In this document: in pieces, positions 1 through 64,000 of the stretch | Position numbering within the stretch: the first letter of the stretch is position 1 | Layout: the number at the start of each line of letters is the position of its first letter | Assembly (NCBI GenBank): GCA_964624145.1 | Contig: CAZUXT010000004.1 | Span: 31,189-95,188, forward strand | Origin: an uncultured Eubacteriales bacterium | Lineage (GTDB): Bacteria > Acidobacteriota > Aminicenantia > Aminicenantales > Aminicenantaceae | Length of the DNA stretch: 64,000 nucleotides | Direction: 5' to 3' | Notes under the pieces: model-generated | What the model was told of the DNA's origin: nothing | What the model saw: the letters and a program-made list of their open reading frames with translations, nothing else | Database searches by the model: none | Translations under genes and position numbers: made by a program

Positions 1-105
1 GCTCTTTTCATCAGTCTCTCCTTTGTTTTTATATAGACTTCTCTCTTTGTTTTCACTCTATTATACGATTCTCAGTCATAAAAGTTCCAATCAAATTTTG
101 TCTCT

Positions 106-1398
106 TCATGGTGATAACATCTTATCCATACGGTCAATGCATTGGATCACACATCGAACCGTGTGATAGTTTACCTTCCACGAGTGGCTCATATGATTCC
201 ATACGGGTTTTCCTTCCCTCGTTAAGAGCGGATACCATTCTCCGACCTTATGATTGATCATTTTATTGAAAACAAAACCATGGACATTTTCATAAGCATC
301 CCAGTACTTTTCCTCCCTAAAATAAAGGCATCCGTCCAGCATGCCGATCATCACTTCAGCCTGCTGCCAGAATTCTTTTTCTCTGTCATACACACCCCCT
401 GCATGACTCCCTTCCACATAAACTCCCCCGTATTTCCAGTCAATACCGTTCTCTAAAGTATGATCAAGCTGTTTCTTTATGATATTAAAATAAGGTTTAT
501 GATCCTGCCCCATAATTTCAAGGGCATGCAGCAAAAGCCATGCGCATTCAACATTATGCCCGTAACTCGTGTTATCGTCAGAATGAACCTTAGCCTGAGT
601 ATCTCCGAACCTGTCCCATCCCCATACGATATCAAACTTGATCTGGGGAGCCCTTATCCAGTCCTTCCAAAACTGAGGTATTCCGGTCGCATATTCAGGA
701 TGGAGCATTCGCTGTGTGAGAGTGTCTATCACATCCTTAAGCTTTCTTAAGTGAACTTGCTTTTTCGTGCATTCATACAGAGTGGTCAGTGCTTCCATAA
801 AATGCATGTGAAAGTCCAGTGTCTTCCTGTCCCCTCCGCCGGAGCCGGGACCACATAAGTCCCAATTTCTTTCAAACATCTCAAAATACCCGCCGAACAT
901 GGTGTCCGTGGAATATTTTTGTATAAGGTCAAACACTTTTTCCGCATATTCAATCCCTCGCGGGTCACCCGTTGCCAGAGTGTATTCGCTGAGGGCGTAG
1001 ATGGAAAAGCTCAAACCATAGAGAATCTTCTTGTCTATCTTTATCAATCCTTTTCGGTCAGCCATCCAGTAAAAACCTCCGTACTTCTCGTCCCACATCC
1101 TGTCGATCAAAAAATCAACGCCGTGCCTTGCGAATTTTCCGCAATCCCCATTCCCGTATCCTGCCCGGTGAGCTGATGCCATAGTATAGATAGTGCGGGT
1201 CTGGGCAATCAAAGACTTCTCATCCGCCCCTGTGTCCTGACCTTTTTCATTAAAATGTGTGATAAATCCTCCGTGAACACGGTCCACACACCGGTCCATC
1301 CAGAAGGGAAGCAGTTCGTTTCTGAGATGGTTTTCAGCTTCATTTTTGCATGAAAGGATTTTTTGTTTTGGCCATCTCTGCTCCTTGTTCATTATCAT
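106..1398 (-). CDS. N-acylglucosamine 2-epimerase (AGE) family protein (cellobiose/mannose-type epimerase-isomerase fold)
   Basis: The 434-aa ORF has AGE-family (alpha/alpha)6-barrel hallmarks, with W/Y/H-rich conserved blocks such as GGF...HF, WDxxYGGFY and WGxxRxxD. The likely start is the internal ATG (MIMNKEQ), which is preceded by a GGAGGAG Shine-Dalgarno site. It is divergent from the MFS transporter. Confidence 0.75.
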   Translation of the reverse strand: MIMNKEQRWPKQKILSCKNEAENHLRNELLPFWMDRCVDRVHGGFITHFNEKGQDTGADEKSLIAQTRTIYTMASAHRAGYGNGDCGKFARHGVDFLIDRMWDEKYGGFYWMADRKGLIKIDKKILYGLSFSIYALSEYTLATGDPRGIEYAEKVFDLIQKYSTDTMFGGYFEMFERNWDLCGPGSGGGDRKTLDFHMHFMEALTTLYECTKKQVHLRKLKDVIDTLTQRMLHPEYATGIPQFWKDWIRAPQIKFDIVWGWDRFGDTQAKVHSDDNTSYGHNVECAWLLLHALEIMGQDHKPYFNIIKKQLDHTLENGIDWKYGGVYVEGSHAGGVYDREKEFWQQAEVMIGMLDGCLYFREEKYWDAYENVHGFVFNKMINHKVGEWYPLLTREGKPVWNHMSHSWKVNYHTVRCVIQCIDRMDKMLSP

Positions 1399-1447
1399 TT
1401 CTCCTCCCACTTATCCCTTTTATCTAATTTTACCAGATAATTTCACT

Positions 1448-1476
1448 TTGACTCATATTTTTTTTTGTGATATTCA
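1448..1476 (+). promoter_or_regulatory. Putative sigma-70 promoter for the MFS transporter (TTGACT-N17-TATTCA)
   Basis: TTGACT lies at 1448-1453, a 17-nt spacer follows, then TATTCA at 1471-1476. This is about 30 nt upstream of the GGAGGG ribosome-binding site and the ATG at 1508. Confidence 0.35.
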
Positions 1477-1507
1477 CTATAAAAAAGGTTCATATGGAGG
1501 GAAACCT

Positions 1508-2683
1508 ATGAAAAAAATGACAGCAGTTGTTGCCTTAATGGCCGTGTTTACACTGGCCATATGCTTTATCATCCTCGGCTCCATTTCAGTCGAACTCATG
1601 GAGTCACTGGGAATCAACGAAGCACAGTTTGGTTCACTCGTCATGGGCTTATTTTTAACCGGCTGCATTGTCCAGCTCATAATCGGCCCTCTGGTGGACA
1701 AACTCGGTTACAAGCCCATTGCTATTCTGGGATTTATTGTCACCAGTGCCAGTATGTTTCTCCTTGCTTTTGCCTCAAGTTTCGGACTGGCACTTATCGC
1801 CTGTATTCTTCTGGGTGTAGGGGCGATGTCTTTGAATACTGTGGGTAACACTCTCATTCCGGTGGTCCTGTTCAAAGGCGAAGACCCGGCCCGAGCCAGC
1901 AATTTCGGGAACGCTTTTTTTGGTTTGGGATATGTGATCACTCCTTTCCTTTTCGTATTTTTCCTGACCAATCTGGGCCTGACTTACAGCACTTCACTGT
2001 CCATTCTGGGTGCACTGGTCCTTGTTTTTCTCATTTTTGCCCTCACAACAACCTATCCTCAAGTCGCCACAGGATACAAACTCTCGATGGCCTTTAAGGT
2101 CCTGGGCAAAGGAGCTGTTCTGATCGCAGCTTTAGCCCTGTTCTGCTACATGTCTCTGGAGATATCCATGGGGACCTGGATAAGGACGCTTATGGAACAG
2201 ATTTTCGGGAAAAACAATGATCTCAAGGCTGCGTTCCATGCCGGCCTGGTCCTCAGCGTCTTCGGTGTGGCCATGATGCTGGGACGGTTCCTCTCTTCCA
2301 CTGTAAAGAATCTTACTGCCATTGGGACTAAAGTCATCTCCGTCATGGCTCTGATCTCTTTGGGAGCCATCATTCTTATGATATTCACCAACACTCCCTT
2401 TCTGGCCATTATAGCCATTGTCATTGCGGGATTGGCATTTGCTCCTATATTCCCGACCATCGTGGGAGTCACCTTTTCGAAATTCGAGCCAAGCCTTTAC
2501 GGAAGCATTTTCGGTATTGTTTTTGCCGTAGGCTTACTAGGCGCTACATTTGTTCCTAAGATCATAGGAAACATGAGTGTAGGTAAAACAGTCCAGCAGA
2601 GCCTCCCCCTTGCGGCTGTTATGGCAGGTATTTTGTTCGTTCTTGCTCTGATTATGGGACTGACAGCAAAGAAAAAAACTTAA
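1508..2683 (+). CDS. MFS transporter
   Basis: The protein has about 12 predicted transmembrane helices and typical MFS loop motifs (GPLVDKLGYKP, GRFLSS). The ATG at 1508 is preceded by a GGAGGG Shine-Dalgarno site. The ORF-track N-terminal extension is an artefact. Confidence 0.8.
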   Translation: MKKMTAVVALMAVFTLAICFIILGSISVELMESLGINEAQFGSLVMGLFLTGCIVQLIIGPLVDKLGYKPIAILGFIVTSASMFLLAFASSFGLALIACILLGVGAMSLNTVGNTLIPVVLFKGEDPARASNFGNAFFGLGYVITPFLFVFFLTNLGLTYSTSLSILGALVLVFLIFALTTTYPQVATGYKLSMAFKVLGKGAVLIAALALFCYMSLEISMGTWIRTLMEQIFGKNNDLKAAFHAGLVLSVFGVAMMLGRFLSSTVKNLTAIGTKVISVMALISLGAIILMIFTNTPFLAIIAIVIAGLAFAPIFPTIVGVTFSKFEPSLYGSIFGIVFAVGLLGATFVPKIIGNMSVGKTVQQSLPLAAVMAGILFVLALIMGLTAKKKT

Positions 2684-2685
2684 TT

Positions 2686-4347
2686 CTACCTGTTGCTCTT
2701 GATGTTTATACTCCCGCTTGTCTGGATGTAGACAGTTACGCCTCCCTTGGCTCGTTCAGCATCGAGCTTCTGTGTTTGTGATTTTACATGATAAACCGGG
2801 AATTCCGAGGAGATTTTTCCTCCCGGAAGCACAGAAATGACCACGTCCGCATCTTCCGGAAGTGTGAGGATAACAGGCTCATAAGTTGTGATAAGCTCAA
2901 TCCGGCTGCCCTTTGGCAGGTTCCTGATCTGCCCGACCTCTATTCGACTGCTGCTTCCGTGGACCTCGATCGACCCTGAGGTGCGGTGGAGAACCACACT
3001 TTCATAGGAATTTTTAGTGCTCACATCCCCGGAGATATCCTCGGCCTTAATACTGGTGGAGCTTCCGTCAACTCTTAAGTTCCCTCCGACTCCGAAGATT
3101 TCTACACGGTCGTAAGACGTGACAATTGAGGCGTCTTTCTTGATATCAGAAGCTTTGACACCGGCAGACTGTGAACGCACATCCAGCCATCCTCCGACAC
3201 CAGCAACAATCACGCTGTTGTAGGAAGAAGCGATAGTAACGTTCCCCTCGACCTCGCGGACAGAAACGGATGATGAAGGACCCTCGATTTCAGCCGAGCC
3301 GCGAACGTTCGAAAGAACAATGTCATCGTAGGAACTGCGTATGAAAGTATCTCCGCCGATATCATCCGCTGTTACGGCACTGGAGCCGCCCTTTATTCTG
3401 AGGATTCCCCCTACTCGGGTCACGAACACCGGGCTGTAGCTGTTTTCGATATGGGCATCCAATGCTATATCCTGTGCAGTGACTTTACAGCTCGGGCCTT
3501 TGATGGTAAGGCGCCCCTTTACTTCCTTTACATCAATTTCATCATATGAGGAGGTTATCTCGCAGTCTCCCCCGACGTTACTTCCTGTCACTTTCCCGCT
3601 TTTTGAGCTGATAATGAGGTTCCCTCCGATAGTGTTGAAACGCACCGGTGCATAGCTGTTCTCAACAGAGACATCGCCCTCTACATCTTTCACCTCGACC
3701 TCGCCGCTAGGATTATTGATGCTTACAGGGCCTTTGAAAACAGGAATCTCCACAGGACCGTAGCTGTTGCGGAGCTCGAGCTCACCACCGCACCCATCCA
3801 GCCTGACTTTTCCTGAACGGTTGACCACGTGGAAATTTCCACTCACTCCTCCAATATGGATATTTCCGTATGCATTTTCCACTTCAAGATTATGCCGGGC
3901 CGGGATGCGAACGGTCAACCGGGCCGAATAAGACAATTTAAATACGAATTTATTTCCCCTGTAAAAGCGGCGGTAGATTCCCTCCTTTGGGGGTTTTCCA
4001 GGCTTGCGGAGTTCATCCATCGGAGAACTCACCCTCAGCTTGAGACCGTCGGCATAAGGTTCAAGAAAAAGCTGTGTCTCATCCAGGAAATATCTGACAA
4101 TCTCCTCATCCTTATCGCTCACTTCAACCTTTGCCTCGACCGTTACGGCATTTTCATTTGATGTGGTGATCGTAAGGTCTGCAGAGTATGTATCGATATA
4201 GAGCGTTTTTCCGGGTGCTGTGGATGCTGATTTGCTGAACGCCCGGGATTGTTTGTTTTTGAAAACGGTGTTTGCCTCGGAAGAGGATAGGGCCACAAGA
4301 AATACGCATATCCAAAGGAACGGCATTAACCGACTGTATTTTTTCAT
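2686..4347 (-). CDS. Secreted DUF4097-like beta-helical repeat protein (putative adhesin family)
   Basis: It has an N-terminal signal peptide and at least 14 tandem modules of about 20 aa with the pattern (N/S)SY(D/G/S/E)x(V/I)...GG.L.I..SG.V. Its start overlaps the anti-sigma stop (ATGA), indicating translational coupling. Confidence 0.6.
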   Translation of the reverse strand: MKKYSRLMPFLWICVFLVALSSSEANTVFKNKQSRAFSKSASTAPGKTLYIDTYSADLTITTSNENAVTVEAKVEVSDKDEEIVRYFLDETQLFLEPYADGLKLRVSSPMDELRKPGKPPKEGIYRRFYRGNKFVFKLSYSARLTVRIPARHNLEVENAYGNIHIGGVSGNFHVVNRSGKVRLDGCGGELELRNSYGPVEIPVFKGPVSINNPSGEVEVKDVEGDVSVENSYAPVRFNTIGGNLIISSKSGKVTGSNVGGDCEITSSYDEIDVKEVKGRLTIKGPSCKVTAQDIALDAHIENSYSPVFVTRVGGILRIKGGSSAVTADDIGGDTFIRSSYDDIVLSNVRGSAEIEGPSSSVSVREVEGNVTIASSYNSVIVAGVGGWLDVRSQSAGVKASDIKKDASIVTSYDRVEIFGVGGNLRVDGSSTSIKAEDISGDVSTKNSYESVVLHRTSGSIEVHGSSSRIEVGQIRNLPKGSRIELITTYEPVILTLPEDADVVISVLPGGKISSEFPVYHVKSQTQKLDAERAKGGVTVYIQTSGSINIKSNR

Positions 4348-5024
4348 ATTGACCTCCTTGGTTTTGTGTCTTCATCCTCCAGGCCTAAGACCTCAGCCAG
4401 GGTTTCTTTCTTTTCCTGGAGGGCAGCAATCAAATATCGACGGATATGGGCATTGGCAGGATTCAATGCTAAAGCCTCCCGGCACTGCTCGATCTGGGCA
4501 TCGATGGTCTCGAGACGGGTTCGGTAGAGAAACAAAAAATCCAGACTTAGATCAGCCATTTGAGGAAGAGCCTGTTTTTCCAGACCCTTGATAGCTCTCA
4601 TATATTCCTGTTCTTTTTTCTCCACTCGAGCCAGAGCTTTCTGAGCCAGAAGACCAGAGGATGGGGCAGAGCTTTTTAAACCGAAGTAGACTCCGATTCC
4701 AACGACAATAAGAAGTGCTGCTGCTGCAGGAACAAACCGCAGGAATATCCATCGGAAGGAGAAACGCCCACTCTTTTGTTTCTTTTTCACCTGTGATTCT
4801 TGTACGAGCTGCTGTTCTTCAGCCCTCTCTTCACAGAGGACCTCCTCGATGCGGCTCCAAAGATGAGAAGCTTCGACAGGCTGTCTGAGGGATTTAACCA
4901 GAGACATGACCTCCTCATCAAGTTGAAGCGCCTTTCGGCAAACCGGGCAGGATGCCGCATGCCGCATGAATTCGGCCTCGTCCATCTCACCACGGTCGTA
5001 TCTTTCGAGTTCCTTGCAGCTCAT
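4344..5024 (-). CDS. Anti-sigma factor with zf-HC2 zinc finger, single transmembrane helix and coiled-coil periplasmic region
   Basis: The N-terminus (MSCKELERY...) contains the H-x3-C-x2-C motif (HAASCPVC). A transmembrane helix (FVPAAAALLIVVGIGVYFGL) follows. Its start ATG overlaps the sigma-factor TGA stop (ATGA) and is preceded by GGAGG. The ORF-track N-terminal extension is rejected. Confidence 0.75.
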   Translation of the reverse strand: MSCKELERYDRGEMDEAEFMRHAASCPVCRKALQLDEEVMSLVKSLRQPVEASHLWSRIEEVLCEERAEEQQLVQESQVKKKQKSGRFSFRWIFLRFVPAAAALLIVVGIGVYFGLKSSAPSSGLLAQKALARVEKKEQEYMRAIKGLEKQALPQMADLSLDFLFLYRTRLETIDAQIEQCREALALNPANAHIRRYLIAALQEKKETLAEVLGLEDEDTKPRRSI

Positions 5025-5545
5025 TCTGTTTCCTCCTTGCGAGACGCAGAAAGCCGCGTACGGAGCCTGGCCTTGGCCCAGTGGATGGTGGCCTTTACGG
5101 TTCCGACCTTGATTTCCAGAACTTCGGCGATCTCTTCCTGTTTGAATCCTTCTATTGCGAAGAGAACAAAACAAGCTCGCATTTGATCCGGAAGGGCAGC
5201 AATGGCCTCTTTGATGGAGTGGCGGGTTTCGCCGGATGGCTGGTGGTAATGCCCTGCCTTATTGAGATCAAGCGATACCTCCGGACTTCTTTTTCTGAGC
5301 ACATCATAACAGGAGTTGATGAGAATCCGGAAAATGTAGGAACTGAATCTTGTGCCGGACCTGTAGTGATGTATTCCGCGGTAGAGCTTGAGGAATGTGT
5401 CCTGGACAGCATCTTCGGCTTCCTGCTGCCGTCCCAGCATGCGGAACGCTGTACGCAGGAACGGCTGTTCATAACGCTCGTAGATCATTCGATAAGCCAT
5501 CAAATCACCTCGTTTGCATTTCTCGATAATGGCTTCTTCATCCAT
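5021..5545 (-). CDS. ECF (sigma-70 family) RNA polymerase sigma factor
   Basis: The 174-aa protein shows region 2 (FLRTAFRMLGRQQEAEDAVQDTFLKLY) and region 4 (MRACFVLFAIEGFKQEEIAEVLEIKVGTVKATIHWAKARL) signatures. Confidence 0.85.
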   Translation of the reverse strand: MDEEAIIEKCKRGDLMAYRMIYERYEQPFLRTAFRMLGRQQEAEDAVQDTFLKLYRGIHHYRSGTRFSSYIFRILINSCYDVLRKRSPEVSLDLNKAGHYHQPSGETRHSIKEAIAALPDQMRACFVLFAIEGFKQEEIAEVLEIKVGTVKATIHWAKARLRTRLSASRKEETE

Positions 5546-5683
5546 CCGGTTTTTTTTACCTTTCTCTGTGGTGATATCGCGCCAACCATTTTACTCTCAT
5601 TTCCGTCATTTTGTTAAACGGCAAATTATGAAGAAAGGTTTAATCTGGAAAAATAAAAAATCCCTTTCAACTCCAAAAAAACA

Positions 5684-5711
5684 TTGACTTTTAATGCTTT
5701 CTTTCTATAAT
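5684..5711 (+). promoter_or_regulatory. Putative sigma-70 promoter (TTGACT-N16-TATAAT) for the padR-permease pair
   Basis: TTGACT lies at 5684-5689 and TATAAT at 5706-5711. The GGAGG ribosome-binding site and the PadR ATG at 5742 follow. Confidence 0.5.
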
Positions 5712-5741
5712 ATATTGGAATCAAATAGATATGGAGGCAAA

Positions 5742-6065
5742 ATGGATTTATTGACAAGGCTTGAAGAAGCTATCCTTATCTCGGTTCTGAAACTCAAAGA
5801 TAATGCCTATGGTGTGCCTATCAATCATGATGTCTCAAAGATTTTTGGGAAGTCCTACACCATGGGGGGTCTGTACTTTGCATTGGATCAGCTGGTCCGC
5901 AAAGAATACCTGATGAAACGATCGGGAGATCCGACACCAAAGAGAGGCGGCCGAAGCAAAGCCTATTACAGACTTACCTCTGAGGGAAAAGCTGCTTTGG
6001 AGGCTACGCGAGAGCACCAGATCAAATTATGGAAGGCCATCCCTGAACTAAGTAACGGAAATTAA
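5742..6065 (+). CDS. PadR family transcriptional regulator
   Basis: The protein has a winged helix-turn-helix with the PadR signature (LEEAILISVLKLKDNAYGVPINHDV...YRLTSEGKAAL). GGAGG lies 8 nt upstream of the ATG. The ORF-track start at 5694 is an upstream extension. Confidence 0.8.
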   Translation: MDLLTRLEEAILISVLKLKDNAYGVPINHDVSKIFGKSYTMGGLYFALDQLVRKEYLMKRSGDPTPKRGGRSKAYYRLTSEGKAALEATREHQIKLWKAIPELSNGN

Positions 6066-6075
6066 CGAAAAAGAA

Positions 6076-8664
6076 ATGAAAAGCACAAAGCCCCCTTCCG
6101 CAGCTTCCTGGTTACTGTCCAGGCTGTCAGGACCATCCGTTGTTGGAGATTATGAAGAAATTTTTCAGGAGATGGCAAAGGAATATGGAAAGCGATCAGC
6201 CTGCTCCTGGTACTGGTCGCAAGTTTTGAAATCCATACCTATGTTTGCCGTAAATTTCGTTTATGGGAGTACCAGCATGATAAAAAGTTATTTTAAACTG
6301 GCTTATCGAAATATCATCAGGCAGAAAAGATATGCAATCCTTAATATCATCGGTCTGGCTGTCGGTTTGGCTGCATGCTTGCTTATGGCCAGCTATGTCA
6401 TTCATGAGCTAAGCTTTGAAACGATGCACCCGAACAAGGACCGCATTTATAGGATCAACGGGCGTATTCCCTATGGAGGCCAAGTGCTTCTCAATGCTAT
6501 CGTGGCTCCTCCATTCGGACCTGCCGTGGAAGAATCCGTACCTGAAATCGAGGAGAGCATCCGATTGCTGAACCAGCATAATTTTCCTGTGCAAATTGAA
6601 GATAGACATTATAGGGAAAATCTGATGCTTTTTGCCGAACAGGAGATCCTGGAGGTTTTTGATATCCCTCTTCTTCACGGCGATCTCAAATCAGCCCTCG
6701 AAGCACCGTTTACTGTCATTATTGACGAAACCTTAGCCCGGAAATATTTTGGCGATGAGAATCCCATCGGAAAAACTCTCCGTCTGACATTCCAGAATAC
6801 TCTTGAGTTCCATGTCACAGGAATTATGAAAAAAATGCCATCCAATACCGTCCTCAGGACACCAATGATCGCATCCTTAGCCTCACTCCTTAAAACCTAT
6901 GGGGAAGCTGCCGAGCAATGGAACAGCTGGGGTACTGTAACGACCTTTGTGAGACTCCAAAAAGGCGCTGACCCTGCTGTCGTCAATGAAAAAATAACGG
7001 AAGTGGCCCGATCCCATCTCAACGAAGATGAGAAGGATGCCTCATATTACCTGCAGCCGCTTGATAAAATCTACATTAATTACGCAGCCCGCGGTATGAA
7101 CAATGACCTGGACAACTCAGGCGATATCTCACGGCTGTATATCTTTTCCGGTGTGGCGCTTCTCATCCTGATAATCGCCGCTATCAATTTTATCAATCTA
7201 TCTACGGCAAAAATCTCCGGCAGATTGAAGGAAGTCGGCATTCGCAAGACTTGTGGAGCTTCCCGTTCTCATCTGGTCAAACAATTCCTCATGGAATCCC
7301 TTCTTCTCACCACAATTGCTATGGGATTAGGTCTCATCCTGTTTTCTTTATTTAAACCCCGACTTGACATTTATCTTGGAAAAGCTCTCAACCTGAACGT
7401 CCTGTCCACGCCATGGATTCTTCCCACTGTAGCTGCCATGGTCATCATTGTAGGCTTTTTTGCAGGTTCCTACCCGGCCCTTTTTCTATCCCGGTTCCAG
7501 GCTGCTGTTATCTTTCGATCAGGAGTTCCCCGTGGACCTTCCAAATCAGGGCTGCGAAGAATCCTGGTTGGCACTCAGTTTTTCATCGCCAGTGTCCTGA
7601 TCGTTTGCACTATAGTTGTCTTTAAACAAGTCCGCTACTCTAAAACCAAAGACCTGGGCTTTAACAAAGACAATCTCATTGTGGTCAACAACCGTGAGGC
7701 ATCCCGCCTTGAAAATGCTCCTATGGTCAAGGAACAAATTATAAGCCGAACCGGAGCCCTGGCTGTATCCTCTGTGGATAGCTTCCCTTCGTCTCAGAAT
7801 CGAAGTATCTCAACCATCCAGATCGAAGGACAAAGGGAAGAACAAGGTAAGATTGTTCAGTCTCTTGAGGTTGATGAAGATTTCATCCCCACCATGGAGC
7901 TCAATCTCATAGCCGGAAGAAATTTCGAATACGGAAGGACTGCGGATAAAGAAGCTGTCCTCATCAATGAAACGGCTGCCCGGAATATCGGACTCAAAGA
8001 TCCGGTAGGTCAATTCCTTTTTCGAAGTGACAAGGCTTACCGTATCATCGGGATAGTCGAGGATTGGAACACGAATTCGATTCATTCCCGGATCTACCCT
8101 ATCGTTCTCTTTCATGCAGATGAAACAGCGGGTGAAATCATCATCCGTCTTCCCTCAAATAAAAATCAGGTTGTTATCTCCCGGATTCGCGAGGTGTTTT
8201 CCAGCCTTTACCCCCAACAGATATTCGACTATGCTTACGTGGATGAACTCCATCTCAGAGCTTATGAAGAGGAAAGACGCCTGGCATCGCTGCTGATATC
8301 CTTCTGTCAATTGACCGTGTTTGTGGCCTGTCTCGGAATATTCGGTCTTGCGGCACACAGCACTGAACAACGAACCAAGGAGATCGGTATCAGAAAAGTT
8401 CTCGGTTCGAGCGTCGCCAGCATTGTTGTGTTGTTTACAGGCAAATATCTCCGTTGGGTGATTGCAGCCAATGTTATGGCCTGGCCAGTGGCCTATTTTA
8501 CGGCAAACAAATGGCTGCAAGCCTTTGCCTTCAGGACAGCGATAGGAGTGAGTCCGTTTGTCATGGCCGGATTGATGACTTTATTTGTTGCCCAGTTATC
8601 AGTGATCTTCCAAACACTGAAAGTCGCCCTTTCCAATCCGGTAGAGTCTCTGCGGTATGAATAA
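6076..8664 (+). CDS. FtsX-family ABC transporter permease (double FtsX/MacB-like, about 860 aa) with an N-terminal PadR-associated permease prefix domain
   Basis: An N-terminal cytoplasmic block of about 70 aa (LLSRLSGPSVVGDYEEIFQEM...WYWSQVL) precedes the first transmembrane helix. Two FtsX 4-transmembrane modules are separated by large periplasmic domains. It sits immediately downstream of padR. Confidence 0.85.
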   Translation: MKSTKPPSAASWLLSRLSGPSVVGDYEEIFQEMAKEYGKRSACSWYWSQVLKSIPMFAVNFVYGSTSMIKSYFKLAYRNIIRQKRYAILNIIGLAVGLAACLLMASYVIHELSFETMHPNKDRIYRINGRIPYGGQVLLNAIVAPPFGPAVEESVPEIEESIRLLNQHNFPVQIEDRHYRENLMLFAEQEILEVFDIPLLHGDLKSALEAPFTVIIDETLARKYFGDENPIGKTLRLTFQNTLEFHVTGIMKKMPSNTVLRTPMIASLASLLKTYGEAAEQWNSWGTVTTFVRLQKGADPAVVNEKITEVARSHLNEDEKDASYYLQPLDKIYINYAARGMNNDLDNSGDISRLYIFSGVALLILIIAAINFINLSTAKISGRLKEVGIRKTCGASRSHLVKQFLMESLLLTTIAMGLGLILFSLFKPRLDIYLGKALNLNVLSTPWILPTVAAMVIIVGFFAGSYPALFLSRFQAAVIFRSGVPRGPSKSGLRRILVGTQFFIASVLIVCTIVVFKQVRYSKTKDLGFNKDNLIVVNNREASRLENAPMVKEQIISRTGALAVSSVDSFPSSQNRSISTIQIEGQREEQGKIVQSLEVDEDFIPTMELNLIAGRNFEYGRTADKEAVLINETAARNIGLKDPVGQFLFRSDKAYRIIGIVEDWNTNSIHSRIYPIVLFHADETAGEIIIRLPSNKNQVVISRIREVFSSLYPQQIFDYAYVDELHLRAYEEERRLASLLISFCQLTVFVACLGIFGLAAHSTEQRTKEIGIRKVLGSSVASIVVLFTGKYLRWVIAANVMAWPVAYFTANKWLQAFAFRTAIGVSPFVMAGLMTLFVAQLSVIFQTLKVALSNPVESLRYE

Positions 8665-8779
8665 GCAAATGATTTTCCATTTCCGCCGTTTATAATGGTG
8701 CTTTGCGGATTTTCTGTTGACTGGTTATATTTCCTGTGTGTATCATGAATTAGAGAGGCGTTCAAAGGGTGGAAATTTG

Positions 8780-9574
8780 ATGAAATGGAATGAAAATAAC
8801 CATCAACTGAATAAAGAAATTCTTGTCCTTTCCAAAAAAATAATTACAGCTTTTATCATCCTTATAATGACCAGTCTCGTTCTATCTGCCCAGGAGGAAA
8901 AAGAAGAACAAAAATTATACTCGTCATCAACCAGCTTATCCATCCTTCAAACATCCGGCAATACAAATGAGCTCTCATTAGGTTTTGATACAGAACAAAA
9001 TCTGAATTTTGAAAAAAGCCGGTTTCATTTTAAGGGAAGCATCATCTATGCTGAAAGCGAGGGAGATAAGAATACAGAATTCTATTTCAGTCAATTAAAT
9101 TACAGATATTCTTTGAAACCCAGGTTCTATAGTGTCGGCTCAGGGCAGTTTGAGCGCAATGTTCTTTCAGGCTATAAATACAGATTTTTCATCTCAGCCG
9201 GAGCCGGATATTTTTGGGTAAAATCAAAAAAAATAGAGGTTTCTTCAGAAACAGCTTTTGGTTGGAGCTGGGAGAACAACATTGAGAAAGAGACAGACTC
9301 TGATGTTTCCATCTCATTTGCTTGTGTATCTGTCTCCAACTCAATAAAAATTCCTTTATCCTCCAATTCTGAATTGAATCATCAAAACATATCTTTTTTC
9401 AATCTGAAAAAAGGGAAAGACTTTCGCATAACCTCTCTTTCTTCTGTTATCTTCAGTATAAGCAAGATATTTTCAATAAAACTAAGCCATCAATTTATAT
9501 ACAACCATTCCCCAGTACCGGGATTTAAAAACAGGGACCAATACATACTCAGCTCATTGGTTTTAAAGTTATGA
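8780..9574 (+). CDS. DUF481 (YdiY-like) outer-membrane beta-barrel protein
   Basis: The protein has a signal peptide and matches blocks I recall from the E. coli YdiY/DUF481 family (SILQTSGNTNELSL, FYSVGSGQFERNVLSGYKYRF). The ATG at 8780 follows a GGTGGA site. Confidence 0.65.
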   Translation: MKWNENNHQLNKEILVLSKKIITAFIILIMTSLVLSAQEEKEEQKLYSSSTSLSILQTSGNTNELSLGFDTEQNLNFEKSRFHFKGSIIYAESEGDKNTEFYFSQLNYRYSLKPRFYSVGSGQFERNVLSGYKYRFFISAGAGYFWVKSKKIEVSSETAFGWSWENNIEKETDSDVSISFACVSVSNSIKIPLSSNSELNHQNISFFNLKKGKDFRITSLSSVIFSISKIFSIKLSHQFIYNHSPVPGFKNRDQYILSSLVLKL

Positions 9575-9720
9575 ACCCGGTTTTTCCTGAGGCAGGATTG
9601 CTGCGTCATCGAGATGAACGAAGAGATAAAGCAATCTCACCTTGATATGTTTTAAGTTCAAAACTCCATGCTTTTTATGATAAGATGTGATTTAATTCTC
9701 TGGATTAAAGGAGAGGGCCT

Positions 9721-10647
9721 ATGCTTCAAATTTCTCATCTGTCCAAGTCATTCGACAAGGTTAAGGCTGTTGATGATATCTCCCTGGAAGTGAAAGAAGG
9801 AGAAATCTTCGGCTTTTTAGGACCTAACGGAGCCGGGAAGACCACCACCATCTCCATGATCGCCGGGCTCCTCACTCCTGATTCCGGAACAATCATGATC
9901 GACTCCATGGATACCCGGCATTCCATGCAACAGATAAGAGGGATCATGGGCGTTGTGCCCCAGGACATGGCTTTCTATGAAGAGCTGACAGCCAGAGAAA
10001 ATCTGCGTTTCTGGGGACGTCTCCAGGGATTATCCGGTAAAGAACTGGAACAGAGAATTCGCTATTATTTGGATAAAATCGGACTGACAGGACGGGAGGA
10101 TGAGCCCTTAAAAAAATATTCGGGCGGGATGAAAAGGCGCATCAATCTTATTATCGGCCTCCTCCACCGCCCCAAGCTGCTGCTTCTGGATGAGCCGACC
10201 ATCGGAATCGACGTCCAGACAAAAATGAATATTCTGGATCTCATACGGGAGGCATCCGGGAAAGGAACCACGGTCATCTACACCACCCACAACCTCTCTG
10301 AAGCCGAAGAACTCTGTGACCGCATCGCCATTATTGACAAAGGGAAAATACTGGCTTCAGGGAGTCTAAAGGAGCTGATTCAAATCGTCGGAGAAAAGGA
10401 CATCGCCCTTATTCAGGGCGAGTTCAGCGCTGACCAGGCCCGGCAGGTCGTATCCCATGAAAAAGGCATTGACATCATCACCATGAAAGACGGCTATCTG
10501 GCCATTTCCCTGGATGCTTCAAAAAAAATCCCGGGCCTTATGGAGAGCTTCTTTAACATGGGAGTCAGTATGGATGACATCTCTCTCAAGCAGCCTAATC
10601 TGGAGAGTGTTTTCCTTAAACTGACCGGAAGGGAGCTCCGCGAATGA
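9721..10647 (+). CDS. ABC transporter ATP-binding protein (ABC-2 / DrrA-NatA type)
   Basis: Walker A (GPNGAGKTT), ABC signature (YSGGMKRR), Walker B (LLLLDEPT) and an H-loop are all present. A GGAGAGGG Shine-Dalgarno site precedes the start. Confidence 0.9.
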   Translation: MLQISHLSKSFDKVKAVDDISLEVKEGEIFGFLGPNGAGKTTTISMIAGLLTPDSGTIMIDSMDTRHSMQQIRGIMGVVPQDMAFYEELTARENLRFWGRLQGLSGKELEQRIRYYLDKIGLTGREDEPLKKYSGGMKRRINLIIGLLHRPKLLLLDEPTIGIDVQTKMNILDLIREASGKGTTVIYTTHNLSEAEELCDRIAIIDKGKILASGSLKELIQIVGEKDIALIQGEFSADQARQVVSHEKGIDIITMKDGYLAISLDASKKIPGLMESFFNMGVSMDDISLKQPNLESVFLKLTGRELRE

Positions 10648-11900
10648 AACGTGTGTTTCTCCTGGCAGGAAAGGATTTCAAACGCAAATGGAAAAATCCG
10701 GTGGTTCTTATCGGATTCCTGCTTATCCCTCTTGTTTTCACTTTTCTGTTCGGTTTGATTTTTAGCTCCTCCGAAGAAACGACTCTGCCCGCGATCAAAG
10801 TCCTTTCCATGGACAATGACGGGAGTCTTCTTTCCAGGTTCTATCTCAGCGCTCTTACACAGGGAGAGTTGAAAGACATGATCAACCTTGAGAGTGCTTC
10901 AAGTGAGGAAAAAGCCCCGTCTCTTCTGAATAAGGGAAAGGCTTCTGCCCTGATCATTATCCCGTCTGGATTCGGAAAAAAAATCTGGGAAGGAAGCCCG
11001 GCAGAGCTCACTCTGATAAAAAATCCGTCAGAGCAGTTTCTGCCTCAAATCGCTGAGGAGATATGCGATACCACAGCCCTTGTCTTTTCCGCCCTTTTCC
11101 AGATTTTTTCAGATGAAATAGAAAGCATCAGAAAGCTTTCCGAACAGCCAGATATCTCCGATCAGGTCATTTCCGAACTTTCCGTTATGGTAAAGAACCG
11201 GATGGAGGGAATTGAGAAATATGTCCTGCCTCCGCTCATCTCCATTAAACAGGTCACCCGAAATGAAGATCAGGAAACAGAAGAAAGCAGCTTTTCTGTC
11301 CACAGTTATATTCTGCCTGCTATATCCATCATGTTCCTACTGTTTATCTGCAATGTTGTTTTCGAAGACCTTCTCAGGGAAAAAGAAAAGGGAACCCTGC
11401 TTCGCATGTCCGTATCTCCCCTGCGGATGAATGAATTCATCTGGAGTAAAATCCTCACTTCCGCTGCCATCGGAATCCTCTGTTCTCTCTTTCTGGTAGG
11501 ACTGGGCTCGGTTCTGTTTTCCATTGACTGGGGACGGCTGGATATGCTCTTTCCTATCATCTTCTGTTTGAACATCCTGATCTCCGGGTTCATCGCTTTT
11601 CTCTATACTTTCATCCGGACCGAACGGCAGGCCGGAGCATTGATGTCTTCGGTCATCATCATAACAGCGCTTCTGGGAGGCAGTATGGTCCCCATCTCGA
11701 ATTTCCCTGCTTTCGTTCAAAAGCTCGCCCGTTTCACCGTAAACTACTGGGGACTGGAAGCTTTCAAAAAGAATATAATGGGAGAGCCGGCATCTCAAAT
11801 CTGGCTGATCGTTCTCGGTATGCTGGGGACAGGAATCACACTCTCTGTCATCAGCTCTTTCCTGCTGAAAAACAAACTGAAGAAAGGGTTGTATCGATGA
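10644..11900 (+). CDS. ABC-2 family transporter permease
   Basis: A polytopic membrane protein with one N-terminal transmembrane helix, a large loop and five C-terminal helices. Its start overlaps the ATPase stop (ATGA). Confidence 0.75.
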   Translation: MKRVFLLAGKDFKRKWKNPVVLIGFLLIPLVFTFLFGLIFSSSEETTLPAIKVLSMDNDGSLLSRFYLSALTQGELKDMINLESASSEEKAPSLLNKGKASALIIIPSGFGKKIWEGSPAELTLIKNPSEQFLPQIAEEICDTTALVFSALFQIFSDEIESIRKLSEQPDISDQVISELSVMVKNRMEGIEKYVLPPLISIKQVTRNEDQETEESSFSVHSYILPAISIMFLLFICNVVFEDLLREKEKGTLLRMSVSPLRMNEFIWSKILTSAAIGILCSLFLVGLGSVLFSIDWGRLDMLFPIIFCLNILISGFIAFLYTFIRTERQAGALMSSVIIITALLGGSMVPISNFPAFVQKLARFTVNYWGLEAFKKNIMGEPASQIWLIVLGMLGTGITLSVISSFLLKNKLKKGLYR

Positions 11901-13018
11901 GATTCTGGACCATTGCTCTTGCCGACTTAAAGATCTCTTTCAAGGACAAAATGTTTTTTATATGGCTGCTTTTTTTCCCCCTCCTCTTTGCCTTTATATT
12001 TGGAATGGCTTTTCAGGGTTCCTCAGGTAACGGCAAGGCGACCATCAATATTCTGGACCAGGACCACAGTGTGCTGTCAGAGGCGCTGATCGAAGAGCTC
12101 AGACACCAAAAATACGATATTCACTTTCTAGATAAAAAAGAAGAGACCGGAACACGAACCCTTATCATCCCTCCGGCATTTTCAGAAAAAATAATAAAAG
12201 GAGAAAAAGTAGAGCTGGTTCTGGAAAAAGAAGCCGGAAGCAATATGGAAGCCGGACAGGCGGTCTATGCTCACATTCTGAAAGGAGTGATCAGAATCAT
12301 GGCCAGGCTGATCCATCTGTCCCCGGAAAATTTTCAGGAACTGGAAAATCAGTTCAGCGGCACATCTCTGAAAGAACTGATCTCCCTAAAAGTTGAACAG
12401 GCCGGCCGGTTGAAGACCATTCCTTCGGGATTCAATCATTCTGTTCCCGCAATAACAGTAATGTTTCTGCTTTTTACGGTTCTTATGTACGGAGGGATCA
12501 ACCTTCTGGAGGAAAGGCGTCAGGGTCAACTGGAGCGAATCATTTTAACACCTGCTACCCGTACGGCTCTTATCAGCGGCAAATGGATCGCCCGCGTTCT
12601 CATTGGCATGCTTCAGATCACTTTGATGTTCCTGGCAGGTCGGCTTTTGTTCGGGGTTTATCTGGGGAAATCACTTGCCTCTCTTTTTCTGGTTTCTTTG
12701 TTTTTCTGCGGAACCATAGCAGGTATGAGCATACTGTTCGGGTGCCTGATAAGAAAGGAAGAAGTACTGGTCGTGCTCAATATTCTCGTCGCAAACCTCA
12801 TGGCTGCTTTGGGAGGATGCTGGTGGCCTCTGGAACTGGTTCCCAAAAGCCTGCAGATAACCAGTTTCTTCTTTCCCACGGGCTGGACCATGGACGCCTT
12901 TCATAAGCTGATATCATTCGGATACGGGTTCCGGGAGGTCTATCCCCATATATGCTTCCTGGCTCTTTTCAGTCTGCTGTTCCTGTTTCTGGCTGTTAAA
13001 TTTTTCAAACTCCGCTAA
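11897..13018 (+). CDS. ABC-2 family transporter permease
   Basis: It has the same architecture as the previous permease, and its ATGA overlaps the preceding stop. Confidence 0.75.
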   Translation: MRFWTIALADLKISFKDKMFFIWLLFFPLLFAFIFGMAFQGSSGNGKATINILDQDHSVLSEALIEELRHQKYDIHFLDKKEETGTRTLIIPPAFSEKIIKGEKVELVLEKEAGSNMEAGQAVYAHILKGVIRIMARLIHLSPENFQELENQFSGTSLKELISLKVEQAGRLKTIPSGFNHSVPAITVMFLLFTVLMYGGINLLEERRQGQLERIILTPATRTALISGKWIARVLIGMLQITLMFLAGRLLFGVYLGKSLASLFLVSLFFCGTIAGMSILFGCLIRKEEVLVVLNILVANLMAALGGCWWPLELVPKSLQITSFFFPTGWTMDAFHKLISFGYGFREVYPHICFLALFSLLFLFLAVKFFKLR

Positions 13019-13252
13019 CTCACTCTTTTTCTTTTTCCTTTTTCATTCTATATTCAACAGCTTTTCTGGCTTCAAAATATATCTTGGAAAAATTCTTAAA
13101 CATCAGCTCTCTCTCTGAATTATCCGGACTGTATTTGATGCCATCCTTGTACAAAACATGCGGATCAATTCCGGGTTCAAATCCGGAGTAATGTCTGGAA
13201 ACAAAGGTGCGTGTTCCTATTAGTGGAAGGGAGTAATAAGCTAATACCTATG

Positions 13253-15619
13253 TCACTCAGTCCTCAGTTCGTCTGCGGGACTCTTAAAGGCCGCCTTAAA
13301 GCTCTGATAACTGACCGTTATCAAAGCCGCAGCCAGACTTCCAAAAAGAGCGAACACAAACGCCCATAAGCTTACATCTTGCCGATAAGCATAATTTTGA
13401 AGGAATTTTTGAATGACAAAATAAGCCGTAGGCCAGGCTACTATATTGGCAATCACTATCAAAAACATCATATCTTTGAGAAACAGTGACAGGATACTCG
13501 GAACGGAAGCTCCAAGGACTTTTCTGATCCCGATCTCCTTGGACTTTTGCTGGGCTGTGTATGCTGAAAGGCTGAATAGGCCGAGCAGTGCGATACAAAT
13601 GGCAAGAACAGAAAAATAGAGAAAGATTCTCTGGAACCGCTCTTCGGACTTATACAATCTGTCAAAAGCCTCGTCCAGGAAAAAATATTCAAAAGGAAGA
13701 AGAGGAGAAAATTCCTTATATACCATTTTTATGTCTTTCATCGTCACGGGAAGGTCTGTTGTGTTCAGCTTAACGGATAAATAATCGAAACGAGTCCCCC
13801 AGGGATTGCTGGTGATGATCAAAGGGCCTATGTCATGGTGAAGAGTGGAGAATTGAAAATCCTTCACCACTCCGATCACCTTCCAATCTCCGTTACGTCT
13901 TATGGTCTTGCCTACGGGGTTCTCCCACTCCAACTGTCTGGCGAGGGTTTCATTTATAAGATAGGCCTCCTTATCCGTAGAAAATTCCTTATTGAAATTC
14001 CGTCCCTTTACGACCTCAATCCCATAAGTATCTAAAAAGTGCTCATCAATATCCAGCGCATAAAACATAAGTGAAGAGCTGTATCCTTCCGGCACATAAC
14101 CGTTTTGAGTGAATCCCCTGTGGGGCACATCAGATGAAGCACTGGCGTGCGCTATCCCGGGGATGGACAGCATTCTTTCTCTCATTTCCGCTGTTTTGGT
14201 CCCGAGCTCTTCTCCTGGAAGATTGATCACCAGCACATTTTCTTTTTCATATCCAACCTCAGCCTTTTTCATAAAACTGATTTGATTCTGTACGAGAATG
14301 GTACAGATGATCAAAGTGACTGATATGGCAAACTGAAAAACAACGAGAACATCCCGGAATTTTTTTCTTCCTCCTCCCGTTTGCATCTCTCCTTTAAGGG
14401 TCCTTGCGGGTTGAAAGGAGGAAAGATAAAAAGACGGATAAGCCCCTGCGATCATTCCAACAGCCAGAATAAGACCCAAAAATCCCACTATGCTCAAGGG
14501 GCTGATCATTCTGAAGATATTGAGATCTTTATCCAAGAGCTGACTGTATAAAGGAGTAAAAAGAAAAACAAGAAAGACTCCCAGGATAAAAGACAGAATG
14601 GTTAAGAACAGAGATTCTCCCAGGAACTGGCGGATCAGGTTCCCTCGGTTGGCCCCGACTACTTTCCTCAGACCGACCTCCCGGGCTCTCCTGGCAGCAC
14701 GGGCTGTGGTGAGGTTGACAAAATTGATACAGGCAATAAGCAGAATAAACACCGCTACTACGATGAAAGTGTAAAAATTGGTCAAAGCCGTCCTGGAACC
14801 CGGATCAAAGTGAAAGTGAATTTTCTTTAAAGGCTGAAAATAAGCCTCATTTTTCCAGCCGTAAGAAGCGATCATTTCATTGATATGACGCCACATGAAA
14901 TCCGGCAGTTTCTTTTCCAGCTCTCCAATCGATACGCCCTGCTTTAGCTTCACATAGGTTATATACTGGTTCCCTCCGTTCCAGCCCATATGCATGTTGG
15001 GCAGCTTATACAGAGTGGAAAAGGATATCAAAGTGCTGAACTGAATACTGGAATTCTCAGGCGGACTTTTTACCACTCCGGTGACTTTATAAAGGTCTTT
15101 CGGGCCGATTTGGATGGTTTTTCCTAGGACGTCATCAGAACCGAAAACCCTCTCTGCTGTTTTTTGAGAAAGCACAATAGAAAAAGGCTCAATAAGTGCT
15201 GTCGCAGCATCGCCCTGTATAAGATCAAAGGAAAACATATCAAAAATTCTATCCGAAGCATAGCGCATTCCGGTTTCTTTATACGCTTCATTTTCAACGG
15301 TTAAGTACGCGGGCCTCTGTGTGGACATCCGGACGAATTCTTCGACCTCGGGAAACTCATCTTTCAGGTCCTCTCCAATAGGTGGAGTAAAAACATAGGT
15401 TTCATCAGAATACTTGCCTTCCTGAAAGGACTTCACAGCTACCCTGTAGATTTGGTCCGCATCCTGGTGGAATCTGTCATAACTGAGTTCAAACTGCAGG
15501 TAGAGAAGGATCAGAATAAAAGCACTCAGCCCCACAGCAAGCCCCAGGATATTGATCAGGGAATAAAACTTATATTTTTTTAAATTCCGGAATGCTGTAA
15601 GCAGATAGTTTTTTATCAT
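13253..15619 (-). CDS. FtsX-family ABC transporter permease (double FtsX/MacB-like)
   Basis: The N-terminus (MIKNYLLTAFRNLKKYKFYSLINILGLAVGLSAF) and the C-terminus (...KSPADELRTE) are typical of MacB-like permeases. No ATPase gene is adjacent. Confidence 0.85.
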   Translation of the reverse strand: MIKNYLLTAFRNLKKYKFYSLINILGLAVGLSAFILILLYLQFELSYDRFHQDADQIYRVAVKSFQEGKYSDETYVFTPPIGEDLKDEFPEVEEFVRMSTQRPAYLTVENEAYKETGMRYASDRIFDMFSFDLIQGDAATALIEPFSIVLSQKTAERVFGSDDVLGKTIQIGPKDLYKVTGVVKSPPENSSIQFSTLISFSTLYKLPNMHMGWNGGNQYITYVKLKQGVSIGELEKKLPDFMWRHINEMIASYGWKNEAYFQPLKKIHFHFDPGSRTALTNFYTFIVVAVFILLIACINFVNLTTARAARRAREVGLRKVVGANRGNLIRQFLGESLFLTILSFILGVFLVFLFTPLYSQLLDKDLNIFRMISPLSIVGFLGLILAVGMIAGAYPSFYLSSFQPARTLKGEMQTGGGRKKFRDVLVVFQFAISVTLIICTILVQNQISFMKKAEVGYEKENVLVINLPGEELGTKTAEMRERMLSIPGIAHASASSDVPHRGFTQNGYVPEGYSSSLMFYALDIDEHFLDTYGIEVVKGRNFNKEFSTDKEAYLINETLARQLEWENPVGKTIRRNGDWKVIGVVKDFQFSTLHHDIGPLIITSNPWGTRFDYLSVKLNTTDLPVTMKDIKMVYKEFSPLLPFEYFFLDEAFDRLYKSEERFQRIFLYFSVLAICIALLGLFSLSAYTAQQKSKEIGIRKVLGASVPSILSLFLKDMMFLIVIANIVAWPTAYFVIQKFLQNYAYRQDVSLWAFVFALFGSLAAALITVSYQSFKAAFKSPADELRTE

Positions 15620-15662
15620 TTGTACGTCTCCCTATTTATCTACGTACGTCCAGATAAAAAGG

Positions 15663-18005
15663 TTAATCCTTTTTCTCCGTCTCTTTCACTTTCTGCATCA
15701 AATTTTTTTCAGAGCGTCTCTCGAATTTCCTCAATTTAAAATATTCAGGCTTTTCCTGAACCGTCCATTCATTATTCACTGTATCCACATCAGCTGTCTC
15801 AAGAAAGGGATCAAGGGTGATTTTTGTGACTTCTTTTTTAAAAGCAAACACTTTTTGGACACGGTCATTGAAGCGGCGCCATATTTCGGCCGGGATCCTT
15901 TCCACTTCTTCTGAGTCATCTTTAAATTTAAACCGGAGTATGAGGGGCATGACCATTCCGCCGATATTGGAAAAAGAGACTTCATAATAATTATATCCTG
16001 CATTCAGAATCTCTTTTTCTTCTTCTGTCAACGTTTCAAGATATTTTTTGTACTGCTCCTGCTCCTGGGGAGTCACTTTAAGCTGGTCGTATTGGTCATA
16101 AAAATCAAGAAGAGATTCATCTTTTTCCACGGCTGTTTCCTTAATTTCCTTCTTGTTTCGAATGTTGCTGATATATCTTTCCGGGAGGCGGTTTTCCTTC
16201 TCCTGCTCTATAACTTTATCCATTTCCGGTTCCCCAGTATTTATCTTATACCACTTCACACCTTCTAAGGCTATGTCCACATGGTCTGTACCAAAAAACC
16301 ATCCGCGCCAGAACCAGTCAAGGTCCATTCCTGACGCATCTTCCATGGTCCTGAAAAAGTCTGCCGGCGCCGGGTGCTTGAACTTCCATCTTTGAGCAAA
16401 CTCTTTGAATGCATAATCAAACAGTTCCCTGCCCATAATGGTCTCCCGCAGAATATTAAGCCCCGCAGAGGTTTTGGCATAAGCATTGTTTCCCACATTC
16501 AGGTCTATATCCGGCGCTGTCATGATGGGGGACATGTATTTCTTATCGCCTTTCATATACTCAACCATGGAATAAGCAGGCCCGTTTCTCCGTGCAAACT
16601 CCCTGCTCCATTCCTGTTCTGCAAGATATTCCAGGAATGTGTTTAATCCTTCATCCATCCATGCCCACTGGCGCTCGTCCGAATTCACGATCATGGGGAA
16701 AAAATTATGTCCGAATTCATGAATGATCACACCGACCAGACTGTATTTTAAATATTCGGGATAGGTTCCGTCAGGTTCGGGCATCCCTCCGTTAAAAGCG
16801 ATCATGGGATACTCCATCCCCCCGCCTCTTGAAGCAAGCACGGATATGGCTTTGGGATAAGGATACTCGAATGTGAATCTGGAATAGACCTTTATGGCAT
16901 GCGCCACAGCCTTTGTCGAATACTTCTCCCATATAGGATTTCCGTCCTTGCTGAAATAGGACATGGCAAGAACGGTGCGGGCCCCGAATTTAACGGCCAT
17001 AGCATCCCAGATGAATTTTCGCGAGCTGGCAAAAGCAAAGTCCCTCACGTTTTCCGCTTTGAAAATCCATGTTTTTTTATCTTCCGAACGCTCTTTTTCA
17101 TTCTGGACGGCCTCTTCTTCAGTAACAATCAAAACCGTGTCTTCTGTGGAATCCTGTGCTTTATGAAGCCGGGCTCTCTGTTCGGCTGTTAAAACCTTCT
17201 CAGGATTCATCAAGGTCCCTGTGGCACCGATGACATGGTCAGAAGGGGCTGTTATTTTCACCATATAATTTCCAAAAGGAAGCGCAAATTCCCCGCTTCC
17301 CAGAAACTGTTTGTGCTGCCATCCTTCTGCCTCATTGTACACAGCCAGCCGGGGAAAAAATTGGGCAATGGTGAAGACATGATTCCCGTCTTCCTTATAA
17401 AAGACAAAACCTGACCTTCCTCCGACTTTGTTCTTATCATTTATGTTGTACCACCATTTTATTTTGAAAGAATACCTTGAGTCCGGATTCAGACTTCCGG
17501 GAAGGTCCACTCTCATCATGGTGTTTACGATTTTATACGAAAGGTCATTTCCCTTTTTATCTTTCACATATTCGATCTTAAATCCTCCGTCAAAATCCAT
17601 ATGCATCCTTTGAAGAAACCGTAGGCTTAGAGGGTCTGATATCTGGCCCGAACTCACTTTTTCCGTAAGGGAATCTTTTATTCGGATATTCTGATCCAAC
17701 TGAACCCAGAGATAGGAAAGGGAAACAGGTGAATTATTAAAATAAGTTATTGATTCCTCACCATATATCCGCTGTTTTTCCTCTTCAAGTTCAATGACCA
17801 TATCATAGTCAACTCTCTGCTGCCAGTATTCCGGGCCTGGAGCCCCTGAGGCTGTTCGGTACTGGTTAGGGGTTGGGAGTTCCTGATAGAGCTGACGGAA
17901 CTGGTTCTCCTGCTGTTCCTCATCCTGGGCAGATACCATGGCGGTATAGAACAGAGTAAAAGAAAAAACTAAGACAAAACCTAAAAAAACACATTTTTTA
18001 AACAT
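15663..18005 (-). CDS. Secreted M1-family zinc aminopeptidase
   Basis: The protein has a signal peptide, a GGMEYPM block (GAMEN-like) and the motif HEFGH-X18-E (HEXXH-X18-E). The C-terminal domain is Lys/Glu-rich. Confidence 0.85.
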   Translation of the reverse strand: MFKKCVFLGFVLVFSFTLFYTAMVSAQDEEQQENQFRQLYQELPTPNQYRTASGAPGPEYWQQRVDYDMVIELEEEKQRIYGEESITYFNNSPVSLSYLWVQLDQNIRIKDSLTEKVSSGQISDPLSLRFLQRMHMDFDGGFKIEYVKDKKGNDLSYKIVNTMMRVDLPGSLNPDSRYSFKIKWWYNINDKNKVGGRSGFVFYKEDGNHVFTIAQFFPRLAVYNEAEGWQHKQFLGSGEFALPFGNYMVKITAPSDHVIGATGTLMNPEKVLTAEQRARLHKAQDSTEDTVLIVTEEEAVQNEKERSEDKKTWIFKAENVRDFAFASSRKFIWDAMAVKFGARTVLAMSYFSKDGNPIWEKYSTKAVAHAIKVYSRFTFEYPYPKAISVLASRGGGMEYPMIAFNGGMPEPDGTYPEYLKYSLVGVIIHEFGHNFFPMIVNSDERQWAWMDEGLNTFLEYLAEQEWSREFARRNGPAYSMVEYMKGDKKYMSPIMTAPDIDLNVGNNAYAKTSAGLNILRETIMGRELFDYAFKEFAQRWKFKHPAPADFFRTMEDASGMDLDWFWRGWFFGTDHVDIALEGVKWYKINTGEPEMDKVIEQEKENRLPERYISNIRNKKEIKETAVEKDESLLDFYDQYDQLKVTPQEQEQYKKYLETLTEEEKEILNAGYNYYEVSFSNIGGMVMPLILRFKFKDDSEEVERIPAEIWRRFNDRVQKVFAFKKEVTKITLDPFLETADVDTVNNEWTVQEKPEYFKLRKFERRSEKNLMQKVKETEKKD

Positions 18006-18047
18006 ATCTACCTCCCATTGGTTCTTTCACTACAAAATCCGGCACAC

Positions 18048-19946
18048 TCAGGTTCCGAGTGTAAAATAAAACACAGAGCCTTCTCCGGGCTTGCCTTCAG
18101 CACGGATAACACCTCCGTGTTTATGGATAATCCGTCTGGTAACAGCGAGCCCCATTCCATAACCCGGGAACACTTCATTCTCATTCAATCTCTTGAACGG
18201 GAAAAACAGCTCATCCACATCTTTCATCTTAAATCCGATCCCATTATCCTTTATGAAATACTCTTTAATACCTTTGTTCTCCTTCATCCCGAATTCAATT
18301 TTTATGTTTGGTTTTTTAGAAGAGTAAATCCAGGCATTTGTAAGCAGATTGTCAATAACAATGCTCAGCGTCCGGTTGTCTCCCCTGACTTTTATCCCTT
18401 CTTGAATGAGAAACTCGGCTTTCCGTTCGGGATTTCCTTCTCTTAGCTTAACTGACCTTTTCCTTACTAAGTCACTAAGATCGACTTGCTCAAGTTTTAA
18501 CCTGTCAAATGACAGTTCAGCCACTTCATTCAATCCTTTGGTCATCTGCTTCATGCGGTGAGCCGCTGCCCGGATCTGAATGAGTTTATCTTTACCTTTG
18601 TCGTTTACTCTATTAGCATACTCCTCTAAAAACGACTTGCTGAACTCATCTATTTTTTCCAGTGGAACTTCCAAATACTGTGCTGTGGCAGAGAAAAGAC
18701 CTTCCAGTTCATTATCTAAGGCTTTCCGTTGAACACTATTATCAAACGGGATTGACTTGAGTTCCTCATCTCTTTTGGGTCTTTCTTCAATACTGTCCTT
18801 CTTCTCTACCTCCTGCTTTTTTCTTTCTTCCTCTTCAGCTTTTTTATCAGTCACATCCCGAAACGCTGCAGCCATGTCTCCGGAAGGAAGCTTGCTGATA
18901 AAAAATTCTTTCCAGCCTGCCTTGTCACCCACCCTTAATTTGGAATAGGGAATATACTTCTCCACCTCAGTCTTCCATGCGCTCTGAAGAGCGTCCAGCA
19001 GTCCCGATTCTCTGACCATAGGGAAGACCTTTGTGATTTTTTTCCCAATAAGGTCACTGCGGTGTATCCGCTCTATTTTTTCACCTGTTGTGTTCAAATC
19101 CATAATAAGAAAATTTTTTCCCTCATCAACCACTTCAAAGACAAAAATACCATAAGCGCAGTTTTCAAATATCTCTCTGTATTTTTTCTCTGTCTTCTCC
19201 AATTCTGTGGCTTTCTGGCGCACTTTGTTCACTTCATCCAGCTTCATCCCGCGAAGATCCTCAACTTCCAATAAATATTTCAGCCGCTCCCGCAAAATCA
19301 TCAATTCGTTTTTCTTCTTTTTTTTGACTCGAACCCCTGCTTCCCCGGGCCCTGATATGTTCTTGGTCGCGGTCACAAGGTTTAATATAGGTCTGGAAAT
19401 AATATGCTGGAAGCTGCGGGCCAGAAAATAAACAAGCAGAAGCGCTAAAGCAAATAAAACAAGCATGATAAAAATATAAAGCTTGAGTTTTCTTTTCAGT
19501 TCCTCGGTAGAAGCCCGTACAAATATCTTTCCATACGTGTGTTCTTCATCTGAAACAGGTAAAAGAACATGAAGATATCCGTCCTTGAATTCAGAAGGTT
19601 TCATGTGTTCTAAATCAGGTGGAATAAATGTGTCTTCGGAAAGGCTGTAGGTCGCTAGCGCTTTTTCTTCAGGTCCGAAAAAGACACCATCCGTAACAAA
19701 GGGCACAGAGCCCAATACGGATAAGCAGGTCTCAAGGCCCTGTCTTTTCTTAGAAGCCAGCGCTTCCCTGCAGCATTCTCCTGCCAGGGCGGCATGATGC
19801 TCGATCTCATCTGTAAACCTCACTCTGTCTTCTCTGGTCTTGGCAAAGACAATCAGCGAAAATGTCAAAACAAGGACAATGGCCGATATGAGGAAAATAA
19901 TCCCTACGAGTTTTTTCCGGACAGTCAAATTCTGAAATAATCTCAC
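18048..19946 (-). CDS. Membrane-anchored PAS-domain sensor histidine kinase (orphan)
   Basis: It has two transmembrane helices, a PAS-like region, an HisKA H-box region, and HATPase_c G1/G2 boxes (DNGIGF...GYGMGLAV). No response regulator gene is adjacent. Confidence 0.8.
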   Translation of the reverse strand: MRLFQNLTVRKKLVGIIFLISAIVLVLTFSLIVFAKTREDRVRFTDEIEHHAALAGECCREALASKKRQGLETCLSVLGSVPFVTDGVFFGPEEKALATYSLSEDTFIPPDLEHMKPSEFKDGYLHVLLPVSDEEHTYGKIFVRASTEELKRKLKLYIFIMLVLFALALLLVYFLARSFQHIISRPILNLVTATKNISGPGEAGVRVKKKKKNELMILRERLKYLLEVEDLRGMKLDEVNKVRQKATELEKTEKKYREIFENCAYGIFVFEVVDEGKNFLIMDLNTTGEKIERIHRSDLIGKKITKVFPMVRESGLLDALQSAWKTEVEKYIPYSKLRVGDKAGWKEFFISKLPSGDMAAAFRDVTDKKAEEEERKKQEVEKKDSIEERPKRDEELKSIPFDNSVQRKALDNELEGLFSATAQYLEVPLEKIDEFSKSFLEEYANRVNDKGKDKLIQIRAAAHRMKQMTKGLNEVAELSFDRLKLEQVDLSDLVRKRSVKLREGNPERKAEFLIQEGIKVRGDNRTLSIVIDNLLTNAWIYSSKKPNIKIEFGMKENKGIKEYFIKDNGIGFKMKDVDELFFPFKRLNENEVFPGYGMGLAVTRRIIHKHGGVIRAEGKPGEGSVFYFTLGT

Positions 19947-20114
19947 TTTAATCTTCTAAAAAATATATAACTCTTCTCATGAATCCGGCATGAATCATAA
20001 TCATACTCTAAACAGGTTGCGTAATTCAAGTCAGAAACTATCCATGCAGTGAACATATTTATCCCCCTCTTATTGACCTGCATAATGAACAAGCCAAGGT
20101 TGCGAAAACTTGAT

Positions 20115-20167
20115 GAAATTCAGGTGTGGCTGAAGCGACATTGAAGATTTAGCCACACCTGAATTTT
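20115..20167. repeat. 53-bp hairpin derivative of the 188-bp repeat family (perfect 14-bp inverted repeat aaattcaggtgtgg / ccacacctgaattt, 23-nt loop)
   Basis: This was read directly from the sequence. It shares the first 38 nt with the full repeat copies and ends with the exact reverse complement of the 5' inverted repeat. Confidence 0.7.
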
Positions 20168-20272
20168 AACTTCCCATTGACTGGATGTGATTCATAGCAT
20201 AATATCATCTACAGAAGTATTCAGAACAGTTAACCTGGATGACGAACAAGTCGAGGTTGAAGAGAGCTTAAT

Positions 20273-20460
20273 GAAATTCAGGTGTGGCTGAAGCGACATT
20301 GAAGATTTAGCCTTCGGAGTACTGTGTTTGAGGGAACTCGGCTGAGCCGAGCTGTGAGCATGTCTGACCCACGGACGGGGGGAGTTGCGCAACAGCCGAG
20401 AACACAGTACGAAGAATGGCGTTAAAAATCTTTAGCGAGCACAAGCCATATCTGAATTTC
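20273..20460 (+). repeat. 188-bp MITE-like / structured repeat, copy A
   Basis: The 5' end is gaaattcaggtgtgg and the 3' end is ccatatctgaatttc, an imperfect 15-bp terminal inverted repeat. It is about 93-95% identical to the copies at 24313-24500 and 41205-41392. Confidence 0.8.
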
Positions 20461-20629
20461 ACATCGGCTTGCCTTAATGGTAAAAAAATGGCGATTAAGA
20501 TGTAAGTAAGAACAAACAAAATATTTTGAGTTGTCATTTTTGTAGAAAACATGTATATCCTTGAAAGCAAAACAAAAAAATGACCATCGCCATTTTTTTA
20601 TGATTAGTCCAGGTTAATATCAGGAGGTT

Positions 20630-21610
20630 ATGATGAAAAAAATCACTGTTTTTGTTTTGAGTGCGGTGGTGTTGCTTGCACTCCCTTCTCTTGCTCAGGA
20701 ATTCAAATGGTACAAAGGCAACACACACTGTCACACTTTAAACTCGGACGGAGATTCCTATCCGCGGCAGGTCATAAGATGGTACAAAGACCATGGGTAC
20801 AACTTTCTTGTCATATCAGATCATAACTTTATCACTGAAATAAAGTATCTTGATACAGACCCAAACGACGATTTCCTTCTCATTCAGGGAGAAGAGGTCA
20901 CGGATTCCTATAAAGGCACTCCCGTTCACCTCAATGCCCTCAATGCCGTGAAATACATAGAGCCCCAGCACGGGGGTTCCATAACAGAAACCCTGCAGAA
21001 CAATGTCGATGCCATCCTTCTGGCAGGAGCTGTCCCCCAGATAAACCACCCCAATTGGAGGTGGTCTTTTACGGATAAGGAAATGTCCCAGCTCAAAAAC
21101 GTCAAATTATTCGAACTGTTCAATGTCCATCCTGACAGTAATCTGTTTGCGGCCGGAGGCAGACCGGGCATGGAAGACGTCTGGGACGGAATGCTATCCA
21201 GGAGTATCCTGATGTACGGGATCGCATCAGACGATGCCCATCATTTCCTCGGGGAGTTCGCTCCCGCACGATCCAATCCTGGTTCAGGATGGATCATGGT
21301 CAAAGCCAGAGAGCTGAGTACAGAAGCCATCATGAATGCGATCGAACAGGGGGAATTCTATGCCACCCTGGGAGTCCTACTCAAGGACGTATATCATACT
21401 GAGGATAAATACGTAGTTGATGTTGCCCCTTATAAAGATGCGGCCTACACCATTACTTTTATCGGAAAAGACGGCTGCACGCTTCAAGAATCTTACGGTT
21501 CCTATGCCGAATATCTTTTCAAGGGCGATGAGCTTTATGTCAGAGCCAGGATATTCGAATCTTCTGGAAGGATAGCCTGCACTCAACCCGCTTTCCCAAA
21601 TAAGGATTAA
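20630..21610 (+). CDS. Secreted PHP-domain metallohydrolase (CehA/McbA-like)
   Basis: The protein has a signal peptide and the PHP signature HCHTLNSDGD (H-x-H...SDG) near the N-terminus, with further His/Asp ligands (SDHNF, DDAHH). An AGGAGG ribosome-binding site precedes the start. Confidence 0.7.
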   Translation: MMKKITVFVLSAVVLLALPSLAQEFKWYKGNTHCHTLNSDGDSYPRQVIRWYKDHGYNFLVISDHNFITEIKYLDTDPNDDFLLIQGEEVTDSYKGTPVHLNALNAVKYIEPQHGGSITETLQNNVDAILLAGAVPQINHPNWRWSFTDKEMSQLKNVKLFELFNVHPDSNLFAAGGRPGMEDVWDGMLSRSILMYGIASDDAHHFLGEFAPARSNPGSGWIMVKARELSTEAIMNAIEQGEFYATLGVLLKDVYHTEDKYVVDVAPYKDAAYTITFIGKDGCTLQESYGSYAEYLFKGDELYVRARIFESSGRIACTQPAFPNKD

Positions 21611-21625
21611 TCCGGACCGTTCGCG

Positions 21626-23011
21626 ATGGGAAAAATACCGAATGTATTTGTTATCGTTTTCTTGCTGATCATTTTTGCCGCGGCACTCACCTGGGTGCTT
21701 CCAGGCGGAAGTTATGAAAGGAAACAGATCGAAATCAACAACACTCAAAGAACCGTAGTGGTCGAGGGAACGTATGAAAAAAAAGAAGCCAATCCTCAGA
21801 TACTGGAAATATTCACCGCGCCGCTAAAAGGTTTTATCAAATTAGCGGAAATCATTGGTTTCATATTCATCGTGGGAGGCGCTTTTTATATGCTGAATGA
21901 AACAGGAGCCATAAATGCAGGCATCGGAAAGCTGGTGAAGATACTGAAAGGGAAAGAACTCCTGATCATTCCCATTGTGATGGCCGTTTTTTCTCTCTTC
22001 GGAGCTGTTTTCGGGATGTGCGAGGAAGCCATGCCTTTTGTCCTGATCTTCGTCCCTCTGGCCATCAGTCTTGGGTATGATTCTATAGTAGGGATATGCC
22101 TTTCTTTTCTAGCTGCAGGAGTCGGATTTGCCGGGGCATTCATCAATCCTTTTACTCTGCAGATAGCTCAGAAAATATCTGACATAAAACCTGTCTCCGG
22201 ATTGGGATACAGGGTGCTTATATGGCTTGTGGTGACAGCCTTTACCATAGCCTGGGTGATGGTCTATGCCGTGAAAATAAAGAAAAATCCTCAGAAAAGC
22301 ATTATGTATGAGTATGACAAGAAAAGGCGTGAGGAGTTGATAGAGAAGCAGAAATCTGCCAGCCTGTTCACCTGGAGGCATGCAACCTGCCTGATCATTT
22401 TGCTTGCAGGTATCGTGTTCATGATACTGGGGGTCATCCTCTTTAAATGGTATATAAAAGAAATTGCCGGCCTGTTTTTGGCTATGGGGCTTACAAGCGC
22501 GATCATCGCAGGAAAAGGAATGAATGATATTGCCGGTTCCTTCATCAATGGATGCAAGGAAATGGTCTCAGCCGCACTGGTTCTGGGATTCGTGGGGGGA
22601 ATCATCGTTATTCTGGAACAAGGCGGGGTCATGGATACCATTCTCTACAGTATGGCTTCAGCCATATCCAAAGTGCCGGGGATCTTAGCGGCTGACTTTC
22701 AGTATGTCATTCAGATCGTTTTTAATTTCTTTATTCCTTCTGGCTCCACAAAAGCCGCCCTGACTATGCCCATCATGTCCCAGCTTGCCGACCTTTCGGG
22801 CATCACCCGTCAAACAGCGGTGCTGGCCTATCAGTTCGGAGACGGATTCACAAATATGATCATTCCCACATCAGGTGTGACCATAGGGACTTTGGCTATG
22901 GCCAAGATCCCTTATGAAAAATGGTTCAAATGGAATTTTCCCATGCAGGTCTTTTTCTTTATCCTGTCCCTTCTGTTTCTCATCTGGCCGGTTTTGACCC
23001 ACTGGCAGTAA
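21626..23011 (+). CDS. YfcC family transporter (DcuC superfamily)
   Basis: The protein is co-linear with blocks I recall from E. coli YfcC (GMCEEAMPFVLIFVPLAISLGYDSI, MVYAVKIKKNP, FNFFIPSGSTKAALTMP...AYQFGDGFTNMIIPTS). Confidence 0.8.
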   Translation: MGKIPNVFVIVFLLIIFAAALTWVLPGGSYERKQIEINNTQRTVVVEGTYEKKEANPQILEIFTAPLKGFIKLAEIIGFIFIVGGAFYMLNETGAINAGIGKLVKILKGKELLIIPIVMAVFSLFGAVFGMCEEAMPFVLIFVPLAISLGYDSIVGICLSFLAAGVGFAGAFINPFTLQIAQKISDIKPVSGLGYRVLIWLVVTAFTIAWVMVYAVKIKKNPQKSIMYEYDKKRREELIEKQKSASLFTWRHATCLIILLAGIVFMILGVILFKWYIKEIAGLFLAMGLTSAIIAGKGMNDIAGSFINGCKEMVSAALVLGFVGGIIVILEQGGVMDTILYSMASAISKVPGILAADFQYVIQIVFNFFIPSGSTKAALTMPIMSQLADLSGITRQTAVLAYQFGDGFTNMIIPTSGVTIGTLAMAKIPYEKWFKWNFPMQVFFFILSLLFLIWPVLTHWQ

Positions 23012-23052
23012 GGCATCGATTGTACGCTATCTTACCCAAATTCTATCCTTTT

Positions 23053-24186
23053 CTAACTCACAGTTCTTTTCCCGGTTTTTCGGTTCCTGTACTGCTCTTT
23101 TATCCACTCACATGTGGGCTTCATCCCTTCTGCAAAAGAAGTGCGGGGCTCCCAATCAAGATACTTCCGGATCATGGTGTTATCGCTGTTTCTTCCCACA
23201 ACCCCTTTTGGTTTTGAAATATCATATCTGCGCTCGACTTTGATTCCCACTATGTCTTCTATGATATCAATCAATTCATTCACAGAGATCATTTCCTCGG
23301 AGCCTATGTTCAGAGGAGTGGCCGTGGTATTGAGATTGTGCATCAAGCGGAAAATTCCTTCCGTACAGTCATCGATATACATGAAACTTCTTCTTTGTTT
23401 CCCGTCCCCCCAAATCAAGATAAAATCTTCATCCCCTTCCTTGACAGCAATCACTTTACGGGCCAGGGCTGCCGGAGCTTTCTCACGTCCTCCGTCCCAT
23501 GTTCCGTAGGGTCCGTACACATTATGAAACCGCGCAATATGGGTCTCCATCCCCTTTTCAATAAACATCTCCTGGCATTTCTGTTCAGCAATCAATTTTT
23601 CCCATCCGTATCCTCTTTCTGCGTCAGCAGGATAAGCATCACTTTCCTTAAGCCCGGGGACATCATGTTTCTGCTGTAAAGTTGTGTTATAAGCACAGGC
23701 AGAGGACGAGAAAAAATATCTGGTGGCTCCGGCTCTCCAGGAAGCCTCGACCATATTGTCGTTTATTTTGCTGGAGTTAATCAAACAGTCCACTCTGTGG
23801 GTCTCAATAAATCCCATTCCCCCCATATCAGCAGCAAAATTATACACCTCTACAGCCCCCTGCACAAGATCCATGCAGTTTTTATAATCCCTGAGGTCCA
23901 GACAAAGATTGGCAACTCCCTCCGTAGTCTGATACCAATCATAAACCGGCTTGATATCAGCGGCCACAATATTTTGAAACCCTTTGTCCTTGAGGTATCT
24001 CACCATGGCTCCGCCAATAAAACCACCTCCCCCTGCGACCACAATCTTTATATTGGGATTCAATTTTTCTTTGTAAGGCGTTTGAATGAGGTCTTTTTCA
24101 TCAACATGGCCCGGAGCATTGAAATATTCCGGCTCCCATCCGCTTTTTAATTTTCTTTCAACGTCCTCCCTGGTTGCATAAGACAT
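23053..24186 (-). CDS. NAD-dependent epimerase, GDP-mannose 3,5-epimerase (GME) homolog
   Basis: It has a Rossmann GGGGFIGG motif and blocks that track plant GME as I recall it (FAADMGGMGFI, FHNVYGPYGTWDGGREKAPAA, GRNSDNT). The N-terminal extension of about 50 aa is unusual. Confidence 0.8.
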   Translation of the reverse strand: MSYATREDVERKLKSGWEPEYFNAPGHVDEKDLIQTPYKEKLNPNIKIVVAGGGGFIGGAMVRYLKDKGFQNIVAADIKPVYDWYQTTEGVANLCLDLRDYKNCMDLVQGAVEVYNFAADMGGMGFIETHRVDCLINSSKINDNMVEASWRAGATRYFFSSSACAYNTTLQQKHDVPGLKESDAYPADAERGYGWEKLIAEQKCQEMFIEKGMETHIARFHNVYGPYGTWDGGREKAPAALARKVIAVKEGDEDFILIWGDGKQRRSFMYIDDCTEGIFRLMHNLNTTATPLNIGSEEMISVNELIDIIEDIVGIKVERRYDISKPKGVVGRNSDNTMIRKYLDWEPRTSFAEGMKPTCEWIKEQYRNRKTGKRTVS

Positions 24187-24312
24187 GACTTCCTCCTTAT
24201 TTCATTTATTCGTATATAGGACACACTATTTTACAGGTTTTTCTGTATGGAAACACCCTATTTTTTTCAATAGCCTGAATGATGAACATGTCGAGGTTGA
24301 AGAGAGCATACT

Positions 24313-24500
24313 GAAATTCAGGTGTGGACGTAGCGACATTGAAGATTTAGCCTTCGGAGTGCTGTGTTTGAGGGAACTCGGCAAAGCCGAGCTGTGAGCA
24401 TGTCTGACCCACGGACGGGGGGAGTTGCGCAGCAGCTGAGAACACAGTGCGAAGAATGGCGTTAAAAATCTGAAGGGAGCACAGGCCATATCTGAATTTC
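24313..24500 (+). repeat. 188-bp MITE-like / structured repeat, copy B
   Basis: It has the same terminal inverted repeats and 188-bp length as copy A. It lies between two minus-strand genes. Confidence 0.8.
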
Positions 24501-24560
24501 ACATCGGCTTGCCTATAATGAACATCGTCATTTTTTTATGAATAGGTCAGGTTAGGGATA

Positions 24561-25178
24561 CTATCTGTTAACTTTTTCGATCACTCCGCATGAAATCAGG
24601 ACCTCAACGATATCCATGACTTCATGCAGACAGTCATCACTGATGCCGGCTTTGCGTGAGATTTCCTCAAAGGTGCAGGGTTCTTCTGTGGGAAAAGGGA
24701 GATGAAACAGGAAACGTCCCTGGCAGTCTGTTAAGTTGTACCGTCTTTGCCTGCGGGACCGGCCCTTCCCTTGGAAAACATCAACAGCAGAAATCTTCTC
24801 ACCACGGCTCTCTTTAAACAGAGCTCCGGAATTTTTACGCTCTCTTATTCTCCATGCCATCTTAAAGGAATAGGCCGCAGGATCATAGAGCTTATCCAGA
24901 TCAAAGCGTATATTGACTTTTTGTTCCTTAAGAAAATATCTGAAATAAGGCCTTTTTCCCTCTGCGGCCTCCCTTTTATCCAGGATTCCTTCTCTCTCCA
25001 GTCCCTCCAGAAAATCCTGAGCTGTTTTGATATGGATTCCCAAGCGGGCTGCTGCTTCTGACGCGGAAATGTCATTATAAATAACAAGAAGCTTTAAAAA
25101 TTCCTGTGCGTAATCTTTTGCTATAAGAGCGGCCAGGCGGCGGGATTTTTCGAAAGGCGAAATCCTTTTGTTCTCCAT
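24561..25178 (-). CDS. Hypothetical winged-helix DNA-binding protein
   Basis: A 205-aa protein from the ATG (MENKRISP...) that is preceded by GGAGA. It has an HTH-like segment (ISASEAAARLGIHIKTAQDFLEGLEREGIL). The ORF-track upstream extension overlaps the neighbouring gene and is rejected. Confidence 0.45.
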   Translation of the reverse strand: MENKRISPFEKSRRLAALIAKDYAQEFLKLLVIYNDISASEAAARLGIHIKTAQDFLEGLEREGILDKREAAEGKRPYFRYFLKEQKVNIRFDLDKLYDPAAYSFKMAWRIRERKNSGALFKESRGEKISAVDVFQGKGRSRRQRRYNLTDCQGRFLFHLPFPTEEPCTFEEISRKAGISDDCLHEVMDIVEVLISCGVIEKVNR

Positions 25179-25194
25179 CGAATCATTCTCCTGC

Positions 25195-25965
25195 TCAGGT
25201 GGAATTGAGTCTATCCAGGATTTTTCCCGGTGTCCCATCTACATACCACTGTATGAACTGCTTGAACAACCCTCCCAAAGACACGCACAGCTGGTCAAAA
25301 GTCAGCTCTTCTTTGTACTTTCTATAGTCTCGCCGGGCAATCCGGACAGTGACATTTCCTGAATTTTCAAAGGCCACATAGGTTTCGTTATTATAACTTT
25401 TTTTGAATAAAATCATATACAGCCACATATATTCAGGAATGACAAGCACCACTCTATCGGATTCGATGAACGGAAAGACCACCACATATTTTTTAAGATA
25501 CCTGGACAATCCCAGTGCATCCTTCCTTGTAAAATTGGCAGGACCTGTAGGAAAAGGGCGATGGGTGAAGCCGTCTGCGGTTTCTTTCACAGGCTGGGCA
25601 GCCAGTTCCAAAATCTCCTTATAGCGCCAGTTGATTCTTTTTGAAATAAGGACAAAAATAAAAGCAAAAAGAAAGACCGCTGAAAGACCGGCAAAGCAAG
25701 GATGCCAGGGATGGTCAGCAAGCGGCGGGAGAAAAGTCAGACCCCAAAGAAAATACATGCTCACAGGGATCAAATAAATCAAATACCGGGTCCTCAGCAA
25801 TACAAAAAAATGCATCACGGTAAACAGGAATTGTATGGAACCGAACACCCAGTAAAAACCTGGGGGTCCGAAGAATATCCGGGCAAGTGCTACGGCTAAA
25901 AAGAGAACAAGAGTGAATAACCACATGCCAACCTGAACAGGCTTTAGTTTGACTTTCCTTTCCAT
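25195..25965 (-). CDS. Hypothetical integral membrane protein
   Basis: It has 5-6 predicted transmembrane helices and an AAGGAG ribosome-binding site 6 nt upstream of the ATG. It matches no family I can name. Confidence 0.5.
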   Translation of the reverse strand: MERKVKLKPVQVGMWLFTLVLFLAVALARIFFGPPGFYWVFGSIQFLFTVMHFFVLLRTRYLIYLIPVSMYFLWGLTFLPPLADHPWHPCFAGLSAVFLFAFIFVLISKRINWRYKEILELAAQPVKETADGFTHRPFPTGPANFTRKDALGLSRYLKKYVVVFPFIESDRVVLVIPEYMWLYMILFKKSYNNETYVAFENSGNVTVRIARRDYRKYKEELTFDQLCVSLGGLFKQFIQWYVDGTPGKILDRLNST

Positions 25966-26089
25966 TATAGCTCCTTTATTTAATTTTATTAAACTTCATT
26001 TCATTTGAAGTATATCTAAATCATAGTATCTTGTCAAGCATAAAATAAAATTGAAGGGAAAAAAGCAAAAAAGTATGGTGCCCCTGCTT

Positions 26090-27649
26090 TTAGAGGGGGG
26101 ATACTTCAGAGAATTCTATACCCTTGCTCTCAAGGGTTGTCCCCAGAGTTCTTTCCAGAGCAGCCAGGGCAAGGTTATAATCAATAATGGCTCTGATTTC
26201 ATTGTTTATGGCATCTGCCAGATCTCTTTGATACTGAAGCACCGTGTAGTTTGTAGAAAGTCCCACTCTCAGCCTTTTCTCTTCGGCTTTCAGTGTCTTG
26301 TCAGCCAGTTCTTTGGCAGCTTTATACGCCAGGACCCTCTCGTAACTGGACTTAACCATTCGTACAGCGTTTCTTATTTCCAGAAAGGCCTGCTGTTTCT
26401 CATTCTGCAGCCTCAGCTTTGCTTGTTTGAAGTTCATCTTTGCCTGTGCGAACTGAGCCCGGGAAAAAATCGTATTCACTGGAATGGAAAGAATCAATCC
26501 TACAGACCAGTTTTTATAGGCAAAAGAAAACGTATCTTCCAAAGCTTTGGTCGCATTTCCCGGTAATGTCCCTACAACCACATCTGTGAGCGGATTATTA
26601 TCCTGATAAAACAACTTGGTTCCGGAGACGCCGGGGCTCCAGTACCGAGCCTGCAGATCCAGGCCGGGAAGAAGCTGGTTCCTGGCGTATTTTAATTCAA
26701 TATCCCTGCTTTCTATGTCAATCCGGCTTGCTTCAAGGTCAGGCCGGTTCTGTATTCCTATAAGCAGTGCCTCATCAAGTTCTATATCCCTCTCTTTGTA
26801 AGTGGGCCTATCAGAAGGAGTTATCTTTATTTCCTTTATATCCCCATCCCCTGCAAGATTGATAATGGTTTTTAACGCATCCTCATTATTCTTGACCAGA
26901 TACTCGGCCTCTATGATATCAGCTTCTCTGGCTGCGACTTCAGATTCAGCACTCAAAATCTCTATGGGAGCCATCATACCGACTTCCACTTCTCTCTTGT
27001 TTTTCGCCAGGAGATCCCGGGCAAGAGCCAAAGATTGTTTCTTTGCATTAAGGTTTTCTATGCTGTACACATACTCCCAATAAGCGGCCTCAACATCATA
27101 AATCGTCTGTATGAGCGATACTTTAAAATTTGCCTCTGATATTTGAGTGCTTTTATTCGCTACAATGATCTCCCTCCGGTTCACTTTAAATCCAAAATCT
27201 CTTAAAAGAGGCTGGGTCAATGTGAAGGACAAGGTGCTTCCATAGCGGGGATTTATGGTCAGATACTTCGCAGTGGTATCACTTTTGTAAGAATAAATAT
27301 ACGCTGAAAGAGTCCCCCCTGTAGGAAAGAGCTGTTCCAACTGGACTGAGTAATCATTAAAGAGAGAAGTGACCTTGCCTGCGGACTCAATCCAGGAATA
27401 GGAAGGATTATTGGTCTCCTCTGTGCCGTAATTGAGAGAGAGCGAAGGCAAAAATTTCTCTTTGGCAAGGGAAGCTGACATGTCAGCTATTTCCGGATTT
27501 AAGATTTCCACCGCTATACTGAGATTGTTTTCCAGCGCCAAGATTATACAGTCTTCAAGAGCAAGCGACTTTTGATTCTCCTGTCCGCTAAAATTGATTG
27601 TTGAAATAAGAAAAACGGCCATGCCCACGGCTGTTATTTTTTTATTCAT
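26090..27649 (-). CDS. TolC-family outer-membrane efflux protein
   Basis: The protein has a signal peptide (MNKKITAVGMAVFLIST), tandem TolC/OEP repeats with coiled-coil segments, and an AGGAGA ribosome-binding site. It is the last gene of the efflux operon. Confidence 0.85.
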   Translation of the reverse strand: MNKKITAVGMAVFLISTINFSGQENQKSLALEDCIILALENNLSIAVEILNPEIADMSASLAKEKFLPSLSLNYGTEETNNPSYSWIESAGKVTSLFNDYSVQLEQLFPTGGTLSAYIYSYKSDTTAKYLTINPRYGSTLSFTLTQPLLRDFGFKVNRREIIVANKSTQISEANFKVSLIQTIYDVEAAYWEYVYSIENLNAKKQSLALARDLLAKNKREVEVGMMAPIEILSAESEVAAREADIIEAEYLVKNNEDALKTIINLAGDGDIKEIKITPSDRPTYKERDIELDEALLIGIQNRPDLEASRIDIESRDIELKYARNQLLPGLDLQARYWSPGVSGTKLFYQDNNPLTDVVVGTLPGNATKALEDTFSFAYKNWSVGLILSIPVNTIFSRAQFAQAKMNFKQAKLRLQNEKQQAFLEIRNAVRMVKSSYERVLAYKAAKELADKTLKAEEKRLRVGLSTNYTVLQYQRDLADAINNEIRAIIDYNLALAALERTLGTTLESKGIEFSEVSPL

Positions 27650-27674
27650 TTTGAATCTCCTAAAATTCCTCATT

Positions 27675-28343
27675 TTAAAGCTCATCCACTATCCATCCGT
27701 CAAGCAGATTAATGATCCTCCGTCCATAGGCCGCATTTTTTTCTGAATGAGTGACCTGAATGATGGTGGTTCCGGCCTCATTAAGCTCTTTGAGAAGCTT
27801 CATCACATCTTCGCCTTCTTTTGTATTCAAATTACCCGTTGGTTCATCCGCAAGTATTAATTTGGGACTTATGATAACGGCTCTGGCCACCGCGACTTTC
27901 TGCTGCTGCCCTCCTGAAAGCTGGTTCGGAAAAAGATTCTTTTTTCCCACGATATTAAACCGATCCAGCATGTCACATACTTTTCCCTTGCGTTCAGAGC
28001 CTTTTACTTTTTTATAAAGAAGAGGGGTCTCCAGATTCTCATAAACAGTCAGGTCGTCTATAAGATGGTACTGTTGGAATACGAAACCAATATGATTTTT
28101 ATGAAGGTCTGTGAGCTGTTTTTCGGTCATCCTGTGGACCGGTCTGTCATAAAAGTAATACTCCCCCTTTGAGGGCTTATCAAGCATCCCTAAGATATAA
28201 AGAAGGGTTGATTTGCCGGCACCGGAAGGGCCCATTATGGTGATGAACTCACCTTCTTTGACATCAAGGTCTATATTTCGAAGAGCATAGGTCTTGACGA
28301 ACCCGGATGAATAATATTTGTTTATCTTTTTACATTTTATCAT
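27675..28343 (-). CDS. ABC transporter ATP-binding protein (MacB/LolD type), second copy
   Basis: Walker A (GPSGAGKST), signature ([14 protein letters not shown]) and Walker B (ILADEPT) are present. An AAGGAGA ribosome-binding site precedes the start. Confidence 0.9.
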
Positions 28344-28384
28344 TCCCGTCTCCTTTTCTTTTCAATAAATCCTGCCATGTCCCT

Positions 28385-28660
28385 TTACTTTTTTTTCAAT
28401 TCTCCCTTTCTTCTGAACATAATAGGGATATTCGCATCCGTCGGCATGCCAATTTCAATAAGCTTCCAGTCTTTATTGTATTCCTTAATAACGCGTTTTA
28501 TCACATCAACCTTATCCACACTGTCACCATTATGGTCTTCCCAGTCTATGATCTCGACTTTGTAGTGCAGTGTTCTTTTTTTTCCGTTTATTTTCACTTC
28601 TATATCAATATTCTGTTCGGCTCCTAATGTTGGTATTTGAAGCACGACTTCTCTCATCAT
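28385..28660 (-). CDS. Hypothetical small protein (91 aa) inside the efflux operon
   Basis: A strong Shine-Dalgarno site (GAGGAGA) lies 4 nt upstream of ATGATG. The protein has no transmembrane helix and is Lys/Asp-rich. I cannot assign a family. Confidence 0.5.
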   Translation of the reverse strand: MMREVVLQIPTLGAEQNIDIEVKINGKKRTLHYKVEIIDWEDHNGDSVDKVDVIKRVIKEYNKDWKLIEIGMPTDANIPIMFRRKGELKKK

Positions 28661-28866
28661 ACACTCTCCTCAAATGTTATTTTAAAACAATCGCTTGTCC
28701 ACGCTTATTTAATAAGCAAAAAATATGCCATTCTCTCTTCTTGAGGAATAAATTTAAACTTATGTTTTTTTTTGTAAAAACTGTCCGTTATTGAACATCT
28801 TCTGTCCTGACAGCGGACACTTATTTAAATCAATGAAAAGCTGTCTCCTATATAAAGACACCCGGG

Positions 28867-31191
28867 TCATTCATAGCGTATCGAATCAGCCGGATTTGCA
28901 AAAGCGGATTTCAATGATTGATATCCGACAGTAAGGAGCGCAATGGTCAAAGCCAAGCCGCCTGAAAGCAAATACACCCACCAGCTGATGCTGATACGGT
29001 AGGCATAGTTCTGCATCCACTGGCTCGCAACATACCAGGCAATGGGCAAGGCAATGACATTTGCCGCCAGTACCCATTTTGTGAAATCCTTAGAAAGCAT
29101 GAGGACAACACTTGAAACAGAAGCACCGAGAACCTTGCGTATTCCGATTTCTTTGGTCCGTCTTCCCGCCATATAACTGGCCAATCCAAAAAGGCCCAAA
29201 CAAGAAATAAATATGGCAAGAAAAGTGAAGTCATTGATGATCCGTCCCATTCTCTGGTCAGTTTGATACTGCCTGTTAAAAATATCATCCAGAAAATCAT
29301 ACTCAAAAGGATAACCAGCCGCAAACTGCTTCCAGGTAGCCTCCATAGCCCGAAGAGCTGACTGGGCTCTTTCCGGATTCGTGCGGACAAAGATATAATT
29401 ATGAGGCCAATTCGTGGTGAGAGTGAACACCACTGGTTTGATTTCATCATGCAGAGAACGGGAATGGAAATCCTTCACAACACCGATGATCCGGCCCTCA
29501 CGCGTCCATATAGAGAAAAGCTTGCCCAAGGGAGATTCAAGTCCTGTAAACCTTACCGCGGCCTCATTAATGACGTAATTCTGTGCATCCGTTGTAAAAT
29601 CACGCGAAAAGCTCCTCCCCTCCGCAAAATCCATTTGAAAGGTCTTAAAATAATCATAATCCACGGCTGTGAAATTTATCACTTCATACTGGTCAGGTCC
29701 TCTCCCTTCCCAGTATACGGGATTGATATTTCCTATGCTTAAAGGGACATTGGAAGCTGAAGTGACGCTCAGAATATCGGAATTCTCTAACAGTGACTGT
29801 TTGAAAGCATCATAATGATTTTGAATCTCCTGATTCATGGGCAGTCTCAAAACATAGCTGCGGTTAAAACCTAAATCCTTATTCCGGATATAATTCATCT
29901 GCCTTTGCAGAACAATGGAGCAGAAAATAAGAACCACCGCAACAGTGAACTGAAAAACCACAAGAACTCTTCTTAATACCGGACTCTTTAAATTCAGTGC
30001 GCCGGACTCCCTCAGCGCTTGTATCGGAGTGAAGGACGAAAATAGAAGAGCCGGATAACTCCCGGAAAAAACACCTGTGAAAAAAGCTACCCCTAAAAGC
30101 GATAAAATCAACGGGACATTATGTGCGGGATCAAAGGTCAACTGTTTTTGAGTCAGATTATTGAAACTCGGCAGAAAAAGGGAAACCATAAGAACGGCCA
30201 GAACAAATGCCATGAATGATATCAACACAGCCTCTCCAAAAAACTGCTTTATAAGATGACTTCTATTGGCTCCGACCACTTTTCTCAGGCCAACTTCCAC
30301 AGCCCGGTTTCCTGATTTTGCTGTGGTGAGATTTATAAAATTTATGCAGGCAACGATCAGGATGATAAAGGCTATGGCAGAAAAGATATAAATATAAAGG
30401 ATGCTCCCTGCATCATTTAATCCGTAAAGGTGCATGCGTGAAACGGGCTGGAGGTCATTGATAACCGTTTTGTTCTCAACCCTTTGATCGTATTTCATGG
30501 TAGTGCCGGAAACTTTCGGCTTCAAATCTTCGAGAGAAATGTTTTCCTCTAACATGACAAAAGCCTCTGTTTCCAGAGCCCAGGTTCTGATCCGCTCCTC
30601 TCCCAGGATTTGAACCGGCACCAGCACATCGAACTGAAGGGTTGAATTGGAAGGAACGTTTTGTATCACTCCGGTTACTTTAAGGTCCATGTTGTTATTG
30701 ACATTCAGGATCTTACCGACAGGATCTTCATTCCCGAAATACTTGTGGGCGGCTTTTTCAGATAATATGATCGAGTCTCTTCCGGACAAGGCCGTATCCG
30801 GATTACCCTGGATGAGGGGGAAAGAAAACATATGGAGAAAGTCCGGATCCACAAATCCAACTTCTTCATAATTGGAAGATTCCTCATATCTCGCTAAGAG
30901 ATTGATCGTCCTAAACCTGGTGGCCCTTACGATCTCCGGAAAATCATCCTTAAGAACATCACTGATAGCCCAGGGACTGGTCGATGTCCATTCTCCCTCA
31001 AGACTGGAGACGACCCTGTAAAGCCGCCCCTCATTGTCATAAAACCGGTCATAACTGGTCTCATCCTGTATCCACAGAAATATGAGGATGCAGCAGGCCA
31101 TTCCCACGGCCAATCCGACAACATTGATAAAAGAATAGACTTTATACTTCTTGATATTCCTAATAGCTGTTTTAATATAGCTTCCCACCAT
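28867..31191 (-). CDS. FtsX-family ABC transporter permease (double FtsX/MacB-like)
   Basis: The N-terminus (MVGSYIKTAIRNIKKYKVYSFINVVGLAVGMAC) and the C-terminus (...NPADSIRYE) are typical. It lies between the two ATPase genes. Confidence 0.85.
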   Translation of the reverse strand: MVGSYIKTAIRNIKKYKVYSFINVVGLAVGMACCILIFLWIQDETSYDRFYDNEGRLYRVVSSLEGEWTSTSPWAISDVLKDDFPEIVRATRFRTINLLARYEESSNYEEVGFVDPDFLHMFSFPLIQGNPDTALSGRDSIILSEKAAHKYFGNEDPVGKILNVNNNMDLKVTGVIQNVPSNSTLQFDVLVPVQILGEERIRTWALETEAFVMLEENISLEDLKPKVSGTTMKYDQRVENKTVINDLQPVSRMHLYGLNDAGSILYIYIFSAIAFIILIVACINFINLTTAKSGNRAVEVGLRKVVGANRSHLIKQFFGEAVLISFMAFVLAVLMVSLFLPSFNNLTQKQLTFDPAHNVPLILSLLGVAFFTGVFSGSYPALLFSSFTPIQALRESGALNLKSPVLRRVLVVFQFTVAVVLIFCSIVLQRQMNYIRNKDLGFNRSYVLRLPMNQEIQNHYDAFKQSLLENSDILSVTSASNVPLSIGNINPVYWEGRGPDQYEVINFTAVDYDYFKTFQMDFAEGRSFSRDFTTDAQNYVINEAAVRFTGLESPLGKLFSIWTREGRIIGVVKDFHSRSLHDEIKPVVFTLTTNWPHNYIFVRTNPERAQSALRAMEATWKQFAAGYPFEYDFLDDIFNRQYQTDQRMGRIINDFTFLAIFISCLGLFGLASYMAGRRTKEIGIRKVLGASVSSVVLMLSKDFTKWVLAANVIALPIAWYVASQWMQNYAYRISISWWVYLLSGGLALTIALLTVGYQSLKSAFANPADSIRYE

Positions 31192-31229
31192 AGTACGCCC
31201 TTTTAATAAAGTAAATAAAGCCTTAACAT

Positions 31230-31448
31230 TTACTTTTGTTGAACTCTGAACAGCACCCCTTTGAGATAACCAGAATCATTGATCTCAGCAATGTATAATC
31301 CTGGCTGCATATGGGCCTTTTTTTTGAGCATGGGTGCTGACAGATTATTCAGAAGGTCACCTGCTTCCCATTTTTTGTTATTGGTATCACACAAAAATAT
31401 TGGCGCGTTCTTTTCTACAAGTTTTTCTAGAATTTCACGGAGAAACAT
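31230..31448 (-). CDS. Hypothetical small protein (72 aa) inside the efflux operon
   Basis: The ATG (MFLREILEKL...) is preceded by a GAGGA site. The ORF-track start is a GTG 18 nt upstream. The C-terminus (GLYIAEINDSGYLKGVLFRVQQK) loosely resembles secretion-tail or beta-strand motifs, but I cannot assign a family. Confidence 0.4.
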   Translation of the reverse strand: MFLREILEKLVEKNAPIFLCDTNNKKWEAGDLLNNLSAPMLKKKAHMQPGLYIAEINDSGYLKGVLFRVQQK

Positions 31449-31502
31449 TTTATCCTCTACAATCACTTAGCCTGACCTATTCCTAAAAAAGGCCGCCAAG
31501 CA

Positions 31503-32192
31503 TCATATCATAAACTCTTCTTGAATATTCTCTGAGACAACGTGACCATCGAAAAGATGGACTGTACGGTTGGCATACTCTGCATAGCTTGGAGAGTGCG
31601 TCACCATTACGATAGTTGTGCCCGCCTCATGAAGCTCGCTCATAATTTTCATGACTTCTTCACCGTGCGCCGAATCCAGATTACCAGTGGGCTCATCAGC
31701 AAGTATCAGTTTAGGCCGGGCTACAACGGCTCTTGCCACTGCCACTCTCTGCTGTTGTCCTCCGGATAACTGCTGGGGAAAGTGATTCTTCCTGGCAATT
31801 ATTTCCATCTGCTCAAGGACTTCACTGACTCTCTTCTTCCGATCCCCAGAAGAATAACCAAGGTATAGGAGGGGCAGTTCCACGTTCTCGAATACGGTCA
31901 GCTCATCGATCAAATTAAAACTCTGGAATACAAAACCGATGTTGGATTTGCGCAGATTTGCACGTTTTCGTTCAGAAAACGAAGAGACTTCAGTGTCAAC
32001 AAAATAATATTTGCCGTCTGTTGGCTTGTCAATCAAGCCCAGTACATTAAGCAGAGTGGATTTTCCGCATCCTGAAGGTCCCATAATCGCCACATATTCT
32101 CCTGCTTTAATATCCAGATTCACATTGTTCAGGGCTGTTGTTTCTACCTCCTCTGTAGTGTACACCTTTTTAAGGTCCTCAGTTTTAATCAT
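31503..32192 (-). CDS. ABC transporter ATP-binding protein (MacB/LolD type), first copy
   Basis: Walker A (GPSGCGKST), signature (LSGGQQQRVAVARA), Walker B (ILADEPT) and an H-loop (VTHS) are present. Confidence 0.9.
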   Translation of the reverse strand: MIKTEDLKKVYTTEEVETTALNNVNLDIKAGEYVAIMGPSGCGKSTLLNVLGLIDKPTDGKYYFVDTEVSSFSERKRANLRKSNIGFVFQSFNLIDELTVFENVELPLLYLGYSSGDRKKRVSEVLEQMEIIARKNHFPQQLSGGQQQRVAVARAVVARPKLILADEPTGNLDSAHGEEVMKIMSELHEAGTTIVMVTHSPSYAEYANRTVHLFDGHVVSENIQEEFMI

Positions 32193-32258
32193 GTTTGTTC
32201 TCCTTACAATAGTTTCCTCTTTTTATATTATATAAGACGTAAACTAACTGCATTTAGT

Positions 32259-33515
32259 TTACTTTAAAACCAATCTTTCCATATCACCAAAACTCTCATA
32301 GGAGGAAGTTATGACTTTTTCTCCGGGCTCCAGCCCTTCAAGGACTTCATAAACATCAGGATTCTGCCTCCCCAGCTTTATTCTCCTCTTCACGGCTATA
32401 TTCTCAGATTCATCCACAACATACACCCAATTTCCTCCGGTGGTCTGATAAAACCCTCCTCTCGGGAGGAGCAACGCTTCAGAAATATCTCCCAGCTCAA
32501 GCCGGATGTGAAGTGTTTGCCCGCGGGTGATTCCTTCAGGCTCTTCATCTACAAATTCCATGTCAACCTCAAAACGTCCCTCTCTGACCTCAGGATATTT
32601 CTTGGTTACCTTAAGTATATATTCTTGACCGGCAAACTCAAATTCGCCCGAACGTCCCTCTTCTACACGAGCTATATAATGCTCATCAATCTGTGCTCTG
32701 ACTTTGAAACCCTCAAAGACATCTATCTGTCCGATGTTTTGACCTGCAGATTTTGACTGACCGATTTCCGCATCCAGAGAGGTGAGATGGCCTGATACGG
32801 GCGCTCTGATAGTCAATTTTTTCAGCCTGTTCTGGATGATCTCCATGTTGCCCTGCATTCGCTCGACCTGACCTTCCAAAGCGTTGACCTGATTTTCTCT
32901 GAATTCCAGATCCTTTTGCTGACTCTCAATGGTCAATCCCCTGCTCTTTTTGAGATACTCATATTGATCTTTTGCCAGCTCGTACTCATGTATTGAAATC
33001 AAATCATCTTCATATAATTTCTCGTAGCGTTCATATGTTCTTTTCTGCTGCTGAAGGTTATTATCGATAGTTGTCAGTTCCTGGCTCAGTTGGAGCCTGT
33101 AGCGTTCCATCTCCAGCCGTGTATTTCGAAGGTTGTTGACCTGCTGGAACAATTCAGCTTCCCTCCACATGCTGTTTATCAACAAATCTGTATTTGCCAG
33201 CTTTAATATCCTATCTCCCTTTTCCAGAACATTTCCCGCTTTAATATAGATCTCCTCCACTGTTCCACCTTCTTCCGCACTTAAATAGAACTGATATTTA
33301 GGAAGAACATTACCCATAATGGGAATGAATTCCTGGAACGGCCCTCTGCTGACCGTTGAAACCGTCAGTCTCTCGGCTTTTACATTTAAGGATGATTTAC
33401 TCACTCCAAATATGAGCATATAAACAACCACAATGACAAACAATCCCGCAGACGCAAAAGTTGCGATTTTTTTTAGGGTCCACTTCTTTTTTTTGATTTT
33501 TTTGTCCATACTCAT
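32259..33515 (-). CDS. HlyD-family periplasmic adaptor (MacA-like membrane fusion protein)
   Basis: It has an N-terminal transmembrane anchor, a long coiled-coil, and beta-barrel/lipoyl-like domains. The start is taken at MSMDKK, with an AGGAGA Shine-Dalgarno site. The ORF-track start 15 nt upstream is also possible. Confidence 0.85.
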   Translation of the reverse strand: MSMDKKIKKKKWTLKKIATFASAGLFVIVVVYMLIFGVSKSSLNVKAERLTVSTVSRGPFQEFIPIMGNVLPKYQFYLSAEEGGTVEEIYIKAGNVLEKGDRILKLANTDLLINSMWREAELFQQVNNLRNTRLEMERYRLQLSQELTTIDNNLQQQKRTYERYEKLYEDDLISIHEYELAKDQYEYLKKSRGLTIESQQKDLEFRENQVNALEGQVERMQGNMEIIQNRLKKLTIRAPVSGHLTSLDAEIGQSKSAGQNIGQIDVFEGFKVRAQIDEHYIARVEEGRSGEFEFAGQEYILKVTKKYPEVREGRFEVDMEFVDEEPEGITRGQTLHIRLELGDISEALLLPRGGFYQTTGGNWVYVVDESENIAVKRRIKLGRQNPDVYEVLEGLEPGEKVITSSYESFGDMERLVLK

Positions 33516-33649
33516 TTTAGATCTCCTCACTTAGACTCTTCATAAAAAAGGTTGATGCGGGTGGTAAAACAAAAAGCTTTTGTGAATAATCAGGATTCAT
33601 CATTTTCAACTTTTTCTGTAACATGTTCATCTCACTCAACGAATTGTTC

Positions 33650-33665
33650 TGCAATAATTGTGCCA
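33650..33665 (-). promoter_or_regulatory. Sigma-54 (-24/-12) promoter, TGGCAC-N5-TTGCA, reading toward the HlyD-family gene
   Basis: The plus strand at 33650-33665 reads TGCAATAATTGTGCCA, so the minus strand reads TGGCACAATTATTGCA. This is an exact match to the sigma-54 consensus and lies about 135 nt upstream of the HlyD-family start. Confidence 0.7.
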
Positions 33666-33718
33666 TATTTGATTCTCAGGGAAAATCTATTAAAAAATGG
33701 TTTCATCTTCGACAAAAG

Positions 33719-33759
33719 TGTTCATTGAAGAACAAATACTGTTCAAAATCGAACAGTTC
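33719..33759. promoter_or_regulatory. Putative enhancer (UAS): three overlapping TGTTC-N5/6-GAACA palindromes
   Basis: TGTTC is at 33719-23, GAACA at 33730-34, TGTTC at 33740-44 and GAACA at 33751-55. These lie 54-94 bp upstream of the -24 element, next to the divergent NtrC-type activator gene. Confidence 0.5.
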
Positions 33760-33883
33760 GTGTATAATACATCCTTATTCATGTGTCATTCAGCCTGGGA
33801 AAAAAAGAAACAGAAAGGCACATATCTTGCATCTACTTATAAAAAAGAAAACCAATAACAAAAAATAGGATGGAGATGCGAAT

Positions 33884-35260
33884 ATGAAAAAAAAATCAGG
33901 AAAAATTCTTGTCATAGATGATGATGAAGATATTCTTCAGGCAGCCCGTCTTCTTCTGAAACAACACGTTAGTCAGGTACATACTGAAAAAACACCCGGC
34001 TCGATTCCCACGCTCCTAAAAAACGACAGTTATGATGTCATTTTCCTGGACATGAACTTTGCCAAAGGTGCAACCAGCGGAGAAGAAGGATTCCATTGGC
34101 TCGATAAAATTCTAGAATTGGATCCCAGTGCTGTCATAGTCCTGATAACAGCCTATGGAGATGTGGAAATGGCAGTAAAAGCGATCAAAGAAGGTGCCAC
34201 TGATTTCATACTCAAGCCCTGGCAGAACGAGAGATTGATTGCTACCCTTTCCGCGGCTATGAATTTAAGGAAAAGCCGCACAGAAGCAAAAAGCCTCCGC
34301 TCCAAACAAAAACAGCTCAGTCAGGACTTAGACCAGCCTTTTCATGAATTCATAGGTAAAAGCCCTGCCATTCAAAACGTTTTTTCTGACATACAAAAGC
34401 TTGCCCAAACAGATGCCAATGTTTTGATACTGGGTGAGAACGGCACAGGAAAAGAATTGGTCGCAAGGGAACTCCACCGCCAGTCTTCAAGAGAGGGAGA
34501 AATTTTCATCAGCGTGGACATGGGAGCATTGAGTGAAACCCTTTTTGAGAGTGAACTTTTCGGCCACACTAAAGGAGCTTTTACAGACGCAAAAGAGGAC
34601 CGTGCAGGACGATTCGAGATAGCGTCGGGAGGAACTCTATTTCTGGACGAAATCGGAAATCTGCCTCTGACCCTCCAGGCCAAACTGCTCACGGTCATTG
34701 AAAACAGGAAAGTAACCCGGCTCGGTTCCAATAAGGTCATTGAAATAGATGTGCGTCTCATATGCGCTACGAACATGAATATACATGAAATGGTCACTAA
34801 TGATAAATTCAGACAAGACCTGCTCTATCGAATAAATACAGTGGAAATAAGGATTCCTCCTTTAAGTGAAAGGATTGAGGACATCCCCCTTTTAGCAGAA
34901 CATTTTCTCAACATTTATTCCAAAAAATACAACAAACCCATAAGTAAAATCAGTCCCTCCACAATGAAACGCCTTGAAAAGTACAAATGGCCGGGAAATG
35001 TTAGAGAACTCCAGCATGCTTTGGAAAGATCTGTGATAATGAGTGAATCCCGCACTTTACAGCCTTCGGACTTTTTCTTTTCTACTTCGGAATCAAAAGG
35101 GAACTCTCTGGCATATAAAGACTTTAATCTATCCGGTCTTGAAAAACTGGCCATACGTAAGGCTTTAGATAAACACAACGGAAATATATCCAATACAGCC
35201 AAGGAACTGGGTATATCAAGAGCTTCCCTTTACAGAAGAATGGAGAAATATGGCTTATAA
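33884..35260 (+). CDS. Sigma-54-dependent response regulator (NtrC/Fis family enhancer-binding protein)
   Basis: It has a receiver domain ([11 protein letters not shown]...D55), an AAA+ sigma-54 interaction domain ([21 protein letters not shown]) and a C-terminal Fis-type HTH. Confidence 0.9.
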
Positions 35261-36572
35261 AAATTTCAGAATCAACTGCTTCATCCGCATTTTAGTACTT
35301 GCGCTGACCATCCTTGCCTTTTTTCTCATCATGACTCATACCTCTTTATACAGTGCTTTGATCATAATCGGAGCTGCCATTATCTATCAAACCTATGCTT
35401 TAATCCATTATGTCGAAAAAACAAACAGGGATTTAACCCGTTTTTTCGAATCGATAAAATACAGCGACTTCTCCCAATCCTTTAAAGATTACGGAAGGGG
35501 AAAATCATTTGATTCGTTGAAAAATTCTTTTTCTGAAGTCATAGAGGCTTTCAGAAAGACAAGAGCGGAAAAAGAGGAACAAGCCCGTTATCTGCAGACA
35601 GTTGTCAAACACATAGGAGTCGGACTGATCGTTTTTCAACCAAATGGAGAGGTTGAACTTATAAACAAAGCGGCAAAGCAGCTTCTCGGAATCAACCAGC
35701 TCAAAAACATAAAATCTCTTAGCTCTAAAAAACTCGTCAAAGAACTTTTAAAGCTCCAACCAAGAGAAAAAGCCACTGTAAAGGTCGAAATCGACAATGA
35801 AGTCCTGCATCTCTCTCTCTATGGAACGGAATTCAAACTCGGAGGTAACAAATATTCCCTTATATCCTTACAAAACATCCACAGTGAGTTGGAGGAGACT
35901 GAAATAGAAGCATGGCAGAAGCTTATAAGAGTCCTCACTCATGAAATCATGAATTCTGTAACTCCCATATCCTCACTGGCTTCCACAATCCATGGTCTGG
36001 TAAATGAAAACATGATTTCTGAATCTCTCACCGATGTCAAGGATGCGGCCCAGACTATAAAGAAAAGAAGCCAAGGGCTGATGCATTTTGTGGATGCTTA
36101 CAGAAATTTAACATTGATAAAAAAACCGCATTTTGAAATATTTCCGATCAAAGAACTTTTCAACAGAATTGAAAAACTGATGCAGGCAGATTTTAAAGCA
36201 AAGAAGATAAAGCTTAAAATCAAGATTAAACCCGAGACTCTCGAACTCACTGCGGACACAGAACTCCTGGAGCAGGTACTGATAAATCTTCTGCTTAATG
36301 CTCAACAGGCAGTGGAAGGCCGCAAAAAAGCAGAAGTCACTCTGGACGCAAGGCTGGACAAACGGGGAAAAATCATCATTGAAGTCAAAGATAACGGACC
36401 CGGTATTCCTAAAGACAATCTTGAGAAAATATTCATACCATTCTTCTCAACCAAAAAAGGGGGCTCGGGAATAGGTCTGAGCCTTTCCAGGCAGATCATG
36501 CGTCTCCATAAAGGCTCTATAGGAGTGCATTCAAATCCTGATACAGAAACATCCATCATCCTCAGCTTCTAG
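35250..36572 (+). CDS. Sensor histidine kinase (partner of the NtrC-type regulator)
   Basis: It overlaps the response-regulator stop by 11 nt. It has two N-terminal transmembrane helices with no periplasmic loop, an H-box ([12 protein letters not shown]) and HATPase_c motifs (DNGPGIP...GGSGIGLSL). Confidence 0.85.
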
Positions 36573-36609
36573 AAAAAAAAGAATGATGGATGCTTCCTAT
36601 CCTTTTCTC

Positions 36610-38517
36610 TTATTTTTTGCCGGAGCTTTTGCTTCCTGAAGTTGACGTTGCTGAGCCGGATTTATTCGAAGATCTTGACCCTGAACGCGAGGCACTGCCG
36701 GAACCGGACTTTCCTCCTCCGCTTCCCGCTGCGGAATAGAAACTGTTTCCAGAACTGATTTTGCTCATTGGTGAAATACGAACATTCCCGGAAGAAAGCC
36801 GCAGCTCAGGACAACTGATCTCATTTCTGCTCCCTGAATAAATTATGGATACCCCCATCTCACGAGCCGCTTTTATGTCAGGATTCCAGTCTCTGAATCT
36901 CATTTGAGCTGCTTCATTGCCAGAAGCAGCAGCGCCTTTGGTGGGAAACCCGGCAGCTGTTTTTGTCAAAGAATTTTTTGTATAGGCTCCTCTCTCCTGA
37001 TCAATTGGATTGCTTTCTGTCTCAGGGCTTTTTATAGCTCTATAAGCGTCAACTATTTTTGTGTTGAGTTCTTGTTGAGAAAGTTGAGAAAAGGTTTCCC
37101 CGTCACCTCTGCTGAATTCATCCAAACCTATGATTTTATTTTGTATATCAGGGGATGTGATCCATTCGTGCTTGACAAATGAGGCGCTGTCTCTTATATG
37201 AAAGTAGGATGAGAGAAAACCATTCTCACCTCTTCTTGCTGCTTTGAGTATATTCTTAAATGCCTTCTTCAAGGCTCCTGTTAAAACGAATTGGGGATTG
37301 CTTTTTCGGCTCAGGTTCTGCAGACTGACATTGGGCAGACCTCCCCCCAAATCTTCCTTATCCGGCATCCATGAATCATCCATAAAGGACCAATCCAACC
37401 AGTCCAGAAAAGTCCAGGGCCTCCAGGAAAAATAGCCTGTCAGCATACTGGGCTGAATTAAATAATCCCAGTAAACCCATGCCGGAGAAAAGGCAGAACC
37501 AGGGATCCAGAGCCATCCTTTTTTCTCATGCCAGACCCAGATCCCAAGATGGTAAGGAGCCCACCCCCAGGGTTCCTCAGGGATCCAGAACATGTGACCG
37601 TTCACTGCGGTCCACTGCCCGTAGTAGTAGGGCTGCCAGCCCCCCGGATAGTATCGATAATGAAAAGGACTCCATACATATCCGTAAAAATCATCCCACA
37701 GCCATTCTCCATACGTGGTTGAATACTTTTCCGCAAAATATATGACTGCATCCGGGTACCTGTACACAGGCTTGGGCAGAGGGCTTTTTCCTTCATGAAG
37801 CTCTTCAAAGTTCTTATTTATTTTTTTGTTCCAGAGCACAAAATCAGAACTCTGAGTCTCATCCAAATAATCGAGTTTATGCTCTTTCCTGACCCTGACC
37901 ATCTGTGCTTCTTTTATCTTTTCCTGTTTCAGGTTGTCCTCATCAGGTCCGTACAAAACAAAAGCTCTCCCCTGCAATACTTTTATATCCGTGCTGCCGT
38001 CTTCATTCAGGGTTATCACTGCCACTGAATTCTGATCCATATTCAAAGCGGCGTTGGGAGTCATGACCTGGAATAACTCCTGAATCATATAGCTCTTGTA
38101 CATCACATAAACCTGCCCTTTTTCAAGAACGAGATTTGTTAACTTATTCCGAGAGCTGAGAGTCTGCGCAAGGATGGTCTCTATTCTTACCTGTGTATTT
38201 TCTTCCAGTCTGAGGATAATCCCCGTGTCAAACTGCACTTCGCATCTTCCGTCACTGTCTGTTCGAACAGTATTTCCCGGGGCAACAGGAAAGTTCAAAA
38301 CCGCATATTCAGGGCCAATCTGGTCTTCCTTGTAAACAATAGGCTGGGATTTATCATTTTCGATATAACTTATATGTCCGAAATAGACATCCAGGCCCTG
38401 CTTTATGGCATATCTGTATTGAGTGTTGGAAAAAGCTGAAGTTGAAAGGGCGACAAACAAAGCCAATGACACGAAGATAACACTTATTTTTCTGCAAAAA
38501 TATTTTTCTCTTTTCAT
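36610..38517 (-). CDS. Secreted FecR-domain protein with a Trp/Tyr-rich central region and a Ser/Gly-rich C-terminal tail
   Basis: It has a signal peptide and a FecR-like N-terminal beta-sandwich (NFPVAPGNTVRTDSDGRCEVQFDTGIILRLEENTQV). The central region has extreme W/Y density (WVWSPFHYRYYPGGWQPYYYGQW...). The tail is low-complexity (SGSGSASRSGSRSSNKSGS). Confidence 0.6.
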   Translation of the reverse strand: MKREKYFCRKISVIFVSLALFVALSTSAFSNTQYRYAIKQGLDVYFGHISYIENDKSQPIVYKEDQIGPEYAVLNFPVAPGNTVRTDSDGRCEVQFDTGIILRLEENTQVRIETILAQTLSSRNKLTNLVLEKGQVYVMYKSYMIQELFQVMTPNAALNMDQNSVAVITLNEDGSTDIKVLQGRAFVLYGPDEDNLKQEKIKEAQMVRVRKEHKLDYLDETQSSDFVLWNKKINKNFEELHEGKSPLPKPVYRYPDAVIYFAEKYSTTYGEWLWDDFYGYVWSPFHYRYYPGGWQPYYYGQWTAVNGHMFWIPEEPWGWAPYHLGIWVWHEKKGWLWIPGSAFSPAWVYWDYLIQPSMLTGYFSWRPWTFLDWLDWSFMDDSWMPDKEDLGGGLPNVSLQNLSRKSNPQFVLTGALKKAFKNILKAARRGENGFLSSYFHIRDSASFVKHEWITSPDIQNKIIGLDEFSRGDGETFSQLSQQELNTKIVDAYRAIKSPETESNPIDQERGAYTKNSLTKTAAGFPTKGAAASGNEAAQMRFRDWNPDIKAAREMGVSIIYSGSRNEISCPELRLSSGNVRISPMSKISSGNSFYSAAGSGGGKSGSGSASRSGSRSSNKSGSATSTSGSKSSGKK

Positions 38518-38712
38518 GCTGATACTCCTTTTTCTTTGCTTGCCATCTAGAAATGCAAATAATATGCCAAAATAAATCTAAGGCATAACAGGAGGAAACC
38601 GGGTGAGGAGAGTGACCTATTTTGAATGCAGTTGACCGTTTTCTGGTACAACCAAGATACACACAGAATCCTTGAATATATGAGCTAAATCTTATATAGT
38701 CTGGATTATTCA

Positions 38713-40068
38713 GTGAATCAAAAAAAGAAGACTTCCGGAACACTTGAAGATTATTCCTTGAAACCGGTCCCCTTATCTGAGAGAAAATCCTGGATTAGCC
38801 TGACCATCATCTGGATAGGGATAGCGGTAGTCATGTCCGCTATTTTCCGCGGCATGATGATCGGTCTCGGATTGGGGAAAATAACAAGTATCCTGCTTTC
38901 CTATGTCCTTGGGGAGATACTCCTTGTGGGGATCATGGGCCTTTCCGGATATATCGGAGCCCGAACAGGGCTGTCCACACCCCTTATAGCAAACTTCTCC
39001 TTTGGACGGATAGGATCTATACTGATATCTTTGTCCATAGCCCTGTCTCTTCTAGGCTGGTTTGGAGTCCAGGCTGCTTTTTTCGCACGAACTATTCAGT
39101 ACTTCATCCATTCGGATTTTTCGCTGCCGCTTTTTTCATTCATATGCGGGATCATTATGATGATTCCCGCCATTTTTGGCATCAGGGGGCTCAGCACTCT
39201 CAGTTGGATAGCCTCTCCATTTGTGATCCTGATATTCATAATAGGATTTGTAAAAAGCGGATTCCATTTCCTTCCCGCTCAAACCCTTATCTCCCTAGCT
39301 CAACACCACCAGCCCGACCCCTATCCTATAACCATAGGCGCTGCTGCCTCTGTTGTAGCAGGAGGATTTATCGTGGGAGCCACTACCAGCGCGGACATAT
39401 TTCGTTATTCCAAACCCAAAATAAAAAACATTTTCGGAGCTGCGTTTGTTGCTATGCTGGTAAGTGCCTTTCTCCACCTTGTTGGTTCTGTTTTTGCTAT
39501 GAATACAGGACTTTATCACGAAAATCTGCCAGAACTTATCATATCTCCAGCCTATCTTGGTCTGGGATTTGTTGGCTTCCTGGTCCTTCTGCTTGCGCAG
39601 TGGACCACAAATGACAGCAATATCTACTCATCTGTTCTTGCTCTGAACAATATATTCAAGACAAAAAGATGGCTGGTCACCATAGGAGCCGGACTCATTG
39701 CCTCTGCGCTGGCAGCACTGGGCATCTTAGAAAGATTGGAACTGTTCCTTGTTTTTCTTACCGTAAGCATCGGACCCATAGGAGGGATCTTTATTTGCGA
39801 CTATTATTTATTAAGAAGACTCAAACCATCCGGGCTCAAAGAAAAAAACATACAGGCAGTCAATCAAAAAGCACTGGGAGTCTATCTTATATCCGTAGTT
39901 ATCGGATGGCTTACGTCAGGACATCCGTTTACCATAAACATTTTTCCCTTCTCGATTTTTGCTTTTAACGGAATCATATCCTCAATCATCCTCTATTATG
40001 TCATCATGAAAATATTTCCGAATAAGGAGAAGACAAATGGCCCTGAAACAAGTCATAGAAACCTATGA
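38713..40068 (+). CDS. NCS1-family nucleobase (cytosine/purine-type) permease
   Basis: It has 12 predicted transmembrane helices and the N-terminal LSERKSW motif typical of CodB-like permeases. The start is apparently GTG. The 3' end overlaps the next gene. Confidence 0.75.
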   Translation: MNQKKKTSGTLEDYSLKPVPLSERKSWISLTIIWIGIAVVMSAIFRGMMIGLGLGKITSILLSYVLGEILLVGIMGLSGYIGARTGLSTPLIANFSFGRIGSILISLSIALSLLGWFGVQAAFFARTIQYFIHSDFSLPLFSFICGIIMMIPAIFGIRGLSTLSWIASPFVILIFIIGFVKSGFHFLPAQTLISLAQHHQPDPYPITIGAAASVVAGGFIVGATTSADIFRYSKPKIKNIFGAAFVAMLVSAFLHLVGSVFAMNTGLYHENLPELIISPAYLGLGFVGFLVLLLAQWTTNDSNIYSSVLALNNIFKTKRWLVTIGAGLIASALAALGILERLELFLVFLTVSIGPIGGIFICDYYLLRRLKPSGLKEKNIQAVNQKALGVYLISVVIGWLTSGHPFTINIFPFSIFAFNGIISSIILYYVIMKIFPNKEKTNGPETSHRNL

Positions 40069-40978
40069 ATTTCTGGATACACCGGAAATAAAAGAGACTG
40101 ATATTGTGAATTTCCTCACCCGATGGGGAGTCAAGCAAAAGGAAACAAAATTCATGGGAATAAAAGGCAAAAAAGGCCGTACGCTTTTTGTTAAAATTCA
40201 CATTTCCGGGAAAAAAGGAAAATCAAAAAGAGGATCCTCTCCGACCCTGGGCATTGTCGGACGTCTCGGAGGAATAGGAGCCAGGCCTGCTCAGACCGGG
40301 CTGGTTTCAGATGCTGACGGAGCCATCACTGCTCTTGCCGCTGCAGCAAAAATGGCTGCCATGCGGGAAAAAGGGGATTTTCTCCAGGGAGACATCATCA
40401 TCTCCACCCATCTGTGCCCCAGGGCACCTGTCATTCCCCACGATCCCGTTCCTTTTATGGGCTCTCCTGTTTCCATTGCTGTCATGAACAAACATGAAGT
40501 CGACTCCCGCATGGATGCCATCCTTTCTGTGGACGCAACCAAAGGAAACAGAATCATAAACCATAGAGGTTTTGCCCTATCCCCTACGGTCAAAGACGGA
40601 TATATATTAAAAGTCAGTGATTCCCTTTTGGATATCATGCATTCAGTAACCGGCAGGCTTCCGGTTGTATTTCCTATCACTCTCCAGGATATAACACCCT
40701 ATGAAAATGGAGTCTTTCATCTCAACAGTATTATGCAACCCTGCACAGCAACAAATGCCCCTCTCGTTGGAGTAGCCATTACAAGTGAAGTACCTGTGCC
40801 CGGATGCGCTACAGGAGCCAATAATCTCATGGATCTGGAAGGCGCAGTCCGTTTTGTTTTGGAAGTCGCTAAAGCATTTGGAAAAGGAAAATGTGAATTC
40901 TACGATAAAAAAGAATTCCAGAAACTGCTCACCCTCTACGGTTCCTTGGAGCATCTGAAAACAGCGGGGCGGAAATAA
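40037..40978 (+). CDS. Uncharacterised conserved protein co-transcribed with the NCS1 permease
   Basis: A 313-aa soluble protein. Its start overlaps the permease gene by 32 nt. It matches no family I can confidently name. Confidence 0.6.
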   Translation: MALKQVIETYEFLDTPEIKETDIVNFLTRWGVKQKETKFMGIKGKKGRTLFVKIHISGKKGKSKRGSSPTLGIVGRLGGIGARPAQTGLVSDADGAITALAAAAKMAAMREKGDFLQGDIIISTHLCPRAPVIPHDPVPFMGSPVSIAVMNKHEVDSRMDAILSVDATKGNRIINHRGFALSPTVKDGYILKVSDSLLDIMHSVTGRLPVVFPITLQDITPYENGVFHLNSIMQPCTATNAPLVGVAITSEVPVPGCATGANNLMDLEGAVRFVLEVAKAFGKGKCEFYDKKEFQKLLTLYGSLEHLKTAGRK

Positions 40979-41204
40979 GGAAAAAATTCAGATGTAGCTT
41001 ATGCTCCAGACTTTCATCAGGCAAGCTGGTTCTTCAGCCCGCTGATTTTTCCCAGCGAGTAAAATCAGCTTATTCCTCGGCTCGCTCTCCTCTGCGAGGA
41101 ACCATGCCCGCTCGCCTCCGGATGACTTCAGAACCACCCAGCCTGCCTGAAAGTCTGGGTGAGGCATGATGTTATTTACATTACAGGATTAACATTAACC
41201 TTAA

Positions 41205-41392
41205 GAAATTCAGGTGTGGACGTGGCGACATTGAAGATTTAGCCTTTGGAGTGCTGTGTTTGAGGGTACTCGGCAAAGCCGAGCTGCGAGCATGTCTGAC
41301 CCACGGACGGGGGGAGTTGCGCAGCAGCCGAGAACACAGTGCGAGTAATGGCGTTAAAAATCTTTAGCGAGCAAAAGCCATATCTGAATTTC
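41205..41392 (+). repeat. 188-bp MITE-like / structured repeat, copy C
   Basis: It has the same terminal inverted repeats and 188-bp length. It lies in a convergent intergenic region. Confidence 0.8.
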
Positions 41393-41457
41393 ACATCGGC
41401 TTGCCTTAATGGTAAAAAAATGCTCATCGCCATTTTTTTATGAATAGGTCAGATGGT

Positions 41458-42315
41458 TCACTTTATGGGCTGGCCCAGAGGATATTTGTCAATCACTTCT
41501 TTGGGTACTTCATAGACCTTATTCCAGCCGCCCAGCCGCTCGAGTACTCTGGGAGAAGTCACTCCTCTCTTCTTGCCTCTCTCAATAAGATAAACAGAAC
41601 GGTTCGGACGGGAGCTTTTCTCTATAACAAGGCACCCTTCAAAGGAAAGTACTATCATGGGCCCCTGCCTCATATTCATAAGAGTATTATAAGAAATTTC
41701 TTCAAGATAATTCCAGGGTTCATCTTTCCTTCCAATACTGTAGTTATAGAAGTAAAGGCTTTCAAGGTTCTTAAAAGGCCTCCTGATGTAATCACCAGGC
41801 CCCCTTCTTTCTATCATATAAACAGTATCATCTCTGGCTTTGATGTATTTTCCATTCAGATAAGCAAGGTTATCACTGGAAGGCCATCTGGAAAATTCAT
41901 AATCCATTCTATCTAATATTTGCCTGCATTTTGAAACCTCATACGGTATTATTCTCGCTCTGGTCATCTCTTCTTCAAGCTCCTTGAATGAACGGGAAAG
42001 ATACACAAACGCATTATAAAGGCTTGTTCTTAAATAACCTGTTCGAAAATATCTTGAGCTCTGGGTTGTCAGTTTTAGGAAGAGCTTGCATGATGCGGAA
42101 AAAGCCTCTGACTTAAACAGAATAGCCTGTTCCTGGTCGGTTATCACTCCATTCCAACCTTCAAAATGTTTGTAACTGTTTTCCGCCAACAAGACTGCCT
42201 GTCCTTCCAGCTCGCTGCCAAGCTTATAAATCACATCTATGTTTTCCCCGAATGCACTCAAGCACAGAAAACAAAAGAAAAAAAGTACGAATGCTGGTTT
42301 TGTTGTTTTGATCAT
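41458..42315 (-). CDS. Hypothetical secreted protein
   Basis: It has a signal peptide (FVLFFFCFLCLSAFG) and matches no family I recognise. It is the last gene of a three-gene minus-strand cluster. Confidence 0.5.
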   Translation of the reverse strand: MIKTTKPAFVLFFFCFLCLSAFGENIDVIYKLGSELEGQAVLLAENSYKHFEGWNGVITDQEQAILFKSEAFSASCKLFLKLTTQSSRYFRTGYLRTSLYNAFVYLSRSFKELEEEMTRARIIPYEVSKCRQILDRMDYEFSRWPSSDNLAYLNGKYIKARDDTVYMIERRGPGDYIRRPFKNLESLYFYNYSIGRKDEPWNYLEEISYNTLMNMRQGPMIVLSFEGCLVIEKSSRPNRSVYLIERGKKRGVTSPRVLERLGGWNKVYEVPKEVIDKYPLGQPIK

Positions 42316-42372
42316 CTCTTTATCCTCCCTTTCCTTTAATCATGAATAGCACAGGTTATTTATATAGAACGA

Positions 42373-42966
42373 TTATAAATTAAATCTGAAAACGAGGCCG
42401 GCTTTAATCCCGATTCCTCCGAGGTCAGCTTTCACGGACCCTTCCTCAGCTTGAGCATGGCTGTACTTGACACAGACCTTTGCTCCCAGTGAAGAAGAAA
42501 AGTCATAATAGCATCCGCCCTGAAAACTAAATCCTAAAACCGAGCCCTTGGTGGAGCTTACCGGAAAAGTCGGAGGATATTTTTCCTTATATATGATGTA
42601 ATCCAAGCCAGGCCCAATAAAAATTATGAACCTCTTCAAATCAAAAAGATATCTTAAAGATAATGTGAAATCCGATATCGCTAAGTCAACCTCTTCTTTG
42701 GTAACCGTTAGTTTTCCTTTATCAGATAAAAATCTATATTCCACTCCTATTTCTATATGTCGATTCAATAAGAAAGGAAGCCTGTATGAATACTCCCCGT
42801 AAAATACCCAGGCGCTGTCTCCATAAACCTCCTTAAATACTTCATCCTGCATAAAATAGGCACCGCCTGCTACTGAAAGCCTAGAGCTTTTTATTTCTTC
42901 GTTTCCTGCATAAAGCATTGCGGCAAATAAGAAAAATATAAAAAAACAGGTGCGTGCTTTTCTCAT
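42373..42966 (-). CDS. Small outer-membrane beta-barrel protein (OmpA-like or OmpW-like barrel)
   Basis: It has a signal peptide, alternating amphipathic beta-strands and a C-terminal aromatic signature (LVFRFNL). Confidence 0.55.
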   Translation of the reverse strand: MRKARTCFFIFFLFAAMLYAGNEEIKSSRLSVAGGAYFMQDEVFKEVYGDSAWVFYGEYSYRLPFLLNRHIEIGVEYRFLSDKGKLTVTKEEVDLAISDFTLSLRYLFDLKRFIIFIGPGLDYIIYKEKYPPTFPVSSTKGSVLGFSFQGGCYYDFSSSLGAKVCVKYSHAQAEEGSVKADLGGIGIKAGLVFRFNL

Positions 42967-42973
42967 GTTTCAC

Positions 42974-44794
42974 TCACTCCACAGTCACATAAGCCGGTGC
43001 TCCCTCTATGTTATTGTTGTCGACAGCGGTCACTGCGAATATATATTGAGTATTACTTGACGTATTTCTTATGTGATAGACGAGATTCTCTGCTGAAACC
43101 TCATCTACATAGTCTAACTTTCTCCACTGTTCCACTCTGTATATTCTGTACTTTGAGATATTTTCATTATCCGGATTGGCATTCCATGTGAGCTGAATGA
43201 CATTCTCATAGTAAAACAAAGCTCTATTCACTTTCCTCTCACCGGTGAGATTGATTGGAGGCAGAATATAAGCTGTTTGTATTTTCTGGCCGGGAACGAT
43301 GCTGTTTATAACCCTTTGCTCGCCGTTCAAAAACTCAATCTTCAGATCATACGCTGATGATTGAGAAACTCCGAAATGAGCGGCCGGCATATCCTGTGCC
43401 AGGTAGCCGTATTCCCCTGTTATTTCACGAAATCCTTTCAAAAAACCGGATTCCCCAAGATGCCCCCCTTCATAGAGCCAGAGTTTCGTACCAATCCCGC
43501 CGGTACCTCCTGTCTGATCCGAAAGAACCTCAACCTGGATCCAGTTCGAATCATCAATATCATTCCTTAACAGCACATTATATCCTCTTCTATCCGCTAT
43601 ATAGACATCCAGGTCCCCGTCTCCGTCAAAATCCCCCAATGCACTCGACCTTGGGTCAACGGTGTTCAGGGACGCCATCAATGCGCTCACATTGAGAGAG
43701 ACATAAATGAAATTCCCCTGCCCGTCATTCTGATAGAAATAACCTCCTGATTCATAAAGGTCCAGATCCCCGTCATGATCAAAATCTCCGAAACAGCAGT
43801 GGAAACCGGAATTAGATCCAACTGTGCTCATCGAGTTGTACTTTTGAAAAATCCCTTCATTGTTTTTGTATATGTCTATTCTGTGGCCTCCTATGACAGC
43901 AAAGTCTAAATCCCCGTCATTGTCGAGGTCGGCAAAGCTCATCCCATTATCTTTGACATTGATGGTTAAAGGAAGACCAAGGCTTCCGCCTGCTTTGTGG
44001 AAATATCCATTTCCATCATTGAGGTATATGGTGGATGGAGGAGCCCATTTGGCTTCGGCTATGTCTATATCTCCGTCCTGGTCGATATCAACAGCGCTGA
44101 CTCCCTGAACAAATCCAATCCATTCAATACCGCGATAGGTCCATGTGAATGTTCCATCGCCGTTATTCATATAAAAATTTTTGAGCTGCTTTGGCGGAGA
44201 AGGCTGCGTGCTGAAAGGCTTTGCTTCCGAAAGAGGATTAGAAAAATACAGGTCTATATCGCCGTCGCCATCAAAATCTGCGGCAGCCACCCCTCTGGAA
44301 AAAGTATCAATATCCTGAGAGGGGGAGATATTATCAGTGATATCCTGGAAATAGCCGGTACCGTCATTTTCATAAATATGATTGTACGAAGGACTTATAT
44401 TTCCATAGGTTGTGGTCGAAAACAAATCAAAATCTTTATCATTATCGAGGTCAGCAAAAACCCCTCCATGCGTCCCGGTAGGGTACGCATCGGAAACACC
44501 CCTGAGGAAAGCCTCATCCGAAAATATGCTTCCGTAGTTTATATAGAGAATGTTTTCAACATTCAGTACTCCCTTGGCATCTTGGTTTTTTATGTACAGA
44601 TCAAGTTTCCCATCATTGTTGACATCAACCCAGCAGATCCCATGAGCGCCGAAATAACTGTACCCTCCCACATTATTCTTCTGTGTCACGTTTGTGAAAT
44701 GTAAGCTTCCGGACAAAAAGAGGGGTGATAAAACAAAAGTAAGGATCAATGCCGGTTTTTTCAGAATTCTCAAACAACAACCCTGACGGCTCAT
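42974..44794 (-). CDS. Secreted FG-GAP/VCBS-repeat beta-propeller protein with a C-terminal fibronectin type III domain
   Basis: At least seven Ca-binding DxDxDG-type repeats are present (DVNNDGKLD, DLDNDKDFD, DFDGDGDID, DIDQDGDID, DLDNDGDLD, DFDHDGDLD, DFDGDGDLD). An FN3-like tail follows. Confidence 0.7.
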   Translation of the reverse strand: MSRQGCCLRILKKPALILTFVLSPLFLSGSLHFTNVTQKNNVGGYSYFGAHGICWVDVNNDGKLDLYIKNQDAKGVLNVENILYINYGSIFSDEAFLRGVSDAYPTGTHGGVFADLDNDKDFDLFSTTTYGNISPSYNHIYENDGTGYFQDITDNISPSQDIDTFSRGVAAADFDGDGDIDLYFSNPLSEAKPFSTQPSPPKQLKNFYMNNGDGTFTWTYRGIEWIGFVQGVSAVDIDQDGDIDIAEAKWAPPSTIYLNDGNGYFHKAGGSLGLPLTINVKDNGMSFADLDNDGDLDFAVIGGHRIDIYKNNEGIFQKYNSMSTVGSNSGFHCCFGDFDHDGDLDLYESGGYFYQNDGQGNFIYVSLNVSALMASLNTVDPRSSALGDFDGDGDLDVYIADRRGYNVLLRNDIDDSNWIQVEVLSDQTGGTGGIGTKLWLYEGGHLGESGFLKGFREITGEYGYLAQDMPAAHFGVSQSSAYDLKIEFLNGEQRVINSIVPGQKIQTAYILPPINLTGERKVNRALFYYENVIQLTWNANPDNENISKYRIYRVEQWRKLDYVDEVSAENLVYHIRNTSSNTQYIFAVTAVDNNNIEGAPAYVTVE

Positions 44795-44977
44795 TTGATT
44801 TCATAAAGTTTGCCACTTGAAAAACCATTTGTCAATCAAATTTAAGAACCTTCTCAGTCTTATCTTCTCTCTCCTGTCTATCCTGGATTATTCATAGGTC
44901 AGGCTATTTACTGTATGACGTCTTGTATGCTAATATGGATTTTGAATCTTAACGGAATTATTGAGCTTGAGATAGAC

Positions 44978-46828
44978 ATGAAAATAAAAAAATCACTCAT
45001 TTTTTTATCCATAATCGCCCTCTTTGTCCTCTCAAGCTGTGCAAAAAAACAAATGTTCCATAGGGCAGATGCCGAAAATCGGGAAACCAAAGACATTGAT
45101 CTCAATCTGTTAAAAAAGGATAGCGATAACAATCTTTACTACCACAAAAAATTCGTTACGTTCAGATTCGAGACAAAAAGTGACTCTATAAGTATCCAAA
45201 GCAAACTTTTTGGAAACATAAATGTCAATATGAGCTGCATTTCTGATAAAAAAGGGACCCTTACCATATCGAAAGAAGGCACAGAAACGCCTCCCCCATC
45301 CGGATTCATAATGCCAATAAGAGAAGGATACAATGACCTGAACTTTGCACTGGACCTTGAAAAAGGCCAGCATATCATCATTCAAAATCCGGATGAACTG
45401 GATATCATATTTTCAAAGCCCATCATATACAAATCCCTTCCGGCAGAGGAGAGAACAAATGTATTTCTGATTTCTGTTGATACGCTGAGCTCTCTTCATA
45501 TGAGCCTCTACGGATATGACAGAAAAACCACACCGAATATAGACCAATTCGCTCACGACTCAGTTGTTTTTCTGAATGCTTTTTCAAACTCATCCTGGAC
45601 CGTCACTTCTCATATGAGCCTGTTCACGTCCCTTCATGAGCACGAGCACCAGGTTGAAGAGAGGGCTGAATACAAGATAAAAAATCAGAAGCTAATACGC
45701 GTGAAACCCCCTGCTATCATTCCTCTCTCATACGACATCCCCTTTTTCGCCGAAGACATATCAGATCAATTCGTGGCCGTAAGTTACAACGGAGGAGTCA
45801 AAGTGGATGCTCTCTTTGGCTTTTACAGAGGGTTTGATCTCTACTGGAGCAATAACGACCTCTACTCCCCAAAAGCCGGTTCTGTGATGTTTGAAGAAGC
45901 CAGAGACAAACTGACAGAATCCACATTTCCAAAAGCTTTTTATTTTCTGCACACCTACCATGTCCACGCACCTCATAATCCTCCATCAGGATTCCTGAGT
46001 AAAATCCCAAGGGAAACACAATTAAAAGAATTCGATTTTAACAGTGACCTGGGAGGAAACAAGTGTATATTTAAAGAAACAGATGATGACTTTATTGAAG
46101 ATGTGAAAGCCCTGTATGATGCGGAAATAGTGAGTTTTGACCACTATTTCGGAGAATTCATCACTTTTCTGAAGAACAACGACCTTTATCAAAACTCCAT
46201 GATCATTTTGCTTTCAGACCATGGAGAAGAATTTTTTGAACATAAAAGATGGGCTCACGGTTCTGATCTGTATAATGAACAGATTCGGATCCCTCTCTTA
46301 ATAAAGTTCCCGGAACGAGAATATCAAGGAAAGAAAATTGAAGAAAATGTCAGCCTTCAAGATGTTCTCCCCACCATAATGGATTATTATGGAATCAAAT
46401 ATACTAAAAACATCAGAGGGCAGTCTCTTATCCCATTGATAAAAAGCGGTAAATCTCAGGAAAGGCCCATAATCTCATCCATATACAGATTCAAACCATT
46501 TGAATTACTTCCAGGGAAAATAGCGGTCATCCAGGATAACTATAAAATTATATTCAATAAGAGGTACACTCAAGAAACATTCAAATACTTTACATATCCT
46601 CCTCCTAAGATCATCCATACAGTGGAGCTATATGATTTGGCATTAGATCCAGGAGAAAAAGTGAATCTTTTCCAGAAAAACAACATCCCGCAAAAAGATA
46701 AACTCTTTGAGTTCATAAAAAGAATAACGGAAGAAATGGATACGGCACAAAGAAAAGCTGAAAGAGAAGAAAAAATATCCGAAGACATGCTCGAAAGACT
46801 GAGGACCCTGGGTTATATCGATAAATAA
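44978..46828 (+). CDS. Sulfatase-like (alkaline phosphatase superfamily) lipoprotein
   Basis: A lipobox (LSSC) is present. The sulfatase-family metal-binding blocks (ISVDTLSSLHMSLYGY, LLSDHGEEF) are present, but no CxPxR formylglycine motif. An N-terminal domain of about 170 aa is unassigned. Confidence 0.7.
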   Translation: MKIKKSLIFLSIIALFVLSSCAKKQMFHRADAENRETKDIDLNLLKKDSDNNLYYHKKFVTFRFETKSDSISIQSKLFGNINVNMSCISDKKGTLTISKEGTETPPPSGFIMPIREGYNDLNFALDLEKGQHIIIQNPDELDIIFSKPIIYKSLPAEERTNVFLISVDTLSSLHMSLYGYDRKTTPNIDQFAHDSVVFLNAFSNSSWTVTSHMSLFTSLHEHEHQVEERAEYKIKNQKLIRVKPPAIIPLSYDIPFFAEDISDQFVAVSYNGGVKVDALFGFYRGFDLYWSNNDLYSPKAGSVMFEEARDKLTESTFPKAFYFLHTYHVHAPHNPPSGFLSKIPRETQLKEFDFNSDLGGNKCIFKETDDDFIEDVKALYDAEIVSFDHYFGEFITFLKNNDLYQNSMIILLSDHGEEFFEHKRWAHGSDLYNEQIRIPLLIKFPEREYQGKKIEENVSLQDVLPTIMDYYGIKYTKNIRGQSLIPLIKSGKSQERPIISSIYRFKPFELLPGKIAVIQDNYKIIFNKRYTQETFKYFTYPPPKIIHTVELYDLALDPGEKVNLFQKNNIPQKDKLFEFIKRITEEMDTAQRKAEREEKISEDMLERLRTLGYIDK

Positions 46829-46930
46829 TGAATCTTTAAAAACAGACAGATCACTTCTCATAGCAAACTATTTATTGTATATTTTTATATGAACGCGGAT
46901 TACACACAAGCCGGGATAATGTGATCTGGA

Positions 46931-48205
46931 ATGAAGTACATTGAAAAATCAGTAAGAATTGCAGAAAGAATATCTTCTCCATTCCTTGATTGTTTTTTAA
47001 AATTCATCGCTCATAGAAAAAATCTTGACTCTTTCATCCAAAGCAGAGAAGACAAGAAAATAAGGAAGTTGGAGAATCCAAAAAAATTTCTTGTTGTTCC
47101 TGACATAAATATAGGAGACGCCTTAAACCATCAAGCCTTTATTGAAAAGCTAAAACAATATCTACCCGGATCAAAAATCCATTATATCTATAAAAAAAAA
47201 GCTTTTCCTCTTGTCAAATCAAATCCTTTTATCGATGTGCATCATCCCCTTCTTCAAAGCAGTGTCACTCCCTCTTCAGAAGACCTTGATATTTTAAAAA
47301 AGCTCCTAATAAGAAATAAATACGACATCATTTTTAATTTTTGCCCCTATCTTCCATTCTCTGCTTTAAAATACGGGAAGGCAAAAGTCATACACCCTAT
47401 AAGATTCATGGCCAGGATCATAAGGGCCTACTGTTCAGAACACCACAAAATGCATATTAGCTTTCAATTAAATCAATTTGCAAAGGAAATGGCTCACAGA
47501 ATCAATCCCTCAGGATTTAAAGAAAAAACCAGTGAAGACAGCTCTTTCACATACAGATTGTATACTGATAAAGATGTGTATATCAGAGCAGAGAAAACCG
47601 CTGAGAAAATTGGAATCCTACCGGATAAGAAAATTATTTTTTTTAATCCGGATTCGTCCTCTCCATACACCTTAATCCCCTTACAAATGCAGGTTCAAAT
47701 TCTGAAAGAAGTTCTTTCCATGCCTTCTGTGGGTCAGGTCCTTATGAACAGAGGCCGGTCATACAGGAATATCGAAAAAAAAATACTCCATCAACTCACT
47801 GAGGAATTAAAAAAGAAGGTCCTGCTTTTCCCCCTGGATACCCCTATAGATGTTTATGCAGCCCTTACTGACAAAGCGGATTTATACATTTCAGCAGATA
47901 CGGGTCCCATGCATATCTCCGCCGCAGAAAAAATTATAACAGACTCAGAACAAAAATTCAGAAACCAAACCGCACTGATAGGGATATTCGGCGCCACTCC
48001 AAGCAGGCTTTACGGATATGATTCTTTCTCAGATAAGCACATAGATTCTGCTCAGAACGCTCCGGCAAAATCGTTCGAAGGCCATCCCCCCTGTAAAAAC
48101 ATAACCTGCGTTAATAAGGCTTTTAAAAACTGCTCTGAAATCAAATGTTTTGAGGGAATCGATCCTGAAGAGATAACCGCTTATATCGAATCCCTTGTTC
48201 ACTAA
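46931..48205 (+). CDS. Glycosyltransferase family 9 (heptosyltransferase-like)
   Basis: It has the GT9 hallmark DTGPMHISAA (compare DSGPMHLAAA) and an N-terminal FLVVPDINIGDAL block. There is a Cys-rich C-terminal tail. Confidence 0.65.
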   Translation: MKYIEKSVRIAERISSPFLDCFLKFIAHRKNLDSFIQSREDKKIRKLENPKKFLVVPDINIGDALNHQAFIEKLKQYLPGSKIHYIYKKKAFPLVKSNPFIDVHHPLLQSSVTPSSEDLDILKKLLIRNKYDIIFNFCPYLPFSALKYGKAKVIHPIRFMARIIRAYCSEHHKMHISFQLNQFAKEMAHRINPSGFKEKTSEDSSFTYRLYTDKDVYIRAEKTAEKIGILPDKKIIFFNPDSSSPYTLIPLQMQVQILKEVLSMPSVGQVLMNRGRSYRNIEKKILHQLTEELKKKVLLFPLDTPIDVYAALTDKADLYISADTGPMHISAAEKIITDSEQKFRNQTALIGIFGATPSRLYGYDSFSDKHIDSAQNAPAKSFEGHPPCKNITCVNKAFKNCSEIKCFEGIDPEEITAYIESLVH

Positions 48206-48227
48206 CCTGACCTATTCATCATCCAGA

Positions 48228-49889
48228 TTAATCATTCAAGAAAGACTTCAATTTCTGCCTTCGACGTGGCCCTCTTAACTTCCTTAGTGCCTTGGCTTCA
48301 ATCTGTCTTATTCTTTCTCGTGTGACTTTAAACTGCTGCCCGACTTCCTCAAGAGTGTGTTCATTACCACTTCCCAACCCAAAACGCATTCTGAGAACTT
48401 TTGCCTCTCTTTCCGTTATGGAATCCAGAACTTCCTCTATTTTCTCTTTTAATGTAATGTTTACAACAGTCTCAGGAGGAGAGGGGAGGATCTTGTCTTC
48501 AATAAAATCACCTAACTGGCTGTCGTTGTCCTCTCCTATGGGAGTTTCCAGAGAAATAGGCGCCTGGGAAAGCTTAATGATTTTTCTCACTTTATGGATC
48601 GGCATATCCATTCTTTTGGCCAATTCCTCACATTTTGGCTCCCTGCCCCTTTCTTGAACAAACTTTTGAGATTGTTTGATCAGTTTATTGATAGTCTCGA
48701 TCATGTGGACAGGGATTCTGATAGTCCTTGCCTGGTCACAAACAGCTCTTGTTATTGCCTGCCTGATCCACCAGGTGGCATAGGTCGAAAACTTGTATCC
48801 TCTTTTGTATTCGAATTTACTGACCGCCTTTATCAATCCGGTGTTCCCTTCTTGAATCAAATCCAAAAAATGAAGCCCTCTGTTGATATATTTCTTAGCA
48901 ATTGAAATGACTAACCTTAAATTTGCCGCAACCAACTCTTCCTTGGCCTGATCGCTCATCTTCTGTTCCATCTTAATGGTGCGCATTATCTTCTTCATTC
49001 CATCAAAATCAAGCCCCACCTCTTCCTGCATCACATGAATCAGTCTTTCTGTATCTTTTATCTGCTTTCTTATGATGAGTTTCTTTTTTCTCTTTCTTTT
49101 GCGCCTGTACTTGGCCTCCAAATCCTCCTTGATCTCTTCTAGCCTGTTAATCCCTTCCAGTTTTAACCGCAAATTCTCAGTAGCTCTCTCAATAATCTCA
49201 GGCTTGATCTGGAGAGACCTCAATAATTGATTTATTCTGGAAAGAATTCGGAGGCGTTTTATGCTTCTCTTATCAGATCCAGGTATCTGTTCAAGTTTTG
49301 AATACCCTTCCTTAATCTGAGAGATTATGTCGAAAATCCGGTCTTCTCTTGCTTCCTGAGGCTCACCTGAAGCGTTGCCTTCATCATAATCAAACATATT
49401 GTTCAGGATTCTTTTATGCAGTTCATATCTGTCTCTGACATCACAAATCAATTCAAATAAAAAAGGAGTCTCAGAAAGCGCTTTTATAATATTTCTTTCA
49501 CTTCTTTCAATCTGTCTTGCCAGAGCGACTTCACCTTCTTTTGTTAAAAGAGAAATGCTTCCCATCTCCTTTAGATAGAGTTTTACAGGGTCAGTCGTTC
49601 TTTCAATCCCCCTTATCCGTGTTTTTTCAGGTTTTTTTGGACGCTGCTTGATTTCTCTTTGTTTGTTTCTGAGTTTAATCTTATATCTATCCAAGGATTC
49701 AATAAATCCATCAAACTCTTCGTCAGTGTCAAATCCTTCCTCAAGCAAACCATTTATCTCTTCTATAAAGAGATACCCTCTTTCTCTTCCGAGCTGGAGG
49801 ATCTTCCTGATTTGCTCGTTTTTTTCAGAACTGTACTTCTTTTTCTTTTTTACCTTGGTCTGAGTGAAGAACTCCGGATTACTTGCCAT
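48228..49889 (-). CDS. rpoD: RNA polymerase sigma factor RpoD (primary sigma-70)
   Basis: Region 2 ([39 protein letters not shown]), region 3 and region 4.2 ([28 protein letters not shown]) are present, with a long N-terminal 1.1/non-conserved region. Confidence 0.95.
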
Positions 49890-50106
49890 TCAGAGACTTT
49901 CTCTCCTTTTTATGTGCATTTGAATTGTCTGGTTTCTTCCTGATAGGTCTTCTCTATCGTCTATGAAAAGAGCATTCATAGGTCTGAAAAACATATGGAG
50001 CCGTATAGGGTACTATGAACTGTATTTCTCACTGGCTATAGATTATCTCATATTCTCAGATAAGAATCAAATTTTCCACCTCTTTACAACCTCTCAGGCC
50101 TTTTAT

Positions 50107-50135
50107 TTGACACATAAAAGCATTGATGCTATAAG
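50107..50135 (+). promoter_or_regulatory. Putative sigma-70 promoter (TTGACA-N17-TATAAG) for treT
   Basis: TTGACA is at 50107-50112 and TATAAG at 50130-50135. The GGGAGAGAGAG ribosome-binding site and the ATG at 50179 follow. Confidence 0.55.
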
Positions 50136-50178
50136 TTACAAAACATCTAAACTCGAAAAAATCACACGGGAGAGAGAG

Positions 50179-51411
50179 ATGAAGAGCATCGATGACTACC
50201 TGCCTATAGTCGGTGAAAAAATAATAGGTCAAATCCATCAAAAGGCCCATAGGTTGATAAACAAACACATCGTTCACATCAACTCCACTGCCCATGGAGG
50301 AGGCGTGGCTGAAATACTGAATAACCTCATTGTCCTTCTGAATGACATAGGAGTTGATACAGGATGGAGAGTCCTGATTGGCCCCTCTGATTTCTTTACG
50401 GTCACGAAAAAATTCCACAACGCCCTCCAGGGTAATTCCATAAATCTATCAAAAAACAAAAAGTGTCTCTACTTGGAGACTAACAACAGATTCTCCAGGT
50501 TTACGCATCTGGATCATGACTGTGTTATCATTCATGATCCCCAACCCCTTCCTCTTATTAAATACAACAAGAAAAGACAGCCCTGGGTCTGGCGCTGTCA
50601 TATAGATATCACAGAGCCAAACGAGAAATTATGGGAATTTATCAAGACCTTTATTCTCAGGTATGACCTGATGGTCATATCCAGCGAACGATTTAGAAAG
50701 GATGATATCCCTATAAAACAGTATATCATTCATCCCTCCATAGATCCTCTCTCCACAAAAAATATGGACCTCAGTGAAAAAACAATCAGCACAACACTGG
50801 AAAAATTCAACATCCCCACTGATAAGCCTATAATCAGCCAGGTATCAAGGTTTGACCCATGGAAAGACCCGGAAGGAGTGCTCAAGGTCTTTGAACATGT
50901 TAAGGAAAAAATCGACTGCAGACTTATTTACTGCTACAACATGGCTCCGGATGATCCTGAGGGCGTTACTGTTTACAGCAGAATGAAAAACACAGCAAAG
51001 AAATATTTACAGTCAGGGGACGTCAAGTTTGTTCTGGGAGACAACCAGGTCCTGGTCAATGTTCTGCAGAGGATATCCGCAGTCGTACTTCAAAAATCGA
51101 TAAGAGAAGGCTTCGGCCTAACCGTAAGTGAAGCCCAATGGAAAGAAACTCCTGTCGTTGCCTCAAATAGAGGAGGCATCCCTGAACAACTAATAGATAA
51201 TGAAACCGGCTTTCTGGTAGAACCTGATGATATCAAAGGATGCGCAGAAAAAGTCATAACCATACTCAAAGATAAAAAGCTTGCCAAAGAAATGGGCAAA
51301 AAAGGAAAAAGAAACATCAAGGAAAATTTTCTGATTACCCGACACCTCAATGATTATCTCACACTTCTCATCGATGTTCTCAACCATAATCTTGGCTATC
51401 CTCTATATTAA
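50179..51411 (+). CDS. treT: Trehalose glycosyltransferring synthase TreT-like GT4 glycosyltransferase
   Basis: It is co-linear with archaeal TreT as I recall it (HINSTAHGGGVAEIL, FFTVTKKFHNALQGN, HDPQP, PWVWRCHID, SQVSRFDPWKD, REGFGLTVSEA). The start is chosen at MKSIDDY to match the TreT N-terminus. The ORF-track extension is rejected. Confidence 0.75.
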   Translation: MKSIDDYLPIVGEKIIGQIHQKAHRLINKHIVHINSTAHGGGVAEILNNLIVLLNDIGVDTGWRVLIGPSDFFTVTKKFHNALQGNSINLSKNKKCLYLETNNRFSRFTHLDHDCVIIHDPQPLPLIKYNKKRQPWVWRCHIDITEPNEKLWEFIKTFILRYDLMVISSERFRKDDIPIKQYIIHPSIDPLSTKNMDLSEKTISTTLEKFNIPTDKPIISQVSRFDPWKDPEGVLKVFEHVKEKIDCRLIYCYNMAPDDPEGVTVYSRMKNTAKKYLQSGDVKFVLGDNQVLVNVLQRISAVVLQKSIREGFGLTVSEAQWKETPVVASNRGGIPEQLIDNETGFLVEPDDIKGCAEKVITILKDKKLAKEMGKKGKRNIKENFLITRHLNDYLTLLIDVLNHNLGYPLY

Positions 51412-51499
51412 GCTGGAATCATCCACCTGACCTATCCAGGTTCAAAAGGTTTGAAATTAACTGCCTAAACGGTTAAGCTATGAATGGGTAAGCAATCTT

Positions 51500-53707
51500 A
51501 TGGGTAAAAACAAATCTTCAAATAACAAACTTATCATAATTTCCAACAGGCTTCCTGTAACCGTAAGCAGGAAAAAGAACCAGATCATAATAAAGGAAAG
51601 CCCGGGAGGACTTGCTACGGGTCTCCGCTCCCTCAAACAAAAGAAAAAAGTACTATTCATAGGCTGGCCTGGTTATATCCCAAGGAACAGCAGGGAGAAG
51701 AATTATATCCAAGAATGCCTTATCAAAAACCACCAGTGCTATCCTGTTTTCCTTTCCCGCCCTGAACTGGAAAAGTATTACTATGGATTCTCAAACAGAA
51801 CCATATGGCCTCTGTTTCACTATTTTTCTTCGTTGAGTTCTTTTGAGGAGCTGGAATGGAAATCCTACAAGAAAGTAAACCAGAAATTTTTACAGATAAT
51901 CATGCAAATGGCTGATTCTGACAACACATTCTGGGTCCATGACTATCATCTTATGCTTCTTCCTGAATTGATACGAAAAGTATTTCCAGAAAGTGCCATA
52001 GGATTTTTCCTTCATATCCCTTTTCCATCATCAGAAATATTCAGAATACTACCCTGGAGAACGGAAATTTTGGAAGGACTGTTGGGAGCTGATCTTATTG
52101 GATTCCACACATATGAATACGCAAGGCACTTCTTAAGCAGTTCATTAAGGCTTCTGGGTTATGAACACGAATTCGGTTCAATTGCCATAAACAACAGAAT
52201 GGTCCGGGTAGATAACTTTCCCATGGGAATCGATATTGAAAAAAACAACCGGCTCCTTGCTGATCCCGAAGTCCAGAAAGAAACGGAAAAGAGCAGGAAA
52301 CTCTTGGGAAAAGAGAATAAAATCATCCTTTCCGTTGATAGACTTGATTATTCCAAGGGTATCCCTCACCGTCTCAAAGCATTCGAACTCTTTCTTGCGA
52401 AAAATCGAAAATGGCATAAAAGAACGACCTATATTATGCTGTGCGTGCCGTCAAGAACAAAAGTAAGCCATTACAAACTGTTGAAAGAAGAAATCGACAG
52501 ACTTGTCGGAAATATAAACGGAAGATTCGGGACTCCGACCTGGACACCTGTCAATTATATATACCGCTCACGGCCGTTTAAAAAACTCTTCTCTCTGTAC
52601 TCAGCCGCAGACATTGCTCTGGTAACTCCTGTAAGAGATGGCATGAATCTGGTTGCCAAGGAATATGTGGCTGCAAAAAAGGATAACAACGGAGTTCTTA
52701 TCCTGAGCGGAACCGCCGGAGCCGCAGAGGAGCTGGGAGAAGCACTGATAGTCAATATCCATAATAAAAACGAAGTCGTTGATGCGATCAAAAAAGCCCT
52801 TACCATGCCGCAGCAGGAAAAAATATCCCGCATGAAGATCATGAGGAAACGCATCCTGGAATATGATATAAAATACTGGACCCGGAGTTTCATAAAAAGT
52901 ATTGAAGAGACAAAAAATATCCAGGCTACAAGAGAACACAGAAAATTAAACCAATACGGAAAAAAAGAAATTTTATCTCATTACAGAAAAAGCAGGAAAA
53001 GACTTCTCCTTTTCGATTATGACGGAACCCTGATCTCATTTTCAAAGAAACCCGAAGATGCCAAACCGGATAAAGAATTAAAAAAACTGCTCATCTCTCT
53101 ATCAAGCAACGCCAATAACCATATGGTCATAATCAGCGGAAGGGATCGAAACACAATGGAACAGTGGCTCGGGGATATCAACTGCTCCCTGGTGGCCGAA
53201 CACGGATCATGGATCAAGATACTTCCGAAAGGCGAATGGCAAAGTCAGGTCAGTATTCCTTTCCAATGGAAAGACCGGATCATGCCCATCCTAAAAAATT
53301 ACGAATCCCGGGTCCCTGGCTCTTTTGTTGAAGAAAAAGAATTCGGCCTTGCCTGGCATTACAGGAATGCCAGCCCTGAGCTTGGAAAAATCCGGTCCCA
53401 TGAACTATTTGATAATCTCAATGAATTTTTAGCAAACACAAACCTCCAGTTAATGCACGGAAAAAAGGTCATAGAGGTCAGGATCGCCGGAATCAACAAA
53501 GGGATAGCTGCGGATCATTTTCTAAGAATGAGCGATTGGGATTTCATCCTCGCACTGGGTGATGATTGGACTGACGAGGACCTTTTCAAAGCTCTGCCGG
53601 AAGGAGCTTTTTCCATAAAAATAGGGTTCGGATCCACTAAAGCCAGTTTTTATATCGAATCTCCAAAAGCCTGCCGGGCTCTTCTGCGCGAATTATCCAA
53701 ATCCTGA
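51500..53707 (+). CDS. Bifunctional trehalose-6-phosphate synthase / trehalose-6-phosphate phosphatase (OtsA-OtsB fusion)
   Basis: An N-terminal GT20 domain (LIIISNRLPVTV..., HDYHLMLLP) and a C-terminal HAD phosphatase domain (LLLFDYDGTL, GDDWTDEDLF) are present. Confidence 0.9.
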   Translation: MGKNKSSNNKLIIISNRLPVTVSRKKNQIIIKESPGGLATGLRSLKQKKKVLFIGWPGYIPRNSREKNYIQECLIKNHQCYPVFLSRPELEKYYYGFSNRTIWPLFHYFSSLSSFEELEWKSYKKVNQKFLQIIMQMADSDNTFWVHDYHLMLLPELIRKVFPESAIGFFLHIPFPSSEIFRILPWRTEILEGLLGADLIGFHTYEYARHFLSSSLRLLGYEHEFGSIAINNRMVRVDNFPMGIDIEKNNRLLADPEVQKETEKSRKLLGKENKIILSVDRLDYSKGIPHRLKAFELFLAKNRKWHKRTTYIMLCVPSRTKVSHYKLLKEEIDRLVGNINGRFGTPTWTPVNYIYRSRPFKKLFSLYSAADIALVTPVRDGMNLVAKEYVAAKKDNNGVLILSGTAGAAEELGEALIVNIHNKNEVVDAIKKALTMPQQEKISRMKIMRKRILEYDIKYWTRSFIKSIEETKNIQATREHRKLNQYGKKEILSHYRKSRKRLLLFDYDGTLISFSKKPEDAKPDKELKKLLISLSSNANNHMVIISGRDRNTMEQWLGDINCSLVAEHGSWIKILPKGEWQSQVSIPFQWKDRIMPILKNYESRVPGSFVEEKEFGLAWHYRNASPELGKIRSHELFDNLNEFLANTNLQLMHGKKVIEVRIAGINKGIAADHFLRMSDWDFILALGDDWTDEDLFKALPEGAFSIKIGFGSTKASFYIESPKACRALLRELSKS

Positions 53708-53723
53708 TTTTTATTTTTCATCT

Positions 53724-56375
53724 CTATCTGTTCCATCGGTAGGTGGCTTTAATGAGAAAAATATTATCTCCGGGGGCTGTGAAAAGGTCTCTCAGATCAC
53801 GGCCGAACAAGAGGTCTCCGGGATTGGAATAATCCGAGCGGTTCTGGGTCCAGACAAAGTAAAGAGTCGAACCCGGATGATATTCCCACCTGAAAACCAT
53901 GGTGCCCCTTAAGGATTTGAAATTAAAATCAGGGTTATAAAATGAAAATTCAGACGCGGGTCCTGCTCCGTCCGGGTCTACATGATAGTATCCGTCCTCA
54001 TATCCTATGGAAGACTCTCCCTCTCCATACCGATTGTATTCAAAAGCCTTTGGCTCGGCCAGCTCCTTAAAGTCATCATATTCTCCGACCGCAATAAAAG
54101 GCTGGAGATAGAGCTGAAGAGTGACTCTCGGGGTAAAAGTCCAGTTAAGCCTTATTTCCGTATACAGAGTGTTTTGTTTTATGCCTCCGAACACATACCT
54201 TGTCCCATATGTTTCTGTCATCAAAGGATCATCCACCCGGGTCACCCACATGATGTCAGATTCCTTGATATAAACACCGGGACCTACAGAGAGGCTTATA
54301 TTGCTGAGCGGCTTCCAGTTTAAGGAAATCCCTGAACTTAAAGAAAATCCCTCATCCGGCCTTTTATAAAAGCCGTTTTCCATAGAAAAAACCACAGCTT
54401 TTCTGCTGTCGCTTGAAACGCTAATATCAATTTCATAGCCGGAAGGCACCAGAGCCAAAGGCCCCCCTCTGGTCAGTGTTTTGCTGTACGTCTCAGGATT
54501 GTAAGCGAGCATGGTTTCAAAACCCCAGTAATTGAGAAACTCCCCCTCGAACAAAGCAAGAAAACCTTCCCATATCTTGTTCCCGCCAAAGTCATAATTT
54601 CCAAACGGACCTCCGTATACAAGCCAACTGCGGAAAACCTTGCCCGGATGGGGCTGAAAATATCCGGCTAAAAAATGAGCGTTGATGACATCCGAAGATG
54701 ATGATTGAAATCCGATATCATTGGGATCAAATCCGGGGGATAATGCCCCGAGAGCAAAAGATAACAGAAAATTTCCCCTTTGCTTGGCCAGTTGAAAACG
54801 GCCGCCCCATCCGCTCATGTGAGTGGCCTCTTTGTTTATTTCAACATGGGAAGCATCCGGTCTTTGAAAATAATGAAGAGAAGAGTTTTGAAGGCGGTAA
54901 ATCGCAGCCTGGCTGCCTTGGACACGGGTACCTCCGGCCCACGCAGAGACTACCCAGGTTCTTTTCTTGTCCAGATAGGACCAGCCGTCCACGGCCAGAG
55001 AAAAAGCATCCCTGTTCAGCAAATCGTCCAGTGTCTGGTTTTCCAGGTCCCTGTTGACTGAAGAAACCAGGAAACCGATTCCCTGGGCTCCCTCATTGAA
55101 ATCTTTCTGCACGCGGAGCGCTCCGTAATAGGTTAAAGGCTCCACTACTTCCTGATAACATGTGCCTCCGGAATCAATCTCTGCATATTCCCTGGATGTC
55201 AGCGCATTGACGAATCCAATGTCCCATCCGTTAAATATCTTTCCCGTGAGTTTAAATGCTCCCAGAATGGTAGAAGCCTCAGGATAATCCACATAACCCT
55301 CCCTTGTCACAGGTCCCTGAGGAGCTCTTCCAATACGACGGCTGTAGAAAAGTGAAGGGGCAGGCCAGTTGATATTGGCATTCACGTGAACGCCGCCCCT
55401 TCCGAAAGCATTGAAAATATTGGCTCCTTCTATAAAAAAAGGCCTTTTCTCTTCATAATAAGTCTCATACGCACTCAGATTTATGACAGCAGGGTCGACT
55501 TCTACCTGGCCGAAATCCGGATTGACCGTAGCATCCAGAGTGAGATTGCTCTTCAATCCCACTTTAAAATCAAATCCGATATCCCCCAAAAATTCCCCTC
55601 CCGTTTCAAAAGGATTCCCTTCCTGCTTGGGGCTGAAATGCGCCTGGCTTACCGCATAAGGAAGGACCTCAATATGCATGCCCGGGTCGATCCCTCTGAT
55701 TCCCCTAAGTTCCGCAAAACGGGATACATAAGCACTCTCTTCTTTAGGGATCCAGACATAAGTGAGTCTTTCATTTTTTCGCAGTATCACTCTGCGAAAA
55801 TTAACTCCCCATATATATTCATCCTTTTTGGGAAAGCGGAGCTGGTCAAAGGGGATTTTTATCTCCACACTCCATCCGTCTCCATTTAAACGAGAAGCCC
55901 AATCCCAGACGCCGTTCCATGTTGTATCACTGTCTATATCATTGTAAAGCGTCCAATCCACGATAGAACCCGAAGGATTGACAGCAAACTGGTAGCCTGT
56001 TCTTCTATCAAAGTAGGGATCCACTGCAAAAATAAACCAGTCCGAGTCCACAAAGTCATCCCTTCGGCCCAGGCGCCCTAGGATCGATTCCGGTTCTGAA
56101 TCATAAAGATAGGCAGCCACATAAAGAGATTCATCATCATAGGCAATCCAAACACGGGTCTTCTCCGAAGGTTCAGCCCCGTCAATAGGGTCTGTTTGTA
56201 CAAAATCCTTGAATCCATCAGCCTTCCACACTTCTTCTTCAAGAACTCCGTCTATTTTTATGGGTTCCCTTGCCCTACGGGCCGTAACCGGCTTGGGCTT
56301 TGGAGCCTCTACTGATTTTGCGGTCAGCAGCAAAGGCATTGAAAGAATAATAAAAATCCACAGCGCGTTCTTCAT
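53724..56375 (-). CDS. CBM9-like / DUF5916 family protein (predicted outer-membrane-associated)
   Basis: It has a signal peptide and a CBM9-like N-terminal block (IKIDGVLEEEVWKADGF...GAEPSEKTRVWIAYDDESLYVAAYLYDSEP), then an aromatic-rich beta-barrel-like body. An AGGAGGA ribosome-binding site lies 6 nt upstream of the ATG (MKNALW). Confidence 0.65.
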   Translation of the reverse strand: MKNALWIFIILSMPLLLTAKSVEAPKPKPVTARRAREPIKIDGVLEEEVWKADGFKDFVQTDPIDGAEPSEKTRVWIAYDDESLYVAAYLYDSEPESILGRLGRRDDFVDSDWFIFAVDPYFDRRTGYQFAVNPSGSIVDWTLYNDIDSDTTWNGVWDWASRLNGDGWSVEIKIPFDQLRFPKKDEYIWGVNFRRVILRKNERLTYVWIPKEESAYVSRFAELRGIRGIDPGMHIEVLPYAVSQAHFSPKQEGNPFETGGEFLGDIGFDFKVGLKSNLTLDATVNPDFGQVEVDPAVINLSAYETYYEEKRPFFIEGANIFNAFGRGGVHVNANINWPAPSLFYSRRIGRAPQGPVTREGYVDYPEASTILGAFKLTGKIFNGWDIGFVNALTSREYAEIDSGGTCYQEVVEPLTYYGALRVQKDFNEGAQGIGFLVSSVNRDLENQTLDDLLNRDAFSLAVDGWSYLDKKRTWVVSAWAGGTRVQGSQAAIYRLQNSSLHYFQRPDASHVEINKEATHMSGWGGRFQLAKQRGNFLLSFALGALSPGFDPNDIGFQSSSSDVINAHFLAGYFQPHPGKVFRSWLVYGGPFGNYDFGGNKIWEGFLALFEGEFLNYWGFETMLAYNPETYSKTLTRGGPLALVPSGYEIDISVSSDSRKAVVFSMENGFYKRPDEGFSLSSGISLNWKPLSNISLSVGPGVYIKESDIMWVTRVDDPLMTETYGTRYVFGGIKQNTLYTEIRLNWTFTPRVTLQLYLQPFIAVGEYDDFKELAEPKAFEYNRYGEGESSIGYEDGYYHVDPDGAGPASEFSFYNPDFNFKSLRGTMVFRWEYHPGSTLYFVWTQNRSDYSNPGDLLFGRDLRDLFTAPGDNIFLIKATYRWNR

Positions 56376-56527
56376 GTGTATCCTCCTGATTTTTCCGTCT
56401 CTCTTCAGCATCTTTATCCTGTTTTTCCTATTTACTATACGGAAAAAAAATACATAAAGTTGCCTCTAAATTAGAATACCGTTGGGATAGTCAAAAAGTT
56501 ATGATATATTGAACAGAGGAGATTTCA

Positions 56528-57895
56528 ATGAAACGTATGCGTAAGCCTTTATTTCTGTTGATTCTTTCATTCCTTGTGTTAACCGGTTTGTCCGGAGTGC
56601 TTTTCTCTCAGGGAAACACCACAGCTGATGTCAAAGACAGCCACAACATACTTCCCGAGAAAAAAAGGGCGGAAGTCATGAACCAATGGCTGGAATGGAG
56701 GCTCGATCATATCATTCCCACGTTGATGAGAAGAGAAAACATAGACCTCTGGCTTATCATAAACCGGGAGTACAATGAGGACCCGGTTTATATGTCTCTG
56801 GTCCCGGAACCAACCATGGCTGCCCGCAGAACATCTATCCTTATGTTTTATGACCGCGGGGAAGACAAAGGAGTTGAAAGACTGTCAGGAAGCTATTACG
56901 GAATGGGAAAATGGTACAGAACTACTTGGGAAGACAAAAAGAAAACGCAGTTCGAAAGCCTGGCTGAATTCATAAAAAAAATCAATCCGAAAAAAATCGG
57001 GATCAATGTTTCACCCACTTTCAGATTTGGGGACGGCCTGACCGCAAGCATGAAGGAAAAGCTGGAACAAGCACTGGGTCCTGAACTTTCGTCAAGATTC
57101 GTGTCCGCTGAAAACCTTTGCCTTGGCTGGCTGGAGATACGGAGTCCTCAGGAACTCAGTGTATACCGCCATATCTGCGGCATTGCCCATGATATCATAG
57201 CTGAGTTCTTTTCCAACGAAGTCATCACTCCTGATATCACCACAACGGATGATGTCGTCTGGTGGATCCGCCAAAAATATACTGATTTGGGCCTGGACAC
57301 ATGGTTTCATCCTTCCGTAAGCATTCAGAGATATGAAAAAACAGCGGAAAAATACAAAGAAAACCCGGAAGTCATCCGGAGAGGAGACCTGCTTCACTGT
57401 GATATCGGCATAAAATACCTCGGACTCTGCACGGACATGCAGTGGCAGGCTTATGTGTGTAAAACAGGCGAAGATGACGCCCCTGAAGGCATTAAAAAAG
57501 CTCTGGCACGGGCTCTCGAGGCCGCTGATATTTTCATGAACGAATTCAGAGTGGGGAGGACAGGAAATGAGATCACAGATACAGCTATGAAAAAAGCATC
57601 TGAGGCTGGACTCAGACCTCTTATTTATTCCCATCCCCTGGGATTTCACGGCCATGCAGCCGGATGTTCCATGGATGCCAGAGACCCGGAAAGCGCGCCT
57701 GAAGGAATACGCACGGAAATGGAGTACACCCTTCATTACAATACCTGCTATGCGATTGAATTCAGCAGCACAACCAGTGTCCCGGAATGGGATGGGCAGG
57801 ATGTCAGAATCGGATTTGAAGAAGACGGCGTCTTTACCAAGGACGGATGCCATTTTATAGACGGATGCCAGAAAAAAATACTTTTAATAAAATAA
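56528..57895 (+). CDS. Secreted M24-family metallopeptidase (Xaa-Pro aminopeptidase/creatinase fold)
   Basis: It has a signal peptide and a pita-bread-domain ligand pattern (DIGIKY...D, HPLGFHGH, EMEY, AIEF). A GGAG ribosome-binding site is present. Confidence 0.6.
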   Translation: MKRMRKPLFLLILSFLVLTGLSGVLFSQGNTTADVKDSHNILPEKKRAEVMNQWLEWRLDHIIPTLMRRENIDLWLIINREYNEDPVYMSLVPEPTMAARRTSILMFYDRGEDKGVERLSGSYYGMGKWYRTTWEDKKKTQFESLAEFIKKINPKKIGINVSPTFRFGDGLTASMKEKLEQALGPELSSRFVSAENLCLGWLEIRSPQELSVYRHICGIAHDIIAEFFSNEVITPDITTTDDVVWWIRQKYTDLGLDTWFHPSVSIQRYEKTAEKYKENPEVIRRGDLLHCDIGIKYLGLCTDMQWQAYVCKTGEDDAPEGIKKALARALEAADIFMNEFRVGRTGNEITDTAMKKASEAGLRPLIYSHPLGFHGHAAGCSMDARDPESAPEGIRTEMEYTLHYNTCYAIEFSSTTSVPEWDGQDVRIGFEEDGVFTKDGCHFIDGCQKKILLIK

Positions 57896-57925
57896 CCTGA
57901 ACACTCAAGGATAAAAGGAGTTAAT

Positions 57926-59173
57926 ATGGCTATATTAAGAAAATTTAAAGCTTTGAGACCCAAAAAAGGGCTGGAGGAAAAGGTTGCCTCCTATCCCTAT
58001 GATGTACTGAACAGTGAAGAAGCAAGGGAATTGGTTAAAGGAAATTCTTACTCTTTCCTGCATGTGGTCAAACCAGAGGTGGATTTATCCGAAGGCACTG
58101 ACCTGTATTCCGAGTCGGTCTATGATAAAGCGAGAGAAAATCTCGATAAGTTCATTAATGAAGGGATCCTGATCAAAGAAGACCGTCCCAAGCTGTATAT
58201 ATACAGGCAAAAAATGGGAAAAAGAGAGCAGTACGGGATCGTAGGGTGTGTATCTGCAGAAGATTATGACAAGGATGTCATAAAAAAACACGAACACACC
58301 CGGCCGGCAAAAGAAGCGGACCGGATGAAACACGTTGACCGGACAAATGCGAACGCAGGCCCTGTGTTTTTAACATATAAAGCAAAACCAAATATAGACA
58401 GGCTGGTCAAAAAAGCCATCAAAGAAAAACCTGTCTATGATTTTACCGCATCCGACGGTATAGGACATACGGTTTGGGTCATTGAAGATGATTCATTATC
58501 CGACGGGATTATCCGGGAATTCGACAAAATCGATTTCATTTATGTGGCAGACGGGCATCACCGCTCCGCATCAGGAGCAAGGGTTGCTGGGATGAGAAAA
58601 GCAGCCAATCCCCATCACAGAGGTGATGAAGAATATAATTTTTTCCTTGCTGTTTTGTTTCCGGATAACCAGCTTCACATTATGGACTACAACCGGGTGC
58701 TGAAGAATCTTAACGGACACAGTTCTGATGAATTATTTCAAAGCCTGGAAGAATATTTCACAATCAAGAAAACAAGCCCGAAACCTTTTAAACCAAAGAA
58801 AAAAGGCACATTCGGTATGTATTGGGACAAGAACTGGTACAAGCTAACGGCAAAACCCGAACACGTGGAAAAGCATGACCCTGTTGAAAGCCTGGATATT
58901 TCTTACCTGCAGAAAAATCTGCTGGAGCCCTTTTTCGGAATCAAAGATCCCCGGACCAGCGATGATATTGATTTTGTCGGAGGAATCAGAGGACTCGAAG
59001 AACTGGTAAAACTGGTGGACAGCGGTCAGTTCAAAATCGCCTTTGCCCTCTACCCCACATCGGTCAAAGAGCTCATGGACATAGCTGATTCAGGAAAAGT
59101 GATGCCTCCCAAATCTACCTGGTTCGAGCCCAAATTAAGAAGCGGCCTTCTTGTGCACATGCTTGAAGATTAG
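57926..59173 (+). CDS. DUF1015 family protein
   Basis: Family-typical blocks (FKALRP, VADGHHRSAS) are present over a length of about 415 aa. Confidence 0.8.
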   Translation: MAILRKFKALRPKKGLEEKVASYPYDVLNSEEARELVKGNSYSFLHVVKPEVDLSEGTDLYSESVYDKARENLDKFINEGILIKEDRPKLYIYRQKMGKREQYGIVGCVSAEDYDKDVIKKHEHTRPAKEADRMKHVDRTNANAGPVFLTYKAKPNIDRLVKKAIKEKPVYDFTASDGIGHTVWVIEDDSLSDGIIREFDKIDFIYVADGHHRSASGARVAGMRKAANPHHRGDEEYNFFLAVLFPDNQLHIMDYNRVLKNLNGHSSDELFQSLEEYFTIKKTSPKPFKPKKKGTFGMYWDKNWYKLTAKPEHVEKHDPVESLDISYLQKNLLEPFFGIKDPRTSDDIDFVGGIRGLEELVKLVDSGQFKIAFALYPTSVKELMDIADSGKVMPPKSTWFEPKLRSGLLVHMLED

Positions 59174-59252
59174 AGTCAATCTTTCTCATTTTGTCTTATT
59201 GCCAAATTTTTAGATACAGAAAAAATACAATGAATGATCAAAGGAAAGAAAA

Positions 59253-60140
59253 ATGACCGGACAAACATTTTATATTGTTGATGTTTTTGCAGAGACAAAA
59301 TATGCCGGTAACCAGCTGGCTGTTGTTCGAAATGCTGCGGCTCTGCCTGACGAGCAAATGCAGCAAATCGCAAAAGAGATGCACTATTCGGAAACAACAT
59401 TTATTCTGAGCGACAAACCGAGAGACAACGGATATGACGTGCGTATATTCACACCCGCAGCCGAAGTTCCTTTCGCCGGACACCCGACTCTGGGGACCGC
59501 TTTTGTTATTCACCGCGAAATTGCCAAGCAGCCGGTTCAGACAATCAATTTGAATCTGAAAGTAGGTCAAATCCCTGTCACCTTACAGAAATCCGGCCCC
59601 AAAGAGAACATCCTGTGGATGAAACAAAATGAACCGGAATTCGGCGAAATACTCCATTCAGAAACCCTGTCAGATGTACTCGGCATTGAACCAAAGCAGA
59701 TTGACGAAAGATTCCCGATTCAGGAAGTATCAACTGGATTGTACGCACTGATTGTGCCTTTGAAAACACTGGAGACGGTAAAACGGATCAGAGTCGATCT
59801 CAACAAATACTACGGACTCATCGAAAAAACCACTGCGAAATTGATCCTGGTCTTTAGTCCTGAAACGTATCACAAGGAGAATGACCTTAACGTAAGAGTG
59901 TTTGGCGATTATTATCAAGTTCCGGAGGATCCTGCAACCGGAAGTGCGAACGGCTGTCTGGCAGGGTATCTCGTCAAGCAAAGATACTTTGGAAATAAAA
60001 AAATCAACATACGCGTGGAACAGGGTTATGAAATAGGCAGGCCTTCCCTGCTGCATCTCCGGGCGGAAGAAAAAAATGAAATAAGAGAAGTCAATGTCGG
60101 CGGAAAAGTCATTATGGTCGCCAAAGGACTGCTTACTTAA
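59253..60140 (+). CDS. PhzF-family isomerase
   Basis: N-terminal FYIVDVFAETKYAGNQLAVV and the catalytic-region block YSETTF... are typical of the PhzF/YddE family. Confidence 0.85.
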   Translation: MTGQTFYIVDVFAETKYAGNQLAVVRNAAALPDEQMQQIAKEMHYSETTFILSDKPRDNGYDVRIFTPAAEVPFAGHPTLGTAFVIHREIAKQPVQTINLNLKVGQIPVTLQKSGPKENILWMKQNEPEFGEILHSETLSDVLGIEPKQIDERFPIQEVSTGLYALIVPLKTLETVKRIRVDLNKYYGLIEKTTAKLILVFSPETYHKENDLNVRVFGDYYQVPEDPATGSANGCLAGYLVKQRYFGNKKINIRVEQGYEIGRPSLLHLRAEEKNEIREVNVGGKVIMVAKGLLT

Positions 60141-60173
60141 ATCGAATAGAAAGGGGATTTCCTGTACTTTTTC

Positions 60174-60680
60174 TTATTCCGGCTGACGGATCATTTTTAA
60201 AAGCTCTTTTTCTTTTTTTATGCCTTCCAGAATCTGAGGCAGGAGAGCCTTCATATCCTCCTGTGAATAACTGCATTCCTTTATTTCTACGGTATTCTCC
60301 GTTATCAAACAGTCTATATCTTTGATGTCTTTAGCCAATCCCTGGTAGTTCTTACTGCCCTCGTCTTCGTAATAAGTGATTTGAATGGAAAATATTTGTT
60401 GGTTTTTAGAAAAATAACTGAACACTAAAATGTGTTCTTCCCTGTTTTCCCTCCGTCCGTCCAGGTCGAAATGGAACTCTCTTTTCAAAAAATCTTCCCC
60501 TTCTCTCTGGCCCATATCTTTGACTTCATCATAGATTTCCAGGATGATTTTCTCAGGATCTTTGATTTTTTCTTCGTTCTTAGCTCTGTACGTGCCACTC
60601 AAATCATCGTATCCCATAGAAAAGAATACAAAAAGGGCGGCTGTTATAAATCCGGGGCAAAAGAGAAAAGCTTTTTTCAC
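60174..60680 (-). CDS. Hypothetical secreted or membrane-anchored protein
   Basis: It has a signal peptide or anchor (FLFCPGFITAALFVFFSMG) and Glu/Lys-rich repeats. It matches no family I recognise. Confidence 0.45.
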   Translation of the reverse strand: MKKAFLFCPGFITAALFVFFSMGYDDLSGTYRAKNEEKIKDPEKIILEIYDEVKDMGQREGEDFLKREFHFDLDGRRENREEHILVFSYFSKNQQIFSIQITYYEDEGSKNYQGLAKDIKDIDCLITENTVEIKECSYSQEDMKALLPQILEGIKKEKELLKMIRQPE

Positions 60681-60742
60681 TTCCTTATCAATATCGGATT
60701 TTCCGCAGAAAAAGTCAATTTTTTCTGACTAAAAGCTCTTTT

Positions 60743-63700
60743 CTAGAGGGACTGGCTCCTTGTGCGAACCTCCTTTTTAAGAGGAAAACCTTCATCTGCA
60801 TTTTTCCATATATTCAGAAGTTCATTATAATACTCTTTCGCCTCTTTTTTGATGCCTTTGTCCTCAAGTATCCTGCCCATCAAATAGAGATTTTTAGAGA
60901 AAAAGTAATCCCCTTCCCTTCTTAAATTCCTATCGTCAGAAATGCCTTGTATACTGTTCTGCGCACTATCGAGATCCCGGGATCTATAATAAGCCTCTGC
61001 AGTAGCATTCAGGAACCACGCTCTCATCTCGTCATGAGCGGACAGAAGAGTTAGCCCTTTCCTGAACTCACTCACAGCTTCATCAGTTCTGCCTTTCTCT
61101 GACTGGATGAAACCGTGGGCCAGGTAATAAAGCCTCATCTCCTTTTGATTCATTCCTTTCTGTATCATGGTCCTGAGTTTCTCTGCGCCCTTTTCGGCTT
61201 CGTCTAAAGAGCCTGTTCTTACATCCACAAGGCATCTGAAAAACTGAGCCTGTCTCTGGAAGCTTAAATTTTCAATGCTCAAAGCCATGTCTTCGGCTTC
61301 TGATAAGGCGGATGTGCTTTTATCCGGCTCATCCTGGAGAAAATACAGGTACGCTTTTATTAATTTCCAGTTAGCCTCCAGGTATGAATCCTCAATGACT
61401 TGAGCCATCTCTATACCTTCTGTTACCTGCTCTTCGGCTTCTTTAAACCGGCCCTGCATTAAATACAACTTATAAAGCAAATATCTTCCTGTATTATGGA
61501 TATTGGGATTTTCAGTCTCCAGAAGCTTTGTGAACTCGACTTCTGCCTTTTCCAGTTCCCCTCTCATCTGATAAACAGAGCCTCTTATTTCATATTGATT
61601 TTCAAAAGATGGATTCACGGATAAAATTTTATCTAATTCTTCTTGTACCCGGTCAAACCGGCCCTGCATCATCAAGACCCGGGCAAGGTCTGCTCTAACA
61701 TATATGCTCTCTCTGATATTATCCAAATAAAATTCGAGGACTTCGGCTGCTCTGTCAAGCTGTCCTTTTGCTGTATAGGCATTGGCTAAGTTCGTATAAC
61801 TCTGAAGCCCTCTGGCTTTATTCTCTCTGTTCACCGATAAACGCTCGACCGCGTCATCCCATCTTTCTACAGTCATATACAGAAGGCCGAGATTGTTGTT
61901 TGCGATCTCATCTTCAGGGTACAGTTCCAATAATTTTTCATAGGCCTCTATGGATTTATCATAGGTCTTTTCAGTCTGACGAAAATATTCCGCAGTGATG
62001 CTGTACTGCTCTCTCTTTGAGACATGTTCCCTTTTTTCATAAGCCTTTTCAAGATTTTTAACCGCTTCACTTTGATATCCGAAATTGGAGTAACATATAT
62101 AAAGCCCCCTGTAGGCCATAGCAAATTCCGGGTCAATGGCCACAGCTGCTTCCAGTAAAGGGATCGCCTTCAAATATTCCCCCTGGCTTTTATAGTTCTC
62201 CCCGTCTCTGTAGTATCGATAGGCATCCTGGGAATCTGTTGTGATCTCCCTTATGTTCAGGTCTATATCTCCCTGTATATCTGAAGATGACAGCTCAAAG
62301 TCCTCTTTGACCAACTTTGTGAGTTGATCCACTATATCAAAAAGACTCTCTTCTCCTATCCCTTCCACCTGCTCCCTTCCGATTATCCTCTCCGTCTCAG
62401 GCTCAAGCAAACTTGTATTCACTCTTAATGTGTCTCCGGCTTTTGTTAACCGTCCCATAAGGATATAGGCCACACCGGCCCTGGATGCCACATCTTTTAA
62501 GTTTTTTGAGGAATAGGTTTCGGACTGCTCAAGATTCAATTCCTTCAATACATCAAACAGCTTCTCCCCGCTTAAGACTTTCAAAAATTTAGACTGCCCG
62601 ATGTCAGCGATAAGAAGGTCAGAAAGAGCTTTTCTCCAGTGGTCAAAACTCTCATCCCCAGTATTGTTTTCAAAATGCATGACAGCCAGAGAAGGCCTGT
62701 CTCCTTTGGAAACCATAGTCCTCTTATGAAGAAGGACTTTCCATACAATAAAACCTATGACAAGAAGGGAGATGACTATCAACGCAGGAGTCAGAGCCTT
62801 TTTTAAGTTGAATTTTACCGTGATCTCCCTGGAAGCCGTGGTCTTCCTTTTAGGCAGAACCTTGTCGGTCTCAGGCATCTGCTTTTCTATCTCTCTCAAT
62901 TCAGCCAGCAGCTCACTCACCTCTTGATATCGCTCATCTTTGTTCTTCTGCAAACATTTTAGGATCATCCGGCTTATATTTTCCGGTATCTGAGAGTTGA
63001 GCCGTCTTGGATTTAAAGGTTTTTCTGATTTCTGCTTCACAGCTACGCTTAAGGGAGTTTTCCCTTCAAAAGGAAGCCTTCCTGTGAGCATTTCAAAAAG
63101 GATAATACCCAATGAATAAATATCAGTCCGGCCGTCAATCTTATTGCCTTCAACCTGCTCCGGAGACATATATTCAGGCGTGCCCACGATAACACCTTCT
63201 TCGGTTATTCCTTTTGACTTGACAGACCTTGCAATACCAAAATCCATAACTTTAGCATTTCCCTCACTATCGATCATGACATTTTGAGGTTTCAAATCCC
63301 GGTGGATAACACCTAACCTGTGCGCTTCGTTCAAGCCTTCACAGATCTGACGGGCAATGATAACAGCCTTGCCCACAGTCAACTGTCCCACCCGGTAGAT
63401 AAGCGATTTCAAATCCTCCCCTGAAACATATTCCATCGATATATAATGAATTCCCTCATATTCGCTTAAGTCAAACACACGGCATATATTCCGGTGAGAG
63501 ATCTTTCTCGTCAATCTCAATTCATTACGGAAACGCTGAAGGGTCTGTTCATCAGAGGCGATCTCAGGATTCAGGATCTTTAAAGCCACATTTTCATCTA
63601 TATTGATATCCCTCGCCTTATAAACACCTCCCATTCCCCCTTTTCCAAGCTTCTCGAGAACATGATATCTATCCGCAAAGGTGCTGCCGACTCTCATGTC

Positions 63701-63829
63701 AGCAACGGACGTCACAAGAGTCTTTGTACCGGATGTCGGTTCTTTTGGTCTGGCTTCCAGAGAGGCCCCACAGTTTCCGCAAAATTTTGTTCCGGGTCTG
63801 TTCTCAGTTTTGCATTTAGGGCATCTCAT
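60743..63829 (-). CDS. Ser/Thr protein kinase with an N-terminal zinc ribbon, one transmembrane helix and C-terminal TPR repeats
   Basis: It has a zinc ribbon (CPKCKTENRPGTKFCGNCG), a kinase domain (GKGGMGGVYKA, HRDLKPQNVMI, DFGIAR, TPEYMSPE), a transmembrane helix (LIVISLLVIGFIVWKVLL) and about 600 aa of TPR-like repeats. Confidence 0.85.
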   Translation of the reverse strand: MRCPKCKTENRPGTKFCGNCGASLEARPKEPTSGTKTLVTSVADMRVGSTFADRYHVLEKLGKGGMGGVYKARDINIDENVALKILNPEIASDEQTLQRFRNELRLTRKISHRNICRVFDLSEYEGIHYISMEYVSGEDLKSLIYRVGQLTVGKAVIIARQICEGLNEAHRLGVIHRDLKPQNVMIDSEGNAKVMDFGIARSVKSKGITEEGVIVGTPEYMSPEQVEGNKIDGRTDIYSLGIILFEMLTGRLPFEGKTPLSVAVKQKSEKPLNPRRLNSQIPENISRMILKCLQKNKDERYQEVSELLAELREIEKQMPETDKVLPKRKTTASREITVKFNLKKALTPALIVISLLVIGFIVWKVLLHKRTMVSKGDRPSLAVMHFENNTGDESFDHWRKALSDLLIADIGQSKFLKVLSGEKLFDVLKELNLEQSETYSSKNLKDVASRAGVAYILMGRLTKAGDTLRVNTSLLEPETERIIGREQVEGIGEESLFDIVDQLTKLVKEDFELSSSDIQGDIDLNIREITTDSQDAYRYYRDGENYKSQGEYLKAIPLLEAAVAIDPEFAMAYRGLYICYSNFGYQSEAVKNLEKAYEKREHVSKREQYSITAEYFRQTEKTYDKSIEAYEKLLELYPEDEIANNNLGLLYMTVERWDDAVERLSVNRENKARGLQSYTNLANAYTAKGQLDRAAEVLEFYLDNIRESIYVRADLARVLMMQGRFDRVQEELDKILSVNPSFENQYEIRGSVYQMRGELEKAEVEFTKLLETENPNIHNTGRYLLYKLYLMQGRFKEAEEQVTEGIEMAQVIEDSYLEANWKLIKAYLYFLQDEPDKSTSALSEAEDMALSIENLSFQRQAQFFRCLVDVRTGSLDEAEKGAEKLRTMIQKGMNQKEMRLYYLAHGFIQSEKGRTDEAVSEFRKGLTLLSAHDEMRAWFLNATAEAYYRSRDLDSAQNSIQGISDDRNLRREGDYFFSKNLYLMGRILEDKGIKKEAKEYYNELLNIWKNADEGFPLKKEVRTRSQSL

Positions 63830-64000
63830 TGTGTCTTTCCCGTTTCATTAAGACTATAGTAATATACGCATAAATAGTCAATTCAGTTGCCCACCTGACC
63901 TCAATAAAAAACAGCGCCGAAACTTACCGGAAATTAATTTAGCATTTGAAAAGGTCATTAATTTGAATTAGATTAATGAGGAACACATTAAGGAGAGAAT

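Follow-up and report, generated by a model that had tools for sequence, protein, structure and literature searches.

Three copies of a 188-bp block, here called the rod, lie on the + strand of the window, the 64-kb stretch of Aminicenantes DNA analysed here, at 20273-20460 (copy A), 24313-24500 (copy B) and 41205-41392 (copy C). All three begin with GAAATTCAGGTGTGG and end with CCATATCTGAATTTC. An earlier note on this DNA had described three copies of exactly 188 bp in the same orientation, and this description stands, with the first and last 15 bases shared by all copies; the high identity it reported also stands, although the measured range of 92-94% (A-B 175/188, A-C 173/188, B-C 176/188) is slightly lower than the 93-95% it gave. 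Every copy was said to be intergenic, and examination of the window's ORFs agrees.

A repeat scan of the window found the 188-bp copies to be its only long repeat family, with similarity that continues beyond 188 bp: 244 nt are in register and a second shared block follows downstream. The 5' and 3' flanks noticed earlier are indeed shared between copies, because the repeat unit is larger than the block itself. A covariance model built from 31 short copies, when run over the 64 kb, matched four sites only, namely the three copies (copy A with a score of 215 bits) and the mini-derivative that had also been claimed, recovered at 20113-20169 with E = 2.7e-7. In this mini copy (20116-20168), 137 model positions are deleted between two AGCC repeats, and it is an internal deletion between those repeats. 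The features are:

20077..20169, + strand: mini derivative, comprising left end CCTGCATAATGAA, leader, P1 5' arm, partial 5' core strand and P1 3' arm
20230-20233 and 20614-20617: target duplication of copy A, TTAA on each side
20234..20613 (380 bp), + strand: whole mobile unit of copy A, comprising left end CCTGGATGACGAA, leader, rod, trailer, second hairpin and right end TGATTAGTCCAGG
20247..20254, + strand: 5' arm CAAGTCGA of the outer helix P0 of copy A, pairing with TCGGCTTG at 20464-20471 in whole-unit folds
20273..20460, + strand: rod of copy A, with P1 20273-20289 paired with 20444-20460
20290-20315, 20337-20351 and 20352-20395: conserved 5' core strand, hairpin P4 and apical arm of the copy A rod
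20411-20443, + strand: conserved 3' core strand of the copy A rod
20481..20600, + strand: second hairpin of copy A, arms TAAAAAAATGGCGAT (20481-20495) and ATCGCCATTTTTTTA (20586-20600), enclosing ~90 nt
24274..24551 (278 bp), + strand: whole mobile unit of copy B, with rod 24313-24500 and flanks ATAG (24270-24273) and TTAG (24552-24555)
41159..41452, + strand: copy C, with rod 41205-41392 and 3' end ATGAATAGGTCAG finishing at 41452
44882..44903 (22 bp), + strand: rod-less envelope remnant CCTGGATTATTCATAGGTCAGG, CTAT on both sides
56471..56474: empty target site 1, TTAG on the + strand and CTAA in element orientation, occupied in JAGGYH010000132.1 by a 383-bp rod-carrying element
63973..63976: empty target site 2, TTAA, occupied in JAGGYH010000132.1 by a ~237-bp rod element (L035, ~6448-6684)

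Ends, target duplications and empty sites of the mobile unit

The 15-bp terminal inverted repeats that had been taken for transposon ends are internal to the mobile unit, where they form helix P1 of the rod. No duplication flanks P1, which rules it out as a transposon end; the sequence 3' of it (ACATCGGCTTGCC...) is identical in all three copies, which again argues against a terminus, and the P1 sequence varies between subfamilies yet stays paired. Boundaries are conserved, as had been expected of a mobile family, but they are different ones: the true termini of copies A and B, CCTGGA...TCCAGG, are placed 39 bp upstream of the 188-bp block and 59-153 bp downstream of it, and their terminal inverted repeats are CCTGGATTATTCA and TGAATAGTTCAGG. 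The units are small (237-380 bp) and apparently non-coding, as MITEs are.

Target-site duplications, which the note had proposed looking for, are present at these true ends and measure 4 bp; in element orientation, copy A reads TTAA-CCTGGATGACGAA...TGATTAGTCCAGG-TTAA. Among 54 candidate end pairs, 10 have perfect 4-bp duplications where ~0.2 would be expected by chance, and the duplicated sequences seen across loci are TTAA, TTAG, ATAA, CTAT, CTAA and CTAG. From left end to right end, the unit consists of a leader, the rod, a trailer and an A/T-rich second hairpin (TAAAAAAATGGCGAT/ATCGCCATTTTTTTA), most of which is deleted in copies B and C. In folds of whole units, GAGUCGA of the leader pairs with UCGGCUC of the trailer as helix P0, and this helix carries a compensatory change, CAAG/CUUG in the window copies versus CGAG/CUCG in L031, L026 and L038. 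The architecture of copy A recurs in L026, L023 and L005. For copy B, L039 matches the left flank and the beginning of the element at the corresponding position, although its contig stops within the element. Copy C adjoins another repeat, with a diverged 5' envelope and decayed ends; it has no clear duplication and is therefore an old copy.

Empty sites, a further check that the note had named, were found twice. Window 49213-63901 is 90-94% identical to JAGGYH010000132.1 ('Candidatus Aminicenantes bacterium AUK173'). A 383-bp insertion in L031, missing from the window at 56474/56475, matches the copy A unit along its full length (window 20230-20612), and the ~237-bp rod element of L035 has as its window counterpart a bare TTAA at 63973-63976. 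The window copies are thus a composite non-autonomous MITE in an Aminicenantes chromosome, with the 188-bp block as its central structured module. On insertion this MITE duplicates a 4-bp, TA-centred target, for instance TTAA, TTAG, ATAA or CTAT. The unit was gained or lost after the separation from a ~90%-identical relative, and the family has been active since species-level divergence.

Fold of the rod and its covariation

Folding of copy A gives a rod that contains a three-way junction; the minimum free energy is -85.7 kcal/mol for the + strand (z = -8.7) and -61.9 kcal/mol for the - strand (z = -5.0). The rod begins with the closing helix P1, followed by a near-invariant internal-loop region that includes tandem G-A mismatches; above this come a covarying stem, the three-way junction, which bears a small hairpin, and the apical arm. 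The internal-loop region has AAGCGAC(C)AUUGAAGAUUUAGCCUUC as its 5' strand and GAAUGGCGUUAAAAAUCUGAAG.GAGC as its 3' strand. The hairpin CTCGGC-(TGA/AAA)-GCCGAG with its variable loop, described earlier, is found in the copies. Also described were changes from A to B (GTA/GTG and TAC/TGC) that turn A-U pairs into G-U pairs; this holds, but on the + strand only.

The note had further asked whether substitutions preserve structure across a larger alignment, and in three such alignments they do. In A2, made by MAFFT only, 86% of pair cells are kept against 41-53% in shifted controls, and 24 pairs are doubly changed. In A3, the genome set of 88 sequences (84 genome-locus matches and the window's four), 89.5% are kept against 37-51%, and in A5, the metagenome set, 90.8% against 35-54%, with double changes at 44/68 pairs in each; these figures should be read with the knowledge that model-fitted alignments lean towards the model's own structure. 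A5 is an independent sample, seeded on the opposite strand of the fold, and its covariation score is 0.309 compared with at most 0.059 in controls.

All 18 pairs of P1 covary in A3, with up to five pair types each, and P1 sequences of different subfamilies appear by eye to be homologous, differing by paired substitutions. Local hairpins outside any inverted repeat also covary, as in helices 8-10 of A5, and so do the small P4 hairpin and the stems of the apical arm, which are local structures rather than arm-to-arm inverted repeats. One apical-arm pair occurs in all four Watson-Crick combinations (UA 53, GC 9, CG 4, AU 1; plus UG 2). These substitution patterns show that the rod fold has been kept by compensatory evolution. 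The note had posed a choice between a non-autonomous transposon and a repeated small RNA; mobility and a conserved fold both hold, and it is the anatomy that had to be redrawn.

The most conserved stretches are the unpaired or non-canonical ones: AAGCGAC(C)AUUGAAGAUUUAGCCUUC, GAGGGAA, GAG.AUGU, GAGUU.CGCAG, CCGAGAA and GAAUGGCGUUAAAAAUCUGAAG.GAGC. The 20-nt and 21-nt seeds used for fetching copies are invariant by construction in their own samples, and each seed stretch is also conserved in the sample fetched by the other. Two tandem G-A mismatches interrupt otherwise regular helices of the rod. The apical arm varies widely in length: besides a minimal form and that of the window (GACCCACGGACGGGGGGAG), there are forms with 60-150 additional nucleotides.

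Several known motifs were considered for this structure. The hammerhead was rejected, since CUGAUGAG, present in some copies, is one variant of a covarying stem and is missing from the window copies. A K-turn was likewise rejected, as the tandem G-A pairs come without a preceding 3-nt bulge next to a canonical stem. A small peptide or conserved ORF is unlikely: the apical arm differs widely in length between variants and, in alignments read by eye, the lone ATG-led frame is not preserved, since subfamilies differ in length by 1 nt and the long variants contain stops.

Distribution, envelopes and genomic neighbours

Searching for further copies, as had been suggested, yielded more than 200 from ~22 Aminicenantes MAGs and metagenome contigs. 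The exact 20-mer GCGACATTGAAGATTTAGCC of the 5' core strand, used as a seed in the species-representative genome collection, occurs in at least 99 stretches; these come from ~22 MAGs, each of which contributes between 1 and at least 17 copies. Aminicenantes or Acidobacteriota is the label on most of the records, and the rest have generic labels ('uncultured bacterium', 'uncultured Eubacteriales'). A 21-mer taken from the 3' core strand matches at least 119 metagenome contigs, several of them named for marine-sediment samples. The covariance model gave 84 further matches in the 99 genome loci and 79 matches in 100 of the 119 metagenome loci. Exact-seed matches in complete genomes number at least three in CP070825.1 and at least one in CP070750.1; the plasmid collection had no match to the repeat, and the viral contigs had none with either core strand. 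Rods often lie at contig ends, indicating that the elements break assemblies.

An orthologue of copy C lies at the same position in L066, another MAG. The core is 87.7% identical between the two, compared with 71-77% for the P1 arms and 52-69% for the envelope, so that in this one orthologous pair the core is more conserved than its envelope; one P1 position shows a paired change. A search for more orthologous pairs in which to compare core and flank divergence gave none usable beyond this one.

The rod and its envelope are also found apart. The CCTGG-type envelope occurs nearly empty, at 22 to 146 bp, the window remnant at 44882-44903 being one example flanked by CTAT, and it occurs with a different ~75-nt cargo replacing the rod inside the same P0 helix. 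These rod-less copies also carry target-site duplications and appear, from this sequence signature, to have transposed too. Conversely, long rod variants lie at the centre of MITEs whose ends are quite different and whose duplications are longer. These other envelopes have ends GGCTTTGTCCCAAAGTGACGGGAA with 8-bp duplications, ends GGTTCTCTTCCATT..GTGTGGG with 8-bp duplications, and ends AGGAAGCATCTCCAAAT with duplications of ~7-8 bp (read by eye, with the ends shifted by 3 nt). Perfect 8-bp duplications are present at L074, L126, L182 and L200 (envelope iii) and at L063 and L088 (envelope ii). A further rod subfamily, with P1 = GATGAAGCTGAGGGTATGGAT, has yet other flanks by our own reading. 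The rod thus looks like one evolving lineage housed in at least four envelopes, which belong to two transposition types, and because the same lineage recurs in other envelopes, the rod rather than the transposon ends would be the conserved entity.

The rod core falls outside every Rfam family. Rfam 15 gave no match in the window at gathering scores; at E up to 10 only chance-level miRNA and snoRNA matches came up, and nothing credible was found in the copy A region, the copy C upstream region or seven long-variant loci. The reclassification that a strong hit to a known RNA class would have called for does not arise. A literature search found no work linking Aminicenantes with structured RNA or MITEs.

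Within the elements, a scan for σ70-type promoters and intrinsic terminators, which covers those types rather than the phylum's own promoter types, found none. Orientation is random with respect to neighbouring genes (21 same and 22 opposite for the upstream gene, 25 and 24 for the downstream gene). Clustering of ORFs within 2-2.5 kb of rods, over 99 and then 218 loci, revealed no recurrent mobile-element protein; no transposase-, reverse transcriptase-, TnpB/IscB- or recombinase-like ORF recurs beside rods in the 218 loci. The ORFs that do recur are common paralogues (TPR proteins, kinases, sigma-54 activators, MacB/FtsX, peptidases) and orthologous neighbours. Pfam assigned sampled rod neighbours to unrelated housekeeping families, with no reverse transcriptase, and rods in MAGs with few sampled copies likewise neighbour unrelated housekeeping genes. 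A retron msr-msd RNA was considered and rejected, as no recurrent ORF family lies downstream of rods and no reverse transcriptase is among the sampled neighbours. Neither the window nor the DNA beside rods in the 218 loci yielded a cognate autonomous element with matching ends, ten further window ORFs include no transposase, and long end-to-end pairs of CCTGG termini enclose no transposase-sized ORF. Since no copy adjoins a transposase, the enzyme that moves the elements must be provided in trans.

Interpretation and comparison with known elements

Two features distinguish the strands. G-U cells exceed A-C cells by 168/47, 326/85 and 303/60 in the three alignments, a four- to five-fold excess that is partly inherited from shared ancestors, and the + strand fold is the more stable in 60 of 65 copies. 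The excess and the better + strand folding therefore point to a single-stranded form of the + strand, for which the evidence is good but not decisive; wobble and strand evidence of this kind does not separate RNA from single-stranded DNA. We propose that the fold is selected in a single-stranded + strand form, most probably RNA, which would be made by read-through or from an unrecognised promoter. The module would most likely act in cis on the transcripts that contain it, where it might determine processing or stability or might offer proteins a binding platform that descends from parent insertion sequences; alternatively, it may be a regulatory leader of the same origin. A point against + strand RNA is that reliable production would be hard to explain with random orientation and without a conserved σ70 promoter or terminator. 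The best overall reading, to which we assign a probability of roughly 0.7, is that the rod is a new structured cargo module of non-autonomous transposons, its RNA identity and function being what we infer. A possible but tentative extension is that the core is an undescribed functional RNA module and the real unit of selection, a 'cargo RNA' that, instead of being a by-product of inverted repeats, would spread at the centre of several unrelated MITEs, of the 4-bp and the 8-bp duplication types, across Aminicenantes. Such a module may bind proteins as a scaffold, process itself, or regulate transposition or host transcripts.

An alternative, though an unlikely one, is that the fold is needed as a single-stranded DNA hairpin for transposition or replication of the element, with no RNA involved. 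The structure reaches the terminal inverted repeats, making the whole unit a branched hairpin, orientation to transcription is random, and DNA hairpins also tolerate G-T wobbles and tandem G-A pairs. However, for elements with inverted repeats and duplications of fixed length, movement is normally carried out by DDE enzymes on double-stranded DNA, and a DNA-level requirement shared by envelopes with different ends and with duplications of 4 bp versus 7-8 bp is improbable. Rod-less envelopes with target-site duplications, moreover, apparently transposed without it.

Improbable as well is a multi-copy family of free-standing genes for trans-acting small RNAs whose association with transposon ends is incidental. 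The wobble asymmetry between strands favours RNA, conservation of the internal loops is far above that of the ends, and the few exact-seed matches in complete genomes (at least three in CP070825.1 and at least one in CP070750.1) would suit such genes. Against this, every well-preserved copy lies within inverted-repeat and duplication bounds, copies are gained or lost as whole transposon units, deletion minis and nested insertions are common, and a conserved σ70 promoter or terminator is lacking.

We give little weight to the idea that the rod is the functionless interior of a palindromic MITE, its pairing a product of its mode of origin or of gene conversion between arms. MITEs are often long palindromes, and other rod-like repeats (module B, module C) occur in the same genomes, so that maintained hairpins may be a general property of MITEs in the lineage and not a mark of special function, a point that also counts against the main reading. 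Arm-to-arm processes, however, would not be expected to yield strand-biased wobble pairs or covariation in local hairpins and asymmetric junctions, and the most conserved part of the rod is its unpaired loops; at the orthologous site of copy C and L066, the core also outlasts the envelope.

Structured RNAs of ~150-250 nt encoded in mobile DNA are known from IS110 (bridge RNA) and IS200/IS605 (omega RNA). Those RNAs adjoin their protein gene and have variable guide loops or segments, whereas rods are orphans with invariant loops and lie inside elements bounded by inverted repeats and duplications. It is very unlikely that the rod is an orphan copy of a guide or bridge RNA that serves an RNA-guided recombinase or nuclease of the IS110, IS200/IS605 or IscB kind, because, despite its similar size (~165-330 nt), its tie to mobile DNA and the orphan guide-RNA copies known from some genomes, no recombinase, TnpB or IscB-like ORF family adjoins it in 218 loci, its internal loops are not programmable and no variable guide segment adjoins the scaffold, its elements have inverted-repeat ends and target duplications, and Rfam returned no match, including to any IS605- or HEARO-type model in the release.

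Read as a structured module carried by MITEs, the rod has its closest analogues in bcr1, Correia, ERIC or RUP elements. Hairpins of the Correia/ERIC/RUP type can alter the processing or stability of neighbouring mRNAs. In the Bacillus cereus group, bcr1 is a MITE-like repeat of ~155 bp in which compensatory changes keep an RNA-level structure that is double-stranded (PMC3184786). Like bcr1, rod elements are dispersed, intergenic and non-autonomous, have a short flanking duplication and differ in distribution between close strains. The two differ in sequence and fold, bcr1 being a cruciform with two stem-loops; bcr1 has one envelope type with a 5-bp duplication, compared with at least four envelopes and two duplication lengths for the rod, and bcr1 is known to be transcribed, whereas rods are known here from DNA sequence alone. 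Correia/NEMIS in Neisseria, ERIC/IRU and YPAL in enterobacteria, and RUP, BOX and SPRITE in pneumococcus are MITE-type repeats that form long RNA hairpins when co-transcribed (PMC3184786). In all these repeats the hairpin consists essentially of the paired inverted repeats, whereas what is conserved in the rod elements is a multi-helix, asymmetric core whose loops, set between the arms, are invariant. The rod unit is also distinct from REP/BIME repeats, which are ~35-bp G+C-rich palindromes that are often clustered, as it measures 188-380 bp, is multi-helix and does not occur in arrays.

The ends of the envelopes offer leads to their parent families. IS1380 is a prokaryotic relative that serves as an outgroup for piggyBac (PMC10813416). 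The window envelope resembles this group in its 4-bp duplication, often TTAA, and in termini that begin CC, and differs in that its targets include TTAG, ATAA, CTAT and CTAA and not TTAA alone. Its end CCTGGATTATTCA presumably resembles that of ISEcp1. By end and duplication features alone, the window envelope recalls IS1380, which we treat as a lead. The long-variant envelopes have 8-bp A/T-rich duplications and ends beginning GG(C/T)T(C/T)T; 8-bp duplications with GG-initial ends are, we assume, features of the ISL3 family, and this ISL3-like assignment, drawn from ends and duplications alone, is likewise only a lead.

Compensatory change is known to maintain the RNA fold of some MITEs, few of which have been studied. 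What is new here is that conservation centres on a multi-helix, asymmetric core with invariant loops, rather than on the inverted repeat, and we rate the rod-carrying element, as a MITE with a selected RNA-type structure, as more interesting than a plain MITE. The core is represented by more than 200 sampled copies in an uncultured lineage and is absent from Rfam, and its recurrence across envelopes with different ends and duplication lengths suggests that the structured module itself is selected and exchanged. The core stands a reasonable chance of being a new functional RNA module for which several MITEs serve as vehicles. Should it prove to be an RNA, another family would join the short list of transposon-borne RNAs and would provide a convenient marker of Aminicenantes genomes.

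Rods as landing sites and their short derivatives

Other small repeats are nested in many of the rods, the 188-bp folded cores of the elements, and interrupt them, so that rods themselves often serve as landing sites. Such insertions occur at genome loci L012, L013, L015, L016, L030, L054, L075 and L084, among others, and at metagenome loci L101, L112, L142, L105, L148 and L151. Examples are an CCTGGTTATTCACGAGTCGA-type element that entered after GCCUUCUGAU, and an GGGGTCAGGCCTTATCC..GGCAAGGCCTGACCCC element lying within the distal, or apical, arm of the rod. Two loci carry short derivatives of an GGTTCTCTTCC-type element:

L074, 7614-7735
L028, 2779-2860

What both retain, in inverted orientation, is limited to the arms of P1, the closing helix of the rod, and the conserved 3' core strand. 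Their counterpart is the mini copy in the window, an internal-deletion derivative that kept the 5' core strand.

Envelopes without a rod or with other cargo

The CCTGG envelope, which comprises the transposon ends, leader, trailer and second hairpin around the window rods, can also hold a different central cargo of ~75 nt in the rod's place. This cargo, module B (GCAGAUGCGAGGCRCCAGGGCAUGAAGCCGUGGUCCUUCACUGCGAAUGCCCUG..), was found at four loci:

L093, 1775-2026
L041, 3047-3291
L038, 514-771
L040, 3' of that locus's rod

Module B carriers keep the envelope, with its outer leader-trailer helix P0 and second hairpin. The window additionally contains a micro-element made up of two transposon ends only:

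44882-44903, 22-bp micro-element CCTGGATTATTCATAGGTCAGG, with CTAT on either flank

Its origin lies in the CCTGG-envelope transposon family, either as a footprint or as a derivative shortened by extreme deletion.

A second rod-like repeat beside copy C

Immediately 5' of copy C, the third window rod, lies a member of a second rod-like repeat family, overlapped by a short reading frame that is probably spurious:

41006-41158, module C
40988-41167, minus strand, 59-aa ORF

Module C has the arms CCAGACTTTCATCAGGCAAGCTGG / CAGCCTGCCTGAAAGTCTGG and the conserved core ..CCCAGCG..CGCTCTCCTCT-loop-GAGGAACCATGCCCGCTC, and an Rfam search with it returned no match. Among the 218 fetched loci, 46 contain approximate matches to the 15-mer of its core, ~50 in all, frequently nested within or adjoining the 188-nt rods; a few of these matches resemble chance hits within coding sequence. 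The predicted fold is more stable on the minus strand (-78 kcal/mol) than on the plus strand (-67 kcal/mol).

Gene content and possible transcription of copy A

One difference from the AUK173 contig (JAGGYH010000132.1), a ~90%-identical relative, is a replaced segment of ~895 bp (window 59260-60153), corresponding to ~170 bp in the relative (L035, 2470-2639). The segment holds an ORF:

59253-60140, PhzF-like ORF

This replacement is a gene-content difference with no relation to the rods. At 20177-20205, in the space separating the mini copy from copy A, is the region's best match to a σ70-like promoter (TTGACT-17-TAATAT), which is directed at copy A and at the ORF at 20630. Transcription from this predicted promoter, if it is active, would include copy A in the leader of that ORF.

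Follow-up and report, generated by a model that had tools for sequence, protein, structure and literature searches.

By its domain content, the minus strand of the window (the whole 64,000-nucleotide stretch of DNA analysed here) encodes a tripartite ABC efflux system from Candidatus Aminicenantes that is of type VII (MacB-like). ORF and domain scans give the order HlyD, ATP1, s72, permease, a 206-bp gap, s91, ATP2 and TolC (Table 1). This order, the ORF sizes and the AT-rich gap (28866..28661; 33% GC vs 43% in the region) are as an initial annotation had described them, and it had also rightly placed two paralogous, divergent MacB/LolD-type ATPases around a single double-FtsX permease; its label 'MacAB-TolC-like' is borne out by the domains found. 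The adaptor passes the NCBIfam RND_mfp model (143.8 bits, cut-off 94.9) and is DarC-like at 213 bits, under the cut-off of 450. The outer-membrane factor is TolC- and NodT-like, under both cut-offs, and would be 519 aa long from the Met at 27649, the start chosen by gene callers in relatives. The halves of the in-locus permease are 22% identical (E 2e-8), and a second, 'orphan' permease is 37% identical to it over the full length. For both, the best full-length NCBIfam match is the ADOP family TIGR03434 (Acidobacterial duplicated orphan permeases), but the scores of 307 and 317 bits, respectively, are far under the cut-off of 622, so they are relatives rather than members of that family.

Table 1 Features of the pump locus, its regulatory genes and the orphan permease, in window coordinates
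Feature	Coordinates	Strand	Basis
Orphan duplicated FtsX permease, 788 aa, no neighbouring ATPase	13253..15619	-	MacB_PCD x2, FtsX x2
TolC-family outer-membrane factor, 531 aa	26090..27685	-	Pfam OEP x2
ATPase-2 (ATP2), 222 aa, MacB/LolD-type NBD	27675..28343	-	Pfam ABC_tran
s91, 90/91-aa soluble protein, conserved	28385..28660	-	328 clusters at 90% identity
Predicted sigma-54 promoter P2 TGGCATATTTTTTGCT, 55 nt upstream of s91	28715..28730	-	perfect match
Enhancer sites within the 206-bp gap	28782..28819		motif match and sequence
FtsX permease, internally duplicated, ADOP-like, 774 aa, 4+4 TM, two MacB periplasmic core domains	28867..31191	-	Pfam MacB_PCD x2, FtsX x2
s72, 72-aa soluble basic protein, conserved, no known family	31230..31448	-	21 homologous clusters
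ATPase-1 (ATP1), 229 aa, MacB/LolD-type NBD	31503..32192	-	Pfam ABC_tran
HlyD/MacA-type periplasmic adaptor, 418 aa from ATG 33515 (423 aa from GTG 33530)	32259..33515	-	Pfam HlyD_3, HlyD_D23
Predicted sigma-54 promoter P1 TGGCACAATTATTGCA, upstream of HlyD	33650..33665	-	perfect consensus match
Two enhancer (UAS) sites TGTYC-N6-GRACA, 33740-33755 and 33719-33734	33719..33755		exact motif matches
Sigma-54-like -24/-12 box AGGCACATATCTTGCA, upstream of RR54 gene	33816..33831	+	one-mismatch match
NtrC/AtoC-type sigma-54 enhancer-binding response regulator (RR54), 458 aa	33884..35260	+	Pfam Response_reg, Sigma54_activat, HTH_8
Sensor histidine kinase, 440 aa	35250..36572	+	Pfam HATPase_c, PAS_8

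ATPases and small proteins

ATP1 and ATP2 are 55% identical, and both retain Walker A, Q-loop, signature, Walker B and H-loop. ATP1 belongs to the canonical lineage (consensus Walker A GPSGCGKST, D-loop GNLD) and ATP2, with its D-loop fixed as GNLN (Asp-to-Asn), to a second one in which this residue is never Asp (N, Q or H). There are 23 lineage-fixed differences, among them Walker A C/A and D-loop D/N, and identity is at least 61–67% inside each lineage and at most 60% across them. Neither ATPase is a pseudogene, an outcome that the initial annotation had named as fatal to its reading: dN/dS is 0.014–0.03 for ATP1 and ATP2 alike, with dN of 0.02–0.04. Judged by sequence, they are two old lineages, separately conserved and catalytically intact by motif. 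The best NCBIfam matches of ATP1 (DarD-like, MacB NBD and LolD) are each under the curated cut-off, so its typing is family-level only, and those of ATP2 likewise all fall short. In relatives, ATP1 always comes after HlyD, and TolC always directly follows ATP2. An Asp kept by ATP1 and a non-Asp D-loop in the second lineage fit an asymmetric pair, and a hetero-oligomer of ATP1 and ATP2, as first proposed, is plausible.

The Pfam search suggested for the two small ORFs returned no match. Neither did NCBIfam, PADLOC or PHROG for s72, whose homologues are 61–97% identical, nor NCBIfam or PDB for s91, which forms 114 clusters at 50% identity. The AF2 model of s91 (pLDDT 82.6) shows beta-beta-alpha-beta-beta after a conserved extension at the N-terminus; it has no fold match in PDB or BFVD, and so no structural neighbour that hints at function. 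Non-synonymous divergence is low (s91, dN 0.055, pN 0.05 vs pS 0.81; s72, dN 0.11, dN/dS 0.05–0.06) and synonymous sites are saturated, which points to strong purifying selection on both. Hydropathy gives no TM segment in either, and signal peptides are likewise absent. We therefore read both ORFs as translated, cytoplasmic and strongly constrained proteins by prediction, with s91 founding an unannotated protein family.

The two proteins do not, however, form the repeated 'ATPase plus small ORF' module that had been proposed: they show no similarity by BLASTP (hhalign probability 0.5%), and s72 lies downstream of ATP1 whereas s91 lies upstream of ATP2, so there is no duplicated module. In relatives they are often mutual neighbours. 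Distant s91 relatives (24–45% identity) occur in the contexts HlyD-ATPase-s91, permease-ATPase-s91, ATPase-s91 and permease-s91-permease, and the family by this evidence accompanies MacB-type ATPase/permease genes well outside this lineage. One locus with both ATPases has neither small protein (L082), another lacks s91 (L017) and a third has only one of the two (L043); the gene content of L082 and L017 means that the small proteins are not obligatory for the two-ATPase frame.

Two-component system and predicted sigma-54 promoters

The RR54 and HlyD genes are divergently oriented in the window, as they are in many relatives; the RR54 product is AtoC/NtrC/ZraR-like in NCBIfam, under every equivalog cut-off. 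The kinase, whose gene is syntenic with the pump genes in relatives, has two N-terminal TM helices (residues ~10–28 and ~34–52 by hydropathy) with ~4 residues between them, then PAS and HATPase_c domains.

The window has three perfect sigma-54 matches where 0.14 are expected, each on the minus strand in a gap directly upstream of an ORF start; exact enhancer matches also number three (0.18 expected). In relatives, sigma-54 boxes are conserved upstream of HlyD (as P1), RR54, s91 and permease genes, and a box identical to P2 precedes s91 or permease genes in many of these loci. The box upstream of RR54, conserved in at least 15 related loci, probably serves predicted autoregulation. Between the two divergent promoters lies the UAS pair, 90 and 69 nt upstream of the -24 box. 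In the 206-bp gap, an exact enhancer TGTTCAATAACGGACA lies at -67 (28797-28782) and an N7-spaced variant TGTCCGCTGTCAGGACA at -89 (28819-28803), a spacing that matches the one at the HlyD promoter and in related loci. The enhancer motif occurs 26 times in 758 kb of related loci, where 24 of 53 perfect sigma-54 boxes have it 40–250 nt upstream, nearly always at 90 ± 1 nt.

The 206-bp gap is thus an enhancer plus predicted sigma-54 promoter with the architecture found upstream of HlyD, and therefore two promoter-defined units are predicted, HlyD-ATP1-s72-permease and s91-ATP2-TolC. The sites at ~-90 and ~-68 are most simply read as putative binding sites of the divergent NtrC-type regulator, which would place the whole locus in the predicted regulon of the adjacent two-component system. 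Neither this regulon nor the enhancer-dependent promoter predicted in the gap figured in the initial annotation.

Related loci and known systems

A check of synteny found that 16 further species combine the two ATPase lineages in a single locus and that both small ORFs are conserved, so the arrangement is not coincidental. From sequence conservation, the locus is a real and conserved MacB-type pump variant in which two small uncharacterised proteins accompany two different ATPase motors. The 'modular pump' of the initial annotation is in line with the number of permease genes between ATP1 and ATP2, which varies from 0 to 4 and is often none: in 10 of the 16 species the ATPases have no permease gene between them, and in 6 the fetched locus contains none. 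Operons of the compact form HlyD-ATP1-ATP2-TolC (L060, L062) contrast with ATP1 and ATP2 side by side, then four permeases (L086).

One comparison is with an uncharacterised system with the same kind of regulator pair, adaptor and duplicated permeases, in which a sigma-54 two-component system and HlyD accompany one ATPase (ATP1-type, 60–83% identical) and a permease array. Among 80 ATP1-seeded loci from soil, sediment and gut metagenomes, the ATP1-type ATPase is the sole one, beside HlyD and permease arrays, in 77, so ATP1 homodimers evidently suffice elsewhere; s91 is absent from 79 and TolC is in cis in only 4. On this gene content, our locus is a lineage-specific elaboration of that widespread base system.

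The darobactin exporter DarBCD (NF038008, NF038010, NF038007) has the same trio of 777-aa duplicated permease, adaptor and separate ATPase, but the window proteins score well under all three equivalog cut-offs, no darA/darE-like genes were identified, and the locus differs in its two ATPases and TolC in cis. Group II ECF transporters (EcfA/EcfA'/EcfT, common S components) offer a functional analogy only, with no homology implied: two co-encoded paralogous ATPases form the energising module for several membrane components encoded elsewhere, but the membrane folds are unrelated and ECF systems are importers without adaptor or duct.

With E. coli MacAB-TolC, of the type VII/MacB-FtsX superfamily, the locus shares the HlyD-family adaptor, a 4-TM FtsX permease with MacB periplasmic core, the MacB/LolD-type NBD and the TolC-family duct. 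Unlike MacAB-TolC, it has an NBD unfused to the permease, an internal tandem duplication in place of a permease homodimer, two NBD paralogues, two extra small cytoplasmic proteins, predicted sigma-54/two-component control and a variable number of in-locus permeases. MacB works by mechanotransmission, presumably used by the window pump too (PMC5985334). Also of type VII, with separately encoded NBDs, are LolC/LolE, which are non-equivalent halves, and the fused double permeases YbbP and BceB; BceAB signals to an intramembrane-sensing kinase that resembles the loop-less kinase found here (PMC5985334; general knowledge). LolCDE, YbbAP and BceAB have one NBD gene each, used as a homodimer, vs two here, and no s91- or s72-like partner, adaptor or TolC; YbbP and BceB have 10 TM helices, two of them linkers, where the window permease has 4+4.

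Proposed working of the pump and alternative readings

The best overall explanation, in which our confidence and our doubt are about equal, is a sigma-54-controlled tripartite type VII (MacB-like) efflux machine with a conserved chassis and exchangeable permeases. The parts of this machine are the HlyD adaptor, a single-polypeptide duplicated FtsX permease, the TolC duct and two separately encoded NBDs, with the invariant HlyD-ATP1 and ATP2-TolC gene pairs bracketing the 0–4 permease genes of relatives. The kinase, whose TM helices leave hardly any external loop, probably responds to a signal from the membrane or linked to the transporter, on which the whole gene set would be induced. The in-locus permease and paralogues elsewhere, such as that at 13253..15619, would dock onto the common HlyD/TolC chassis and use MacB-style mechanotransmission to expel substrates that are periplasmic or membrane-borne. 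The permease is pseudo-dimeric, and its two non-equivalent sites for NBD docking would most likely take one ATP1 and one ATP2 as an asymmetric heterodimer, a point on which we stop a little short of even confidence. The small proteins are best read as accessory factors: s91, together with s72 in loci that have it, may serve in the cytoplasm as an accessory or regulatory subunit of the complex of NBDs and permease. Counted against this model are the 77 ATP1-seeded loci with the ATP1-type ATPase alone, two ATP2 loci that lack ATP1 and HlyD within 10 kb (L010, L029), the two-ATPase frames without one or both small proteins (L017, L082), the absence of a structural neighbour for s91, the separate predicted promoters of ATP1 and ATP2 in the window and a sister species (L016) with a permease-s91 spacer of only 44 bp and no internal promoter.

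Those separate promoters, one for each half of the locus, would suit two alternative homodimeric motors, ATP1 (with HlyD) and ATP2 (with s91 and TolC), each powering duplicated permeases and possibly serving different subsets of the paralogues encoded in the locus and in trans; on this view, two related systems with adaptor, duct and regulator in common would have merged in tandem. So would the one-ATPase base arrays, loci in which HlyD-ATP1-permease x3-s91 lacks ATP2 (L051, L055, Neomarinimicrobiota-type), and an ATP2-like ATPase with non-Asp D-loop as the only one beside distant s91 members (L079, L081). Two Aminicenantes loci (L010, L029) that also speak for this reading have the two-component system and permeases-s91-ATP2-TolC with ATP1 and HlyD absent within 10 kb, but since HlyD is missing as well, the remainder, probably HlyD-ATP1, must lie elsewhere in those genomes. 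Two full motors are also hard to rationalise with one or zero permease genes in a locus, and both lineages are co-retained in the 16 further species, operons without permeases and ATP1-ATP2-permease x4 included. We consider this reading unlikely, if worth keeping in view.

It is improbable that s91, instead of being a transporter subunit, is a feedback regulator of the sigma-54 activator, an anti-activator as in PspA/PspF or HrpV/HrpS. The gene is often the first one, 55–58 nt past a sigma-54 promoter (window, L019-21, L044, L058, L060, L062, L063), and directly follows the two-component genes in L058, L060 and L062, but distant members directly follow MacB-type ATPase genes with no sigma-54 regulator in the fetched flank (8 kb in L074 and L079, much shorter in L081), and comparisons of sequence and fold found no resemblance of s91 to known anti-activators.

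Enterotoxin STII is one of the small peptides that MacB pumps export (general knowledge; review PMC5985334). This, together with DarC and DarD as top NCBIfam matches of the adaptor and both ATPases and DarB as second for the permease, all far below cut-offs, could suggest a dedicated RiPP- or bacteriocin-type exporter like DarBCD, with the small ORFs as cargo or immunity proteins. Here the initial annotation, which had offered substrates, immunity factors or accessory factors, stands in its last part only: s72 and s91 have no recognisable leader, their conservation near that of the ATPases is unusual for precursor peptides, the prediction for s91 is a folded domain of 90 aa, some frames do without one or both proteins, and no radical-SAM, protease or other maturation gene was identified among the locus genes scanned. 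We regard this as very improbable. Chance juxtaposition or a decaying duplicate, with one ATPase redundant and the small ORFs spurious, is refuted by the conservation data: intact catalytic motifs, purifying selection on all four genes and recurrence of the arrangement in at least 16 other species.

For the preferred model of a common chassis with exchangeable permeases, the 788-aa orphan permease would be a candidate trans-encoded client. The ~780–800-aa duplicated MacB_PCD+FtsX architecture is common to ADOP proteins, to which, to our knowledge, no ATPase, adaptor or function has been assigned; the in-locus permease, unlike these, is not an orphan. ADOP-like paralogues also lie away from ATPase genes in the permease arrays of L045-L052, and the two-motor locus may show where such "orphan" pump permeases obtain their power.

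Gene content and class of the efflux locus

The initial annotation had described a MacAB-TolC-like operon in which a duplicated module of an ATPase plus a small ORF surrounds a single double-FtsX permease. ORF listing and domain scans reproduce its gene order exactly on the minus strand between 26090 and 33530 (see the table), and its reading of the parts holds: the two ATPases (ATP1 and ATP2) are paralogous and divergent (55% identical, with Walker A, Q-loop, LSGGQ, Walker B and H-loop kept in both), duplication of the permease is recognisable from its two halves (22% identity, E 2e-8) and its 4+4 TM pattern, and the 206-bp gap is AT-rich. The repeated module does not survive, since the 72-aa and 91-aa ORF products (s72 and s91) have no detectable similarity by BLASTP or by profile-profile comparison and are placed differently, s72 downstream (3') of ATP1 and s91 upstream (5') of ATP2. 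Homology between s72 and s91 was ruled out by BLASTP and hhalign.

Features of the efflux locus, its predicted promoters and neighbouring genes in the window
Feature	Position	Strand	Description
HlyD-family adaptor	ATG 33515, alternative GTG 33530	minus	418 aa; HlyD_3/HlyD_D23, RND_mfp above cut-off
ATPase-1 (ATP1)	32192..31503	minus	229 aa; ABC_tran
s72	31448..31230	minus	72-aa ORF
Permease	31191..28867	minus	774 aa; two MacB periplasmic core domains, two FtsX domains
Spacer permease-s91	28866..28661		206 bp; 33% GC vs 43% for region
s91	28660..28385	minus	91-aa ORF
ATPase-2 (ATP2)	28343..27675	minus	222 aa; ABC_tran
TolC-family protein	27685..26090	minus	OEP x2
Sigma-54 box	33665..33650	minus	upstream of HlyD
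Sigma-54 box	28730..28715	minus	in 206-bp gap, 55 nt before s91
Sigma-54 box TGGCATATTATTTGCA	38569..38554	minus	upstream of FecR/DUF6600 gene
Sigma-54-like box	33816..33831		one mismatch; precedes response-regulator gene
Response regulator	33884..35260	plus	NtrC/AtoC-type, divergent
Histidine kinase	35250..36572	plus	
FecR + DUF6600 protein	within 36610-38569	minus	635 aa; adjoins kinase gene
Cytosine/purine-type permease + DUF1177 protein	38713-40978		encoded together
Second duplicated FtsX permease	13253..15619	minus	788 aa
M1-family peptidase	15663..18005	minus	43 bp upstream of second permease
Histidine kinase	18048..19946	minus	632 aa
256-aa multi-TM protein + 225-aa winged-helix protein	24561-25965	minus	downstream of TolC
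Sigma-70-like promoter matches	26037..26009, 25992..25964		downstream of TolC

By every criterion that sequence can test, the locus falls within the type VII/MacB superfamily and the tripartite pump class. PF02687 and PF12704 each match the permease twice above gathering scores, with 4+4 TM segments by hydropathy; both ATPases match ABC_tran with motifs intact in alignments; and a HlyD/MFP adaptor and a TolC-family outer-membrane factor are encoded with the transporter. The best NCBIfam matches of ATP1 and ATP2 are DarD, MacB NBD, LolD and FtsE, every score lying under its curated cut-off, and their typing is therefore at family level. The darobactin exporter DarBCD has a similar architecture, but the locus stays below the equivalog cut-offs (locus score/cut-off in bits: DarB 127/700, DarC 213/450, DarD 271 and 246/375), and the scan of the locus genes identified no darA precursor or darE radical-SAM gene. 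Likewise, both duplicated permeases of the window resemble ADOP (TIGR03434) in architecture yet miss its curated cut-off of 622.3 bits, scoring 307 (in-locus) and 317 bits (13253..15619).

According to reviews (PMC5985334), the MacB/FtsX family includes fused double permeases whose NBDs have genes of their own. Two NBD paralogues or partners of the s91/s72 type are not mentioned in the papers on the family found by our literature search, which also returned nothing on ADOP energisation, two-ATPase MacB systems or sigma-54-controlled FtsX arrays. The MacB-like efflux operon itself is the ordinary, common part of the locus; the genuine, testable leads are a conserved chassis without permeases, the second lineage of ATPases, a new family of small proteins and a clean regulatory code.

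Two ATPase lineages and small proteins across relatives

Sediment metagenomes contain identical and almost identical copies of the locus, SRR8556428 and JGI 3300031654 being among the sediment samples in which the organism is present; the named relatives are Candidatus Aminicenantes MAGs. A search with s91 yielded 55 species-representative genome loci, which we annotated together with contigs from exact look-ups. Synteny, which the initial annotation had left to be checked, is borne out: the small ORFs are conserved and the frame [histidine kinase-sigma-54 response regulator, divergent] HlyD-ATP1-{s72, s91, 0-4 duplicated permeases}-ATP2-TolC recurs, with HlyD-ATP1 and ATP2-TolC as invariant pairs across the annotated relatives. 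Both ATPase lineages lie together in one locus in 16 species besides the window, so that two paralogous NBD genes are co-conserved as in heterodimeric-NBD types such as EcfA/A' and OppD/F. A permease between the ATPases is absent in 10 of these 16 species, and in 6 it is absent from the whole fetched 9-20 kb. Examples, with L017, L043, L054, L056 and L068 as frames without a permease, are HlyD-ATP1-s72-ATP2-TolC in two independent assemblies (L017 and L018), HlyD-ATP1-s91-ATP2-TolC (L043, L054, L056, L068) and a compact HlyD-ATP1-ATP2-TolC operon (L060, L062); the genes for s72 and s91 frequently neighbour each other, with either one first (L032, L034, L038, L040, L041, L073). Elsewhere, permeases-s91-ATP2-TolC stand alone beside the two-component system (L010, L029), and Neomarinimicrobiota-type loci (L051, L055) have HlyD-ATP1-permease x3-s91 without ATP2 or TolC.

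When metagenome contigs were scanned independently with ATP1 as the seed, 80 loci (L082-L161) were recovered; their ATPases share 60-83% identity with ATP1 and carry its Cys/Asp signature wherever motifs are readable. At least one full duplicated permease is found in 56 of the 80, HlyD in 45 and a sigma-54 response regulator in 35; TolC (4/80), a second, ATP2-type ATPase (3/80) and s91 (1/80) are rare. These neighbourhood counts indicate that the base system of sigma-54 two-component system, HlyD and permease array is common and has a single ATPase. The window locus is a lineage-specific elaboration, distinguished by an additional ATPase, by small proteins and by a TolC gene in cis. Human-gut and soil contigs within this set encode ATP1-type ATPases 60-70% identical to that of the window, in arrays of up to seven duplicated FtsX permeases, often with a sigma-54 two-component system and HlyD; no description of this very widespread system was found in the literature search.

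The ATPase orthologues form two clean groups (within-group identity >=61-67%, between-group <=60%) separated by 23 lineage-fixed differences, and dN/dS against the sister species (L016) is 0.014-0.03. Walker A reads GPSGCGKST in ATP1 and GPSGAGKST in ATP2, and the D-loop GNLD and GNLN, with D173 in ATP1 and N173 in ATP2; the D-loop residue of the second lineage is always non-acidic (N, Q or H), whereas ATP1 keeps Asp. This naturally non-acidic D-loop bears on how asymmetric ABC motors work. A further second-lineage variant, with Walker A GPSGSGKST and a D-loop His, lies directly 3' of ATP1 in L086 (10731-11393) and inside a permease array in L111 (16660-17340).

We slightly favour, at somewhat less than even chances, an asymmetric ATP1-ATP2 heterodimer on the permease. 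Supporting it are the joint retention of both lineages with 0-1 permease, the compact ATP1-ATP2 operons, the interface-motif differences fixed between lineages and the two non-equivalent docking sites of the permease. The existence of single-ATPase relatives and of ATP2-only loci, and the separate promoters for ATP1 and ATP2 in the window, point instead to alternative homodimers, a reading that we consider somewhat less likely.

Both small ORFs are translated and constrained, as synonymous sites are saturated against the sister species (pS 0.65-0.8) while non-synonymous divergence is low (s91 pN 0.05; s72 dN/dS 0.05-0.06). For s91 we found 328 homologous clusters at 90% identity (mean column identity 70%) and 114 at 50% identity, the latter including members only ~25% identical and all 85-100 aa long; s72 has 21 homologous clusters (61-97% identity). 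Both proteins are basic, with no TM segment and no signal-like stretch. Neither matched Pfam, the search proposed at the outset, or NCBIfam, PADLOC or PHROGs; for s91, a PDB sequence profile search gave no match, and tblastn of s91 and one distant relative against plasmids found nothing. AlphaFold2 modelling of s91 reached pLDDT 48.6 with a shallow alignment and pLDDT 82.6 (pTM 0.70) with a diverse one. In the latter, confident model, a conserved extension at the N-terminus leads into two beta hairpins with helices between them; Foldseek of this model against PDB and BFVD returned no significant neighbour. Distant s91 relatives (24-45% identity) adjoin MacB-type genes as HlyD-ATPase-s91, permease-ATPase-s91, ATPase-s91 or permease-s91-permease. 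The s91 family is well populated, unannotated and tracks MacB-type ATPases. This association across deep divergence, the cytoplasmic character and the conserved, unstructured N-terminus argue for a candidate accessory subunit on the cytoplasmic side of the NBD-permease complex. Action as an anti-activator is the minor alternative to this reading, and the data argue against the substrate or immunity roles first suggested.

Predicted sigma-54 promoters and enhancer sites

Perfect TGGCAY-N5-TTGCW sigma-54 boxes number three in the window, where 0.14 would be expected, and no shuffle yielded as many; all are on the minus strand in gaps just 5' of an ORF start. The boxes are kept at corresponding places in relatives, where an identical TGGCATATTTTTTGCT precedes s91 or permease genes. 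The palindrome TGTYC-N6-GRACA likewise occurs three times (0.18 expected), at -90 and -69 nt relative to the HlyD promoter and 67 nt upstream of the gap promoter, which also has an N7-spaced variant at -89. In related loci it occurs only 26 times in 758 kb; it stands 40-250 nt upstream of 24 of their 53 perfect sigma-54 boxes, and the distance is nearly always 90 +/- 1 nt. The -24 GG and -12 GC elements are correctly spaced, and the divergent EBP combines Response_reg, Sigma54_activat and HTH_8. The palindrome pattern is an enhancer signature, with putative binding sites for the adjacent NtrC/AtoC-type activator. With its box and signature, the AT-rich gap is a predicted enhancer-dependent promoter, and the locus is two promoter-defined units in one predicted regulon. 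Box plus palindrome at -90 provide a defined regulatory code, usable for regulon prediction in metagenomes.

In the sister species, the permease-s91 spacer is 44 bp (L016 12580-12625 vs window 28661-28866), without sigma-54 promoter or enhancer. The split into two units is therefore evolutionarily labile, and, as this is the closest different species, the 206-bp promoter cassette was recently gained or lost. TGGCATATTTTTTGCT with the -90 enhancer also precedes permease genes in other Aminicenantes, which suggests that promoter-bearing cassettes are shuffled. Hairpins predicted in the gap RNA (z = -3.5) overlap the enhancer palindromes, so that a terminator role is inseparable from a DNA-site role; Rfam matched no family in the locus, gap included.

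The FecR/DUF6600 gene has a perfect sigma-54 box 5' but lacks the TGTYC-N6-GRACA enhancer; gene and box hold the same position in L016, L017 and L020. It may be under a different activator.

Kinase, permeases and a possible shared chassis

The kinase divergent from the pump genes has two TM helices ~4 residues apart (window 35250-35410) and no periplasmic sensor domain; this close spacing marks it as an intramembrane-sensing type. It is reminiscent of the transporter-coupled kinases of Bce-like systems, in which BceS reads the activity of its FtsX-type transporter. In the best-supported of the proposed mechanisms, a membrane- or transporter-linked signal would activate the kinase-regulator pair, and the regulator, bound at the -90/-69 enhancers, would switch on both units, and its own gene, from their sigma-54 promoters. 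The products would build a MacB-type tripartite pump, in which the pseudo-dimeric single-polypeptide permease would link NBD closure to movements of its periplasmic domains and so drive substrates into the HlyD/TolC duct.

Acidobacteriota and, apparently, Bacteroidota-rich habitats harbour very large paralogous families of duplicated "orphan" FtsX permeases. In the ADOP trait of lacking a neighbouring ATPase gene, the two permeases of the window differ: two ATPase genes flank 28867..31191, and 13253..15619, ~13 kb from the locus and 37% identical to the in-locus permease, has no adjacent ATPase and lies beside the M1 peptidase and a kinase. Neither a sigma-54 box nor the TGTYC-N6-GRACA palindrome was found near it (13253-19946).

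The conserved set is adaptor, two ATPases and duct, with permease genes in variable number or absent, which makes "one chassis, many permeases" a concrete, testable model. Because the chassis genes persist without an in-locus permease and an orphan paralogue lies in the window, it is probable that the permeases are exchangeable clients and that some of them are encoded in trans. The stronger proposal casts an obligate asymmetric ATP1/ATP2 heterodimer, together with s91 (and s72), as the cytoplasmic motor for an HlyD/TolC chassis shared by many duplicated FtsX permeases, which would be interchangeable and in several cases encoded at other sites in the genome; we regard it as improbable. If true, it would bring the modularity of group II ECF transporters to a type VII exporter, supply the energising partners that have long been missing for ADOP-type 'orphan' permeases and establish s91 as a new class of subunit associated with NBDs.

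Downstream of TolC, the 256-aa multi-TM protein belongs to no family, and the 225-aa winged-helix protein is TrmB-like with weak Csa3/CARF-like matches. L017 lacks the 256-aa gene, which is present in the sister species and has an unannotated 203-aa gene after it; in the sister species the cytosine/purine-type permease-DUF1177 pair is also syntenic with the pump region.

Follow-up and report, generated by a model that had tools for sequence, protein, structure and literature searches.

In the NtrBC system at glnAp1/glnAp2 and the PspF system at pspF/pspA, the activator sites are located about 80-110 bp upstream of the sigma-54 promoter, and an overlapping sigma-70 promoter is shut off when they are bound. 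A different design is known from the Firmicutes, where the two-helix, minimal-loop kinase of the peptide-detoxification module BceRS-BceAB is encoded beside the FtsX-fold ABC transporter that it regulates and the regulator is of the OmpR type. In Escherichia coli and Salmonella, the two-component pair ZraSR has divergent sigma-54 promoters, which serve its own operon and an envelope-related target, zraP (PMC4987338). For efflux genes, passages of an in-silico survey published in PLoS One in 2025 report that predicted sigma-54 promoters are enriched upstream of COG0577 FtsX-type permease genes in Bacteroidia, Opitutia and gamma-proteobacteria, which was termed a previously unrecognised regulatory axis (PMC12316311). 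Those passages of the survey mention neither Acidobacteriota nor membrane-fusion (HlyD) genes, name no cognate regulator or operator, and describe no divergent or internal promoter layout. This survey was the only related report in our literature search, in which no experimentally characterised sigma-54-controlled MacB/HlyD system was found, nor anything linking Aminicenantes with sigma-54 or rpoN.

Then, how does an efflux locus of an uncultured Aminicenantes bacterium compare with these designs? Here, we analysed a 64-kb stretch of DNA (the window) together with 80 related loci. The locus, whose features are listed in Table 1, is probably an efflux module under two-component, sigma-54-dependent control (a probability of roughly 80%), in which a sigma-54 promoter with two sites for the neighbouring activator is most likely what turns on an ABC-type efflux pump. 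The core of this proposal, that is, the sigma-54 promoter with its enhancer and the divergent NtrC-type regulator, had been put forward in a sequence-only reading and is strongly supported by genome comparison, whereas the operon size, the palindrome count and the supposed rarity given there had to be revised.

Table 1. Features of the efflux locus and its control regions (coordinates refer to the window; a point denotes no strand)
Feature	Coordinates	Strand	Remarks
TolC-like outer-membrane factor (OEP)	26090..27685	-	last gene of the conserved unit
ABC ATPase 2	27675..28343	-	55% identical to ATPase 1
orf91, conserved hypothetical small protein	28385..28660	-	putative member of the regulon
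Internal sigma-54 promoter, TGGCATATTTTTTGCT	28715..28730	-	putative; before orf91-ABC2-OEP
Internal enhancer, TGTCCGCTGTCAGGACA (28819..28803) and TGTTCAATAACGGACA (28797..28782)	28782..28819	.	putative
Duplicated FtsX/MacB_PCD permease, ADOP-like, 774 aa	28867..31191	-
orf72, conserved small protein	31230..31448	-	no assigned function; no Pfam match
ABC ATPase 1, MacB/LolD-like	31503..32192	-
HlyD-family periplasmic adaptor, 418 aa	32259..33515	-	first gene of the unit
Sigma-54 (-24/-12) promoter, TGGCACAATTATTGCA	33650..33665	-	putative; HlyD-ABC1-orf72-permease unit; only exact match in the window
Three A-tracts between promoter and dyad 1	33682-85, 33692-97, 33714-17 (span 33682..33717)	.	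spaced 11 and 21 bp
Enhancer dyad 1, TGTTCATTGAAGAACA	33719..33734	.	in relatives TGTNC-N6/7-NNACA
Enhancer dyad 2, TGTTCAAAATCGAACA	33740..33755	.	family consensus TGTNCG-N4-CGNACA
TATAAT, likely -10 of sigma-70-type basal promoter P1	33763..33768	+	putative; regulator-kinase genes
Second sigma-54-type promoter P2, AGGCACATATCTTGCA	33816..33831	+	putative; faces the regulator gene, 52 nt before the ATG
NtrC-type enhancer-binding response regulator, 458 aa	33884..35260	+	REC / Sigma54_activat / HTH_8
Histidine kinase, 440 aa	35250..36572	+	H-box THEIMN at 230, HATPase_c, weak PAS match

As in ZraSR/zraP, a kinase and a REC-AAA+-HTH regulator are combined with two divergent sigma-54 promoters flanking shared sites, a likeness which here is one of sequence: the dyads at 33719-33755 lie between the sites at 33665..33650 and 33816-33831, an arrangement that is conserved. 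However, the regulator is no orthologue of ZraR (331.9 bits, with the cutoff at 760) and carries a GAFTDA loop, the kinase has no periplasmic sensor domain, and the target is a tripartite ABC exporter instead of a periplasmic chaperone. As in NtrBC and PspF, a presumed activator site is superimposed on a putative second promoter, since dyad 2 overlaps the -35 element and the spacer belonging to the TATAAT. Here, however, the sigma-70 and sigma-54 promoters concerned both face the regulator's own operon, and the main target is on the opposite side; the regulator is below the NtrC equivalog cutoff (359 against 558.6 bits) and, unlike PspF, has a REC domain. With BceRS-BceAB the locus shares a two-helix, minimal-loop kinase beside an FtsX-fold ABC transporter, as judged from hydropathy and synteny, but its regulator is of the NtrC type and presumably sigma-54-dependent, not of the OmpR type, its kinase has a cytoplasmic PAS-like region and its transporter is tripartite and Gram-negative.

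Predicted promoters and dyads of the divergent spacer

The minus strand at 33665..33650 reads TGGCACAATTATTGCA, which matches all 11 consensus positions, with the GG at 33664-33663 and the GC at 33652-33651. As the sequence-only reading had claimed, the match is exact, and TGGCAC-N5-TTGCA occurs only this once on both strands of the window (0.06 expected; at least one occurrence in 5 of 100 shuffles). The distance to the HlyD-family gene, put at about 135 bp before, was measured as 134 nt from the end of the site (33650) to the ATG at 33515; this ATG has a GAGGAG ribosome-binding site, and public gene calls give the same 418-aa product. Transcription is predicted to start at about 33640, which would leave a 5' UTR of about 125 nt; among relatives, the HlyD 5' UTR varies from 21 to 134 nt. 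No sigma-70-like match was found on the HlyD strand across the whole spacer. An Rfam search of 28300-38800 gave nothing above noise, and therefore no known leader RNA is present in that region.

Sites were assigned to the -24/-12 class if the GG and GC dinucleotides are exactly 10 bp apart within TGGCAC-N5-TTGCW. This spacing was found at 33665..33650 (11/11 positions), 33816-33831 (10/11) and 28730..28715 (9/11), and these sites are intergenic, gene-facing and kept in orthologous spacers. For GGCAY-N5-TTGCW, four matches were found in the window, all of them intergenic and gene-facing, against 0.56 expected; the window holds four conserved -24/-12 sites. Apart from the three sites named, a sigma-54 promoter without dyads is located at 38554-38569. 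No ORF with an RpoN box was detected in the 64-kb window or the 80 related loci; what speaks for rpoN in the genome is indirect, namely the four conserved sites and the intact activator gene.

Beyond the HlyD-ward promoter lie the only two exact TGTTC-N6-GAACA dyads of the window, 33719-33734 and 33740-33755 (0.05 expected; two present in none of 100 shuffles), and the three window matches to TGTNC-N6-GNACA are all part of the efflux module. The dyads are 21 bp apart centre-to-centre, their centres being 62 and 83 bp upstream of the -24 GG, and both fall 54-90 bp past the -24 element, in agreement with the distance originally given. Three overlapping palindromes had been described there; two are the exact dyads, and the third (GAACA-N5-TGTTC, 33730-33744) is merely the junction between them, with a spacer that is not kept in relatives. 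Relative to the predicted starts, dyad 1 is centred at about -87 on the HlyD side and about -115 for the regulator-ward sigma-54 promoter. Within the spacer, conservation is highest for dyad 2, which adjoins the regulator gene in loci of five phyla, including three loci (L078-L080) without the HlyD gene. From these comparisons we infer TGTNCG-N4-CGNACA as the operator of the regulator. The A-tracts may form an intrinsic bend that aids looping, and an A-run beside dyad 1 recurs in the alignment of Aminicenantes spacers.

Two other candidates were rejected. A near-palindrome at 31237-31252 is regarded as chance, since it is within the coding sequence of orf72 with no promoter nearby. An 81-aa ORF across the spacer (33623-33868, plus strand) was discarded because relatives show indels or unalignable sequence there.

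The sequence-only reading had included neither the regulator-facing site at 33816-33831 nor the conserved TATAAT at 33763-33768. Dyad 2 is followed at precisely 7 bp by an exact TATAAT, both in the window and in 15 other Aminicenantes-type loci, which reach down to 67% regulator identity, and the sequence of the 7-bp spacer itself varies; in L002, TATACT occupies the same position. The corresponding -35-like TGTTCA (33740-33745), at a 17-bp spacing, is the left half of dyad 2 and is poor, with 3/6 positions; a start from P1 would be expected at about 33775. The placing of the TATAAT next to dyad 2 points to a basal sigma-70 promoter, access to which would be blocked by the bound activator. The second element, P2, is AGGCAC-N5-TTGCA, with A instead of T as the first base and a predicted start at about 33842. 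It is kept as (A/C/T/G)GGCAY-N5-TTGCW in most Aminicenantes loci, and a regulator-facing match of at least 10/11 positions is present in 31% of 58 spacers, as opposed to none in shuffles.

Could P2 be a conserved but inactive look-alike? In that case, only the HlyD-ward sigma-54 promoter would work, and the regulator and kinase genes would be transcribed from the TATAAT alone without positive autoregulation. The deviating first base points this way, as do the variable spacing between the site and the start codon of the regulator gene, which ranges from 43 to 340 nt in the relatives, and the Bacteroidota relatives, which show no sigma-54-like site on the regulator side; the TATAAT promoter alone could suffice. 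However, GG-N10-GC with 9-10/11 positions persists in about 20 Aminicenantes spacers with unalignable surroundings, the shuffle expectation for matches of at least 10/11 positions is zero, and the site is kept in five loci without TATAAT (L012, L014, L016, L018 and L024). Moreover, sigma-54 promoters are known to occur as divergent pairs, zraP/zraSR being an example (PMC4987338). We consider an inactive P2 unlikely, and prefer the reading that the enhancer is, as far as its sequence indicates, bidirectional, serving the HlyD side and the regulator side.

Regulator, kinase and efflux genes

Domain content confirms that the divergent genes encode a sigma-54 enhancer-binding response regulator and a histidine kinase, as had been proposed. 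The regulator has the order REC, AAA+ sigma-54 interaction domain and Fis-type HTH, with all domain scores over cutoff (Response_reg 70.5, Sigma54_activat 229 and HTH_8 48.9 bits). Its landmarks are D56 in REC, Walker A GENGTGKE at 184, GAFTDA at 231-236, Walker B LFLDEIG at 252 and the HTH at 419-456; the phospho-acceptor Asp and both Walker motifs are conserved in orthologues. The closest solved relatives are NtrC-family proteins of Aquifex aeolicus and ZraR (1ojl). None of the NCBIfam equivalogs reaches its cutoff, the scores besides those for NtrC and ZraR given above being 402 bits against 502.6 for PrsR (PEP-CTERM), 370.7 against 714 for AtoC and 300.7 against 763 for GlrR. At the N-terminus of the kinase, the hydropathy profile and the conserved N-termini indicate two transmembrane helices joined by a loop of no more than 5 residues.

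The sigma-54-contacting loop reads GAFTDA, not GAFTGA, in 69 of 80 orthologues, with the F and T kept. This substitution is the starting point for a reading in which the regulator no longer engages sigma-54, the dyads form a sigma-70-type operator for repression or activation, and the -24/-12 elements are unused. Sigma-54 was not pulled down with Dickeya VfmH, which carries GAFTDA (PMC10714721), whereas DVU2106 of D. vulgaris, with the same loop, is listed as an active activator with sigma-54 targets (PMC4641369). The conserved TATAAT overlapping dyad 2 would also suit such a regulator, and so would the Bacteroidota, in which the GC of the -12 element is missing from many orthologous spacers; because the -12 C is often unconserved there, sigma-54 dependence is less certain for the family as a whole than in Aminicenantes. 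On the other hand, Walker A and B and the remaining AAA+ core are intact, the -24/-12 elements persist, at constant spacing to the dyads, amid flanking DNA that has diverged, and the HlyD strand lacks a sigma-70-like promoter. In addition, the internal promoter, and orf91 in other genomes, show this dyad-promoter geometry again. Independence from sigma-54 is therefore very improbable in our view, and we retain the sigma-54-dependent reading.

On the efflux side, the set of parts is that of MacAB-TolC: an HlyD-type adaptor (HlyD_3, 55.5 bits), an FtsX-fold permease with the MacB periplasmic core (MacB_PCD 136, FtsX 89 bits), a MacB/LolD-like ATPase and a TolC-like outer-membrane channel (OEP, 167 bits), and the closest solved relatives of the permease are MacB chains. 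It is not MacB proper, however, in which an N-terminal ATPase is fused to a four-helix permease. Here the duplicated permease carries two copies each of the FtsX and PCD domains but no fused ATPase, and there are two separate ATPase genes. The MacB and MacA equivalogs are far under cutoff (49 bits against 966 and 43.7 against 342, respectively), and ADOP (TIGR03434) scores 307 bits against 622.3, though the match is full-length (residues 6-774). The best matches, also sub-threshold, are to the darobactin exporter families DarB, DarC and DarD.

An eight-gene operon had been proposed, which does not hold. The syntenic unit comprises seven genes and ends at the outer-membrane factor gene (26090), after which a T-rich hairpin and a sigma-70-like promoter are found; the genes beyond have their own TTGACA-17-TATACT and are missing from the relatives L005 and L006. 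Furthermore, the seven genes are split by the internal sigma-54 promoter with its own dyads, whose centres are 81.5 and 60 bp upstream of the -24 GG, close to the values of the main enhancer; the predicted start from this promoter is at about 28704. The internal region is collinear with the main one, to which it aligns with a score of 10 (shuffles, -22.5 +/- 5.6). The internal enhancer is present in L003 and absent in L004, and the internal promoter was seen only in a clade at 95% identity. In three other loci (L013, L028 and L031), orf91 has an equivalent promoter and dyads at a different genomic position. The 110-aa ORF behind a secondary sigma-54 promoter in L008 is not a homologue of orf91 and looks PadR-like by eye. 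The predicted structure of orf91, from a 34-sequence alignment, is unusable (mean pLDDT 48.7).

These internal elements bear on another explanation, that the sigma-54 promoters are real but driven by an enhancer-binding protein encoded elsewhere, with the dyads only autoregulating the adjacent regulator. The dyads are assigned to the regulator by sequence comparison, and the dyad-less promoter at 38554-38569 implies that at least one more activator is likely in the genome. However, dyads and promoter co-occur at fixed spacing wherever the regulator gene is found, across phyla, and the pair also occurs where the regulator gene is not adjacent, at 28715-28819 and next to orf91 in the three loci above, positions at which autoregulation cannot apply. 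A separate activator is likewise very improbable, and the adjacent regulator is taken as the activator below.

Recurrence across genomes and a proposed mechanism

Is such control of efflux pumps uncommon, as had been asserted? In 57 of the 80 best genome loci, HlyD-ABC is accompanied by a divergently oriented regulator-kinase pair, the regulators being 62-95% identical, and the pairing spans at least five phyla (Acidobacteriota, KSB1, Ignavibacteria, Calditrichota and Bacteroidota); together with the 2025 survey (PMC12316311), this contradicts the assertion. Among 23 aligned Aminicenantes spacers, conservation is limited to the two promoters, the two dyads and TATAAT. The HlyD-ward promoter appears as TGGCAY-N5-TTGCW in Aminicenantes loci, and an HlyD-facing match of at least 10/11 positions is present in 41% of 58 spacers, compared with at most 0.1% of shuffles. 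The distance from TGGCAY to the centre of dyad 2 is 82-86 bp in Aminicenantes and KSB1 and 96-98 bp in Bacteroidota. Strict helical phasing is not claimed, since the dyad-to-promoter distances of the clades (83, 97, 116-127 and 148 bp) do not differ by clean multiples of 10.5 bp. When all loci were scanned for a sigma-54 site 30-125 bp downstream of a dyad, 55 such pairs were obtained; all those checked are at the efflux module, and none was seen in an unrelated position. The wiring thus recurs in several phyla, and it is therefore well supported by comparison, yet ordinary in kind.

That promoter and palindromes are chance features of AT-rich intergenic DNA, or that the palindrome is a terminator hairpin, can practically be dismissed: the promoter pattern with one mismatch allowed is not rare (3 found against 0.96 expected) and a terminator scan flagged a hairpin followed by Ts at 33757..33738, but the exact matches are rare and kept across genomes with otherwise diverged spacers, and the hairpin is rejected as a terminator because the divergently transcribed genes on both sides send it no transcript to terminate.

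Based on the elements observed here, which are statistically rare and are conserved at fixed spacings in the genomes compared, and on the domains of the proteins, the following mechanism may be proposed. The membrane kinase, with two helices and virtually no periplasmic loop, would phosphorylate Asp56 of the regulator, whose dimers would bind both TGTNC-N6-GNACA dyads via the C-terminal Fis-type HTH and assemble as an AAA+ ring. DNA looping, perhaps aided by the A-tracts, would bring the ring to the closed complex of sigma-54 RNA polymerase at 33665..33650, and ATP hydrolysis would open the promoter for transcription of the HlyD adaptor, ATPase 1, orf72 and the duplicated MacB-type permease. 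The second copy, with dyads at 28819..28782 and the promoter at 28730..28715, would drive orf91, ATPase 2 and the TolC-like channel in the source species. The same main enhancer would also serve P2, resulting in positive autoregulation, while a basal level of regulator would come from the TATAAT promoter until regulator bound at dyad 2 occludes it. Binding, looping, transcription starts and autoregulation are what we infer from these observations, and the same would apply to the inducing signal and the pump substrate.

A far-reaching extension would make the regulator family of the five phyla, with its GAFTDA loop and operator TGTNCG-N4-CGNACA, a Gram-negative, sigma-54-wired counterpart of the Bce-type detoxification modules. 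The kinase, with no sensor domain outside the membrane, would then sense how active the MacB-type pump itself is, the small proteins orf91 and orf72 would belong specifically to this circuit, and the systematic loss of the -12 C in Bacteroidota would reflect a co-adapted, relaxed -12 recognition. We offer this as speculation that is probably not correct as a whole.

Meaning for Aminicenantes and related phyla

The understanding of sigma-54 control is unchanged by this locus. The design is classical, and one more case is added to a known arrangement, resembling zraP/zraSR. What is gained is a testable regulatory map for a candidate phylum without a cultured, genetically tractable member: predicted promoters are placed, a consensus for the operator is given, and a probable autoregulation and a minimal regulon are outlined. 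Much of the FCB group and of Acidobacteriota shares the regulator-pump pairing, which is also present in the cultured Labilibaculum, Marinifilum and Ancylomarina. Since the pairing is widespread, the proposed operator could be used to annotate the regulon in many genomes and could help in the search for the inducer.

Divergent control region and its conservation

The locus is well supported, by comparison of sequences, as a probable two-component, enhancer-dependent sigma-54 switch with a zraP/zraSR-like layout; its predicted target is a tripartite exporter of the MacB superfamily that has two ATPases and whose permease is duplicated and ADOP-like. The core of the sequence-only reading, in which a sigma-54 promoter and a divergent NtrC-type two-component pair drive the efflux genes, is retained. 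The exact consensus TGGCAC-N5-TTGCA that it placed upstream of the HlyD adaptor gene is indeed the sole exact match on both strands of the 64-kb window (shuffle expectation 0.06), and its end lies 134 nt before the HlyD ATG, which is preceded by a GAGGAG ribosome-binding site and yields a 418-aa product, the same as in public gene calls on identical contigs. The window has just two copies of TGTTC-N6-GAACA (dyad 1, 33719-33734; dyad 2, 33740-33755; 21 bp centre to centre), against 0.05 expected, and no shuffle contained two; the third of the three overlapping palindromes once proposed is merely the junction between both. Three A-tracts (33682-33717, spacings 11 and 21 bp) are located between the promoter and dyad 1, and the A-run adjoining dyad 1 is seen again in relatives; these tracts may provide an intrinsic bend replacing an IHF site.

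Features of the module, with gene content assigned by Pfam and NCBIfam
Feature	Position	Strand	Remark
HlyD adaptor	33515-32259	minus	Pfam/NCBIfam
ABC ATPase 1	32192-31503	minus	Pfam/NCBIfam
orf72, 72-aa ORF	31448-31230	minus	conserved, no family match
Duplicated FtsX/MacB_PCD permease, 774 aa	31191-28867	minus	Pfam/NCBIfam
orf91, 91-aa ORF	28660-28385	minus	conserved hypothetical small protein
ABC ATPase 2	28343-27675	minus	Pfam/NCBIfam
TolC-like outer-membrane factor	27685-26090	minus	Pfam/NCBIfam
Response regulator, REC / Sigma54_activat / HTH_8	33884-35260	plus	Pfam/NCBIfam
Histidine kinase	35250-36572	plus	Pfam/NCBIfam
HlyD-ward sigma-54 site TGGCACAATTATTGCA	33665..33650	minus	exact TGGCAC-N5-TTGCA
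TATAAT, putative -10	33763-33768	plus	conserved 7 bp after dyad 2
Regulator-ward sigma-54 site AGGCACATATCTTGCA	33816-33831	plus	52 nt before regulator ATG
Internal sigma-54 site TGGCATATTTTTTGCT	28730..28715	minus	permease/orf91 gap, 207 bp
Fourth sigma-54-type site TGGCATATTATTTGCA	38569..38554	minus	36 nt before FecR/DUF6600 gene (36610-38517)
orf91 regions elsewhere	L013 4190-4520; L028 8193-8516; L031 8843-9211

A genome collection was scanned with the regulator as query, and the best 80 loci (L001-L080, 62-95% identity) came from Candidatus Aminicenantes, evidently the source lineage of the window, as well as KSB1, Ignavibacteria, Calditrichota, Rhodothermales and many Bacteroidota. A HlyD gene and the regulator-kinase pair point away from each other, at most a few hundred bp apart, in 57 of these 80, which span several phyla. 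This pairing is widespread and lends no support to the earlier idea that such pumps are rarely under sigma-54 control. Among 58 spacers (the window and these 57 loci), sites with at least 10 of 11 consensus positions and GG-N10-GC face HlyD in 41% and the regulator in 31%, compared with at most 0.1% for dinucleotide shuffles. The 23 Aminicenantes spacers are alignable by MAFFT only in four or five blocks, namely the HlyD-ward promoter, dyad 1 (TGTNC-N6/7-NNACA), dyad 2 (GTGTNCGATATCGNACA), TATAAT (a subset only) and the regulator-ward promoter. Aminicenantes and KSB1 spacers place TGGCAY 82-86 bp from the dyad 2 centre; Bacteroidota spacers place it at 96-98 bp. Scanning all loci for a dyad with a sigma-54 site 30-125 bp downstream gave 55 pairs; every one checked is at this module, and none was seen at unrelated positions.

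In three other Aminicenantes genomes (L013, L028 and L031), orf91 stands by itself behind the kinase gene and has two dyads and TGGCATAATTATTGCA of its own, a putative dyad-promoter unit that serves as an independent replicate. In L078-L080, which have no HlyD, a dyad is still found beside the regulator gene. Given this conservation, the fixed spacing, the replicate units and the dyads without HlyD, chance occurrence of the dyads and promoter, a terminator and an unrelated regulator are all poor explanations.

Extent and internal control of the efflux unit

An eight-gene operon had been proposed. However, the outer-membrane factor stop is followed by a T-rich hairpin, then by TTGACA-17-TATACT (26037-26009, 11/12 positions matched) and a ribosome-binding site. 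The next two genes (24561-26037) lie before an epimerase gene, one coding for an unknown protein of 256 aa and the other for a TrmB-like product. In L005 and L006 both are missing and the outer-membrane factor is followed directly by the epimerase; they are an insertion relative to these loci, with TTGACA-17-TATACT as a promoter-like site of their own. Therefore, the conserved unit comprises seven genes. One of them, orf72, had been overlooked when its stretch was read as a gap; it is located between ATPase 1 and the permease in the window, and between the two ATPases in L005 and L006. The other small ORF, orf91, belongs to the regulon; it has 328 clusters, always named 'hypothetical' where named, no Pfam family, and an unusable AlphaFold model (pLDDT 48.7).

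Four sites in the window, those tabulated above, fit the looser pattern GGCAY-N5-TTGCW (0.56 expected); all are intergenic and each is directed at a gene. For TGTNC-N6-GNACA there are three, dyad 1, dyad 2 and 28782-28797, the last adjoined by a 17-bp variant, TGTCCGCTGTCAGGACA (28819..28803). Measured from the -24 GG, the centres of these internal dyads are 81.5 and 60 bp upstream and those of the main promoter's dyads 83 and 62 bp; the two control regions are collinear (global alignment score 10; shuffles -22.5 +/- 5.6). The seven-gene unit appears to be split by an internal promoter in the window's species. This promoter is found in the window and L003 (95% clade) but not in L004, whose permease and orf91 are just 47 bp apart. 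In other Aminicenantes, more dyad-promoter pairs occur inside the module before downstream permease genes (L008 ~2847, L010 ~481, both minus), one preceding a 110-aa ORF, PadR-like by eye, and a permease, the other a second permease gene.

The site before the FecR/DUF6600 gene is kept in five relatives (L001-L004, L006), to 62% protein identity. Since no TGT-N10-ACA dyad lies upstream of it, a different activator is likely for this promoter. Two further duplicated FtsX/MacB_PCD permease genes in the window, 6076-8664 (+) and 13253-15619 (-), have no sigma-54-type site or dyad nearby; upstream of the latter, one gene encodes a histidine kinase (18048-19946) and another an M1 peptidase. The window also encodes a primary, RpoD-like sigma-70 (48228-49889, minus) that comprises regions 1.1 to 4.

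Regulator, kinase and sigma factors

In the regulator, D56 is present, the Walker A and Walker B motifs fall at 184 and 252, and the loop at 231-236 reads GAFTDA. The protein matches no NCBIfam equivalog at cutoff, and among solved structures it is nearest to ZraR and to NtrC-family proteins of Aquifex aeolicus. The kinase N-terminus (35250-35420) contains two transmembrane helices linked by a loop of at most 5 residues, conserved across phyla. It is of the intramembrane-sensing type, and such a kinase encoded beside an FtsX-fold transporter is reminiscent of Bce modules.

Neither the window nor the 80 loci contain an rpoN gene; the four conserved -24/-12 sites found in 64 kb and the intact AAA+ core of the regulator lend indirect support to a working sigma-54. 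Of 80 orthologues, 69, drawn from different phyla, have GAFTDA instead of GAFTGA as the sigma-54-contacting loop, and this variant is a hallmark of the regulator family. GAFTDA is among the functional variants listed for Desulfovibrio vulgaris, whose DVU2106 has sigma-54 targets (PMC4641369), while doubt was cast on its competence in Dickeya VfmH (PMC10714721). The -24 TGGCAY is kept, with A, T or G for the -12 C, in many spacers from Bacteroidota, Ignavibacteria and Rhodothermales. In L036-L077 (these groups and Calditrichota), this C is replaced (NTGA, NTGT) in about two thirds, with G at -13 retained and the HlyD-ward TGGCAY fixed 96-98 bp from dyad 2. Because the -12 C varies in other phyla, the sigma-54 claim is strongest for Aminicenantes, the window included.

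Predicted circuit and its place among known systems

An exact TATAAT exactly 7 bp past dyad 2 is present in the window and 15 other Aminicenantes-type loci, to 67% regulator identity, with a spacer variable in sequence. The left half of dyad 2, TGTTCA, is 17 bp upstream of it; most TATAAT loci have TGTTCA or TGTCCA at this position, and most others TGT(A/T)CG. A sigma-70 promoter beneath the enhancer is likely here. It would give basal expression of the regulator-kinase genes and be occluded by bound regulator, and the downstream regulator-ward sigma-54 promoter would provide positive feedback on them. An occluded basal promoter with sigma-54 feedback combines the logic of glnAp1/p2 and pspF. 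The divergent sigma-54 pair, here at the HlyD/regulator spacer, resembles the zraP/zraSR design (PMC4987338). The signal, the substrate of the exporter, the start sites and the binding of the regulator are inferences.

A 2025 in-silico survey (PMC12316311) reports that, in Bacteroidia, Opitutia and gamma-proteobacteria, FtsX-type permease genes of COG0577 are enriched for predicted sigma-54 promoters on their upstream side. Our literature search found neither an experimental study of this regulator family nor any publication about sigma-54 of Aminicenantes. Two-component switches that act through an enhancer and sigma-54 are already of a well-known kind; what the present analysis adds is the putative bidirectional enhancer, the overlapping TATAAT and the internal duplicate control region, together with corrected operon limits, an operator consensus and the phylogenetic breadth of the system.
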